From contig NC_134027.1 of the NCBI RefSeq assembly GCF_964204645.1, forward strand, positions 17,322,560-17,386,559: a stretch of 64,000 nt of DNA. Direction: 5' to 3'. The notes under the pieces were generated by a model. The model worked only from the letters and a program-made list of their open reading frames with translations. It ran no database searches and had not been told where the DNA came from. The translations under genes were made by a program, and so were the position numbers. Shown here piece after piece: positions 1 to 64,000 of this stretch; position 1 is the first letter of the stretch, and the number at the start of each line of letters is the position of its first letter. This stretch comes from Tubulanus polymorphus. Its lineage: Eukaryota > Animalia > Nemertea.

Positions 1-210
1 TGGTGCTTATCCTAATTATAGAATTGATAATAATGATGGTTGGGTTTATTTTATTTTAGATAATAGTGAAGGTTTTACTAAATTAGGTATACAAAGAATA
101 AATCAATCTATTAGAATATATTTATTTTGTATTCTAGGTGCACAGGTTGAAACAAGATCCCCCAATAGTTGGAAATGATAACACTTCATTTGACGCGCAG
201 AAACAATTCA

Positions 211-1166
211 GATTTAAAATTCATTCATATAATATTTAGATTTCACACATATTTTCAAATCAGAACTATATTAAACGAATTAGAATGCCCTTTACCTGGT
301 TCGAAATATTTTAAAGAATTGGATAATAATATTAATCTATCTTAGTTTTATAAAATATCTAATGAATTTGATATAAATATTAATTCCGATTTTAGAGCGC
401 ATGGTAAATTACATGGTGTTGGTGAACAGTTTGAAATAAAAAGAATTGATTATATGCATAGAGTTGGTGCTTATCATAATTATAAAATTGATAATAATGA
501 TGGTTGGGTTTATTTCATTTTAGATGATAGTGAAGGTTTTACTAAATTAGGTATACAAAGAATAAATCAATCTATTAAAATATATTTGATTTGTATTCTA
601 GGTGCACAGGTTGAAACAAGATCCCCAATAGTTGGAAATGATAACACTTCATTTGACGCGCAGAAACAATTTAAAGTTTTATTTGAAGATTCAATTCATA
701 ATGATAAAAATAGATCGATTCCAGAAAACATTGTAAGATATCAAAATTATTTAGATAAATCTCATGTAAGATTAAATTATTGTATAGGTCCTAATCTATC
801 AATTATTTCTAATGTGTTAGTATTAAAGATTGAAAATATAATTGGTTATAATAATTTGATTAAGACTGCAACAATAAATAATTCATATGGTTTAAATGAT
901 ATAAATAAACAGATTATTACTGCTCCAAAATTAATGGAAGGTGAAAAAATTAAAAAACATATTCAATCAACTGAAACTAAAACTAAAAATATCAAATTAA
1001 ATAATGATTCTAAACCGGATTACAATACATCAGAAAATATAAAATTGACATTATTCAACATGAAATAATTAAAAGTAATAATGATAATAAATCACATGAA
1101 AATACTAAATTAGCTATAACTTGTATAGGAATTGTAATAGGAGGAATATCATATTTTAAATTTTAA
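211..1166 (+). pseudogene. Conserved Polinton-family protein with C-terminal TM helix (WQNQLNFA...CATTGCG family), 3' part
   Basis: ORF 454-1068 matches 15655-16953 and 37952-36582 (SEGFTK.GI.RINQSI, LGAQVETRSPI); 1-210 is a partial duplicate of ~470-670. Confidence 0.8.
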
Positions 1167-1181
1167 TTTTTTATTATATAA

Positions 1182-2255
1182 ATGGAAGAAGATATTCCAA
1201 TGGATACTTTTGGTGACGCCCTTGGTATAAGTGATGAACCACAACCTGATTTTAAGGAAACTAATATTGATAATGATGATGGATCAGCATATAATAATAA
1301 TTTAAATAATGATGAAGACGATGATCCATCATATAATTCTAGTTTAGCTGATGAAGATGATGGTGTAATTGATTACGAAACGCGTGAAAAGTTTAAAGAA
1401 TATATGACAGCTCCCGAAAGGGAAGTTATTAAACCCGTAACATTTAGAAAAGATTTAATGAATAGATTAGTAAATACAACTGATCCTTATTTGAAAGGGC
1501 AATTATATGGAATGAAAAGTAGAGTAATAGATACAATTGTTAACGAATTATTACCAAAAGATGTAATAGATAAAGTTGATACAATAGATATTGTAATGCA
1601 AATTTTAAAAGATGATCCACATTTCATAAATAATTTAGAATTTAAAAATGATGCATGGTTTTATAATGTTGAATTAAATAACAAAACTGCATCAATACAA
1701 TTATCTAGAATGAGTCAAGAAAATATTTTTGAACCTGGAATGCGAGCAGGATCTACAATTGAACGTTCAAAAGGTGGTTCAGAATTTCTCAGAATTATAT
1801 GGAATGCACTCGATAGAATAAATGAAGAAGAACCAAATGTTGGTATCGATATTAACAAATATTCACCATTTAAAAATCCAAATCTAAATCCTACTGATGT
1901 TGATCCAGAAATGGAAGAATATGGAGCTCGATTAGATAAATTAAGAACTTCAACACCAGAAACATCGAGAAGAGATATTCAACAAATTGATAATGATTCA
2001 AGTCAATTACAATTAGGAAAACATTTAGATAACTTCCTGGATACAATGAATTCATTTGAAGAAGATATGATTAGTATTTTAGATACACCTGGAACTGAAA
2101 CTGGAACAAATCGAATGCAATCTTTGTTAAAAAAAGGATTACTTGATTTAAATGAAGAACAATTAAAAATATTTCCTGAACAAGCACGTAGAGAAATTAA
2201 AGGTATGCAAGAATCAGCTGGTGAAATTGCTAATATTAAGATGAGATTTTCTAAA
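1182..2255 (+). pseudogene. Large acidic/coiled-coil membrane protein (EDIPMD family), C-terminus deleted
   Basis: Homologous to 16976-18685; joined by deletion at ~2256 to the C-terminal half of the capsid gene. Confidence 0.8.
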
Positions 2256-2912
2256 GTAACCATAAAGATATGGGTTATAAATTATCGAATATATGTTTAG
2301 AATATGATACAGTAACTGATGAAAATATTGCTAGCACAATTCAAACTCAATATAATCAAGGATTTTCATTATTATATGATTATATTGATAAATTTAAAAC
2401 TGTAAGTATTAATGCAAATGATGAAATAATTAATGAGAATATCAACTTCCCAAGAAGATCTATTAAAGGTATATCAATATTTTTTACCATTGCTACATAT
2501 TCTAATGGTGCAATAAATGTTGATAATTATTATGACCCTGAAATATCAAAAGTAGAAATTACAATTGAAGATATAGCAAATAAAATATTTTGTCAGGGAA
2601 TGAGAATGATTGATCAGTGGCCAGAAATTAGAAAACATTTTATGAATGAAAAAGTAAAATCATCTGAAGATTGTAATATTAATCAAATAGATTATTATAC
2701 TGGTAATAAATATGCATCATGGTTAGATTTTAGAGCCACTGAAGATAATTTATTACATGGTTCTGGGAAGAGATTACAGAACACTAAAGATGGAATAAAA
2801 TTATTCATGAAAAAGAAAAAAGGAGGTTTAAATTACAAAATGCACATTTATATTATATCTGACGCGCAGTTAAATATTGTGAATTCTCAATTGAATAGTG
2901 TTATGTATCTAA
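2256..2912 (+). pseudogene. Major capsid protein, C-terminal half
   Basis: ORF 2270-2986 nearly identical to the C-terminal half of 35088-33868. Confidence 0.8.
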
Positions 2913-2943
2913 ATTTTAATTTTAATAAAAAATTCTATAATAA

Positions 2944-4048
2944 ATGGAAGGAGGAATATATGATATACACACTCCAAGTGAAATGATATCAGATATATAT
3001 TATGTTATTCCTTATGATGAATATAGTAAGTATTTTGGAGAATTCTTTAATCAATTCAAATATAGAATAAGTAAAATAGATAATAATGTTGAACCTAAAA
3101 TGATATGAGGATGATATTGAATCTACATCTAATAATAATGAAAATATAGATATTATACCTTCTACATCGAATAATAATAATTATAATATAAAGATTGAAC
3201 CTGATATCAAAACCAAAAAGACAAATGAAAAATATTGTGACGTATGTAAGAAATATATATCATATAAAAATTGGGCATCACATAAGAAATCAAAGAAACA
3301 TGTAGAAAAAGAAAAGAATAATAATATCAGAGATAATGTTAACACAATTGAAACTAATGATACCATAGATAATATAACAGATAATGTTGATACAATCGAA
3401 ATTAATGATGATAATATAACAGAGAATGAAACAATTGATGATTCTAAAAAACATTGTAATGATTGTAATTTAGATATTTCTAAAAGTAATTTTTCTAAGC
3501 ATGAAAAATCTCAGGCGCATATAGAAAATGAAAGGGAGTTAGAAGGAAATGAAAAGAAATTAGAAGAAATAGAAAGAAATAAAACTTGTCAATATTGTAA
3601 TAAGAAAATTGAACCTGTTGATGAAAATACTCATTATAAATCAAAATTACATCTAATTATTGTTTATAAAAATGTGAGAATGATACCATTGTTAAATAAC
3701 CCAAAGAAATATATCAAATATTTTGATCCTAAAACTAAACAATATTATATATTCTATAAGTTTTTATTTGATAAATTATTAGCTTATGCAGAAGATAATC
3801 CTAAACAAATATATAAATTATTGTATTCAAGGAAAATAGATTTAAGTTATCTTGTAAAAAATTTTGGATATAATTTTGATGCCTATTTTGATGAATACTT
3901 TGAAAAATTAAGAGAAGAAGGTAAGATACATACTAATTATCATAATATGATGGTTCAACTAAAATTAATAAATCTACCTAAGCATTATTATGAATTTGAT
4001 ATAAACAAAGATGATTTTATAAACTTATTAGAAACAAAATTAGAATAA
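2944..4048 (+). pseudogene. MEGG-family Zn-finger protein with copy-specific C-terminus
   Basis: Starts MEGGIYDIH like 20033 and 21508; CxxC...H..S..H fingers (KYCDVCK, KHCNDC, KTCQYC); frameshift near 3100; ORF 3674-4048 is its C-terminus. Confidence 0.7.
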
Positions 4049-4389
4049 TTTATATCTATGTACTAGACGTACGTAAGAATCCAAGAAAGTAAGAAAGGTA
4101 CGAGAGATACGAGTAGGAATCCAAGAATTCTTACTTTCTTACTCGAAAGTCTTGTACTTAGATATATAAATTAGTTTTTTTGAATTAAAATGAAAATTAT
4201 TAATCTATGTATAGAAATAGTTATAATATAATTTTTTTTAAATTTTTATTGAGTGACAACATATAATTTATTCATTTTTATAAAACTACTAGAGGTACGA
4301 GTAAGAATCCAAGAATTCTTACTTTCTTAATTTCTTGGCAAGAATCTTGGTTTCTTACTCGTACGTCTCGTACAAAGATATATAAATAG

Positions 4390-4870
4390 TTATTTTATAA
4401 ATTTATATTCATATGGATATTGAAGCCTCAGAGGTAATTTTGAACCTTTATTATTCTTTAATCTATTCATATATTCATTATGTAATTCATTAGGTATAAT
4501 TTGATTTTCTTCCAATGATTGTTGCATAGATTTTCTATCTTTATTGTAGAATAATACTATAAATCTAATGTTTTCTCTAAGATCTTTAACGATCGAATTA
4601 TATTTTTGATTTAACACCCATGTTGTTATCCCAAAATGTCTCCCAGAGAAAGCTTAATAACATAACTCACTTTCTCTTACTTTTGAATCATGTAAATTAG
4701 CACAATCATCTATAATGAATAATGTACTTGTTCCTTTATAAATATCAATTGCTATTTTTATACAATTATCTAAATTTTCTAATATAATAAACTTTTTTAT
4801 CTTAACTATATCTCTATTATGTTTTATTCATTTCATAAGTAGGGCAAAATAATATTATATTAATATATAT
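4390..4870 (-). pseudogene. A32/FtsK-like packaging ATPase, 5'-truncated
   Basis: Matches the C-terminal two-thirds of 32226-32837 (LFIIDDCA, NQKYNSIVKD). Confidence 0.85.
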
Positions 4871-4884
4871 ATAAATAATACCAT

Positions 4885-5403
4885 ATTAAATCTTTCTATA
4901 ATAGATGCTTTTTTATCTGAGTGTGTTGAAAAATAATCTACATCGTTATCAGATAATAATTTTTTTTAATGTTTATTATAAAATTCCTTACCTTCATCAA
5001 ATTGTATCTTAACCGGAATAGCTTCTTTAAATATCAATTTGAATGCATTAGTAACTTCTATACCTGTTTTATTTTTGATTGGAATTGACCATGCGCATCT
5101 ACTGAATATATCTATAACATTCAGTATCCAGAAATATCCTTTGTTGTGTTCTTCTAAGTTCTTCATGTCAATTAAATCAGCTTGCCATTGTTGATCAATA
5201 TATGAAACCATAACTTTTCTTGTTAAATAGTTTTTATCCATTTTCTTACGGATTTGATATTTTGGATGATTTTGTAACCATAATCTTAATTCACTATATT
5301 TTATATTTTCATTATCAGATTTAATTTTATCCCATAATTCTGAATATGATACTTCACTCTCTGGGTTAAAATATAAATCTCTTAAATATTGTTCTTTTTT
5401 CAT
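4885..5403 (-). pseudogene. rve-type integrase, N-terminal half
   Basis: QWQADLIDM, VIDIFSR, QFDEGKEF; matches 31149-32162; C-terminus deleted. Confidence 0.88.
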
Positions 5404-5410
5404 CTTATTT

Positions 5411-5919
5411 TAATCCATTAATAATCATTTAGATTTAGTTTCAATGATTTTATCATTTGATTTATTTCCTGGTATAGTAGGTTTATCATCTTAATCATGA
5501 TTATCATCAGATTTATAGTTAGATTTATATATTACACCAAGGAATATAATAACTGTGATTAACCCAATTGTAATATATAAGTAATTATTTCTTCCAGTAT
5601 TAGAAGAATTAGATGGATGATCATTCGAATTAATATCAGATAATTTCTGTGATTCATTTATATCAGCTAATTTCTTTTTCTTAGCTCTTTTTAATTCTGA
5701 AGATCTTTTACCTAATTCCCTTGCCCATATAATGGATTCTAGATGGTGCTTACAATATAAATAGTATTCATAATCAATATTATTATTTTGAATACAATTA
5801 GTTGCTCCATTATCATTATTATTTTCAATTTTGGTTGGAATATCCTTATTATCAGTAATGCCCAAATATTCAATTGTCTTTTCAATATCAATATTATTCT
5901 TATTCGATTTCTTTGACAT
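5411..5919 (-). pseudogene. Deletion-derived fusion of two small Polinton genes (C-terminal part = TM protein of 30774-31142)
   Basis: From WARELGKRSS onward matches 30774-31142; the N-terminal 60 aa do not and begin at their own T-run/TAAATG. Confidence 0.6.
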
Positions 5920-6156
5920 TTATATTAATAAAAATGCGAAAAAAAATATTATTCTTATTCTTCAAATGATACTAGTTAGTTAAGTTATTGGTACTATATT
6001 GACTAGGTTAGTTTCTATTCGAATCTATTCAAAATATAAAGTATTCTCTTTTTGAAAGGAAATATCAGAATTTTAATAAAATTAAAATAAAAATAATGGC
6101 TAGGTGAAGGTATGTAATTTTTAATATATTTGATTTGAATTCTATTTGATATCTCA

Positions 6157-6915
6157 CTACTTTGGTCTATCTATAGGAGCGGTAACTATAACTGTCCAGA
6201 TAAGTAATTTCGGATCCTTGATATCAAATTCCTCAACGTATTGTTCATTATTTGGATCATTGTTCCATAATTCAATAAATTTCTTTGCTTTATCTAATTG
6301 ATCTATATATAATTTTGAATCTAGTTTGTCAGATTTACTCATATTTTCTTTCTTTTCTAAAGGTCTTAGATTCTTGCAAATCCAAATTAACTTCTAATTG
6401 TATTCATCACTCATGTTAAATTTCGATATTGGTAAAACATGATCAATATGAAAATATTCACCATAATTATTCGTATTCATTTTATCGTCGAACTGATATA
6501 TAATCCATGATTTTAAGAATTTATCTGAACAATCCAATAAATTTGTTAGTGTAACTGAATGCGTTTCTTTACTGAATAATTTTGATACTTTAGATCTTAA
6601 ACATTTTTTCATTTTGTAATTAAAATCTGTTTGATATCTTTCCTTTTGATAATTGTTATTATACATTTTAACAAGTTCTGGATTATTTGCCCGAAATTGT
6701 TTCATATGTTCTGGATTATTTTTGTAATATTGTTTATTATATAGTTTACGACAATTTTTGCAATAATAACCTTTACCATCTTTAGTCTTTTTATCATTAT
6801 AATATTCTGATAATGATTTATCTGATTCACATTTTGAACATTTCTTATGATATATATTTATAACGCCATTATTATTGTTTGTAATATTGATAGTTTGTGC
6901 TTGTGTACTTTCCAT
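6157..6915 (-). pseudogene. Zn-finger + HNH endonuclease (giant-virus type), split by a stop
   Basis: CSKC...CKNC Zn finger, FHIDHVLP...NLRPL...EN..K HNH motif; ORFs 6915-6394 and 6342-6157; homolog of 27771-28424. Confidence 0.75.
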
Positions 6916-6943
6916 CTATAATATATATTTTTATTAAAATTGA

Positions 6944-9900
6944 TTAACATGCTAGAATTCTTTTCATAATCTCATTCTCTTTTGTTTCTTCCCTTTTAAA
7001 TTTTAAGTATTCTTTTAAATTGCAACCATAAACAACTGTGTGTATACCATCATCGAGATTATTTCTTTTATCATCGAAAGGATTCAAACTTATCTTCTCT
7101 ATCTCTTCAATGAACATCTCGTGATCTTCAGATCTTAAACATTTCATCTTATGTTTTCAAACTTCTTCATTGAATATACAATTGATGTAATCTTTAAAAT
7201 GAATGTTTTTTCTACTACGCTTTTGGTAATTCCTTTAACTTTTTAGCTTTATGATACATTTTAGATCTAATACCTATAAATTCAATCATTTCTTCACCTC
7301 CTAATTCATCCTTAGACTTACCTGGCACCTTTTTATTATCATTGCTAAGCAATTCATGATTTTTAGGATAATTACTGAAATCAAAATGATGTTTTAATGT
7401 TTTTAAATCATCTGTTATGTTATTAGTTTTTATCTTTCATATGTAACTGTCAGTATCAAAATATAAGATTTCTATATGCCTTTCTCCAAAATGAGGTTGT
7501 AATAGGTTATAACAGAATTCATACATTAATAGTTTTGATATTTCTAAAACTGATGCTCCAACATAAATTGGTTTATTAAATTTCATAGAAGTTCTCCTCA
7601 TTTTAACTGCGGCTAAATTTTCATCAAATATTCTGTTACCAATAAAAATGTAGGATATGTTTGTAAATGCCTTATCCTTTTACCATTGCTAACTAACTCA
7701 ATGTCATTTCTATTTCTATTGTCAGCTGTTACAGAATCAAAATATAAGATTTCTATATGCTTTTCTCCAAAATGAGGTTGTAATACGTTATAATAGAATT
7801 CATACATTAATAACTTTGATATTTCTAAAACTGTAGCTCCAACATAAATTGGTTTATTAAATTTCATAGATGTTCTCATTTTAACTGCAGCTAAATTTTC
7901 ATCAAACATTCTGTTACCTATGAACTTATGATATGTTTGTAAATGTCTAATTCTTTTACCATCACTAACTAACTCAATATCATTTCTATTTCTAATATTT
8001 AAGTCTTACCATAGAATGCATTATTCATTAACTTGAAAAGAATCTTTCTCAAAATCAGTTTTAGCTTTAGTTCTCTGTTTGGTGTTAAAATCTATATATT
8101 TTTCTAATCATTTAGATTGAGTAAATGAAATATACCAATGTACTTTTTTAGAATCATTCCTTGATTCAAATAAAATTTTAACATCCGATAATGTACTACA
8201 TAATTATATTTATCGTCCCGAGTTACCATTAACTTTTCTGTATGAATATATGATTTTCAGGTTTAATTCTTTTTTGGTAATTTGATAATTCTTCATGTGT
8301 TACAGTTTTATGTTCTGGACAGTATGCTAGATTTCTAGATTTGAATTTAATGTTTTCAGGGTATTCTAAATCTACAACGAAAAAGTAACCTGTATCTGAA
8401 TCATCTGCAACACCTAGATTCTTCCAATCAAATTTATCATTATTTTCATGTTGTAAAACTTCAGTTATTCCAAATACTCCATAAAGTTGAGGTTCCATCA
8501 TTTCCCAACCATATAGATTATTAGCATCTATATATAATAACTTATATCCAGGGTTATCATTTACATTGAAATATCTATCACCTAATACACCTGAAACTCC
8601 TCCTCTTATAGATTTTTCAAATAATAATTGATCTATATTTGTTAACAAATCCACTTTTATATCTGTAAATTTTTAACCACAATCCCAAGTTAAACCCGGA
8701 CTAGAATAACAATGGCATGGATCAACATTAGAATATTTTAGATTTACATCTCTAAACGTTTCAAATATATCAGTTAATAATAATACACCTGATTTTAAAT
8801 ATAAATCTACTAATTGTCCATGATTTGTTATTTTAAAATGATTCCAAATATTCCATGTTCTATTATGACTTCATCTTTAACATATTCATTTTTTAATTCA
8901 TCATAGAATTGTTCTTTTGATAATTCAGTTATGTTAAAATCATTATGTGATTTATAAAATAAATATGGAATCGCTCCCTTATATCTCATTAATTGAAAAT
9001 CATCATTATTTGGATAGCGTTGTTTTAATATTTTCAATTCATCATCAACTAATGATTTTGATAAATTATCTAATGAACTGCTTAAAAATCTATATGAATC
9101 TATAAATCTTAGGCACCCAAATTGGAAAGATATATAATTCTCAGATGTTTTAGCTAACTTTTTAAATTTTTAGGTTGGTATTTTATCTTTTGATCTATTT
9201 GAATTTAATCTTTCTATTTCATTATTGATTTCTTCTATTTTATGACATAGCTTTTTGATGAATAAATATTGATATATTTTATTGTGATTATTTTCTGTTC
9301 TAAAAAATAAATCGATTTGTTTTATCCACATATAATGATTTTCATAATATAATATATCTATAACACCATTTGAATCATAATCTTTTGATAAATACAAAGG
9401 CTCTAATGTAAAATGTTCAATTTTATTGCCTTTTGTTTTTGGTAATTTGATTAAATCGAATACATTTATTTTTAGATTATTATCTCTTTCTATTTTTGGT
9501 ATATCTTTAATTCTAACTGGATAAATTATCTATCTTATAATCATTTTCAAATTGTTTATAATTTGTTAATCTATAAATATGTTGATTATAATCTTCGACT
9601 GGATGAAAGCATCTAATTATTGTCCATAGAAAACATTTATCATCTTCATTTTGTACATTTATAACAGCATTAGTTTTAAATGGTAATTTGATATAACTTG
9701 ATCCATTTATATTATCATCTTTTTAAAATGATAAATTTTTTTCATCTATTGGTTTTAATTCAGTTAACTTATTATATTTTGTGTTATAAACATGTAAAGT
9801 CATTAATATTATTTCATCAAATATTAAACCACATTCTTCAAAATATTTCTTTTCTATTTTACTTTTTACTTCATTGTAACATTTATCTAATTTTTCATCT

Positions 9901-10208
9901 ATATGCTGTTTTGAAATAATATGTTGTGAATGGGAATTTATATTATAAATTGGTTTATCTTCAGATTTTATAAATTTAACTTTAGAAGATATACATATTT
10001 TAGGATATTCTACGTCTGTAATTATTTCTATAATATTTTTCATATTTTCTGAATGTTTTTTATTTTCTCCTAATGTTTTACCTTTATGAAATTTAAACTC
10101 GATAGCAGCTGGTCCAATATCACTTTTAAATGCTTCAGTTATCTCTATCTCTTTTTTATTATCTAATGAATTAATATAATTTCTTACATCTTCCATGTAT
10201 GGTCTTTT
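6944..10208 (-). pseudogene. Protein-primed DNA polymerase B, degenerate
   Basis: YIDANNLYGW, LYFD(T/S), SLNPFDDKR; collinear with 44628-40601; internal deletion near 9270 and duplication ~7445-7735 vs 7735-8000; N-terminal Zn fingers lost. Confidence 0.92.
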
Positions 10209-10350
10209 AGTAATTAGGAATATAGGGGCTCAGGTTAAAGGTTGAGAGGACGAGCGAGTAGAAAAATAAATTCGAGTGTGCGAGAATTTATTTTTCTACT
10301 CACTCGACCTCTCGACCTTTGGCCTGAACCCCTATATTCCCAATTTTTCT
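10209..10350. repeat. Hairpin terminus (right TIR) of copy A
   Basis: Imperfect 142-bp palindrome AGTAATTAGGAATATAGGGG...CCCCTATATTCCCAATT; core AATAAATTC-GAGTGTGCGA-GAATTTATT is the reverse complement of the core at ~12880-12908. Confidence 0.8.
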
Positions 10351-10849
10351 TGGTGACCACTGGTCTAGTACGCGGTTTTCCGAAACGAAAGTGGCCAAGT
10401 CTAAAGAACAACTATTGTATCAAATGATTTCAAATATTAGGGACCTAATGCGTTTAATGATTAATTGCGGAGATTGGTTGAAAGAAGGGTGTTAGTAACC
10501 TTGTGATTTAGTTGTTTTTTAAGCATCGATTAATTAATCTTATCATAACTTATTTGTAGGCGCTTCCCACAATCATTTTCTATTCGTTGAGTTTTCAAAC
10601 GCAGTACTGTTCTTAGATTTTAGTCAAGCTTCGTGTCAAGTAGTAAAAAAGTTTATGTATTAGCATTACTATGCAGTGAAAATAACGCACTGCGGCAAGT
10701 GAGGTGCTGTGATCCATATGTGTAACCTATTTATGGGTAATATATTTCCATCATGTCAACGCCATTCACAAACAGTAGCAAGACATACTGCTGGTCTCTA
10801 GAAATAGCAATACGACGACAAGCACTTTTCGAATTCGACCACGATATTC

Positions 10850-11215
10850 GAGAAGTTTCAATTGGGCAGTGGTGGGTGATGGTCAATTTATGAATTTTCA
10901 ATGGCGAATCCTTTCTTGTTTCACCAAATTCGGTGCCGGTATATCGTTATTTCAAGAAGTTTGAATTGGTCAGTGGTGGTCAGTGATGGCCAATTTATGA
11001 ATTTTCAATGGCGAATCCTTTCTTGTTTCATACCAAACGCTGTACCGGTATATCGTTCTCACATTCGAGTAGTTTAAATTGGTCAGTGGTGGTCAGTGAT
11101 GGTCAATTTATGAATTTTCAATGGCGAATCCTTTCTAGTTTGACACCATAACGCGGTATTTCGTTCTCATATTCTAGAAATTTGAATTGGTCATTGGTGG
11201 TCAGTGATGAATTTG
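10850..11215. repeat. Minisatellite, ~110-120 bp unit, 3-4 copies
   Basis: Recurrent AATTGGTCAGTGGTGGTCAGTGATGGTCAATTTATGAATTTTCAATGGCGAATCCTTTC. Confidence 0.85.
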
Positions 11216-12287
11216 CAATGATGAATCATTAATAGTTTGAAAACAAACATGACTTTCGTGTGTTCAAGTGTTCGGACTCGGGGATGAGCTTTCATTCGAC
11301 AAATTCGGTGAAAGGGTTCAAAAGATATGGAAGAAAATCAATTTTTCAAATAAATGCATATAATGTATGTATACCATGGTGACAACGTTTAGTTATAGTT
11401 TACTCGTAAACGAATATGGAATGATTTTAAAATTTTAAAGAAAAAAGATTAGATATGGTTTTAAATAAACACATCCTCAATTTATCCATTGGTTACGTCA
11501 AGAATGTGGACAAATTACGCGATTTTTCTGCAATTGCAATTCTATTGTTTGCAAGACGTAGTAATAAGCGGTCCAATACATGGTCGAAGACTTTAGGCAA
11601 GTTTGAGAACATTTGGAATGTCACGAAAGACCCAACGCCCAAAATACCGGTACCTGACGGATGAAGAACGCAGATTTGAATTGCTGTTACCATAGAAACC
11701 AATAACCAGTTAATCCCGATATTGACCAAGTACATACGAGTAATAAGTAAGTTTAAAGAAATATCAAAATAATCAACAAAAAACATTAACAACATCACTA
11801 TTTGAGCCAATAACCTTTAAAATGAATATTTTATATGAAATTGCTATTTTCAAGTGAATATTACACGATCGTTGCTGCTGTAACTAGGTAACAAATGAAT
11901 GTATGCATAAAATTAACGTTGCACTATATGCGCTGAAATCCCCCGACTCAGAAAAGGTTTAGATTGTAAAATTACTCCAAACCTAAGAATTATTTAGCAA
12001 AAGTAGTTTAAAGTGTATTTCCTTGCCAAATGAAAATGAAGATGTTTAAATTTCAAAATGTCTGACTTTAACGCCCACTGTAGGCCAAAAAACGAAAAAA
12101 TTGTAAAAGGCATCCACTACACATGATAGCCCACATACTCTGCTATCAAATGAGCCCGGATGCCAAGCTGTAACAAAAAGTGCCGTGATCGTCGAATTTT
12201 AGGATAGTTTTTTAAGGTTGGCTGGCTGACTACTCGGGATATATCAATTGGTCAGTTACTGACCATCATAGGGTAGGGATAGGGTTG

Positions 12288-12700
12288 TAAATTTCTATAG
12301 CGCCTTGTAAATAGCAGGGCTATTATCAAAGGCGCTCTCCAAACGAAGATGGTGACTTGCACAGAAATGTCTTGAGCTGTGCTTTGAATGCTGGCAGAGA
12401 GTCAATATCACGGAGAGGTTGCGGAAGGGAGTTCCACACTGTAGGTGCAAATGTCTCAAATGCGCGTCCGCCGAATGACTTAAGACGACATGATCTGACT
12501 AACAAAAGGTTCTGCGACCCGGAACGAAGTGTTCGGACTGGTCTGTAAACTGTTAACAGGCTGGAGAGGTAAGAGGATGCAAAGTTATGGAGGCACTTAA
12601 AAACCAGCAAAGCAACTTTAAATAAGATCCGTTTGCGTACTGGTAGCCAATGAAGTCAACGGAGAAATGTGATCACGTGACTTAGTGAGTGTAATAATCA
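12288..12700 (-). mobile_element. 3' fragment of an L2/CR1-group LINE (ORF2 C-terminus and tail)
   Basis: HWLPVRKRILFKVALLVFKCLH...RTLRS...GGRAF...APTVWNSLP..LR...SLPAFKAQLKTFL is the typical L2/CR1 ORF2 end, followed by an AGCGCC...GCGCTAT tail. Confidence 0.85.
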
Positions 12701-12817
12701 TGGTGTCACCATTGTGGTATATAGCTCAAATGAAACATGTGGAACCGAAAAAGTGGCCCAAAAGCGTAAGTCATTTCCTGAGTTATATGTGATATGCCAT
12801 AACTGGAAAAGGCCGTC

Positions 12818-12969
12818 AGTAATAGGGAACAAGTTGTTCTAGATCAAAGGTCGAAAGGTCGAGTTCATTAAAAATGAAAAATAAATTCTCGCACACTCGA
12901 ATTTATTTTTCATTTTCTACTCACTAAACCTCTCAACCTTTAATCTAGAACAACTTATTCCCTATTACT
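12818..12969. repeat. Hairpin terminus (left TIR) of copy B
   Basis: 152-bp palindrome AGTAATAGGGAACAAGTTGTTCTAGA...TCTAGAACAACTTATTCCCTATTACT, followed by CTTATAATATTCAT like the inner TIR of copy C. Confidence 0.88.
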
Positions 12970-13033
12970 CTTATAATATTCATATATATGAATAACTTCT
13001 AAAATAAGTGTTAATAAAAAATATGTTATTAAA

Positions 13034-13375
13034 ATGGAGAGTAAACAAGTACACCGTGAATTCTTAAATAGAATTAAAGATATGACAAATGTAAAATCTG
13101 TAGATTATAAATTCAAAAAGATAACAGAATTAACAATTCATAAGAAATATCTAATTACAAATATTGATGCAGTTACTAATAGATATGGTAGTAAATTAGT
13201 TATCCACTTAGAATATGAAGGATTAAAAGGAAATACATATAAATTCAGAACATATTTACCAGATAGATTTCATAGATTATCAAGTGAAGATTTAGAAGAA
13301 TTATGTTCTGGAGATTTATATTTCATATACAAAGGTAAGAATGAAAAAGGGCACCATGAAATAGATTTCGATTGA
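13034..13375 (+). CDS. Small conserved Polinton protein (MESKQ family; possibly OB-fold-like)
   Basis: Intact; homolog of 40571-40218; FKK..EL...KY.I, YG.KLV, YLPDRF pattern; fold is inference. Confidence 0.7.
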   Translation: MESKQVHREFLNRIKDMTNVKSVDYKFKKITELTIHKKYLITNIDAVTNRYGSKLVIHLEYEGLKGNTYKFRTYLPDRFHRLSSEDLEELCSGDLYFIYKGKNEKGHHEIDFD

Positions 13376-13392
13376 GAAAATATGTAAAATAA

Positions 13393-14152
13393 ATGGTAGA
13401 ATTAAAAGAATATAGAATATTTGTTGATTCTAGAAGACTTACTAATTATAAATCACATAATTTATTAGTACAATTAGATAGAGTATTTAAGAATTGTGTT
13501 GATTTGAAATTAGTAAATATAAGTTTATGTAACTCATTTTACAATATATCGAAAAAAACTGTTCAACATAGAGCCTTTTTAATTTTTAATGAAAATAAAA
13601 ATGAATGGGCCTATATATATTTAAAACCAGGGTTATATAATTTAGATACATTGGCACAAGAAATTAATAGAAAAGCCTGGCACAAGTCGGGTAATAATTC
13701 CGGGTTTAAAAATAGATTTTCAAAAAGTGAGAGTTCTAACAAAATAAAGATAAGGTTGACTGATATTGAAAAACATAAATTTATGGTAAAAAAAACCTAT
13801 AGCTAAACTGTTAGGAATTCCTCCAGATAGATCTTTTACAAATATTGATGCTACACCAAACTTAATACCTTTTACACACTTTTATATTTATTGCAATTTA
13901 ATCGATTCTACAAAAACCTTCGAAGCAACTAAAGATATAACTTGTAATTCTGGTTTATTAAACATTTTACCATTGAAGAATGTTAAAGAATTTGGAACGC
14001 AAATAAATTATAATTTAACAGAATGTGATTTCAAACCATGCATTCCTCAATTTAATAATTTTAGATTAGAAATAAGAATTCATAATGGATATTTAATAGA
14101 TTTGAATAACTTTCCTGTGATATATGAATTATTTATAAGATGTAGGGAGTAA
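13393..14152 (+). pseudogene. Putative minor capsid (penton-like) protein, frameshifted at ~13800
   Basis: IFVDSR, LKPGLYN, FYIYCNLI, FRLEIR..NG.LIDLNNFPV.YEL are motifs of Polinton/virophage minor capsid proteins; homolog of 40203-39451. Confidence 0.7.
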
Positions 14153-14169
14153 TTTTTTCACTATATAAA

Positions 14170-15178
14170 TCAATATAACTGTTGGACCGAGTATATGTTT
14201 TGGGTTTGATTTTAAACATGGTAAAGAAATGAGAATTAAACTAAATGATGTAATTACTGATATTAAACGTAAATCATTTAATAATGCATCAATGATTAAT
14301 AAAGAAAATTGTAATATAGAAAAAGTAATTGATTTAATTTTAAACACCCTTAGAATATTATGAATTAAATGAAGATGGAATTATCGATGATATAAAAGAT
14401 ATATTATCCAAAATATATGATAATCATAAAAGTAGTAATGAAATAAATGTTGAAATAATTATAACTAAGATAACTAAATATTTTGAAGATAGTAATTTTT
14501 TTGATAAATAAATTAGTGATAATAAGTGGATAATTACTGGATTATATAATGGTGCCTTACTATCAGTTGGAACTGTTGGTTATTCAGTGGTATTAAAAAA
14601 AGTATTTAAAATGGGAAGTGTTAATGTTGATAGATTTGATATAAATGATATTTTAAAATTAACGTTAGCAGTTACTTTATCTAATTTAACTATTGATTAT
14701 TTGGAAAAACATATATTCCTCCTATATAAATGCATAATTTTTTGCTAAATAAATTGCTTCTGCAATTCTAACTATTATAGGATCGGCAATTGTTAACGCT
14801 TTAGCATTTACTGGGGGTGGTTATTTATTCAAGCATATTGATAAAAATGGTTCATTATCAGAACAAAAAAGACATAACTTAGCATTAGAGAAATACAATA
14901 AAGCTGCAGAAGAATATAGAGAAAAGAGGCAAAACTATATGGATTATATTAACAAGGAATTATATGATCAGAAGATTTCACATAGAGCTTTTCAATCAGT
15001 CGATTATGCAATGAGTTTATATAACGCAGTAACCAATTACATCTATATAAACCTAAATTATCATATTATTATACCCCAATTATTATACCCCAAGTAAAGA
15101 ACAACAGAAATATGAAATAATTTGGATTTTAGGTGGAAAAGTTATTGTTATATTTGTAGCATATAAATTTACTAATTA
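14170..15178 (+). pseudogene. Three small Polinton genes (homologs of 39433, 39091 and 38846), degenerate
   Basis: Nucleotide collinearity with copy C; start codons mutated, frameshifts. Confidence 0.75.
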
Positions 15179-15200
15179 GGAATATTTTTTTGCTAAATAA

Positions 15201-15638
15201 ATGGATGATAAAGTTGATAATATTGATATTATTCCTCATGATATAAATAAAGCTAAATTAAAAATATATTTAGAAAAACAAATATTAGAATTTGATGAAA
15301 GTGACTTAAAGATAAAAAAGAAAAAATATTTGAAATCTAAAATTATATATTATTTTATTATCAGTGGTTCAGTTACAATTAGTTCTGTAATAACATTTCT
15401 AGCAATATTCAGTCCATTAACACCTTTAGCTATATCAATTGGTGTGCTAGGATTAAGTTCAAGTGTTTTAACTGGTATAAGTTCAAAATTAAATATAAAA
15501 AGTAATAAAGAAAAAATTAAAACTAATATAAAAGAAATTGATAAATTAAAAAATACACTAGATTATATAATAAGTTTAAATGGTAATATAACAGTTGAAG
15601 AACGAGATAAATTATAAAAAGAATTAATAAATTATTAA
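15201..15638 (+). pseudogene. Small two-TM coiled-coil protein, late premature stop
   Basis: Homolog of 38403-37969; stop at 15617. Confidence 0.75.
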
Positions 15639-15654
15639 TTTTTTTATTATATAA

Positions 15655-16953
15655 ATGGGGTTTCCAAAAGCTTTCCAATATAATAAATCAATTAAATATA
15701 ATATTCCTGCAATAGATTTTAATAAAGATATTTCATATAGAAATGAAGTTTTAAATTCATTAATTAATTTAGATATTTATGTTACTGAAACTAATAATTT
15801 TAATGTTAAAATGGAAAATATGTTTCATGTGTATACAATTAATTTTAAAAATTCAAATGAGGCAAAACAATGGTTATTAAAATCTAATATGAAGTATTGG
15901 CAGAACCAATTGAATTTTGCTGTTTATTGCGCAACAACAGGGTGTGGTATAAGTTGGAATGATCATTTAAACAAACCAAGTTTACCATTGATGTTATCAC
16001 TTTTTAGATTTCATACATATTTTCAAATAAAATTAATATTGAATGAATTAGAATGTCCTTTACCAGGTTCAAAATATTTTAATGAACTAAATAATAATAT
16101 TAATTTTTTCTAAGTTTTATAAAATATGTAATGAATTTAATATTAATTCAAATAATGATTTAAGGGCAAAAATTGGTACAATGGGTGGATTAGGAATATT
16201 ATATACTAAAGAATTTGGAAAAATAATGACAAATACAGATATAAGAACACTAAATTGGAATGAATTACCAAAATATTATAATAATATACAACAACAAAAT
16301 AATGACGGTCTGATTAATTTTATTTTAGAAAATAGTGAAGGTTTTACTAAAGCTGGAATACAAAGAATAAATCAATCTATTAGAACTTTTTGATATGTAT
16401 TCTAGGTGCACAAGTTGAAACAAGATCCCCAATAGTTGGAAATGATAATACTTCATTTGATACACAAAAACAATTTAAAGTTTTGTTTGAAGATTCCATT
16501 CATAATGATAAAATTAGATCGATTCCAGAAAACATGGTACGATATCAAAATTATTTAGATAAATCACATATTAGAATAAATTATTGTAAAGGCCATAATC
16601 TATTAATTATTTCTAATGATTTAGTATTAAAGATGGGAAATATAATTGGTTATAATAATCTAATTAAAACTGCAACAATAAATAATTCATTTGGATTAAA
16701 TGATATAAATAAAAAGATTATTACTGCTCCAAAATTAATGGAAGGTGAAAAAAATAAAAAACATATTCAATCAACAGAAACTAAAAATAAGAATATCAAA
16801 TTGGATAATGATTCTAAAATAAACGATTACAATACTACAGAAAATATTCAACATGACATAATTAAAACTGATAATGATAATAAATCCCATGAAAATGCTA
16901 AATTAGCTATTACTTGTATAGGAATTGTAATAGGAGGAATATTATATTTTTAA
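15655..16953 (+). pseudogene. Conserved WQNQLNFA-family protein with C-terminal TM, frameshifted
   Basis: ORFs 15655-16113, 16181-16393 and 16390-16953 join into one gene homologous to 37952-36582. Confidence 0.8.
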
Positions 16954-16975
16954 CTTTAATTTTTTTATTATGTAA

Positions 16976-18685
16976 ATGGCAAAATGTGGAGAAGATATTC
17001 CAATGGGTACTTTAGGTGACGCCCCTGTTATACGCGATGAACCACAACTTGATTTTTAATGTTAATGATGATGGATCAGAATATAATTCTAATTTAGGTG
17101 CAGATGATTCTAGTGGGCCTATATTATATGATTATGATGAATTTAAATATGATACTGAAACAAGTGAAAAATTAATAGATTATTTGAGAACTCGCGATGA
17201 GATAATAATTAAAACTAGACCAAAAAGAAAAGATTTAATTAATAGATTAGAAAGAACAGAAAACCCTGAATTGAAAAAAGAATTATTATACATAAAACAT
17301 AGTGTAACAAATACAGTTATTGAAGAATTATTACCAAAAAATATAACAGATAACATTGAACCAGAAGATATTTCAGAACAAATTAGACATGATCCACATT
17401 TCATGAATAATTTAGAATTTAAAAATGATTCATGGTTTTATAATCTTGACTTAAATGGTGAAAATGTAAAATTAGAATTATCTTAAATGGGACAAGAAGA
17501 TCTGTACCATCCTGAAATGCGTGCAAGATCTACAATTAAAAGTTCAAAAGGTGGTACAGAATTTATTAGAATTATACGGAATGCACTCGATAGAGTAAAT
17601 GAAGAAGAACCTATTCCGAATATTGATATTAACAAATATTCACCATCTAAAAGTCCAAATTTAAATCCTACTGATGTTGATCCAGAAATGGAAGATTTTG
17701 CAGATCGATCAGATAGATTAAGATCTTCAACACCAAAAACATCGAGAAGAGATATTCAACAAATTGATAATGATTCAAGTCAATTACAATTAGTAAAACA
17801 TTTTGATAGCATGTTAGATACAGTTCATTCATTTGAAGAGGAGATGAATAGTGTTTTAGATACACCCGGTACTGAAACTGGAATAAATCGAATACAATCT
17901 TTACTAGAAAAAGGATTACTTGATTTAAATGAAGAACAATTGAAAATATTTCCTGAACAAGCACGTAGAGAAATTAAAGGTATGCAAGAATCAGCTGGTA
18001 AAATTGCTAATATTAAGATGAGATTTTCTAAAATAACTATGTTAGAAAAAGAATTAACTAATGCAAATGAAGAATTAAAACAATTAGAATTAAATAAAAA
18101 TCTTCAAGTAATAGAGGAAGCTGATTTTGAAAGCAGAAAGTTAGCTTTAGAAAAAGAAATAGATGATTTAAAATATAACAAAGAATTACAGGAAAAAGAA
18201 AGAGATATATTATTAAAATCATATGATCCTAATCATATTAAAAAATTAAAAGTTATTTTTAAAGATTAAATAATAAAACCAGATTCTAAAATATCATTGA
18301 AAGACAGAAAAAAATTATTATTTAAATTAGAAGGAATCACAATTATTTCATTCTAAAAGCTGTAATTATGTTATTTACAACCATTGGTTTAGCTATTTCA
18401 AATTCATTAAAATCTACACCTACTCCTAATAAACCAGATAAACCCCCGAGTAATAATTCTATACAAGATAAAGTTAAGGATGGTTTAAAAAAATTAGCAA
18501 AATATTTATGGGAACATAAACATTTCTGCTGCAGCATTACCCGGAGTTATTGCATCGATTGTTGGTTTTATATTGAAATCTGCTGGGAATCATCTTAACT
18601 TTGCTGCTGAACATATTATTTAATTTTTAATCACATTTGTAAGTGCTATTATGTTTGGGTTAGTGAATATGATAAAAATAGATAA
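16976..18685 (+). pseudogene. Large coiled-coil protein with C-terminal hydrophobic/amphipathic helices (EDIPM family)
   Basis: ORFs 17016-17486, 17487-18269, 18368-18598; N-terminal part matches 1182-2255, C-terminal part matches 35564-35130. Confidence 0.8.
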
Positions 18686-18704
18686 CTAATTTTTTGTTAA
18701 ATAA

Positions 18705-20001
18705 ATGAGTGGGAGTTATATAAATCCTTCTAAGAATCATAGAATATCTAATGCTATTAAAGCAGAAAGATCTCATCATATAATTACTCATAACCCTTTT
18801 AATATTAATCCTGATTAAACTTTATATGTTAGAATTCCTCGATTAACACAAAATACTTTTTATGTTCCAAATAGTATTTATTTATCAGCTGATATAAAAG
18901 TAACTGGTAATAATAATAATTATGTTGTTGATAATGTTGGAAGATATTTGATTAAAAAATTAACTATAAAGATTGGCCCAGAAACAGTTTTCTCATTAGA
19001 TGATTATAATTTATTTATGCATTACGAAGATTTATGGTTAACTAAAGAAAATAAAAATAATATGATATTTCAAGGCATCCAATCAGAAAACCAAAATAAA
19101 ATTAAAATCAGGAGCTAATGATGCAATAGTAACTCGTATCGCAGATAATTTAATAAAAAAGATTTTTGGAAGCAAATATAAAATTCCATTAGACTTTGAA
19201 TTGATAAATAATAATATAAGAGATTATATAAATACGCAATTCAAGAAGATTTTATATTCGAAATAACATTTGCTCCTGTAAATGAGATTGTATTATCTAG
19301 CGTTGTTAAAGATATGGGTTATAAATTATCGAATATATGTTGAGAATATGATACAGTAACTGATGAAAATATTGCTAACACAATTCAAACTCAATACAAT
19401 CAAGGATTTTCATTGTTATATGCTTATATTGATAAATTTAAAACTGTAACTATTAATGCAAGTGATGAAATTATTAATGAGAATATTAACTTCCCAAGAA
19501 GATCTATAAAAGGTATATTAATATTTTTTACCATTGCAACATATTCTAATGGTGCAATACAGGTTGATAATTATTACAATCCTGAAATAACAAAAGAAGA
19601 AATAACTATCGAAGGAATAGCAAATAAAATATTTTGTCCAAGGAGTAGAATGATGAGAATGATAGGTATTTTGGCAAGGAGTAGAATGATGAGAATGATA
19701 GATCAATGGCCAGAAATTAGAAAAAATTTTATGAATGAAAAAGTAAAATCATCTGAAAATTGTTATATTTATCAAATTGGCTATTATACCGGTAATAAAT
19801 ATGCATTATGGTTAGATTTTAGAATAACTGGAGATAAATTTATTACATGGTTCTGGGAAAAAATTACAGAACACTAAAGATGGAATACAATTATTCATGA
19901 CAAAGAAAAAAGGAAGCTTTAATTTCAAAATGCACATTTACATCATATCTGACGCGCAATTAAATATTGTAAATTCTCAATTAAATAGTGTTATGTATTA
20001 G
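18705..20001 (+). pseudogene. Major capsid protein, degenerate copy
   Basis: Starts MSGSYINPSKNHR as 35088; stops, frameshifts and a 36-bp duplication at ~19640-19700. Confidence 0.85.
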
Positions 20002-20032
20002 AATTTTAATTTTAATAAAAAAATTATAATAA

Positions 20033-21475
20033 ATGGAAGGAGGAATATATGAAATACAAAGTCCAAGTGAAATGATACCAGATATATATTATATAATACC
20101 TTATGATGAATACAGTAAGTATTTTGGAGAATACTTTAATCAATTCAAATATAGAATAAGTAAAATAGATCATAATATTGAACCTAAAATAGAAGATAAT
20201 ATTGAATCTAAAATAGAAGATAATGTTATACCTTCTACATCGAATGATGATAAGATTGAACCTGATATCGAAACCCCTATTAAAGCAGAAAGATCACATC
20301 ATATAATTACTCATAACCCTTCAAATATTAATCCCGATGAAACTTTATACGTTAGAATCCCTCGATTAACACAAAATACTTTTTATGTTCCAAACAGTAT
20401 TTATTTATCAGCTGATATAAAAGTAATCGGTAATAATAATAATTATGTCGTTGATAATGTTGGAAGATATTTGATTAAAAAGTTAACAATAAAGATTGGT
20501 CCAGAAACAGTTTTCTCATTAGATGATTATAATTTATTTTCACATTATAAAGATTTATGGTTAACTAAAGAAAATAGAAATAATATGATATTTCAAGGAA
20601 TTCAATCAGAAAACCAAAATAAATTAAGATCAGAAGCTAATAGCGCAATATTAACAAATGATGTAGATAAATTGATAAAAAGTATATATGGAAGCAAATA
20701 TAAAATTCCATTAGACTTTGAATTGATAAATAATAATGCACCTTTATATAAATACGCAATTCAAGAAGATATTATATTTGAGATAACATTTGCTCCTGTA
20801 AATGAAATTGTATTATCTAGCGTTGTTAAAGATATGGGTTATAAATTATCGAATATATGTTTAGAATATGATACAGTAACTAATGAAAATATTTCAAGTA
20901 TAATTCAAACTCAATACAATCAAGGGTTTTCATTATTATATGATTATATTGATAAATTTAAAACTGTAACTATTAATGCAAATGATGAAATAATTAATGA
21001 GAATATTAACTTTCCTAGAAGATCTATTAAAGGTATATTAATATTTTTTACTATTGGAACGTATACTAATGGCGCAATAAATGTTGATAATTATTATAAT
21101 CCTGAAATAACAAAAGTAGAAATAACTATCGAAGGTATAGCAAATAAAATATTTTGTCAAGGAATGAGAATGATTGATCAATGGGTAGAAATTAAAAAAC
21201 ATTTTATGAATGAAAAAATAAAATCATCTGAAGATTGTAACATTAATCAAATTGATTATTATACCGGTAATAAATATGCATTATGGTTAGATTTTAGAAC
21301 AACAGAGGATAACTTATTACATAGTTCTGGAAAAAAACTACAGAACACTAAAGATGGAATACAATTATTCATGACAAAGAAAAAGGGAATCAAAAATTTT
21401 AAAATGCACATTTATATTATATCTGACGCGCAATTAAATATTGTAAATTCACAATTAGATAGTGTTATGTATTAA
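20033..21475 (+). CDS. Chimeric ORF: MEGG N-terminus (~82 aa) fused in frame to near full-length major capsid protein
   Basis: aa 1-82 match 21508; from IKAERSHH to the end matches 35088-33868; uninterrupted 480 aa. Confidence 0.8.
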   Translation: MEGGIYEIQSPSEMIPDIYYIIPYDEYSKYFGEYFNQFKYRISKIDHNIEPKIEDNIESKIEDNVIPSTSNDDKIEPDIETPIKAERSHHIITHNPSNINPDETLYVRIPRLTQNTFYVPNSIYLSADIKVIGNNNNYVVDNVGRYLIKKLTIKIGPETVFSLDDYNLFSHYKDLWLTKENRNNMIFQGIQSENQNKLRSEANSAILTNDVDKLIKSIYGSKYKIPLDFELINNNAPLYKYAIQEDIIFEITFAPVNEIVLSSVVKDMGYKLSNICLEYDTVTNENISSIIQTQYNQGFSLLYDYIDKFKTVTINANDEIINENINFPRRSIKGILIFFTIGTYTNGAINVDNYYNPEITKVEITIEGIANKIFCQGMRMIDQWVEIKKHFMNEKIKSSEDCNINQIDYYTGNKYALWLDFRTTEDNLLHSSGKKLQNTKDGIQLFMTKKKGIKNFKMHIYIISDAQLNIVNSQLDSVMY

Positions 21476-21507
21476 AATTTTAACTTTAATAAAAAATCTT
21501 ATATTAA

Positions 21508-22709
21508 ATGGAAGGTGGAATATATGAAATACAATCTCCAAGTGAAATGATATCAGATATATATTATATATTACCTTATGATGAATACAGTAAGTATTTT
21601 GGAGATTACTTTAATCAATTCAAATATAGAATAAGTAAAATAGAAGATAATATTGAACCTAAAATAGAAGATAAGAATGAAACTAAAATAGAAGATAAGA
21701 ATGATATTGAATATAAAATAGAAGATGATATTGAACCTAAAATAGAAGATAAGAATGATATTGAATATAAAATAGAAGATGTAACAGGATATGTATCTTA
21801 TAATATACCCTCTACAACATATGATATTGAATCAAAAAAGACAAATGAAAAATATTGTGACGTATGTAAACAGTATAAAAGTTATAAGAATTGGGCAACT
21901 CATCTTAATTCACTCAAGCGTAAGACAAATAAGAATAAGACTATAAATGAATTGAATAATAATAGTGAAATTGATGATTATAATGTTAAAGAAGATAAAT
22001 ATTGTGAAGAATGTGATAAATATATAAGTCGTAGTAATTTTTCAAAGCATAAATTAACTCAAATACATTTGGATAATGTAGAAAGAAATATATGTGAAAA
22101 GTGTAATGTTGTTGTATTACCTAAAGATAAAATTAAACATGATAATTCTATTGAACATACAATAAAAGCTATTGATTCAAAACGTCTTTTTAGAGCACCA
22201 AGTGTATTTTTTGATGTCGAGAATAATTATCATAGGAAATTAAAAAGATCAATTTTTATCAATTATGTAAGAAATAATCCAAAACAAGTATTATCAGATA
22301 TAGAAACTATTTGGACAGATATACAAACATTTCCAGGTGATTATTTAGGTATACATTATTTCATAAAATTTAAAAATACAGATTTTTTAACAAAAATGAA
22401 AAAAGTTGCTGATAATGATAATTATGATAATAAAAGTGATGATGAGATAATTCAATATTAAAGTTATGAAGATTTTTCACAGGATGTTATAAATGAAATA
22501 ATAAATGATGCAAAAAATAAATATAAAAATATAAGTGAAGACAAATTAAACCAATGTATTTATTTAACTTATGAATTGTATGCTAAGAATTTGAATGCTG
22601 TTGATGGTTATCATACTAAACTATTAGGTGAAGTTGAAGGTAATAGAAAATCACAGGAATTGAAAGATGCATGTCCAAATTGTAGAATTAGAATCAAAAA
22701 AGTAATTTA
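21508..22709 (+). pseudogene. MEGG-family Zn-finger protein (KIED repeats, three fingers, unique C-terminus)
   Basis: 317-aa ORF plus probable frameshifted continuation to 22709. Confidence 0.7.
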
Positions 22710-24449
22710 AAATAATATGTAATAGATGAAATCTAAGTGACGGACGCTTCGTCACTGCAGCTTGATTTAATTTTTACGACTAAGATTAAGAAATCATAAC
22801 GATTCGTAAACAACCTCGTTCACGGAGTGTAACAAAAACACTCAAAATAATGTCATTGACTAAAGGAACACCTAGAAAATTAATTGTTGTCAATGAAACT
22901 GGAAAGAAACTTTTACTAACTCTTAAAGTCTATCAATTTTATTTCGATGTTGAAATTGTTCTGTAGATTTGGGCCCCGAGCATTAAATTATTGAAGAAAT
23001 TAAATCAATTCTTATTGTTAAGCTTGGAAAAATGAAAACTAATGCCATATAGTTAAGTGGTGGGGGAAAGAAAGATGAAACTTCAACTTTAAGGTTCGAT
23101 TAATTTCTGGTTATTAAAAAGTTTGGCTTATATTTTGATTAGGAAAATTATGACGAACCTGTTCCTTTCATCTGTAGATCAAATGAAATTCAATTTTCTA
23201 TGAAAATAACTTGACCCATTTCTTAACTAAATATAAACTGGTGTTTGGCTACCGGGGGCAGGTCGGTTTACCACTGCTAAAAAGATTTACTATTTCGATT
23301 TGTATCAGGAATGGTTTATAAACGACTTCGTAAAACCCGAAATGTTAAAACCGACATTATGGTAAAACTGAGACGATTTGCAAGATTGAAGAATTTTACC
23401 CGGTGTTCATTTAGAAATTAGCTCCATTTGAAAAGTAAAGGTAGACAGGAAAAAAGGAAAGACACGTTGAAAGTCATCGATCGCATTATTTGTTTCTACC
23501 AGAAAAAAAATCGAATAAATTATCAGCAGTAAAATTCAAATGTCAATACAAAAATTGATTTCTCTCGCGAAAAATATTTATCTGTCTCTAATTCTCGGGG
23601 GAATGTCGAGTACCGGGAATCTACGGCTCAAAATTAATAGTGCAAGTGGCTTGCGGTACCGAATTCCTTATTTGGTGAAAGAAGGGCGGAGACTAATGTT
23701 TTTGCCGACCGCGATGTCGCTGCTCATCGGAGAGAGACCGTGCCGCCGATCCGCCGCGCTGCCTTGAAATTTTAAGCCAATCGTACGACAACGCGACTCA
23801 TCGCAGTTTTACGGTCATTAAACTTGATAAATGATTACATATTTCAGCGCTGCGGCTGGGGATGACTGTCGCACGTGCGCGCGAGAGCGTAATTCTCCGG
23901 GATTCGAACCTGCGATGGCTGAACCGGGCGCCGGCGCGTAGTTTTTTATTATGAATTCGCTCCCGTTGCTAAGGGGATTTCAGCTATTTTCGAACTCGTT
24001 CGATCAACGCGGTTCATTGTTAAACTATTCATCGACCCAATCTTGTTCGAAATTTCATAAAATAAATAAATTCCGAATTCCTCTTGATAGACCGCGTTCG
24101 GAGGATTTCACCATAAAAATATCCATCTAGGGCTCAGTCATGACTCCTTCCAAGTGCGTTCCGTTGCACAATATCGTCCCCCCGTACAATCTCGCAGGAT
24201 ATCTCGCAACAACTAGTCTAGATCTCACATATCTTCAACCTCACAGTCTCGAACTAATAAAAACAAAACCACGAATGATGCGACTCTCCTCTCCTCATGT
24301 TCCTTCTTCAGACGTGCCCAGCTTCCAAAAACATAACAGACTCGCCATGTAGAAATATATATACAATAGCCATGTCATTAGGCCATTTATTAGGTCGATA
24401 AATACAGCATCGACGGGACATTTCCATAGTACAGGACTATGGAAAAATG

Positions 24450-25431
24450 GGCTCAAGTCCATTATAGCATTAAATAGTTCCAGCAGAGACTTATCACATT
24501 GGACTGGTATTTGGAATTAATCCGCCAATATTGGACTGATTGAATCTTACGATATTACGCCATAGGGACGTGCGAACATACTGACATACCGACAAACCGA
24601 CGAACCGACAAACCGACGAACCGACAAACCGACATACCGACGAACCGACATACCGACAAACCGACGAACCGACAAAAAGACAAATCCGTGCGTGGATTAC
24701 CCTTATATAAAGTGGCTGGGATCGAGGGGCTGCGTGGTTGCGTGGATTACCCTGGTTATATAATGGGGCTGGGATCGAGGGGCTGCGTGGTTGCGTGGAT
24801 TACCCTTATATAATGTGGCTGGGATCGAGGGGCTGGGTATATGCGTAGATTACCCGCCGATTTCCCTCATATAAAGTGGCTAGGATCGAGGGGCTGCGTG
24901 GTTGCGTTGATTACCCTTATATAAAGTGGCTGGGATCAAGGGGCTGCGTGGTTGCGTGGATTACCCTTATATAATGTGGCTGGGATCGAGGGGCTGGGTG
25001 GTGCGTGGATTACCCTTATATAATGTGGCTGGGATCGAGGGGCTGGGTGGTGCGTGGATTACCCTAATATAAAGTGGCTGGGATCGAGGGGCTGTGTGGT
25101 GCGTGGATTACCCTTTTATAAAGTTGTTGGGATCGAGGGGCTGTGTGGTTGAGTGGATTACCCTTATATAATGTGGCTAGGATCGACGGACAGGGTTTTT
25201 CCGTGGATTACCCGTGGCTGGATCGAGGGCATACGAGTTTGTCGGTTTGTCGGTATGTCGGTTTGTCGGTTCGTCGGTTTGTCGGTATGTCGGTTTGTCG
25301 GTTCGTCGGTTTGTCGGTATGTCGGTTTGTCGGTATGTCGGTTTGTCTTGAAAAATACGCAGCCGAATTACTCCTTTTCTAAAAATGTATCCTTGAGCGG
25401 GAACTATTCCACGCTATACTGGACTTGAACC
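24450..25431. mobile_element. Non-autonomous DNA transposon (Merlin-like: GG termini, 8-bp TSD)
   Basis: TSD GAAAAATG at 24442-24449 and 25432-25439; ~30-bp TIRs GG(C/T)TCAAGTCCA.TATAGC; absent from the 5' LTR; superfamily assignment tentative. Confidence 0.85.
24580..25346. repeat. Inverted subterminal ACCGACAA/ACCGACGA arrays flanking a ~52-bp minisatellite (~10 copies)
   Basis: 24580-24675 vs 25238-25346 are inverted; unit TGCGTGGATTACCCTTATATAATGTGGCTGGGATCGAGGGGCTG repeated across 24688-25230. Confidence 0.9.
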
Positions 25432-26788
25432 GAAAAATGCATACAAACTGCTCTCAACCTCGCTCTAAGAGGTTTAACCAATTATTATAAATACATGTAT
25501 TGCGAAAATCGCAATAAAATATCATGGTCACAGATGGAAATCGCAGTATCAGCTTCAATAGGCTATCAAAGCTGGAGAGAAAGTGATTAAGTTCCCCCAG
25601 CTTCAGAGTTGAAGCAAGAAATGCTTCAGCTGCTTTGAAATAAGGATCTCAGATAGAAAGCTTCAAATCATGCTTTCAGACGACTGCCAAAGTAACTATT
25701 CAGCTAGGCTGTATAAAATTCGTAATGAAGGTTGAAGCATCACAAAGCTGGAAAGCTTGATGCTTTAAGAAACATGCTTAGCATCACAAAAGCTGAGATC
25801 TTTAGTCTATGCACACGATAATTCGAATCTTCTCTATCTACATGATAATTGTAGTTGAAGCATCTAAAAAGTGAAAGCTTCAAAGCATCCTCCATGCTTC
25901 ACGGGGGGAATATGCTTCACCATAAAGTTATTTGATTCTATCTACAAACATACGATACTTCACATCGATGATAGCTGAAGCATCTTAAAAGTGAAAGCTT
26001 CAAAGCATCATTGCTTCACCATAATAAAGTTATTTCATTCCATCTACATGCGATACTTCATGACGATTAGTTGAAGCATCTCAAAGCATCTCAAAGCTGA
26101 ATGCTTCAAAAGTAAGGGTCTGGAAAACGATTCCCATATGTCACCATCCATGACGAAATAGCTTATAATACGCTGTCGTTAGAAATATAATTTAATTCTA
26201 ACCACGTTCTATGCAATTGCTCACCGAATAAAGGTAGTCAGTCAGCCGATCTTCAAATAAATATCTTCAGTTTGCTTGCTTTATAACTTGACGTAAGTTG
26301 ACAATCAAGTTGTTATTACTGAGCAGCCGAACTGTCACACTTATATAGAGGCGCGGCGTGACGTCACAACAAAAACAAAGGCTCTAATTGGCCGAGAGAC
26401 GCGAAGCATGACGTCACGTAACAACAAAAGCCGCGATTGGCTAGAAAAACACGTGCAGAGACGAGCACACCACAACAAAGGCTGTGATTGGTTGAAAAAC
26501 CACAGGGAGGCTCAGCTCTGCACATAAATTATTGAAACACGGGAATCCAACCCGCACGGATAATTATTATGAAAACTTTGAGAACTACGCGAATAGAAGT
26601 GAGAATAGAAGTCCCGCGACAGAAATAAAGGTAGATAAATCACTCAAATGTGAATCCATCCACCCCGCGCCTATATGGTTTAATTAATACAACGCGACAT
26701 CGCATAAGAAAGGAAGGCAAAGGAAGAGAGGGGAGGACACCGAAGCGAAAGAAAACAACAAATCAAATCAAAATCAATTTTCGTTACA

Positions 26789-26802
26789 ATACCCCCCTCT
26801 AG
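26789..26802 (-). other. Polypurine tract of the Gypsy element
   Basis: Minus strand CTAGAGGGGGGTAT directly before TGT of the 3' LTR. Confidence 0.8.
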
Positions 26803-27219
26803 CCCTTTGCCTGTACATAAAAGATAAAAGGCAATGGGCGAAAATGCCCAAGAAAATTGCCAAGAACACTACAAAATACAAGAGAACGTCCGAATCCGAT
26901 CTACGCACTAATTGAACACTAAAGCATACTAATACTCTACTAATACTCTAACTCGTATACATATACTAACTATACTAATATATTACAATACTCACTAACA
27001 ACGTAACCGTACTAATAAAGAACATGAGATAAAACTATATGACGCGATAGAAAGAAGGTCTGGAAGATCACTCTTCACGGCGACGTTGATGAATCTCCCG
27101 GCAGATGTTGCAGAGTTCGCACTCGATGTCGTGGGTCGTCGTAAATTCGGTCTTTATCTCTGATTCAAACATAACATGAGTGTGTAGCTTCTGTCCCGTC
27201 TTTTCGGCGAGTCGCTGAG

Positions 27220-27760
27220 AGTAATTAAAAGTAATTAAAAACTATAATATATTTTCATAACCGCGTGCATTTTATATTAAAACTAAATATTTATTCTAAG
27301 ATATCAATAATTTAAAAAGCATATTGTAAATAAATCAATTGGTCGCTCCACTTCGCTACCGCTCCGCTCCGCGACCAATTGATTTATTTACAATACACAA
27401 ATTCATATAATCAAATATATTCAAATAATAATAATTATTCTATTATTCAACTGAAATGCACGCGGTTATGAAAATATATTATAGTTTTAAATTACTTTAA
27501 TGTTTTGTTTTTAATGAGCTCGACCATTCAACCTTTGATATGAAAGCCCATTACCCCTATTACTCTTAAAATAATCATGTACATGAATAACATTTAAATT
27601 GACAGATAATTCAATATAAAAGTATATATTTACAACATTATTTCAATATTCATATTTGTGTGAGTTAGATTTTTAAACATTAAAAGTGTTAGCAAAGTGT
27701 GATTGAAATAATACATGATATAAATCATTGAACTTCTAAAATCAATTTAGTAAAAAAATA
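27220..27760. repeat. Left TIR of copy C (hairpin 27220-27564; outer ~60 bp missing; ~130 bp extra internal sequence)
   Basis: Reverse complement of 44635-45050, extending almost to the ATG of the first gene. Confidence 0.9.
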
Positions 27761-27770
27761 TGTATAATAA

Positions 27771-28424
27771 ATGGAATCAGAACAACCACAAACTATAAAT
27801 ATTACAAATAACACTGGTGTCATAAACATATACTACAAGAAGTGTTCTAAATGTGAATTAGATAAATTAGCTTTAACAGAATTTAGTAAGCGTAAGATTA
27901 GCAAAGATGGTTTTCAATATTGCTGTAAAACTTGCACTAAACTATATACCAAACAATATCGAGAAGATAATAGAGAAGCTTATAATGATTATATGACAGA
28001 ATATATGAGAGAAAGATATCAAACAGATCTTAATTTTAGATTAAAACAATGTTTAAGATCTAGATTAACACAATTATTCAACAAAGAAACACATTCAGAA
28101 ACACTATCTAATTTATTGGGTTGTTCAGATGAATTTCTCAAATCATGGATAATATATCAATTCGATGATAAAATGAATATAGATAATTATGGTGAATACT
28201 TTCATATTGATCAAATGTTGCCGATTTCTAAATTTAACATGAATGATGAATACAATAAAAAACTTATTTGGGGTTGGAGAAATTTAAGGCCTCTTGAAAA
28301 GAAAGAAAACATAATTAAATCTAATAAACTAGATATACAGTTATATTTAGATCAACTGGATAAAGCAAAGACATTTGTTGAATTATGGAACTCAACACAT
28401 AATGAAAAATACGTTGAATGTTAA
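27771..28424 (+). CDS. Zn-finger + HNH-type endonuclease, 3' end displaced by an insertion
   Basis: CSKC...CKTC; FHIDQMLP (H to Q relative to copy A); original C-terminus (..PK.LIWTVI.TAP) resumes at ~30070-30130. Confidence 0.75.
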   Translation: MESEQPQTINITNNTGVINIYYKKCSKCELDKLALTEFSKRKISKDGFQYCCKTCTKLYTKQYREDNREAYNDYMTEYMRERYQTDLNFRLKQCLRSRLTQLFNKETHSETLSNLLGCSDEFLKSWIIYQFDDKMNIDNYGEYFHIDQMLPISKFNMNDEYNKKLIWGWRNLRPLEKKENIIKSNKLDIQLYLDQLDKAKTFVELWNSTHNEKYVEC

Positions 28425-28916
28425 ACGCTTAGAAAACCGGTTTCTCTCGATCTATGTCAAACCGCCCGTATGTAATTGTATTAGGTTGTTTACAAAAACA
28501 TCTGTGCCGTATTTCATATTCAGTTGAATGGGGCGCACCTCATTTGAATATTGATCGAATGTGCTATTTCAGTTGAAAAGGATTAATCACAAAGGAACAT
28601 CTGTTACAATCCAGGCAAACATGCAGAAGTAATTAGTTTGGTTGAACGTGCGCCACGTCGGCAGTTAGAAATCAACTTTCACATACATAGTACGTATTGG
28701 ATATTTTCTCTCAAAACACAGTTTACAGTTCTAAATCTAAATGTAAGTACATATATTATGAAGTAGGGAAACCTTTAAACATATTTAAGTACAGTAATTC
28801 ATTTTCACGACATCTTTTAGATTAAAATAGAATACAGAGATCAACCAGAAATTCCAAGTCAACCAACGGATGAGGAACCAGAAACGATAGATAGTGAAAC
28901 TCAGGAATCAATAGAA

Positions 28917-29551
28917 ATGGAGGATGAAACTCTCGTAATTGACGAACAAACTTCACAAAAATTACAAGAACATTTGGACTATCATCAAGAAATGGTGAAA
29001 ATTCTGAGTGATGTAATACATAATAAACAATTACCGCGCGAACTACAATTACCAAAATTACCAGCAACGCGACTTAAATTGCTGTGCTCAAAGAATCGAA
29101 AACTAAGAAAATTAGTGGAGAAGAGTTGAACGAGTTTTTAAAATCTAAATTAATCATTGACACGGAACATTTAAACTTTCCGGAAATACAAAGTGTAGAA
29201 GTTATTTCATTTGCTGAAATTACTGATATCTTAAAAAAAAGTTATAAAACCATATTAAATAGAAAAGCAAATCACCTATGGGACCACATCATTTTCGGGG
29301 GTTATCTAAATATAGGGTTTTCAATGTTTGATAAAGAAACTGAGGGGATTTCTTGGGGGCTGTGGGTTAAAAAGAACATAGATATCAGTGCCGGTTTTGA
29401 AAGAAAACTGAGAAGAGTAGGTAGATTAATAAAATATGAAAAATTCAAAATATTAGGATTAGCATTTAGTGAAGTAGTAAGACATTTACCAGAAATTGAA
29501 GAAATGATTGGAAACAATCCAGTAATTAAAGAATTCTGGACAAAATTATAA
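28917..29551 (+). pseudogene. ~210-aa helical protein of unknown function (one frameshift)
   Basis: Overlapping ORFs 28917-29129 and 29084-29551; protein-like pattern G.YL, W..WV...I.IS..FERKLR, FW end; AATAAA near 29996. Confidence 0.6.
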
Positions 29552-29629
29552 ATTATAATACTGAAGGTCTTAGATATCAAAAATGTAATCTCGATTGTAT
29601 ATATCTGTTTTAATATTGTATTGTTTACT

Positions 29630-29982
29630 GTTAACTGTGTATTGCGCAATAACCGGTCCGATTGGACCGCATTTCTATTGTTCTCCATTGTTCTCCATTG
29701 TTCTATTATTGATCGTTGTTAATGGCGGCGGTTGTTCTGTATTGATTGTTTACTGTTAACTAAGTATTGCGCAATAACCGGTCCGATTGGACCGCTGTTC
29801 TATTGTTCTCCATTGTTCTATTATCGATCGTTGTTGACGGAAACAGCTGCTCAATATTGATTGGTTACAGTTCTATGTTTGAATGTTGTAGTTTACAGAA
29901 TAAAAATATAACTGTGTATTGCGCAATAACCGGTCCGATTGGACCGCATTTCTATTGTTCTCCATTGTTCTATTATCGATCG
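29630..29982. repeat. Three dispersed ~70-bp direct repeats with internal palindromes
   Basis: TATTGCGCAATAACCGGTCCGATTGGACCGC at ~29640, ~29765 and ~29917. Confidence 0.9.
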
Positions 29983-30403
29983 CTAAAATTTGTATAATAA
30001 ATATATCTGTTTATGAAATAATATTTCCACCAGTCGTTTCTTTGAATTTATTTTCAGTTTTAGGATTTATTATCGAGAATCCGAAATGACTTATCTGGAC
30101 AGTTATAATTACTGCTCCTAATAGATAGACAATAGTAGTGAGATATTAAATCCTAATTTTAATAAAATATAATAAAAAAACAATAACTTCAACTAGCTAG
30201 TGAATTCTATCATATTTTTAATATTTTCTTTTGGTAATTCTAATTGACATTAGATTGAAAAGATTTTGAATAGATTTGAATAGAAATTCTTTAACTTTAA
30301 CTAACCTAGTCAAATTAGTATTAATCTAAAGAGATACTAGTATCATTTGAAGAATACTTTTTAGTTTTTAACTAAGACTATTACTTTTCAAGAATTAGAT
30401 GTT

Positions 30404-30748
30404 ATGAAACCAGATATAGTAATAAAATATTTTAAGATTTATGAAGAAGCTCGATTAGCTAGAATAAATGATTCTATTTCAGATGGTATTGTCAAATGTT
30501 ACTCTAAGTTATGTAACCAGTTAATACCAATTGATGATGAAAATAAATTATATAGTGATTTGAAAAATGACTACTTAGTTATGACTGAATTACAAAAATG
30601 GGTTGCTTATGCTTCTTTTCAATTAGGATCGGTTATGACATTAATTTCTACTGGCGTCATAACATTTTCGAACATCAAACCTATGGAATATAAATCAGGT
30701 AAGAACGAAACAGATGTACTACAACCAAATGTCGAAACAGAAAATTAA
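30404..30748 (+). pseudogene. Polinton-associated protein, probably 5'-truncated
   Basis: Open 114 aa with hydrophobic C-terminal segment; lacks the TAAATG start, which is seen at the corresponding position of copy A (5919). Confidence 0.55.
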
Positions 30749-30773
30749 TCAGAACAAAAATTAACTAAAATAA

Positions 30774-31142
30774 ATGAGTGATGGAGTTAAGAAAAAGATT
30801 AGATCCGAGAAACAAATTAAATGGGCAAGAGAATTAGGTAAAAGATCTTCAGAATTAAAAAAAGCTAAGAAAAAGAAATTAACTGATATAAATGAATCAC
30901 AGACTTTATCTGATATTGATTCAAATAATAATCCATCTGATTCTTCTAATGCTGGAAGTAATTATAAATTATATATTACAATTGGATTAGTAACAGTTAT
31001 TATATTATCTGGTGTAATATATAAATCAAAATTCAAATCTGATGATAAAGATGATTCCAATGACAGTAAACCTATCATACCAGAAAATAAGTCAAATCAT
31101 AAAGTCATTGAAACTAAATCTAAATTATTATTAATGGATTAA
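30774..31142 (+). CDS. Small basic protein with a single TM helix
   Basis: RSEKQIKWARELGK; hydrophobic LYITIGLVTVIILSGVIY; homolog in copy A. Confidence 0.7.
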   Translation: MSDGVKKKIRSEKQIKWARELGKRSSELKKAKKKKLTDINESQTLSDIDSNNNPSDSSNAGSNYKLYITIGLVTVIILSGVIYKSKFKSDDKDDSNDSKPIIPENKSNHKVIETKSKLLLMD

Positions 31143-31148
31143 AATAAG

Positions 31149-32225
31149 ATGAAAAAAGGACAATATTTAAGAGATTTATATTATAACCCAGAAAGTGAAG
31201 TATCATATTCTAAAGTTTCAGAATTATGGAATAAAATTAAATCTGATAATAGTCATATAAAAAATGGTGAATTAAAATCATGGTTACAAAATCAACCAAC
31301 ATATCAAATCCACAAGAAAATGGATAAAACTTATTTAACAAGAAAAGTTATGGTTTCATATATTGATCAACAATGGCAAGCTGATTTAATTGACATGAAG
31401 AACTTAGAGGAATACAACAAAGGATATTTCTGGATCCTGAATGTTATAGACATATTCAGTCGATACGCATGGTCAATTCCAATCAAAAATAAAACTGGTA
31501 TAGAAGTTACAAATGCTTTTAAATCTATATTTAAAGAAGCTATTCCAGATAAGATACAATTTGATGAAGGTAAGGAATTTTATAACAAACATTTTAAAAA
31601 ACTATTATCTGATAACGATGTAAAATATTTTTCAACACACTCAGATAAAAAAGCATCTATTATAGAAAGATTTAATAAAACATTGAAAACTAGAATGTGG
31701 AAATATTTTACTGCTAATGAAACATATAAATATATCGATGTGTTAGATGATTTGGTGAAAGGTTATAATAATTCTAAACATAGTTCTATAAATATGAAAC
31801 CTATACAAGCTAGAAAAGAAGATAATTCAGAAATAGTTTGGAATAATTTATATGGAGCATTTGTTACACATGCTTTTGGAGAACCTAAATTTAAAATTGG
31901 ACAACACGTAAGAATATCTAAATATAGAAAAACATTTTATAAAGGTTATACCCCAAATTTTACAGAAGAAATATTTAGAATTAAAAAGATAATATTAACT
32001 AAATCTTTTGTTTATAAATTAGAAGATCTAAAAGATGAAGAAATATTAGGTTATTTCTATGAACAAGAATTATCACTTGTACCAAATCCAGACGAAATAG
32101 AATACAAAATAGAAAAAGTATTGAAAACAAAAACTCTTAAAAGAAAAAATATTCTTTGGTGAAATATAAAGGATACGATGATAAATTTAATGAATGGATT
32201 TTATCTAGTAAAATTAAAAGAATAA
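31149..32225 (+). CDS. Retroviral-like (rve) integrase with C-terminal chromodomain (frameshift at ~32150)
   Basis: WQADLID, IDIFSRY, FDEGKEF, IERFNKTLK, YNNSKHSSI.MKP, FKIGQHVRI, F.KGY.PNFTEEIF; YKIEKVL...VKYKGY...NEWI chromodomain. Confidence 0.95.
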
Positions 32226-32837
32226 ATGAATAAAGATTTATTTATATTTGAACCGCATAATATGTTAGTTACTGGAGTAACCAATTGTGGTAAAACACAT
32301 TTCATATTAGACTTGTTAGAAACTATTTATAAGAATCATTTTGATAATATAATATTATTTTGTCCTACTTATGAAATGAATAAAACATATAATAGAGATA
32401 TAGTTAAGATGAAAAAGTTTATTATATTAGATCCTAAAACAGTAAAAGAAAATTTAGATAATTGTATAAAAATAGCAATTGATACTTATAAAGGATCAAA
32501 TACATTATTCATTGTAGATGATTGCGCAAATTTACATGATTCAAAAGTGAGAGAAAGTGAGTTATGTTATTTAGCTTTCTCCGGGAGAAATTTTGGGATA
32601 ACAACTTGGGTTTTAAATCAAAAATATAATTCAATTGTTAAAGACTTTAGAGAAAACATTAGATTTCTAGTTTTATTTTATAACAAAGATAAAAAATCTA
32701 TGCAACAAACATTGGAAAAAAATCAAATTATACCTACTGAATTACATGATGAATATATGAATAAATTAAAGAATAATAAAGGTTCAAAATTATTACTGAG
32801 ACTACAATTTCCATATGAATATAAATTTATAAAATAA
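32226..32837 (+). CDS. A32/FtsK-like DNA packaging ATPase
   Basis: Walker A GVTNCGKT, Walker B LFIVDD, GR(N/H)..I.TWVLNQ, FREN motifs; intact 203 aa. Confidence 0.92.
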   Translation: MNKDLFIFEPHNMLVTGVTNCGKTHFILDLLETIYKNHFDNIILFCPTYEMNKTYNRDIVKMKKFIILDPKTVKENLDNCIKIAIDTYKGSNTLFIVDDCANLHDSKVRESELCYLAFSGRNFGITTWVLNQKYNSIVKDFRENIRFLVLFYNKDKKSMQQTLEKNQIIPTELHDEYMNKLKNNKGSKLLLRLQFPYEYKFIK

Positions 32838-32857
32838 CTATTTATATGACTATGTAT

Positions 32858-32942
32858 TAGATACCCTGATACCCCATTAGATACCCTAATACCTGATACC
32901 CTAATACCTGATACCCTAATACCTGATACCCTATTAGATACC
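32858..32942. repeat. 15-bp tandem repeat (GATACCCTAATACCT) at the convergence point of the two arms
   Basis: Direct reading; about 5-6 units. Confidence 0.85.
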
Positions 32943-33004
32943 TTAAATACTTAAAACCCCCTTTTTTATTTACTATTATTTTATACAATTTTCAACCTTT
33001 ATTA

Positions 33005-33835
33005 TTATTTGATTGTTAGATAATTAATTTCTGAATCACTTTCATCATCACTCTCCAATTCATTATCAGGCCCTAACAATTTATTCAAATGCTCTACCGT
33101 ATCTTCATAAATAATTGGTTTATTGATATACTTATTAGGCAGCTCAACTATATCTTTATTTTCTGATTTAAGTTTCATAGAATCTTTATTAGTGTTTGCT
33201 CCTAATATTTCATTTACAGTGTTTGATTCTAATATTTCATTAGCATCGGTTAAATCTAATTCATCTTTATTAGGTGTTGCTAATAATAAATATTTATATA
33301 TTTTTTCACCATTTACTTTTTGATTTGAAACAAACTTTGTAACATATCTAAATGGGTGTTCTATAAATTCTTTTAAACCAACACGTTCTATAACATTATT
33401 TATATGTTCCTTTGTATTCATATGTTTATTCCAATTTGATGGAGCGTTTGAAAATTCACCTTTACAATAATCACAATAATTTCTATTTTTACTAACATTT
33501 AATATTATTGCATTATTATATGTAGTAGGTATTACATTATTAGATGTAGTAGGTATTACATTATTAGATGTAGTAGGTATTACATTATTAGATGTAGTAG
33601 GTATTACTGTAGTAGGTATTACTGTAGTAGGTATTACATTATTATCAATTACATTACTTAAATTATCAACAACTTCACTTTTATTATTATCGATTTCTAT
33701 TAGTTTAGTTTTATAAATTTTGAAAATAGGATCAAATATCAAAGCTATATTACAAGGTATTACATAATATAAACCATCATTATTTTCATGTGTATCGATG
33801 TATGGAATATGTTTATATACTTTACCTCCTTCCAT
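33005..33835 (-). CDS. MEGG-family Zn-finger protein (VIPTTSNN repeats, one finger, unique C-terminus)
   Basis: Intact 276 aa; YCDYC...WNKHMNTKEH finger; same position as the MEGG genes of A and B. Confidence 0.75.
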   Translation of the reverse strand: MEGGKVYKHIPYIDTHENNDGLYYVIPCNIALIFDPIFKIYKTKLIEIDNNKSEVVDNLSNVIDNNVIPTTVIPTTVIPTTSNNVIPTTSNNVIPTTSNNVIPTTYNNAIILNVSKNRNYCDYCKGEFSNAPSNWNKHMNTKEHINNVIERVGLKEFIEHPFRYVTKFVSNQKVNGEKIYKYLLLATPNKDELDLTDANEILESNTVNEILGANTNKDSMKLKSENKDIVELPNKYINKPIIYEDTVEHLNKLLGPDNELESDDESDSEINYLTIK

Positions 33836-33867
33836 TTATTATATATATTTTTATTAAAGTTAAAATT

Positions 33868-35088
33868 TTAATACATAACACTATCTAATTGAGAATTTAC
33901 AATATTTAATTGCGCGTCAGATATAATATAAATGTGCCTTTTAAAATTTTTGATTCCTTTATTCTTTGTCATGAATAATTGTATTCCATCTTTAGTGTTC
34001 TGTAATTTTTTTCCAGAACCATGTAATGAATTATCCTCTGTTGTTCTAAAATCTAACCATAATGCATATTTATTACCGGTATAATAATCAATTTGATTAA
34101 TGTTACAATTTTCAGATGATTTTACTTTTTCATTCATAAAATGTTTTCTAATTTCTGGCCATTGATCAATCATTCTCATTCCTTGACAAAATATTTTATT
34201 TGCTATTCCTTCGATAGTTATTTCTACTTTTGTTATTTCAGCATTATAATAATTATCAACATTTATTGCGCCATTAGTATACGTTGCAATGGTAAAAAAT
34301 ATTAATATACCTCTAATAGATCTTCTTGGGAAGTTAATATTAATAGTTACGGTTTTAAATTTATCAATATAATCATATAATAATGAAAATCCTTGATTGT
34401 ATTTAGTTTGAATTATACTTGAAATATTTTCATCAGTTACTGTATCATATTCTAAACATATATTCGATAATTTATAACTCATATCTTTATTAACGCTAGA
34501 TAATACAATTTCATTTACAGGAGCAAATGTTATTTCGAATATAACGTCTTCTTGAATTGCGTATTTATATAAAGGTGCATTATTATTTATCAATTCAAAG
34601 TCTAATGGAATTTTATATTTGCTTCCATATATACTTTTTATCAATTTATCTACAGCATTAGTTAATATTGCGCTATTAGCTTCTGATCTTAATTTATTTT
34701 GGTTTTCTGATTGAATGCCTTGAAATATCATATTATTTCTATTTTCTTTAGTTAACCATAAATCTTTATAATGTATAAATAAATTATAATCATCTAATGA
34801 GAAAACTGTTTCTGGACCAATCTTTATTGTTAACTTTTTAATCAAATATCTTCCAACATTATCAACAACATAATTATTATTATTACCGATTACTTTTATA
34901 TCGGCTGATAAATAAATACTATTTGGAACATAAAAAGTATTTTGTGTTAATCGAGGGATTCTAACGTATAAAGTTTCATCGGGATTAATATTTGAAGGGT
35001 TATTAGTAATTATATGATGTGATCTTTCTGCTTTAATAGCATTAGATATTCTATGATTCTTAGAAGGATTGATATAACTCCCACTCAT
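33868..35088 (-). CDS. Major capsid protein (double jelly-roll inferred)
   Basis: 406 aa, beta-rich, most conserved gene among copies; NPSNI.P...LYVR.P.L, LIKKLTIKIG, YKLSNICLEYD, NINFPRRS.GI; 9-aa deletion relative to other copies. Confidence 0.8.
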   Translation of the reverse strand: MSGSYINPSKNHRISNAIKAERSHHIITNNPSNINPDETLYVRIPRLTQNTFYVPNSIYLSADIKVIGNNNNYVVDNVGRYLIKKLTIKIGPETVFSLDDYNLFIHYKDLWLTKENRNNMIFQGIQSENQNKLRSEANSAILTNAVDKLIKSIYGSKYKIPLDFELINNNAPLYKYAIQEDVIFEITFAPVNEIVLSSVNKDMSYKLSNICLEYDTVTDENISSIIQTKYNQGFSLLYDYIDKFKTVTININFPRRSIRGILIFFTIATYTNGAINVDNYYNAEITKVEITIEGIANKIFCQGMRMIDQWPEIRKHFMNEKVKSSENCNINQIDYYTGNKYALWLDFRTTEDNSLHGSGKKLQNTKDGIQLFMTKNKGIKNFKRHIYIISDAQLNIVNSQLDSVMY

Positions 35089-35129
35089 TTATTTAACAAA
35101 AAAATTAATTATTTATTTTTGATCATGGT

Positions 35130-36565
35130 TTACTTGATATTTTTTGATATCATGTTTACTACCCCAAAAATAATAGCACTTACAACTGTAATTAAAAATA
35201 AAATAATATGTTCAGCAGCAAAGTTAATAATGTTTCCTGCAGATTTCAATATAAAACCAACAATTGATGCAATAACTCCAGGTAAAGCTGCAGCAGATTT
35301 TTTAGATAGTTCCCATAAATATTTTGCTAATTTCTTTAAACCATCTTTAACTTTATCTTGTATAGAATTATTACTCGGTGGTTTATCCGGTTTGTTAGGA
35401 GTGGGAGTAGGAGTAGATTTCAAAGCATTTGATATAGCTAAACCAATTGTTGTAAATAACATAGTTACAGCTGTTAGAATTGAAAGAATTGTTATGCCTT
35501 CTAATTTAAATAACAATTTTATTCTATCTTTCAATGATATTTTAGAATCTGGTTTTATCAACAAATCTTTAAAAATAACTTTTAATCTATTAATATTATA
35601 ATCATATGATTTTAATAATAATTTAATTTCTTCTTTTTGTAATCGTATATTATATTCTAAATCATCTTTTTCTTTTTCTAAACGTAATTCTTTTTGTTTA
35701 TATTCTATTTCATCAATTGCTTGACGATCTAAATCAGACTTTAATTGTTCTATTTCTTTATTTTTATCAGTTAATTCTTTTTCTAAATTGTTAATTTTAA
35801 TATCTCTTATACTTTTATCATGTGCAATTTTATCAGATGCATTTCTTATACTAATAATCTCTCTAATTGCTTTATCAGAAAATATATCTAAATCTTCTAA
35901 TTCTTGATCTGTTGCATCAAGTAAACCATTCGGTAAAAGTTTTTCAGTTTGAACTTCTCTTGAATTAGGTTTACTAGTTTTGGAATTAATAACTTCTTTA
36001 GGAATTTTTTTTTGTCTTAAATATTCATTAATTATCTTAAAAAATTTAGCATTTCTTTGTTTAAATTCTTTTATATTATAATTCTTTCTTCTTGTGTAAC
36101 ATCAGTTATAACATCATTAATGATTTTCTTAATTCTATCTGGTTTAAATAAATTAAAAGGTGATTGTGTTATTATTTTATCGCTACTTTTAAGATTTGAA
36201 ATCTTAAAATAATAGTCGCCTTTCAATTTCCAATAATAAACACCATTTAAATATTTTAAATCTTTTACTAAATAATTCATACCTTTATTTGTTATATTGA
36301 AACCAGATCTTTTTAATATTGGTTTAAATTCATGAATAATTTCATTATAATTGTATTCTTTTTCTGTTATTTCTGGTACTTCATTTTCAATACTTATCTT
36401 TGAACGTGTTTTATCAATATATTGAGGTGTATTTAAATTAGAATTATATGCTGATTCATCATCATTATCAATATTAGTTTCATTAAAATCAGGTTGTGGT
36501 TCATCACTTATACCAGGTTCATCACCAAAAGGATCCATTGGAATATCTTCCCCACCTTCTGCCAT
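35130..36565 (-). pseudogene. EDIPMD-family coiled-coil membrane protein, frameshifted
   Basis: ORFs 36565-36071 and 35564-35130 plus intervening frame; hydrophobic helices at C-terminus. Confidence 0.8.
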
Positions 36566-36581
36566 TTACATAATAAAAAAA

Positions 36582-37952
36582 TTAAAATTTAAAATATAAT
36601 ATTCCTCCGATTACAATTCCTATACAAGTTATAGCTAATTTAGTATTTTCATGGGATTTATTATCATCATTTAGTTTAATTATATCATGTTGAATATTAT
36701 CAGTTTTTATATTTTCTGATGTATTATAATCTTTTATTTTAGAATCATTATTTAATTTAATATTCTTAGTTTTAGTTTCTGTTGATTGAATGCGTTTTTT
36801 TTTTTTCACCTTCCATTAATTTTGGAGCAGTAATAATCTTTTTATTTATATCATTTAATCCAAATGAATTATTTATTGTTGCAGTTTTAATTAGATTATT
36901 ATAACCAATTATGTTTCCCATCTTTAATACTAAATCATTAGAAATAATTAATAGATTAGGGCCTATACAATAATTTAATCTAATATGTGATTTATCTAAA
37001 TAATTTTGATATTTTATAATGTTTTCTGTTTATTTTGAATGGAATCTTCAAATAAAACTTTAAATTGTTTCTGTGTATCGAATGATGTACTCAAATTTCC
37101 AATTATTGGTGATCTTGTTTCAACTTGTGATCCTAGAATACAAATCAAATAAGTTCTAATAGATTGATTTATTCTTTCTATACCTGATTTTGTAAAACCT
37201 TCACTTTTTTCTAAAATAAAATAAACCCAACCATTATTGTTTTCTTGTTTTAAATTATCATAAAATTTCGGTAATTTATTGAAATTTAATGTTTCTAAAT
37301 CCTTTGTTTCTATTTTACCATAACCTAATTTATTATTATAGATATTATAAAAGCTATTAGATGGTATGGGAAGTGCACAATATGCTGCAACCTTTTTAGG
37401 GCAAGGAAGTGATCTTATTGTTCCAATTTTTGTTCTAAAATCAGAATTATTTATATCTATATTAAATTCATTACAAATTTTATAAAACTTTGATAAATTA
37501 ATATTATTATCTAATTCTTTAAAATATCTAGATCCTGGTAAAGCGCACTCTAATTCATTTAATATTATTCTGATTTGAAAGTATGTATGAAATCTAAATA
37601 AACTTTGAATTAGTTTATATTTAGAATTATTCAAATGATCATTCCAACTTATTCCACATCCTGTTGTTGCACAATAAACAGCAAAATTTAATTGGTTCTG
37701 CTAATACTTCATATTAGATTTTAATAACCATTGTTTTTCATCTTTCAATTTTTTTAAATTAATTAAATATACATGAAATATATTTTCCATCTTTGCATTA
37801 AAATTATTAGTTTCATTAACATGAATTTCTAAATTAGTTAATGAATCTAAAACTTCATTTCTATATGTAATATCTTTATTAAAATCTATTGCTGGAATAT
37901 TATATTTAATTGATTTATTATATTGGAAAGCTTTTGGAAAACTATCTGCCAT
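36582..37952 (-). pseudogene. WQNQLNFA-family protein with C-terminal TM, with stop and frameshifts
   Basis: ORFs 37952-37701, 37634-37014, 36809-36582. Confidence 0.8.
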
Positions 37953-37968
37953 TTATATAACTAAAAAA

Positions 37969-38403
37969 TTAATAATTTATTAATTCTTTTAATAATTTAT
38001 CTTGTTCTTCAACTGTTATATGGCCATTTAAACTTATTATATAATCTAGTGTGTTCTTTAATTTATTAATTTCTTTTATATTAGTTTTAATTTTTTCTTT
38101 ATTACTTTTTATATTTAATTTTGAACTTATACCGGTAAAAACACTTGAACTTAATCCTAACACACCAATTGATATAGCTAAAGGTGTTAATGGACTGAAT
38201 ATTGCTAGAAATGTTATTACAGAACTAATTGTAACCGAACCACTTATAATCAAATAATATATAATTTTACTTTTTAGATATTTTTTCTTTTTAACTTTTA
38301 AGTCACTTTCAAATTCTAATATTTGTTTTTCTAAATATGTTTTTAATTTAGTTTTATTTATATCATGAGGAATAATATCAATACTATCAACTTTATCTTC
38401 CAT
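37969..38403 (-). CDS. Small two-TM coiled-coil protein
   Basis: Intact 144 aa; hydrophobic 47-92; homologs at 15201 and 62702. Confidence 0.75.
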   Translation of the reverse strand: MEDKVDSIDIIPHDINKTKLKTYLEKQILEFESDLKVKKKKYLKSKIIYYLIISGSVTISSVITFLAIFSPLTPLAISIGVLGLSSSVFTGISSKLNIKSNKEKIKTNIKEINKLKNTLDYIISLNGHITVEEQDKLLKELINY

Positions 38404-38423
38404 TTATTTAGCAAAAAAAATTA

Positions 38424-38846
38424 CTAATTAGTAAATTTATATGCTACAAATATAACAATAACAGTTCCACCTAAAATCCATATCATTTCATATTTCTGTT
38501 GTTCTTTACTCGGGGTATAATAATCTGATAATTTAGGTTTGTATAGATGTAATTTTTCTTTATTGGTTACCGCGTTATATAAACTCATTGCATCATCAAC
38601 TGATTGAAATTCTCTATGTGAAATCTTCTGATCATATAATTCCTTGTTAATATAATCCATATAGTTTTGTCTCTTTTCTCTATATTCTTCCGCAGCTTTA
38701 TTGTATTTCTCTAACGCTAAGTTATGTCTTCTTTGTTCTCCTAATGAACTATTTTTATCAATATGTTTAAATAAATATCAACCACCAGTAAATGCTAAAG
38801 CGTTAACAATTGCCGATCCTATAATAGTTATAATTGCAGAAGCCAT
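38424..38846 (-). pseudogene. ~140-aa protein with N- and C-terminal hydrophobic helices (MASAIITIIG), one internal stop
   Basis: Homolog of 62267; TGA after AFTGG; ORF 38660-38424 is the 3' part. Confidence 0.75.
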
Positions 38847-38869
38847 TTATTTAGCAAAAAATTATGTAT

Positions 38870-39091
38870 TTATATGGGAGGAATATATTTTTGTTTTTCC
38901 AAATAATCAATAGTTAAATTAGATAAAGTAACTGCTAATGTTAATTTTAAAATATCATTTATATCAAATCTATCAACATTAACACTTCCCATTTTGAATA
39001 CTTTTTTTAATACCATTGAATAACCAACAGTTCCAACTGATAGTAATGCGCCATTATATAATCCCGTTATTATCCACTTATTATCACTCAT
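38870..39091 (-). CDS. 73-aa hydrophobic protein
   Basis: Intact, TAAATG start, conserved in copies B and D. Confidence 0.7.
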   Translation of the reverse strand: MSDNKWIITGLYNGALLSVGTVGYSMVLKKVFKMGSVNVDRFDINDILKLTLAVTLSNLTIDYLEKQKYIPPI

Positions 39092-39433
39092 TTATTTATC
39101 AAAAAAATTACTATCATCAAAATATTTAGTTATCTTATTTATGATTAATTCAACATTTATTTCATTACTACTTTTATGATTATCATATATTTTGGATAAT
39201 ATGTTTTTAATATCATCAATAATTCCATCTTCATTTAATTCATAATATTCTAAAGGTGATTTAATTAAATCAATGACTTTTTCTATATTATAATTTTCTT
39301 TATCAATCATTGACGCATTGTTAAATGATTTACTTTTTATATCAGTAATTACATCATTTAGTTTAATTCTCATTTCTTTACCATGTTTAAAATCAAACCC
39401 AAAACATATACTCGGTCCAACAGTTATATTCAT
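39092..39433 (-). CDS. 113-aa hypothetical protein
   Basis: Intact, T-run/TAAATG start, conserved in copies B and D. Confidence 0.7.
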   Translation of the reverse strand: MNITVGPSICFGFDFKHGKEMRIKLNDVITDIKSKSFNNASMIDKENYNIEKVIDLIKSPLEYYELNEDGIIDDIKNILSKIYDNHKSSNEINVELIINKITKYFDDSNFFDK

Positions 39434-39450
39434 TTATATAGTGAAAAAAA

Positions 39451-40203
39451 TTACTCTCTACATCTTATAACTAATTCATAAATTACAGGGAAATTATTTA
39501 AATCAATTAAGTATCCATTATGATTTCTAATTTCTAATCTAAAATTATTAAAACGAGGAATGCATGGTTTGAAATCACATTCTGTTAAATTATAATTTAT
39601 TTGCGTTCCAAATTCTTTAACATTCTTCAATGGTAAAATGTTTAGTAAACCAGAATTACAAGTTATATCTTTAGTTGCTTCGAATGTTTTTGTAGGATCG
39701 ATTAAATTGCAATAAATATAAAAATGTTTGTAAGGTATTAAGTTTGGTGTAGCATCAACATTTGAATAAAGTTTATCTGATGTAATTCCTAACAGTTTAG
39801 CAATAGGTTTTTTAACTAAAAATTGATATTTCTCACTACGAGTTAACCTAATCCTTATTCTATCAGAACTATCACTTTTTAAAAATCTAATACTAAACCC
39901 GGAATAACTACCTAATTTGTGCCAGGCTTTTCTATTAATTTCTTGTGACAATGTATCTAAATTATATAACCCTGGTTTTAGATATAAATGATTTTTTTTT
40001 TTTTTTTCCTGAACTATAAACAATTTATGATCAATAGTTTTATCCGTTATATTATAAAAAGAATTACATAAACTTATATTTACTAATTTTAAATCAACAC
40101 AATTCTTGAATTCTCTATCTAATTGAACTAGTAAATTATGAGATTTATAATTTGTAAGTCTTCTAGAATCTACAAATATTCTGTATTCTTTTAATTCTAC
40201 CAT
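39451..40203 (-). CDS. Putative minor capsid (penton-like single jelly-roll) protein
   Basis: Intact 250 aa with IFVDSR, PGLYN, YIYCNLI, LEIRNHNG.LIDLNN motifs. Confidence 0.72.
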   Translation of the reverse strand: MVELKEYRIFVDSRRLTNYKSHNLLVQLDREFKNCVDLKLVNISLCNSFYNITDKTIDHKLFIVQEKKKKNHLYLKPGLYNLDTLSQEINRKAWHKLGSYSGFSIRFLKSDSSDRIRIRLTRSEKYQFLVKKPIAKLLGITSDKLYSNVDATPNLIPYKHFYIYCNLIDPTKTFEATKDITCNSGLLNILPLKNVKEFGTQINYNLTECDFKPCIPRFNNFRLEIRNHNGYLIDLNNFPVIYELVIRCRE

Positions 40204-40217
40204 TTATTTTACATATC

Positions 40218-40571
40218 TTATTCGAAATCTATTTCATGATGCCCTTTTTCATTCTTACCTTTGTATACGAAATAGAAATCTCCAGAACATAATTCTTCTA
40301 AATCTTCACTTGATAATCTATGAAATCTATCCGGTAAATATGTTCTGAATTTATGTGTATTTCCTTTTAATCCTTCATATTCTAAGTGTATAACTAATTT
40401 ATCTCCATAGTTATTAGTAACTGTATCAATATTTGTAATTAGATATTTCTTATGGATTGTTAATTCTGTTAACTTTTTGAATTTATAATCTACAGATTTT
40501 ACATTTGTTATATCTTTAATTCTATCTAGAAATAATTTGTTGTTCTCACTGTTTGATTGTTTACTCTCCAT
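40218..40571 (-). CDS. Small conserved MESKQ-family protein
   Basis: Intact; homolog of 13034-13375. Confidence 0.7.
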   Translation of the reverse strand: MESKQSNSENNKLFLDRIKDITNVKSVDYKFKKLTELTIHKKYLITNIDTVTNNYGDKLVIHLEYEGLKGNTHKFRTYLPDRFHRLSSEDLEELCSGDFYFVYKGKNEKGHHEIDFE

Positions 40572-40600
40572 TTTAATAACATATTTTTATTAAAATTTGA

Positions 40601-43600
40601 TTAACACGTTAGAATTCTTTTCATTATCTCATTCTCTTTTGTTTCTTCTCTTTTAAATTTTAAGTATTCATCTAAATTACAACCATAAGCAACTGTATGA
40701 ATTCCATCATCTAAAATATATCTTTTATCATCAAATGGGTTTAGACTTATCTTTTCTATCTCTTCAATAAACATTTCATGATCTTCAGATCTTAAACATC
40801 TCATCTTATGTTTTCTAACTTCTTCATTGAATATACAATTGATGTAATCTTTGAAATGAATATTCTTTTCTACTACACTTTTGGTTATTCCTTTTAACTT
40901 TTTAGCTTCATGTTCTTTAGTTTTATATGAATACATTTTAGATCGAATACCTATGAATTCAATCATTTCTTCACCACCTAATTCATCTTTGAATTTACCG
41001 GGAACTTTTTTATTATCATTGCTAAACAATTCATGATTTTTAGGATAATTACTAAAATCAAAATGATGTTTTAATGTTTTTAAATCATCAGTTATGTTAT
41101 CAGTTTTTATCTTTAATATGTAAGAATCGGTATCAAAATATAATATTTCTATATGTTTTTCTCCAAAAAGTGGTTGTAATACATTATAATAGAATTCATA
41201 CATTAGTAATTTTGATAATTCTAAAACTGAAGCGCCAACATAGATATGTTTATTAAATTTCATTGATGTTCTTCTCATCTTAACTGCAGCTAAATTTTCA
41301 TCAAATATTCTGTTACCAATGAACTTAGGATATGATTGTAAATGTCTAATTCTTTTACCATTACTAACTAACTCAATATCATTTCTATTTCTAATATTTT
41401 CACAAGTCTTACCATAGAATGCATTATTCATTAACTTGAAGAAATCTTTCTCGAAATCAGTTTTAGCTTCAGTTCTCTGTTTGGTGTTAAAATCTATATA
41501 TTTTTCTAACCACTTAGATTGACTAAATGAAATATATCTATGTACTTTTTTTAGAATCATTCCTTGTTTTAGATAAAACTTCAACATTCTATAATGTACT
41601 ACATAATTATATTTATCTTCCTGAGTTACCATTAACTTTTCTGTATGAATATGATTTTCGGGTTTAATTCTTTTTTGGTAATTTGATAATTCTTCATGAG
41701 TTACAGTTTTATGTTCGGGACAGTAAGCTAGAAATCTAGATTTAAATTTAATATGTTCAGGATATTCTAAATCTACAACAAAGAAGTAACCAGTATCTGA
41801 ATCATCTGCAATATCTAGGATTCTTTTCTTCCAATCAAATTTATCATTATTTTCATTCTGTAAAACTTCAGTTAATTCAAATACTCCATAAGGTGTGGTT
41901 CCATCATTGCCCAACCATACAAATTATTTGCATCTATATATAATAACTTATATCCAGGGTTATCATTTACATTGAAATATCTATCACCTAATACACCTGA
42001 AACACCTCCTCTTATAGATTTTTCAAATAATAATAATTGATCTATATTTGTTAACAAATCCATTTTTATATTTGTAAATTTTAATCCACAATCCCATGTT
42101 AATCCTGGTGATGAATAACAATGACAAGGATCAATATTGAAATATTTTAGGTTAACATCTCTAAACCTTTCGAATATATCGGTTAATAATAATACATCTG
42201 ATTTTAAATATAAATCTACTAATTGTCCATGATTTTCTATTTTGAAATGATTCCAAATATTCAATGTTCTATTATAGACTTCATCTTTAACATATTCATT
42301 TTTTAATTCATCATAGAATTGTTCTTTTAATAATTCAGTTATGTTAAAATCATTATGATTTATAGAAAGAATATGGAATTGCTCCTTTATATCTCATTAA
42401 TTGAAAATCACCATTATTTGGTTGCTTTAATATTTTCAATTCATCATAAACTAATGATTTTGATAAGTTATCTAATGAACTATTTAAAAATCTATATGAA
42501 TCTATAAATCTTAGGCAACCAAATTGGAATGATATATAATTCTCAGATGTTTAGCTAACGTTCTAAATTTATAAGTTGGTATTTTATCTTTAGATCTATT
42601 TGAATTTAATATTTCTATTTCATTATTGATTTCTTCTATTTTATAGCATAACTGTTTGATGAATAAATGTGCATCATATCCTGATAGATTATGAAATATA
42701 ACTGGTACAAAGTTAATTTTCTTAGCTTGTAAGTTACAATTCTCATGTGCAGCGCCTCTAAACTTTCCATTCAAATGATCATGGTCTCTTACTTTTTTAT
42801 CTTTATAATTAAATATCTTTTCACAATAATAACATTTATCTGCAAACTCAAATGCTTCTTTATCTTCTTCTGTCATTATAATTTCTATATTTGTATTCAA
42901 TAATTTACTAAATCTTATTTCATATTCAATTAATAAGTCACAAAAATGATTGATAACATTTTCATTTCTATAATTATAATATTCACTTTCAATTAGTTCT
43001 GGATAATCAGATTTAATATATAACCCGAAAGCAGCAGCTGATTGATGAATCTTTTTAATAGTATTTGTTTTTGGTGGTTCATCTGAAAAATCATTTTCAT
43101 TAGAATTTAATTTCTTTCTCTTATAATATATTTCTTTTCTATCTTGATCAGTTAATTCTTTATTTAATGATTCAAAATCTCCATATATAACAAATGGTAC
43201 TTTATTTTTGTAGTCATATTTTTTGAATTCTAATATTTTATCTTTTTCATTTGGTAAAACTAATTTACAATAATCATGATTTTCACATAATTGTTTATGA
43301 TTTAATAACGTACTTTCATTACTGAATCTATGTAAACATTTTCTACAAAGATATATTTTATGGTGATCATTTTCTGATTTAAAAAATAAATCGATTTGTT
43401 TAATCCACATATAATGATTCTCATAATATAGTATATCTATAACATCATTTGAATCATAATCTTTTGATAGATATAAAGGTTCTAATGTATAATGTTTTAT
43501 GTTGTTACCTTTTGTATTTGGTAATTTGATTAAATCAAATACATTTATCTTTATATTATTATCTCTTTCTATTTTTGGGATGTTTTTAATTATAACAGGA

Positions 43601-44628
43601 TACTTATCTATCTTATAATTTTTTTCAAATTGTTTATAATGAGTTAATCTAAAACTATGTGTAATATCTACTGTTGGATGTAAACAACTTATTATAGCCC
43701 ATAGAAAATATTTACTATCAAAATTTTGTACATTTATTACAGCATTAGTTTTAAATGGTAGTTTGATATAACTCGATGCTTCAATATCTGGTTCTTTATA
43801 ATATGATACATTATTTTCATCGATTGGTTTTGATTTAGTTAACTTATTATATTTTGTGTTATAAACATGTAAAGTCATAAATATTATCTCATCAAATATT
43901 AAACCAGATCCTTCAAAATATTTCTCTTCTATTTTAGTTTTTACTTCATTATAACATTTATCTAATTTATCATCTATATGTTGTTTAGATATAATATGTT
44001 GTGAATGAGAATTTATATTAAATATTGGTTTATCTTCAGATTTTATAAACTTTACTTTAACTGATATACTTATTTTAGGATATTCAACATCTGTAATTAT
44101 TTTTATTATTTCTTTCATATTTTCTAAATGTTTTTTATTTTCTTCTAATGTTTTTCCTTTATGAAATTTAAACTCGATAGCTGCTGGACCAATATCACTT
44201 TTAAATGCTTCGGTTATCTCTATATCTTTTTTATTATCTTATGAATTAATATAATTTCTTACATCTTCCATGTATGGTCTTTTATTGTTTAATTTATTTT
44301 TTATGTTTTTAATTGTCTTCTGTTTCTTATCGTTATCATTATCAAAATAATCTTCACCTAAAATATCATTATTCTTATTTCTAATATGACTTATAGATTT
44401 TGAATGTTCTTTATAATATCTTTTATCACTGAATGATTGATTACATGTATCACATTTGTATTTTTCTTTTTCATTCTTTAATTCATCTAATTTAGTTTCT
44501 AATATATCATCTTCATATTCTAGTTTCAATTTATTCTCTAAATGTGTTTTAGTTTTATTGTGTCTTGCTTTTTGGGATTTATCTATGTTGATATTACATG
44601 TTGGACAGTAGTACTTATTTGCTTCCAT
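40601..44628 (-). pseudogene. Protein-primed DNA polymerase B with N-terminal Zn fingers and an endonuclease VII-like insert; ~4 frameshifts
   Basis: YGDFES (ExoI), DHDHLNGKFRGAAHENCN, FHNLSGYD (ExoII), YLKSDV (ExoIII), DANNLYG, KLMNNAFYGK, YFDTDS. Confidence 0.95.
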
Positions 44629-44634
44629 TTTAAT

Positions 44635-45113
44635 ACTAAATTTTTTATTAAAATTGATTTTAGAAGTTCAATGATTTAAATGTTATTCATGTACATGATT
44701 ATTTTAAGAGTAATAGGGGTAATGGGCTTTCATATCAAAGGTTGAATGGTCGAGCTCATTAAAAACAAATATTAAAAGTAATTTAAAACTATAATATATT
44801 TTCATAACCGCGTGCATTTCAGTTGAATAATAGAATAATTATCATTATTTGAATATATTTGATTATATGAATTTGTGTATTGTAAATAAATCAATTGGTC
44901 GCGGAGCGGAGCGGTAGCGAAGTGGAGCGACCAATTGATTTATTTACAATATGCTTTTTAAATTATTGATATCTTAGAATAAATATTTAGTTTTAATATA
45001 AAATGCACGCGGTTATGAAAATATATTATAGTTTTTAATTACTTTTAATGTTTTGTTTTTTAATGAGCTCGACCTTTCGACCTTTGGTATGAAAGCCCAT
45101 TACCCCTATTACT
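44635..45113. repeat. Right TIR of copy C containing a 405-bp fold-back hairpin (44709-45113)
   Basis: AGTAATAGGGGTAATGGGCTTTCATA...TATGAAAGCCCATTACCCCTATTACT; inner stem ATTGTAAATAAATCAATTGGTCGC / GCGACCAATTGATTTATTTACAAT. Confidence 0.93.
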
Positions 45114-45834
45114 CAGCCAAAAAATTACAGAATAAACATTGAGGTAAATCGTCTGGGTGGTGCATGATTTCGATGGTGGACATGTACATAGAATGTACAT
45201 GTTTCTTGGCATTCGGATGATGATAAGTTAGTTCTGATGACGGAATGACGGAAGGTTGAGGAATAATGACTGGTTTCTGTAATTCGGATGACGGAGTGGC
45301 AGAAGGTCGAGAAATGGTCGCAGGTTTGACGGCTGATGATGGAGTGGTAAACGGAAGTGAAGACGTAGCTAAAATATTGTCCATCACTGGGTTCTTTGTG
45401 ACGACACGACGTTCAGGCGTGACGGCTGCCTTCAGAGTTGATGGTTCGCCTCGCTTGGCTATCTCGGTCGCAACAAAATTCAAAAATGAGGTCTTCGGTG
45501 GCGGAGGACCTGACACATCTGGAAACACTGGCTCCGAAACAGACACGTCGTCAATTGGTGCTAAATCATCTGATGTGATCAACTCCGAAATACTTCTACC
45601 AATAGTATCGTCACGATGCTTCTTCTTGATATGTGTGCGGGTGGTGTCATATGCTTTGGACGAGTAGTTGCAGATCTTACATCGAAAACTTTCGTTCTCA
45701 CGATCAGGGTTTTTATCACATACTCGCAGATGTCTGCCTCGACTCGTCGATATAGAAAACCTGCCATTGCAGTACTTACATGACCATTTTTCAACTTCCG
45801 ACTTCATAGTACTGGAAAATAAAAATTCATGCAA
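45114..45834 (-). CDS. Extra C2H2 Zn-finger ORF (ORF3) of the Gypsy element, cut by the Polinton
   Basis: CKYC...HLRVC and CKIC...HIKKKH fingers, Pro/Ser-rich linker; its stop lies within the Polinton TIR; plausible continuation at 27217-27068 (QRLAEK...CELCNIC). Confidence 0.65.
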
Positions 45835-45864
45835 GTATTAATTAGCAGCCTGAATTGCTACGGC

Positions 45865-46369
45865 TTATAAAAGCCATTCGCCGAGGCGATCTGGACGTCT
45901 TGTCTGTCGGCCTGAGGATGTTATGACCGGCTGATGCATGGTCTGCGTTTCGACATCATCAGCGACAGTCGGCTCAGAAACATATGGCTTTAGCCAATCA
46001 TAATGGACCTTAATCGATCTGTGAGCACCAGGTTCAGAGATTTCGTACACGACGTCATTAAACAAACTCTTGATGACATTCGGCCCATGCCAATGACACG
46101 ACAATTTTGACGATCGGCCTGCCTTGACTGCAGGTTTGTGTACCCAGACCAGATCGCCAATTCTGTACCTCAGACCATGGGCCTTCATGTCGTAGTTTCT
46201 CTTGTTGCGTTTTGCTCTGAGAGCCAGGTGTTTGCGAGTTTGATGAAACGCTGATCTTAACCTGTCCTGTAGCTCCAGGCTATAAGTTTTGATAGGTACA
46301 GATACGTTTGTGATAGGGCCGCCAAAGATTATATCGATAGGCAGATTCACTTCTCTGCCAAACATTAAA
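45865..46369 (-). pseudogene. Gypsy integrase C-terminus
   Basis: LMFGRE..LP.D, YRIGDLVW, KL...WHGP (GPF/Y-like), VHYD.LKPY. Confidence 0.88.
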
Positions 46370-48092
46370 TAATAAAGAAGTTTCCAGTTTCTAGGCGCCA
46401 TTTTGTGGCGGTCCCTCGAGGTCCCTATTGTTGCGATAATTTGCGCTCAATTTTAAAACATAATTTTAGATTGAATATCATATAGTTCTGCAGTCCCTTG
46501 CTCGACGAAATCAATTTATACACCATTTTAAAGGAAATTAAATGCAGATATTTGCTGGCGATTCTTGGAATTTTTGAACGCAACAATTGAGAACAGTGAC
46601 GATGTGAAACCAAGGACCGCATATCTTAACCGTGCGTAAAAGAAATTGCAATATTTATTAATTTTAAAATATCTAAGTATCTCTTAAAGCTATATTTCCA
46701 ATTTTCTCAGAGGTTAAAGAGGGTTATTTGCAGTTAAAGCCTGCGTTGAATTTTTTAAAATATCTTTCCTGACGACTGATCTGTACCCGCTTGAGTTTGA
46801 GATTACGCGCGAAAGGGGTCTCCCACTGCGCACCGCCATTTCACTGAACATTGAGATTTGTGAAAAGAAATCGCAAAAATAAGATTTTATACTGGTTTGT
46901 AATTATCAATATTGCTTCTGATGGTTATATATTACCTTTATTTTCATATGGTTGAAAATGGACTTTGAGTGCTTTTTGATGAATTCGAGTTTGTGGCGTT
47001 GGGAAATTAAAGGATTTCTTGTTAGAGTGGGGACTTTCTGTGTTGGTTGCAAATGTGGCCTAGTTGAGAACCTAATTTGCGTTTCAACCGAATGTACCAC
47101 TCATGGTTGGACACTAGAAAAAAATCTAAGTTTTTATATAGTTTTGAATATGCGGCGCAGCTGAAAGTTGCCAAACTGGACGTTGACCCCCTAAAACAGA
47201 ATATCAAATGGGGGACAGATATGAACCCCTTTAAATATTATATTGGAATTTTATATCAGTAAGGTTTTCTGGTCGATGTTTTCCAGCAAGAAGGTTGAGA
47301 TTCATTAAATTCATCGTATGATCCCAGAATGAGGGATTACCAGAGAGAGATATGTGTTAAATATGTCCTAAGCGTTTAAATTGACTGGCACATTTCACCA
47401 TCGACTCTAAAACGTTTGATTTCACCGAACACAAAATCGGCGCTAGGCTGGACGGGCTGTATACGACAATTCCTCAACTGGGGCGTTCACACTTCAATAG
47501 CGGGACAAACCGGATCCCGAAACCAGATTAACGAATTGCTCCCACCAAAATACGGTACAAAGAAGATATGGATTATCATCTCAAAATATCCCCATGGAAA
47601 ATGTGAAGAAATCAAAATGGATTTAAAAATTTCTTGTCGCAAATCTCAATGTTCAGTGAAATTGCAATGCGCAGTGGGAGACCCCTTTTGCGCGTAATCT
47701 CAAACTCAAGCGGGTACAGATCAGTCGTCAGGAAAGATATTTTAAAAAATTCAAATGGAAATGGAAATATAGCTTTAAGAGATACTAAGATATTTTAAAA
47801 TTAATAAATATTGCGATTTCTTTTACGCACGGTTAAGACATGCGGTCCTTGGTTTCACATCGTCACTGTTCTCAATTGTTGCGTTCAAAAATTCCAAGAA
47901 TCGCCAGCAAATATCTGCATTTCATTTCCTTTACAATGGTGTGTAAATTGATTTCGTCGAGCAAGGGACTGCAGAACTATATGATATTCAATCTAAACTT
48001 ATGTTTTAAAAATGAGCGCAAATTATCGCAACAATGGGGACCTCGCGGGACCGCCACAAAATGGCGCCTAGAAACTGGAAACTTCTTTATTA
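46370..48092. mobile_element. Non-autonomous fold-back DNA transposon with ~480-bp TIRs inserted in the Gypsy integrase
   Basis: 46370-46870 is the reverse complement of 47630-48092; removal restores STGFSPNYLMFGR; no transposase ORF. Confidence 0.9.
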
Positions 48093-51000
48093 GGGCTGAA
48101 GCCGGTACTGTCTTGGACGGACGAACGGTAAGCCATGGTGATAAAAGGAATCTGTTCATCCCAGTTAGACTGGTTCTTGTTCACTGTCATCGCCAGACCA
48201 TCTAATAGTGTTCGATTATATCTTTCGACCAAACCATCAGAACAAGGGTGGTAAGCTGTGGTTCTAGTTTTCTTCATCTCGAGAATCTGACATAATTCTG
48301 ACATTAGTTTAGACTGAAAATTAGCGCCCTGATCACTGTGCAAAATTCGAGGTACGCCATATCGACAGATAAACTCTGTGACCAGAGTGCGAGCTACCGT
48401 CTCAGCTTCTTGATTTGGCAAGGGATAAGCTTCTACCCAGCGAGTGAAATAGTCGCTTATGACTAAAATCACAGCGTTGCCCCTGTCAGTGATTGGAAGT
48501 GGACCGAGTGTATCTAGAGCGACGCGTTCCAAGGGTAGTCCTACCCTGTAATCGTTTAAAGGAGCTCTCATCTTCTTTGGAGACGTTTTCCTGGAACCAC
48601 ACGTCTGACAAACACTACACCATGACTTAACGTCTGACCGAATACCATACCAAAAATATCGAGTATGAATGGCAGTGAGAGTTTTGCGGAAACCAAAATG
48701 AGCTGCAGTGCGGGCGGAATGAAGACTGAGAAACACATCTCGTCTGAAAATCGCAGGTAAGAGAATTAACTTAGATGTAGGCAATCCATCTCTCTTCTTT
48801 ATGATAAATAAAACTCCGTTGGAAACTTCCAAATTCTGCCACCTAGACCATTAAAATTTACTTGTATCGTCGCGATGTGACACATCCTGCCACGATGGTT
48901 TCTCACCCTTCATCAACGCCGCTACTATCCAAGAAAATTCAACATCTTTTTCTTGTTCTTCAGCCAAACTCTTACAAGAAAAAGATTCGTCAAAATTGAT
49001 ACTAGAAATAATGACTGAACTTGCGCTAGCCAGAACAGGATAGGTTTCGACATCGTGAAAATAGCTATGTTGCACGGAGATATATCTGAAGCTCCTCTCT
49101 TCGAAGCAGAAAGACAGTGTGCACATTCTCTTCGAGATAAAGCGTCGGCGTTTAAGTGCTGTCTGCCTGGTCGACGCTGTATATCGAAATCGTATGAGCC
49201 AACGTGCGACTTGACCTTCTGGATCTTTAAACGACATGAGCCATCTCAAAGATCCGTGGTCTGTTCTAAGTAGAAATTTCGATCCTAAAAGGTAATGTCG
49301 AAAATTCTTTATAAAGGTGACTACTGCTAATAATTCTCTTCTGGTCACACAATAATTCCTTTCTTGTTTAGATAGAGTACGGCTACCATAGGCGACAACT
49401 CTCTCTACACCATCATAACTTTGAGATAAAACTCCTCCTAAGCCGACTCCGGAAGCATCTGTGTCAAGAATAATCGGCAGACCCGGGGTGAAATAAGCTA
49501 AGACAGGAGCTGAGGAAAGCATACTCTTCAACTTAGAGAATGAAGTTTGACATTCATTACTCCAAACGAATAGACGTCCCTTCTCGGTAAGTCTATGTAG
49601 AGGTTTCGCGATAGTAGCGAAATTTTCGCAGAAATGTCTGTAGTAGGAAGCTAATCCAAGAAATGACCTGACATCGGTCTGGCACTTCGGCTCTGGCCAG
49701 TTGGCTACGGACTCCACCTTGCTTGGGTCACACGAATCTCCAGGCTCTGATACAATATGCCCCAAAAATAATACTGAAGGTTTGAAAAAGTCACACTTTT
49801 TCGGCTTTAGCTTCAAGCCAGCATGTCGCAATCTTGAAAATACTTGTCGTAGATTATGTAAAGTTGAATCAAAATTCTTTCCATAAACTACGATATCGTC
49901 TAGATAAATCAAACAGATTTCATTTTGCAAACCGCGTTACACAGACCAAACGGCGTTTTGTTAAATTGATAGAGGCCATTCCTCACTACGAATGCTGATT
50001 TCTCACGGGCTTTTTCAGATAGTTCCACCTGCCAATAACCGGAAGCTAAGTCCATGGTACAGAAATACTTCGCACCAGATAACGAACGGATAGAATCATC
50101 GATTCTGGGCAACGGATAAGCATCTTTGACGGTAAGTTCATTTAATCTTCTATAGTCGACGCAAAATCTAGTACTGCCATCTTTCTTGCTTACCAAAAAC
50201 GATAGGGCTTGCCCATGGCGAAGTAGAGGGTTCAATCACTTCTCGCTGAAGCATGTCTTTGACTAATTCATCTGCTAAAGCTTGTCTGGCTGGTGCTAGT
50301 CGTCGAGCTCTGTCGTACTGGTCGGGCATCACCTGTGTCAATTTCGTGTTGAATACCTTGAGCTACACCGAGATCTGAATTTGATGTCACAAATATATCG
50401 GAATATTCTATGAATAACTTCTTTAAACAGGAAGCTTCAGAAGCATTGATATTCGCACTGCTACGCTCTATTAATTCTCTCAGGTGGTCAGGAACGGTTT
50501 CGGAGCTTGGCGCCTGTTCGCGTCCTACATGATTTATGCAGCCATCGGGGGTGACTTTGGTAACTGATCTCAAGACGCCTATGGTAGAACCTGGATTCAC
50601 AATAAGCGGATCATTAGTTGGATTCATCAGCCTAACAGGTAAATAATCTTTGCCGGTATCTATTAAAGTTCTGGCGGTCACATATTTGTACTTCGAATGA
50701 TTTCTTGCACGTTCGATAACTGACCACTTGCAGGGAATGGTTCCGTCCGGTACAACTCCTTGAACTATTTTCTCAGATCGGGGAGGAATGATTGTTTTCT
50801 CTAGACTCCTGACGTAGATGTCATTATCGTCTTGATGGCAGTATTTCTTATAATCAATTTGACTATCTCCGCATACGATGCTATGGCTTGCTGCATAAAT
50901 CTTGCAATCGTAGTACTCCAGGAAATCCATCCCTATAATGACTTGATTTGAAATCTCAGCTACTACGAATTCCTAGGGTGTCGGTTTGTTGAAAATATTA

Positions 51001-51240
51001 ATATTGGCACAAACTTGACCAAAGACTTTAAGTGAAGTTCCATTAGCTGCGCATAAATTGAAATCGCACGTGGTAAGTGAATCGCGAGTAATGGCGTCGA
51101 GCGTGATGAAAACATCGTGACTTAAAACAGAAATACAGGCTCCAGTGTCAATTAAACAATCGGAAGTCTGCCTTTAAATCTACCCTCGACGATTATGTTC
51201 GAGTCTGTTTTGCCGAATTGTTTATCTGTAGTCCTAACAC
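48093..51240 (-). pseudogene. pol: Gypsy pol (protease, RT, RNase H, integrase), frameshifted
   Basis: LIDTGA (~51150), RFCVDYRRLN, DLASGYWQ, YLDDI, DTDAS, RELLAV, TDH, HHCC, DYFTRW, SDQG, ERYNRTL. Confidence 0.95.
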
Positions 51241-51294
51241 TTAATTTGACTATTGGTTTATCGATTTCAGGATGAAGTGGTTTTGATGAGAGCT

Positions 51295-52233
51295 CTACTG
51301 TCTGGGCTGATTTGGCTCTCCTCGGACCAGCCGTTGTCCGTTTCCCTGACGATTTGAATTGGAAACTCTACAGAATCGAGCTATGTGTCCCGTCTCACCG
51401 CAGTTATAACATTTGTCGTCTTTCTTCTGTTCTCCGCGCCTAAACTGATCTCGGGGACCATTTCCGTTCATCATTACGGTCTTCACCATGCTGCTGAGTT
51501 CTGACACTTGATGTTTCAACTCTCGAAGTTCACTGTGATCGTCGAGCTTAACCGAGTTAACATGGCCACGACTTCCTCGTTCACGGTCGTCTTCAAGCTT
51601 GGTAAAGCCTTCCAGCTCAACTGCTAATCGAACCAACTCATTTAGATTCTCGCACCTGTTTCTGTACAGCTGCATTCGCAAATCGCGGTCATCTAATGCA
51701 TCGATAAAATGGGTTCTGATCATTCGATCACGCTGACGAGAATCAAGGTCTGGATACGCTCTCGCTGATAACGTGGTAAGAGCTTGGGCTAACTCACGTA
51801 ACGTCTCATTTCGTCTTCGTTTTCTATTTCTAATTTCAGCCAAGAATAACTCTGCCTGATTTCCATAACCGAATCTACTGTCGAGTATTCTATTCAGTTC
51901 GTGATAATTGGAACGATCACATGCCGGGACTGCACACGCCAACTGTCGAGCAGGACCACGAAGTGATGCAAACAAGTAGTCTGCTTTCGTTTCATCGTTC
52001 CAACCATTAATTCGTGCCACCGTTTCGAAGACTTGACTGTAGTCTTGCCAGGGAGTTTCGCCAGAGTACAATTCGGGCTTCATCTTGCAGACACTAAAAG
52101 ACGAATCTCGTTGATACGGTCGTACGTCACTGGAAACTGGAACATGAAATCTCTCGCGTTCGTCCTCAGACGGTAGATCATGCAGCATATCACCACCAGC
52201 TTCTCTGCGCATGACGATGGGTTCCATCATCAC
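51295..52233 (-). CDS. gag: Gypsy gag with CCHC zinc knuckle
   Basis: P..YSGE..W, A..NGW, L.GPA, CYNCGETGHIARFC. Confidence 0.9.
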   Translation of the reverse strand: MMMEPIVMRREAGGDMLHDLPSEDERERFHVPVSSDVRPYQRDSSFSVCKMKPELYSGETPWQDYSQVFETVARINGWNDETKADYLFASLRGPARQLACAVPACDRSNYHELNRILDSRFGYGNQAELFLAEIRNRKRRRNETLRELAQALTTLSARAYPDLDSRQRDRMIRTHFIDALDDRDLRMQLYRNRCENLNELVRLAVELEGFTKLEDDRERGSRGHVNSVKLDDHSELRELKHQVSELSSMVKTVMMNGNGPRDQFRRGEQKKDDKCYNCGETGHIARFCRVSNSNRQGNGQRLVRGEPNQPRQ

Positions 52234-52541
52234 ACGATTCTCTGATGGACTTAAACTGCGGGATCTCCGATGGTCACCATTTGAGCTACAGATCTCTTTA
52301 TTGCGACTATATATATATTTCTGACTATAGATCTCGTTTCCATTCTCAAACCTAAGACGTTGATGTATACTTAAAATAATAGAAAGTAATCATCTATATG
52401 TGCATATACGTCTTCGAGTCAAGTTTCAGGAAAGGCCCAGTTCATGACTATTGAATACCAGGCCCAATAACGAGTGCTTCTCATCCGAAGCTGGGCACAA
52501 GCTGAATAGGAGGAACGTCGCATCATCGAAAAATATAAATA

Positions 52542-52559
52542 ATCCCACCGCTGCCACCA
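52542..52559 (-). promoter_or_regulatory. Primer-binding site (tRNA-Leu type)
   Basis: TGGTGGCAGCGGTGGGAT 3 nt after the LTR end ...GATACA. Confidence 0.8.
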
Positions 52560-52562
52560 TTT

Positions 52563-54536
52563 TGTATCGGATTTTGGTAGTAGCGTGGTCGAAATCCGTA
52601 GGCGTCCGCTACGGGGTCCGTCCCAGGTCACCTTACTTCGGGGAGTGAAGTAAAGAAGGAGCTGCCCTAAACTGCAGCTTCCCCGGGAAAAGGATTCATT
52701 CGTCAAAAATACTAAAAGTCGAGGATTATCTGTTGTAAAAAAGGTTTGTCAACTCCACTGTTGTTGCTCCTGCTTTCCCCATGACTCCAGGTTATCTGGC
52801 CAGAAGAACCACCCCCAGCCCCACCTCTTGATAGACCGCGTTCGGAGGATTTCACCATAAAAATATCCATCTAGGGCTCAGTCATGACTCCTTCCAAGTG
52901 CGTTCCGTTGCACAATATCGTCCCCCCGTACAATCTCGCAGGATATCTCGCAACAACTAGTCTAGACCTCACATATTTTCAACCTCACAGTCTCGAACTA
53001 ATAAAAACAAAACCACGAATGATGCGACTCTCCTCTCCTCATGTTCCTTCTTCAGACGTGCCCAGCTTCCAAAAACATAACAGACTCGCCATGGAGAAAT
53101 ATATATACAATAGCCATGTCATTAGGCCATTTATTAGGTCAATAAATACAGCATCGACAGGACATTTCCATAGTACAGGACTATGGAAAAATGCATACAA
53201 ACTGCTCTCAACCTCGCTCTAAGAGGTTTAACCAATTATTATAAATAGATGTATTGCGAAAATCGCAATAAAATATCATGGTGACGGATGGAAATCGCAG
53301 TATCAGCTTCAATAGGCTATCAAAGCTGGAGAGAAAGTGATTAAGTTCACCCAGCTTCAGAGTTGAAGCAAGAAATGCTTCAGCTGCTTTGAAATAAGGA
53401 TCTCAGATAGAAAGCTTCAAATCATGCTTTCAGACGACTCCCAAAGTAACTATTCAGCTAGGCTGTATAAGATTCGTAATGAAGGTTGAAGCATCACAAA
53501 GCTGGAAAGCTTGATGCTTTAAGAAACATGCTTCGCATCACAAAAGCTGAGATCTTTAGTCTATGCACACGATAATTCAAATCTTCTCTATCTACATGAT
53601 AATTGTAGTTGAAGCATCTAAAAAGTGAAAGCTTCAAAGCATCCCCATGCTTCACGGGGGGAACATGCTTCACCATGAAGTTATTTGATTCTATCTACAA
53701 ACATACGATACTTCACATCGATGATAGCTGAAGCATCTTAAAAGTGAAAGCTTCAAAGCATCATTGCTTGACCATAATAAAGTTATTTCATTCCATCTAC
53801 ATGCGATACTTCATGACGATTAGTTGAAGCATCTCAAAGCATCTCAAAGCTGAATGCTTCAAAAGTAAGGGTCTGGAAAACGATTCCCATATGTCACCAT
53901 CAATGACGAAATAGCTTATAATACGCTGTCGTTAGAAATATAATTTAATTCTAACCATGTTCTATGCAATTGCTCACCGAATAAAGGTAGTCAGTCAGCC
54001 AATCTTCAAATAAATATCTTCAGTTTGCTTGCTTTATAACTTGACGTAAGTTGACAATCAAGTTGTTATTACTGAGCAGCCGAACTGTCACACTTATATA
54101 GAGGCGCGGCGTGACGTCACAACAAAAACAAAGGCTCTAATTGGCCGAGAGACGCGAAGCATGACGTCACGCAACAACAAAAGCCGCGATTGGCTAGAAA
54201 AACACGTGCAGAGACGAGCACACCACAACAAAGGCTGTGATTGGTTGAAAAACCACAGCGAGGCTCAGCTCTGCACAAAAATTATTGAAACACAGGAATC
54301 GAACCCGCACGGATAATTATTATGAAAACTTTGAGAACTACGCGAATAGAAGTGAAAATAGAAGTCCCGCGACAGAAATTAAGGTCGATAAATCACTCAA
54401 ATGTGAATCTATCTACCCCGCGCCTATATGGTTCAATTAATACAACGCGACATCGCATAAGAAAGGAAGGCAAAGGAAGAGAGGGGAGGACACCGAAGCG
54501 AAAGAAAACAACAAATCAAAATCAATTTTCGCTACA
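52563..54536 (-). repeat. Gypsy 5' LTR (~1.97 kb)
   Basis: TGTAGCG...GATACA on minus strand; direct repeat of 24080-26788; internal GAAGCATC/AAAGCTT repeats. Confidence 0.9.
54090..54250 (-). promoter_or_regulatory. LTR Pol II promoter: three CCAAT boxes, two CRE sites (TGACGTCA), TATATAA
   Basis: Motifs correctly ordered on the minus strand; same at ~26340-26495. Confidence 0.7.
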
Positions 54537-55108
54537 CTACTTCCGATTTCCCCATGAACTTCAAACCGGACGTCAAGTGACGTCATTTTTTTCTGACTTT
54601 GTCAGCTAGTCAGAATCGGTTAAGAAGACACTTTGTAGCATCCACATATACGCGTTTACCAAAGGGACGTCCTCCGGGCGCCTTAGGCGCCCGGCGTTCG
54701 TCTATGAATATAATACCCCTTATCTCTTTATTATCTTTAGTAGTTTTGGTACTTTTAGTACATAAAGAATAAATCTTTATTTTATAAGTAGTGAATAAAA
54801 TAACTTTTAAAACTACTAAACTGCTAAAGAGATAAAGACATAAATATATATATATTACCGTTTCAATAATTATATTTATTCATCTGATGGATTTTATATA
54901 TTACTGTTCCAATAATAAAATTTATTTATCACAAATATTTATTATATATTACTGTTTCAATAATGATAAATATCATAGACTTATCATATATAAAAATTAT
55001 TTATATATTCATTTTTCTAAGTACTTATAAAATAAAGATATATGCTTAATGTACTAAAAGTACTAAAAGTACTAAAGAAAATAAAGACATAACAAACACA
55101 TATAGATG

Positions 55109-55111
<3 letters not shown>

Positions 55112-55168
<57 letters not shown>
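55112..55168. repeat. (TA)n microsatellite inside a nested AT-rich inverted-repeat region (54720-55390)
   Basis: Direct reading. Confidence 0.9.
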
Positions 55169-55171
<3 letters not shown>

Positions 55172-55438
55172 ATTCAGTAATAAATGTCATAGATTTATTT
55201 ATCTCTCAGATTTATTACATATATTTGATTCAGTAATGATAAATCTATATGTGTTTGTTATGTCTCTATTGTCTTTATTGTCTTTAGTAGTTTAGTAGTT
55301 TTAAAAACAATTTTATTCAGTACTAATAAAATAAAGATATATTCTGTATGTACTAAAGGTACGAAAACTACTAAAGACAAAAAAGACAATCACCTAATAC
55401 GTATCTAATACGTATTATTAGAAAAATTTAGTATTAAA

Positions 55439-56940
55439 ATGGAACCAAATAAGTACTACTGCCCAACATGTAAAATCAATATAGATAAATCCCAAAAAGC
55501 AAGGCACAATAAAACTAAATCTCACTTAGAAAATAAATTAAAGTTAAAATATAAAGATGATATATTAGAAACTAAATTAGATGAATTAAAGAATGATAAA
55601 GAAACATATAAATGTGATACATGTAATCAATCATTCAGTGATAAAAGATATTATACTGAACATTTAAAATCTAAAAGTCATATTAGAAATATGAATAATG
55701 ATATTTTAGGTGAGGATTATTTTGATAAAGATAATGATAAGAAACAGAAGACAATTAAAAGAATAAAAAATAAATTAAACAATAAAAGGCCATACATGGA
55801 AGATGTAAGAAATTATATTAATTCATTAGATAATAAAGAAGAAATAGAGATAACCGAAGCATTTAAAAGTGATATTGGTCCAGCTGCTATTGAGTTTAAA
55901 TTTCATAAAGGAAAAACATTAGAAGAAAATAAAAAACATTTAGAAAATATGAAAAATATTATAAAAGTAATAACAGATGTTGAATACCCTAAAATTAGTA
56001 TATCTTCTAAAGTAAACTTTATAAAATCTGAAGATGAACCAATATATAATATAAATTCTCATTCACAACATATTATTTCAAAACAACATATAGATGATAA
56101 ATAAGATAAATGTTATAATGAAGTAAAAACTAAAATAGAAGAGAAATATTTTGAAGGATCTGGTTTAATATTTGATGAAATAATATTTATGACTTTACAT
56201 GTTTATGACAGAAAATATAATAAGTTAACTAAATCAAAACCAATTGATGAAAATAATCTATCATATTATAAAGAACCAGATATTGAAGCGTCAAGTTATA
56301 TCAAATTACCATTTAAAACTAATGTTGTTATAAATGTACACAATTCTGATGATAAATGCTTTCTATGGTCAATAATTAGTTGCTTACATCCTGCAACTGA
56401 TAATATTTGTAGAGTATCAAATTATAAACCATTTGAAAATAATTATAAGATAGATAATTATCCAGTTAGAATTAAAAATATCCCAAAAATAGATAGAGAT
56501 AATAATATTAAGATAAATGTGTTTCATTTAGTCAAATTGCCAAAAACAAAAGGTAATAATATTAGTTGCTTACATCCTGCAACTGATAATATTTGTAGAG
56601 TATCAAATTATAAACCATTTGAAAATAATTATAAGATAGATAATTATCCAGTTAGAATTAAAAATATCCCAAAAATAGATAGAGATAATAATATTAAGAT
56701 AAATGTGTTTCATTTAGTCAAATTGCCAAAAACAAAAGGTAATAATATTAAACATTATACATTAGAACCTTTATACTTATCAAAAGATTATGATTCAAAT
56801 GTTGTTATAGATATACTATATTATGAGAATCATTATATGTGGATAAAACGTATTGATTTGTTTTTGAAATCAGAAAATGATTTTGATAATAAAATATATC
56901 TATGTAGAAAATGTATAACTAAATTCAGAACCGAAACGCT
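55439..56940 (+). pseudogene. pPolB N-terminal region (Zn fingers, putative terminal-protein region), truncated
   Basis: Matches 44628-43320; stop at 56104; exact ~180-bp tandem duplication (ISCLHPATD...KTKGNN twice). Confidence 0.9.
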
Positions 56941-57045
56941 TTGTGATGTAATTGATTAATCCTTTTCAACTGAAATAGCACATTCGATCAATATTCAAAT
57001 GAGCTACACCCCATTCAACTGAATATAAAATGTGGCACAGATGTC

Positions 57046-60000
57046 TTGGATCCTGGTTCGCAGACGTCTTTATGCAGTCAAGAAATCGTTGATCAACTTG
57101 GTATAGATGGTGAAGACAAGATGCTGCGACTGAATACAGTTGAAGGTCAAGGATGCCAGAGAGCAGTGAAGTTGGTGAAGCTAGATGTCGCCCCGCTCGC
57201 AAGTGGTAGCACACAGAAGCTGATAAATGTAGATGAAGTATGGTCCGTTCCTGCCCTGAAGATTCCTATTGCTCACACTCGACTGAAACCGAAGCAAAGC
57301 TGGTCGCACCTTGATGACATAGAAGTCTCGTCGCCAGATGTCTCTGATCTTCAAGTTCTCCTTGGAGCCAATGTCGCCGAGGCCATAGTCCAGCATGAAG
57401 CAAGAGTGGGGAAGCCAAATCAGCCCATAGCTGTCCGTACAGATTTTGGTTGGGCGCTTACTGGTCGTACCTGCAACTTCATGTCACCGGCAGGCTCTAG
57501 TCCAAGCGTGTCCCTTTGTAAGAAGTCCAACGAAGAAAATGACGAACTGACGGCGCTTGTCAGAGAATGGTGGTCAACGGTGTGAGTCGTTTGGTGTGAA
57601 GCACAGCAAGATGGAAGTTCAGTCACTTGAAGATACGAGAGCTCAGAAGATGCTGGAAGACAATACTCATTTGTAGATGGTCATTATGAGACGAAGCTGT
57701 TATGGCAAAAGTCCGACGTGAAGTTACCAGACAACAAACCATGTGCCCTCAACCGACTTCGAAGTATGGAAAAGATGCTGAAGATCGACGCTAAGAAGGC
57801 AGACGCTTACAGCAAGACTTTTCAGACCTACCTAGAGAAGGGCTATGCCAGAAAACTGACTGCCGAAGAAGCCGATGTACCAAGCCCGAAGCGATGGTTC
57901 CTACCGCATCATGCTGTCTGCAACCCTAAGAAGAAGAAGTTGCGTGTAGTCTTTGATGCAGCATCCAGTTACCAGGGAGTCTCTCTCAACAACCAGTTGA
58001 TGTCCGGTCCAGATTTCCTTCAAAGGTTACCAGGGATTTTGCTGAGATTTCGGCAAGAGCCTGTTGCTGTTATGGGTGATATTGAGGCAATGTACCACCA
58101 GGTGAAGATTGCTGTAGAAGACCAGCCTGCCTTAAGTTTCCTGTGCAGAGATCTTGAAGACCGAGAGCCAGATGCATACCAGATGGTCGTAAATATCTTT
58201 GGTGACCGGTGCTCAGCAGCCATAGCTTGTTTTGCCCTTCGGAAAACCGCTGACGAACCAGGGGTCGCTGCAGATGTCCGAGACGCCATTCTACGAGACT
58301 TCTATATGGACGATTTTCTACACTCAGAGACGACGCCACCCGAAGCAACCAGAATGGTACAAGATGTTACTCGAGCTGTACTTCATGGAGGTTTCCGACT
58401 TACCAAGTTGCTAAGCAACAGCAGAGAAGTCATTCAAGCCCTTCCACCAGGAGAGCTGTCCGTAGATGTCGCCAACGATCGTCTTCCTTCCGAGCGAGCC
58501 TTGTGTCTGGTGGAATGCTGAGACGGATGAAATTGGTATCAAGCTGCCTAGTCTGGAGCTGAAGAGATTTTCCCGTCGAGAACTACTCAGGCTAATATCC
58601 TCGATTTTTGACCCGTTTTGTATGGTAGCACCTGTCATCATCAGAGCCAAAATCCAGATGCAAGCTACATGGTCCAAGAAGTTTCACTGGGATGCTGAAT
58701 TGCCAGAAGAAGGTGTTGTCCAGCGGAGAGAGCTCTTAAAAGACCTGCCCAAACTGTCAGAAGTAACGATCCCAAGATGCTTCAAGCCCACCGATGTTGA
58801 GCCTGTAAGAAGAGAACTCCACCTGTTCTGTGACGCATCGGAAAAGGCCTTTGGTGCTGTCGCTTTTTTCCGGATGATGATGCCAGATGGTACCACCCGT
58901 TGCTGTTTTGTCATGAGCAAAACTAGAGTTGCCCCTCTGAAGAAGATGTCGATAGTCCGTCTGGAGTTACAGGCTGCGGTCCTAGCTGTACGGCTTGGTG
59001 AATCCATTAAGAAGGAAGTCACGTGCCACATTGACGAAACGTTGTACTGGTCAGATAGTAAGGTGGTCCTGTCCTACGTGTCAAACGAAAGCAAGAGGTT
59101 CCACGTGTTCGTTGCCGTTCAGGTTGCCGAGATCCAGGACTCTACCTAGCCCAAACAATGGCGCCATGTACCGGGGAGTCAAAACCCGGCTGATGATTGT
59201 TCCAGAGGTATACCAGCTGCTGCCCTTGCTGAGAAATGGTTTCAAGCTCCAGTTTTTCTGTACCAGTCGGAAGATAGTTGGCCAGATGTGTCGTTGCCTA
59301 TTGTCAACCTGGATACAAATGATCCAGAAATCAGAAGATCCGTCAACGTCACCGCTCAGACGAAAGCCAACGATGTATTAGATCCTTCTCGTTTTTCGTC
59401 CTGGACTCGTTACCGCAGAGTCGTCGCTTGGGTCCTGAGGTTCATCCAGAATGCTGGTTCGCAGATCAAGAAGTCCATTTGCAGAATTGGTCCGCTTACT
59501 GCTGCCGAAATCAATGCTGCCAGGTTGTTAGTTATAAAATCTGCCCAAGAAGATGGTTATCCAGAAGAATACACTGCTGTCAAAGCTCAGAAGAAGATCG
59601 CTCGTTCCAGCAAGCTCCTGCAGCTGTGTCCTACCATAGATGAAGATGGAATCCTGAGAGCACGCGGTCGTTTGAAGAATGCTGATGTTGATGTCGCTGT
59701 CAAGTTCCTGATGATACTGCCAAGAAGTCATGATGTCACCCGTCTGATTGTCACAACTATCCACGTCCTCCTGATGCATGAAGGTCCAGAGCATACTTTA
59801 AACGAAGTCCGTCAAGAGTATTACGTTCCGAGAGCCCGTTCTACCGTTAAGAAGCTTGTGCGCCAGTGCATGAAGTGCAAGTTACGGCGTGTCCAGCATG
59901 AAGTTCCATTGATGTCAGATTTGCCTGCTGCCCGTTTCGACACAACCTTCCCATTCAGCTGTATTGGGATCGACTTCTTTGGTCCGTTTGATGTCCGCCG

Positions 60001-60859
60001 CTTCCGCAGGACAGAGAAGAGATATGGTCTCCTAGTTACCTGTCAACCAGAGCAGTCCATTAGCTTTAAGTTAGCCATTAGCTGAAGTTAGCCATTCACT
60101 GGACACAGACAGTTTCCTGATGTCTTTTCGCCGCTTCTTCGCCCGACGAGGTCGTCCAGCCACTGCATACTCGGATAACGGAACCAACCTGAAGTCTGGG
60201 GAGAGAGAGTTACGTCATTCGCTAGATGCTCTGAACCAACAGCGTATCAATGATGAGATGTCTCAACACCAGATCCAATGGTTCTTCAACCCGCCGACAG
60301 CCAGCCATATGGGAGGCGTCTGGGAGCGCTTGGTTTCATCCGTTAAGAATTGCTTGAAGGTTGTCATCGGAAACCTTACTCCAACAGATGAGGTGCTACA
60401 CACTGTTCTCGTGGATGTCGAAGCCGTGCTGAACTCGCGTCAGCTAACCTACACCGATGCGAACGATATCTGTCCGTCAGCGCTAACACCGTGTCACTTT
60501 CTGTTGGGGAGATCCAGTCCTAATTTGTCACCGGTGATTTCTGATGTAGCTGTTAGTCAACAATGCCGCTGGAAGCACAGACTCTCGCTGATCACTTCTG
60601 GCAGAGATGGAGAAAGGAGTATGTCCTGACTCTGATTAGACGTAGCAAGTGGACTCGTCAGACGCGAAACCTGGAAATTGGAGATGTCGTTCTTGTTGTA
60701 GACGATAGGTGCCCGCGCAGTTACTGGAAGCTTGGTCGCATAGTAAACGTTTTTCCCGGAGCCGATGGAGTCGTCCGATCCGCCGAGGTCAAATTATCTA
60801 CAGGTTCATTGCGTCGTCCTGTCAGCAAGCTTTGTGTTCTCGAAAAGTCGGACCCTTGA
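57046..60859 (+). mobile_element. pol: BEL/Pao LTR retrotransposon pol (PR-RT-RH-IN), gag and LTRs not seen, degenerate
   Basis: DPGSQ protease, WFLPHHAV, RVVFDA, YMDD, FCDASEKAFGAV, RLELQAA, NPAD..SRG, GIDFFGPF, SDNGTN, GGVWER, FWQRW.KEY, W.LGRI...PG.DG.VR. Confidence 0.95.
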
Positions 60860-61327
60860 AAAACGAACCGTTTTGCGTCGTGCTGTTGACAGTAAAAGAC
60901 TTTGAAATCATAGTCGTAGACGTCGTCGTTTGAATCGAAGTTAAAATTTTGATATAGTATTTTTAAATATTGTTCTGCATCATGTTTTGAGCTGAAAAAA
61001 ATGTTACAGATTTATCGCATTATTATGCCTGTCTCACGGTCGTTTATTTTATATTGATTCTTCAATCTGTTCACCGTATTTATTCCCAGTAAGTTTATGG
61101 TTGCATGAACTCAAAGTATGTGTATTGTGATATAGTTCACCTAAGTCCAAGTTATTGTGCAAAATCAGTGTCTGGCACTATTTTTCTATAGCAAACTTTA
61201 TTCTTGTCAACTTACCTTACTATATAAACCCATGTAATTTTGTAAATGTTGTCCAGTTAAAATACAGACTTCAGCTTGACATCAACTGTTCGCTCCCACT
61301 TCTTTGCCGTTAGTTGGTTTTGCCGAC

Positions 61328-63080
61328 ATAGATCTTTTACAAATATTGATGCTACACCAAACTTAATGCCTTTTACACTTTTTTATATTCATTGCAATTT
61401 AATTGGCCCTACAAAGACATTTGAAGCAACTAAAGATACAATTTGTAATTCTGGTTTATTGAATATTTTACTATTGAAGAATGTTAAAGAATTTGGAACA
61501 CAAATAAATTGTTATTTAGCTGAGTGTGATTTCAAACCATGCATTCCTCAATTTAATAATTTTAGATTGGAAATTAGAAATCATAATGGATATTTAATTT
61601 ATTTGAATAATTTTCCTGTAATTTATGAATTAGTTATAAGTTGTAAGGAGTAATTTTTTTGATATATAAATGAATATAACTGTTGGAGCGAGTATATGTT
61701 TTGGGTTTGATTTTAAACATGGTAAAGAAATGAGGATTAAACTAAATGATGTAATTACTGATATAAAAAGTAAATCATTTAACAATGCATCAATGATTAA
61801 TAAAGGAAATTATAATATAGAAAAAGTAATTGATTTAATCAAAACACCTTTAGAATGTTATGAATGAAATGAAGATGGAATTATCGATGATATTAAAAAT
61901 ATATTATCTAAAATATGTGATAATCATAAAAGTAGTAAAATGTTGAAATAATCATAAATAAGATAACTAAATATTTTGAAGAAGGTTATTTTTTTGATAA
62001 ATAAATGTGTGATAATAAGTGGATAATAACTGGTTTATATAATGGAGCATTACTATCAGTTGGAACTGTTGGTTATACAATGGTATTAGTAAAAAAGGTA
62101 TTGGTAAAAAAGTATTTAGAATGGGAAGTGTTAATGTTGATAGATTTGATATCAATGATATCTTAAAATTAACATTAGCAGTTACTTTATCTAATTTAAC
62201 AATTGATTATTTAGAAAAACAAAAATATATTCCTCCTATATAAATGCGTAATTTTTTACTAAATAAATGGCATCTGCAATTATAACTATTATAGGATCAG
62301 CAATTGTTAACGCTTTAGCATTTACTCGTGGTGGGTATTTATTTAAGCATATTGATAAAAATAGTTCATTAGGAGAACAAAGAAGTCATAACTTAGCATT
62401 AGAGAAATATAATAAAGCTGCAGAAGAATATAGAGTAAAAATACAAAATTATATGGATTATATCAATAAAGGATTATATAATCAAAAATTACACAGATTT
62501 TCAATCAGTCGATGAAGCTATGAGTTTATATAATGCAGTAACAAATAAAGAAAAATTACATTTATATAAACTTAATTATCAGATTATTATACACCAAGTA
62601 GTGAACAACAAAAATATGAAATAATTTGGATTTTAGGTGGAACAGTTATTTTTATATTTGTAGCATGTAAATTTACGAATTAGTAATTTTTTTCTAAATA
62701 AATGGGTGATAAAGTTGATAATAATGATATTATTCCACATGATATAGATAAAACTAAATTAAAATCATATTTGGAAAAACAAATATTAGAATTTGAAAAT
62801 GATTTAAAAATTAAAAGAAAAAATATATTTAAAAAGTAAAATTATATATCATTTTACTATTAGTAGTTCAGTTACAAATAGTTCTGTAATAACATTTCTA
62901 GCATCATTCTCGCTATTAACACCTTAAGCTATCTCAATTGGAGCTTTAGGTTTAAGTTCAAGTGTTTTAACCGGAATAAGTTCAAAATTACATATGAAAA
63001 GTTATAAAGAAAAAATAAAATCTAATATAAAAGAAATTGATAAATTAAAAAATACACTAGATTATATTATAAAACTTAAT
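61328..63080 (+). pseudogene. Copy D capsid-arm remnants: penton 3' half, 113-aa, 73-aa, MASA and two-TM genes
   Basis: Collinear with 39770-38030 (reverse strand) and 13828-15580. Confidence 0.85.
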
Positions 63081-63825
63081 ATTGGGCTCTGTGATTATGA
63101 TATAACTGCACATGTAGCGGGAGATTTGGCATACGACGTTATTTTAGGTATGGACTTTTTGATACCACAGGGAGTTATTATTGATTTAGGGGAAGGTACC
63201 GTACAATTCCCTGGTAGCGGTCCTCTGATATTACAGAAGCAATACGATCTTGTAAATGATGCCCAAATGCGTGTCAAAGAAACCACGGTAGTTCCACCTT
63301 TTTCAGAAATAGTCATACCGGCAAAAATATCACAATCCGTTTCAGATGGGACCGAATGCATAATTGAACCGAGTCTCAAATTACACAGAACAAATTTGAT
63401 TGGTGCTAAAGTCATTGCTTTAGTCAAGAAGAACTCAGTTCCATTTCGTATTTGCAATCCTACCGTTAAACCCGTGAAACTTTATAGAAACACAACACTT
63501 GGTCATCTATCTACAGGATCGTTTGACATCATAGATACAGATGTACAAAACGAATCAGCAAGTATACCGGGACCCAACATTTGTAATCTTAATTGTCAGC
63601 CTTGGAACCTGAAGTATAAAGACCCACCTGACGTCGACCTAGGTAAATCGCAACTTTCAGGCTCAGAGAAACAGCGTCTGCGTAAACTTCTCTTGAAGTA
63701 CCGTGACGTTTTCGCCAATAGTGATGACGAACTGGGTCATTCAACGTTAATAGAACATCATATCGATGTCCAAGGCCACCCTCCTATCAGGCAACGAGCC
63801 TATCGACCGGTTCCTGAACTTCGCT
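63081..63825 (+). mobile_element. Second Gypsy pol fragment (protease C-terminus to pre-RT linker)
   Basis: YDVILGMDFL, TTVVPPFSE, LLLKYRDVFA, H.IDVQGHPPIRQRAYR; same region as 50930-50268 but divergent. Confidence 0.8.
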
Positions 63826-63935
63826 GAAAAAGCTGAAACACTGAAAAGCTGAAACGCTGAAATAAAAACGCTGAAATTTCAGGGAATTTCCGAAAAACGC
63901 CGAAATTTCAGGGAATTCCCGAAAAACGCTGAAAT
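63823..63935. repeat. Short tandem repeats (AAAACGCTGAAATTTCAGGGAATT), probably transposon subterminal
   Basis: GCTGAAA recurs about 7 times; 29-bp unit repeated. Confidence 0.6.
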
Positions 63936-64000
63936 CGTGCTAGGTACCGACAATACACGTTTTGAAATTTTTTCCGGGCCGGTGTCCGCTGACGAGTCCT

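Follow-up and report, generated by a model that had tools for sequence, protein, structure and literature searches.

Does a polinton-like element in an animal genome depend on the transcription machinery of a giant virus? The question is raised by a stretch of 64,000 nucleotides (the window), in which nearly every gene of one such element begins at a short motif, TAAATG, that an earlier note likened to poxvirus promoters. Whether animal polintons are autonomous or giant-virus-dependent is an open question, proof of helper dependence exists for protists only, and co-sequencing is the basis of the single pox link for polinton-like viruses, in insects. Helper dependence can be tested at the sequence level through a strict, conserved grammar of giant-virus late promoters, and we found no account in print of a giant-virus-type start grammar on an animal polinton.

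A decayed polinton-like provirus

The element, here called copy C, is a decayed polinton-like provirus in a likely nemertean host. Its features are listed below with those of its sister copies and of a retrotransposon in the window.

1..10345, no strand: sister copy A, rearranged; start grammar as in copy C
12818..22461, plus strand: sister copy B, with an internal duplication; start grammar as in copy C
27220..45113, no strand: copy C, polinton-like provirus of about 17.9 kb, 24% GC, termini 5'-AGTAAT...ATTACT-3'
27220..27599, no strand: left terminal inverted repeat, an imperfect palindrome with an internal deletion, 99% complementary to 44674-45049
27771..28424, plus strand: endonuclease VII/HNH-type gene (PHROG 1035, E 4e-15); A-run and TAAATG start
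28427..30070, no strand: insertion inside copy C, of higher GC and lower read depth, origin not assigned
30365..30748, plus strand: conserved membrane-protein gene, 3' part only, start lost in copy C
30774..31142, plus strand: MSDG, a small conserved gene; TAAATG start
31149..32224, plus strand: rve integrase (PF00665, E 1e-9, over the cut-off); TAAGATG start; in two frames, with a frame break near the 3' end
32226..32837, plus strand: A32-type packaging ATPase (PF04665, E 1e-10, over the cut-off); TAAATG without T-run; open frame
33005..33835, minus strand: MEGG, a zinc-finger gene; A-run and TAAATG
33868..35088, minus strand: double-jelly-roll major capsid protein; T-run and TAAATG; open frame
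35130..36565, minus strand: MAEG, a large coiled-coil/membrane protein gene, in pieces; T-run and TAAATG
36597..37952, minus strand: MADS, a conserved 440-aa gene with a C-terminal hydrophobic tail, broken; T-run and TAAATG
37969..39433, minus strand: small genes MEDK (38403), MASA (38846, broken), MSDN (39091) and MNIT (39433); each with T-run and TAAATG
39451..40203, minus strand: probable minor capsid (penton) gene; TAAATG without T-run; open frame
40218..40571, minus strand: MESKQ gene; A-run and TAAAATG
40601..44628, minus strand: protein-primed family B DNA polymerase (pPolB) gene, in four pieces; A-run and TAAAATG
44674..45113, no strand: right terminal inverted repeat, containing a palindrome of about 400 nt (fold -137.5 kcal/mol, z -25)
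54720..56936, plus strand: fragment D, with a terminal palindrome and a polymerase start at 55439
58466..59149, plus strand: BEL/Pao retrotransposon ORF, taken as a marker of the host; matches a Tubulanus polymorphus protein at 93% identity, the following matches being at 51-54%
61340..63072, plus strand: fragment E, a small-gene block

Copy C carries the polinton hallmarks, namely pPolB, an rve integrase, a double-jelly-roll capsid, an A32-type ATPase and terminal inverted repeats. Polinton terminal inverted repeats begin with AG, as the ends of copy C do, and polinton target-site duplications are 6 bp long. The flanks of copy C are not repeated; part of its left end is missing, and the lack of a duplication may reflect decay or rearrangement. 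Position 45113 is the end point of 1,782 reads, and the many different flanks seen there show many insertions. The copies within the window are decayed, 75-95% identical to one another and not independent.

The element is as compact and AT-rich as the earlier note had described: 10 of 11 intergenic gaps in copy C are below 35 nt, and its GC content is 24%, against 42-48% in flanking transposable elements. The ATPase, the major capsid gene and the probable penton gene have open frames. The polymerase, the integrase and several other genes are broken, and no helper virus or transcript was seen; the suggestion that integrated copies could serve as inducible antiviral parasites finds no support here.

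The major capsid protein, with 809 homologues, gave a model (AF2 pLDDT 85) that matches the PBCV-1 capsid in Foldseek (E 4e-15); an adintovirus protein ranks only 25th among its BFVD matches, and IMG/VR yielded no relative. The match of the probable penton to the PBCV-1 P1v1 profile is weak (E 0.17), with no Pfam match in 12 members. The MADS family, modelled at pLDDT 68, matched no known fold (Foldseek E 0.49 and Z 3.9 at best) and had no usable Atlas match, and Pfam and PHROG identified no function for MESKQ. The N-terminus of pPolB bears zinc fingers and an EndoVII domain (PF02945), and the polymerase matches P0276 at 87% and P0288, which bears PF03175, at 70%. Pfam and PHROG found no RNA polymerase gene in the window ORFs or in relatives, and no poxvirus-derived gene, RNA polymerase subunits included, turned up either in the window or among 67 proteins from relatives. 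Adenain protease and OTU domains had no Pfam or PDB match in 44 window ORFs, 67 relatives' proteins and four profiles, a search that divergent forms could escape.

A conserved start grammar

The TAAATG start grammar of copy C is confirmed. The motif stands at 12 of 15 starts, all 12 of them listed in the earlier note; TAAAATG at 40571 and 44628 and TAAGATG at the integrase start were also found, and the upstream sequences quoted at 1182, 15655, 18705 and 35088 read as given. Among matched ATGs, defined as other ATGs that come first after an in-frame stop (n=470), only 39 (8.3%) have TAAATG (P 3.8e-11). Other ATGs on both strands gave 39/656, and shuffled 40-nt upstream stretches reached at most 7/15 in 100,000 rounds. 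Internal in-frame ATGs, previously suggested as the null, are invalid for this purpose because they can never follow TAA. Stop-start coupling, raised as a possible objection, is confined to 39091, the one start of 15 at which TAA is the upstream gene's stop. In the other copies TAA is kept at 16 of 20 homologous starts, the exceptions being homologues of the two TAAAATG starts and the TAAGATG start, and one TAGATG. The membrane-protein gene whose start is lost in copy C begins in copy A, at 5919, with a T-run and TAAATG.

Upstream of the motif, 7 of 15 window starts have six or seven T in -13..-7, and T occupies -10 in 9/15; a further pattern, A at -10 plus an A-block 8-10 nt from TAAA, is seen at 6/15. 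The proposed rule that structural and membrane genes carry the T-run is not exact: seven consecutive genes from 39433 to 35088 have it, and the probable penton (40203) and the ATPase do not. A-runs are indeed present on PolB, MESKQ, HNH and MEGG; the sequences upstream of HNH and PolB are copies of each other (85%). The A-run ends 8-10 nt before TAAA, a shorter distance than the 12-bp spacer of vaccinia intermediate promoters. As a separate observation, TTTTTNT occurs 5 times in sense and 43 times in antisense, counted without a codon-matched null.

The same grammar recurs at 47/50 starts in 14 non-redundant metagenomic relatives and at 0/123 starts in 29 others. Loci with at least three genes split cleanly, with a TAAATG fraction of 0 in 15 loci and 0.67-1.0 in nine. 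Composition does not explain the split: AT-rich relatives of the non-TAAATG group have 0/27, and GC-richer TAAATG relatives (36-44% GC) have 21/23. Because the motif is kept in the 14 relatives, including the GC-richer ones and head-to-head pairs, and is missing from the 29 others, including the AT-rich ones, the comparison indicates that the grammar is under selection. In relatives the T frequency peaks at -12..-8 (61, 72, 68, 78 and 55%). T-runs are as common in head-to-head pairs (10/23) as in tandem pairs (17/39), and so belong to the downstream start; this rules them out as terminators of the upstream gene. TAA is the upstream stop in only 4/39 tandem pairs. At -3, T is found in 47/50 starts of the TAAATG group and A or G in 99/123 starts of the other relatives. 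By the Kozak rule on start context, T at -3 is poor, which would fit a start site inside AAA.

The two upstream classes are less regular. ATPase starts are T-poor in 7/7 lineages, while some relatives have T-runs at their HNH, integrase and MESKQ homologues, so that class assignment is not fixed. In sister lineages the signals near ATG are different ones and a weak VLTF3-like gene is present, as would be expected of lineages that follow different helpers. Since relatives without TAAATG also have tightly spaced head-to-head genes, such spacing was discarded as evidence of a helper; the relatives' deoxynucleoside kinase gave no pointer to a helper lineage, and nine matches from a T-run/TAAATG pattern scan were judged chance. 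Several independent origins of the grammar are suggested by a 61-row quick tree, for which a careful search was not completed, with four changes, three of them forced; one origin was not rejected (30 rows, three changes, p-AU 0.268).

Which polymerase reads the motif

We consider it probable that the element is a virophage-like, helper-dependent parasite of a Nucleocytoviricota virus, because it combines a viral gene set in which no polymerase gene for transcription was found with near-universal TAAATG, a T-run at -10 and all-or-none conservation. A large DNA virus infecting the same cell, and not the host, would transcribe its genes with the late (post-replicative) RNA polymerase machinery. 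Transcription would start inside AAA, so that mRNAs would have a poly(A) leader or none, and A-run genes (polymerase, ATPase, nucleases) would be expressed earlier than T-run genes (capsid, membrane proteins). The element would replicate with its own pPolB, package with its own capsid and ATPase and integrate by rve. Helper-matched promoters decide the reactivation of endogenous virophages, as described in bioRxiv 2025.10.09.676808. It counts against helper transcription that a cytoplasmic polymerase would have to reach a nuclear provirus.

A poxvirus-like helper would be the best single match, and we give it about half of the likelihood of helper dependence, the other half going to iridovirus-like or other Megaviricetes helpers. 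The T peak of the relatives agrees with PMC11980589, in which vaccinia late promoters have a conserved T at -10. For vaccinia intermediate promoters, PMC12917281 describes a 12-bp spacer and a core without consensus. Vaccinia A32L is intermediate-class, in agreement with the T-poor ATPase starts; D13L is also intermediate, a mismatch with the T-rich capsid gene here. Poxviruses of fish and insects conserve TAAATG, and our pox control, six unselected starts in a single entomopox-like locus (L107), has it at 3/6.

It is also a real possibility, nested within helper dependence, that the helper resembles iridoviruses and marseilleviruses (Pimascovirales) or belongs elsewhere in Megaviricetes, with late genes starting at ATAAATG. 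Six non-pox giant-virus records (G001-G006) have TAAATG at 30/78 unselected starts (G004 8/12, G001 5/5 with three paralogues, G003 7/25, G002 6/21, G005 1/4, G006 3/11), a frequency that is overstated since the records were first found by a TAAATG-containing pattern; pooled other loci have 25/181. Their upstream profile, A-rich at -17..-13 and T-rich at -10..-7, is like that of the elements, and the capsids of G003 and G004 have their nearest matches in Singapore grouper iridovirus and Melbournevirus. ATAAATG outnumbers ATAAATC in G001 (174:114) and G002 (428:296), and A directly precedes TAAATG at 11/12 window starts. That A is absent at 14/47 relatives' starts, against 3/30 in the six records. 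The T-run difference is modest: mean T in -12..-8 is 3.4 in relatives versus 2.5 in the records (p 0.01), and at least four T occur in 23/47 versus 9/30 (p 0.15). Marine invertebrates are among the hosts of iridoviruses, whose cycle includes a nuclear phase. For other Megaviricetes, the published Megamimivirinae late motif is not enriched within 100 nt of starts (1/15 in the window and 3/50 in relatives, versus shuffle means of 0.9 and 2.9), and the early motif is absent. TAAATG is not diagnostic of poxviruses. What stands of the proposed transcription by a pox polymerase is the giant-virus-type grammar, T at -10 and the failure to find an RNA polymerase of the element's own; the 30/78 non-pox starts tell against the specifically pox-like helper.

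Transcription by host polymerase II in the nucleus, perhaps with an element-encoded factor, appears unlikely. TAAATG and the T-run would then be a lineage-specific core promoter or translation signal, with the in-frame stop insulating starts on read-through RNAs. Integration by rve does place the element in the nucleus, GC-rich relatives with the same gene set lack the motif, +4 is G or A in 47/50 relatives' starts, and an autonomous polinton-like virus, TsV-N1, exists according to PMC11296320. However, T at -3 reverses the A/G preference of other relatives and the T peak lies at a fixed distance. An insulating stop could equally be TAG or TGA, yet TAA alone is used, and the motif is kept in head-to-head pairs, where no upstream RNA passes. 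Less likely still is a cytoplasmic linear plasmid of the yeast pGKL type: such virus-like elements use a TAAAN initiator and a pox-related polymerase (PMC6211774), but they lack the combination of an initiator fused to ATG and a T-run at -10, and none was seen here. We know of no pGKL-type elements in animals. Finally, an origin of the pattern in mere AT richness (87% AT in the upstream stretches), stop-start coupling or a copied promoter block (the HNH and PolB duplicates) is refuted by the matched null, the counts in relatives and pair orientation.

Helper dependence thus remains our preferred reading. The grammar predicts the existence of a large DNA virus of nemerteans, and the all-or-none split suggests promoter type as a means of classifying animal polintons by their lifestyle and their helper. 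More tentatively, and with some doubt, a ribbon worm holding hundreds of true poxvirus-satellite copies would imply an undiscovered poxvirus lineage of marine invertebrates; the family's start signals (TAAATG, TATA-near-ATG, TAAAA, none) might then be helper fingerprints, and intact copies could be inherited antiviral parasites.

Comparison with known systems

The entomopoxvirus-associated AHEV_PLV1/2, CBEV_PLV1 and Ca_PLV1 (Barth et al. 2024, PMC11296320) are likewise small, have a double-jelly-roll capsid and inverted ends, and have been proposed to hyperparasitize a giant virus of animals. As described there, they are about 12 kb long, all have an adenovirus-type protease, lack an rve integrase and have insect hosts, whereas copy C is 17.9 kb, has pPolB and rve with no protease found, and has a likely nemertean host, a contrast of described features. 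Their helper link was shown by co-sequencing from occlusion bodies, the proposed one of copy C comes from promoters only, and a term search of the paper returned no promoter analysis.

Polintons/Mavericks, 'adintoviruses' and coral polintoviruses, as presented in PMC8502044 and PMC11131425, share pPolB, rve, an A32/FtsK ATPase, a double-jelly-roll capsid, inverted ends and many copies in an animal genome, and VLTF3 homologues are known in a polinton subgroup. Copy C differs in its zinc fingers and EndoVII domain on the polymerase, many small membrane proteins and palindromic ends, and in that no adenain or OTU domain was found. A term search of both papers returned no mention of promoters.

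Mavirus/EMALE-CroV, Tsv-TetV-2 and Gezel-14T-PgV, according to bioRxiv 2025.10.09.676808, are likewise integrated, of rve/pPolB or related type, and without their own RNA polymerase; protist virophages and polinton-like viruses carry helper promoters, and promoter type predicts the helper. Those virophages have Imitervirales helpers, a different motif, and dependence and antiviral effect established by experiment. They share promoters with identified helpers; the motif of copy C is found both in poxviruses and in some giant viruses outside that group.

Poxvirus intermediate and late promoters, as given in PMC11980589, PMC12917281 and PMC4542343, likewise have TAAAT overlapping ATG, T at -10 among other T's, and a TAAA variant with an A/T-rich upstream block. 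In copy C the A-block lies at 8-10 nt instead of 12, and the grammar extends to nearly all genes, including the polymerase and integrase.

A nest of decayed polinton-like copies

The window holds a nest of AT-rich copies (22-25% GC) of one element, set among Gypsy and BEL/Pao retrotransposons. Inverted ends bound the main copy, copy C, from 27220 to 45113, and the following genes were recognized in it.

rve integrase and A32-type ATPase, by domain matches
double-jelly-roll capsid (AF2 pLDDT 85; best Foldseek match the PBCV-1 capsid, E 4e-15)
protein-primed polymerase, by homology
probable penton (a match at E 0.17 only)
EndoVII/HNH nuclease
several small membrane-type proteins

With the four tested hallmark genes and the inverted ends present, the element is a member of the polinton-like viruses (PLVs); no target-site duplication was found at copy C. 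An adenain protease or an OTU domain on the polymerase, which would mark an adintovirus in the strict sense, did not turn up in Pfam and PDB searches of 44 window ORFs, 67 relatives' proteins and four profiles, where divergent forms may have escaped. The copies in the window are decayed. In copy C the polymerase (four pieces, one stop), the integrase, MADS and MASA (named by their N-terminal residues) and other genes are broken; the reading frames of the capsid, ATPase and penton remain open. A nearby BEL/Pao ORF shares 93% identity with a protein of Tubulanus polymorphus, its next matches being at 51-54%, which makes a ribbon worm the likely host. A DNA run carrying the window's species label placed 85,610 of its 12.9 million reads on 19.9 kb (32,900 of them only partly; at most 0.66% of bases). 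Depth was 140-1,130 over the element versus 32-47 over the flanks, and 1,782 reads run past 45113 into diverse flanks; this excess and diversity point to many insertions.

The element ends are palindromes of 135-670 nt (44708-45113, 27220-27570, 12818-12969, 10209-10345 and 54720-55386), conserved in their outer and variable in their inner parts, for which long-hairpin folding is possible (z -25 at the right end of C). Copy C also contains a higher-GC insertion (28427-30070) with two ORF remnants (28821-29129, 29078-29551) and a short palindromic unit occurring three times near 29620-29980. A TE-like repeat at 24080-26792 recurs at 52824-54540; a satellite block (24540-25360; 49-nt units between inverted 8-nt arrays) is present in the former and absent from the latter.

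Gene starts in the window and in metagenomic relatives

The start counts that the earlier note listed for copy C (TAAATG at 12 of 15, TAAAATG at two, TAAGATG at one) were confirmed as written, and TAAATG is enriched there: it is found at 39 of 470 matched ATGs, those first after an in-frame stop (P 3.8e-11), and 100,000 local shuffles gave a maximum of 7/15. The grammar of TAAATG starts is a real feature. TAA is retained at 16/20 homologous starts of the other window copies, which are close relatives. The note had assigned T-runs to structural/membrane genes and A-runs to PolB, MESKQ, HNH and MEGG. Six or seven T's at -13 to -7 before TAAAT do occur on seven consecutive genes, but an A-block with A at -10 marks six genes that include the penton and ATPase, so the classes are not simply structural versus replicative. 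The HNH and polymerase promoters are duplicates of each other. Upstream of the zinc-finger gene MEGG (33835-33870, minus strand), an 11-nt stretch is, by eye, common with the vaccinia G8R intermediate promoter (PMC12917281), at nearly equal distance from TAAA; this post hoc likeness may be chance.

A capsid alignment search yielded at least 67 metagenomic loci. One lacked a usable gene, the remainder formed 47 groups, and 43 were used, four being fragment-only; starts were set by N-terminal homology, independently of the motif. TAAATG occurs at 47/50 starts in 14 groups and at 0/123 in the other 29. This labelling uses a cut-off of 50% of starts, and a fairer view is the distribution of TAAATG fractions, which among the 24 loci with at least three genes are 0 in 15 and 0.67-1.0 in nine. 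AT-rich negative relatives have TAAATG at 0/27 starts and positive relatives at 36-44% GC at 21/23, and we infer that the grammar reflects selection, not composition. A T maximum lies at -12 to -8 upstream of the relatives' TAAATG starts, and T stands at -3 in 47/50 of these, where 99/123 of the others have A/G. In a set unfiltered for near-copies, T-runs of at least four precede 10/23 head-to-head and 17/39 tandem starts, and the upstream gene's stop is the TAA of the motif in 4/39 tandem pairs. Head-to-head start codons are 15-64 nt apart or overlap, equally so in non-TAAATG relatives.

Some TAAATG-type relatives encode a deoxynucleoside kinase (L004:2898-3377, L010:10343-10981); in protein P0282 this kinase is fused to the polymerase, and related polymerases P0288 and P0330 contain intein/LAGLIDADG domains (PF14890, PF14528). 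Capsids of 52% identity (P0046 cluster) in assemblies labelled Bartonella sp. are probably host contamination, which suggests that the clade also occurs in terrestrial arthropods.

In a quick capsid tree, the window falls within an 11-row TAAATG clade (SH-aLRT 99) and two more TAAATG groups are placed apart; a single origin was not rejected (p-AU 0.268; quick tree with 30 of 42 loci with long capsid ORFs). A 61-row quick tree needs four changes of start type. Among dialect groups picked after inspection of sequences, a sister lineage (L015, L016, L020, L025, L027, L044, L051) has TATA within 12 nt of the ATG at 15/26 starts (shuffle mean 4.0). These resemble the starts of African swine fever virus, described as a TATA initiator with short leaders (PMC7163114), and the helper there may be asfarvirus-like. 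A VLTF3-like gene match in this lineage, with TATA starts, is weak and below the Pfam cut-off. Distant AT-rich relatives (L018, L033, L036, L048, L055, L077, L079, L080) have TAAA within 12 nt at 16/22 starts; their TAAA(A)ATG or TATA-N1-3-ATG, preceded by a T-run, makes up a third dialect. L077, L079 and L080 lie in a bacterial MAG, yet their DNA is animal-like. GC-rich relatives lack a near-ATG signal.

The transcribing polymerase

The element's starts fit the description of vaccinia promoters: late ones in which TAAAT(G) spans the start codon and the T at -10 is conserved (PMC11980589), and intermediate ones with TAAA, no T at -10 and an AT-rich block farther upstream (PMC11980589 and PMC12917281). 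Salmon gill poxvirus and an entomopoxvirus both retain TAAATG (PMC4542343 and PMC3061580). An NPH-II-bearing locus has TAAATG at 3/6 unselected starts.

To assess exclusivity, IMG/VR was scanned for TAAATG starts in head-to-head pairs, which gave 63 loci, and starts were then counted in unselected stretches, including those of six non-pox giant-virus records. These have TAAATG at 30/78 unselected starts, a frequency overstated by their discovery through the motif (G001 5/5, three paralogous; G002 6/21; G003 7/25; G004 8/12; G005 1/4; G006 3/11); the pooled other loci have 25/181. Upstream, the six records are A-rich at -17 to -13 and T-rich at -10 to -7. Five of six encode an icosahedral NCLDV capsid, those of G003 and G004 being nearest to an iridovirus and Melbournevirus. 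TAAATG is not a poxvirus signature. The T-run is somewhat stronger in the element than in these records (p 0.01 when means are compared, 0.15 with a threshold). The element starts do not match the late and early motifs published for mimiviruses. Domain, profile and structure searches of the window and of the relatives' proteins found neither a polymerase subunit nor any other gene of pox origin. Loci L147 and L148-L152 (G001, G003-G006) are uncultured iridovirus/marseillevirus-like and other giant viruses with ATAAATG at many gene starts; a literature search on iridovirus late promoters found no paper describing such starts.

Probable helper dependence and known systems

The element probably follows a helper-dependent cycle. 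When a large DNA virus infects a cell, the free element would enter that cell or be reactivated there, and the post-replicative machinery of the virus would transcribe it; the element would then be copied by its own pPolB, packaged in its own capsid and integrated by rve. Poxvirus late machinery is usable in trans, and TAAA-type starts even on the polymerase and integrase fit a parasite limited to such machinery. Transcription of the element by the host polymerase appears unlikely. Of the pox-like giant-virus helper proposed in the earlier note, helper dependence thus stands as probable and the family does not: as read from sequence, the starts would indicate the helper's phylum only, and we regard pox-like and non-pox helpers as about equally likely.

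Literature searches (polinton with pox, entomopox, nemertea and helper promoters; subscription journals and supplements aside) returned no description of this grammar on polintons, and no analysis of promoters came up in term searches of PMC11296320, PMC8502044, PMC11131425, bioRxiv 2026.10.13.758929 and bioRxiv 2024.03.23.586382. The TAAATG grammar on a polinton-like element was thus not found described; pox-linked PLVs and helper-matched promoters are known, the former from insects (PMC11296320) and the latter from protist virophages (bioRxiv 2025.10.09.676808 and 2026.07.28.741278). Among protist virophages and PLVs, palindromic ends are reported mostly for those lacking pPolB (bioRxiv 2026.07.28.741278), whereas here palindromic ends and pPolB occur together.
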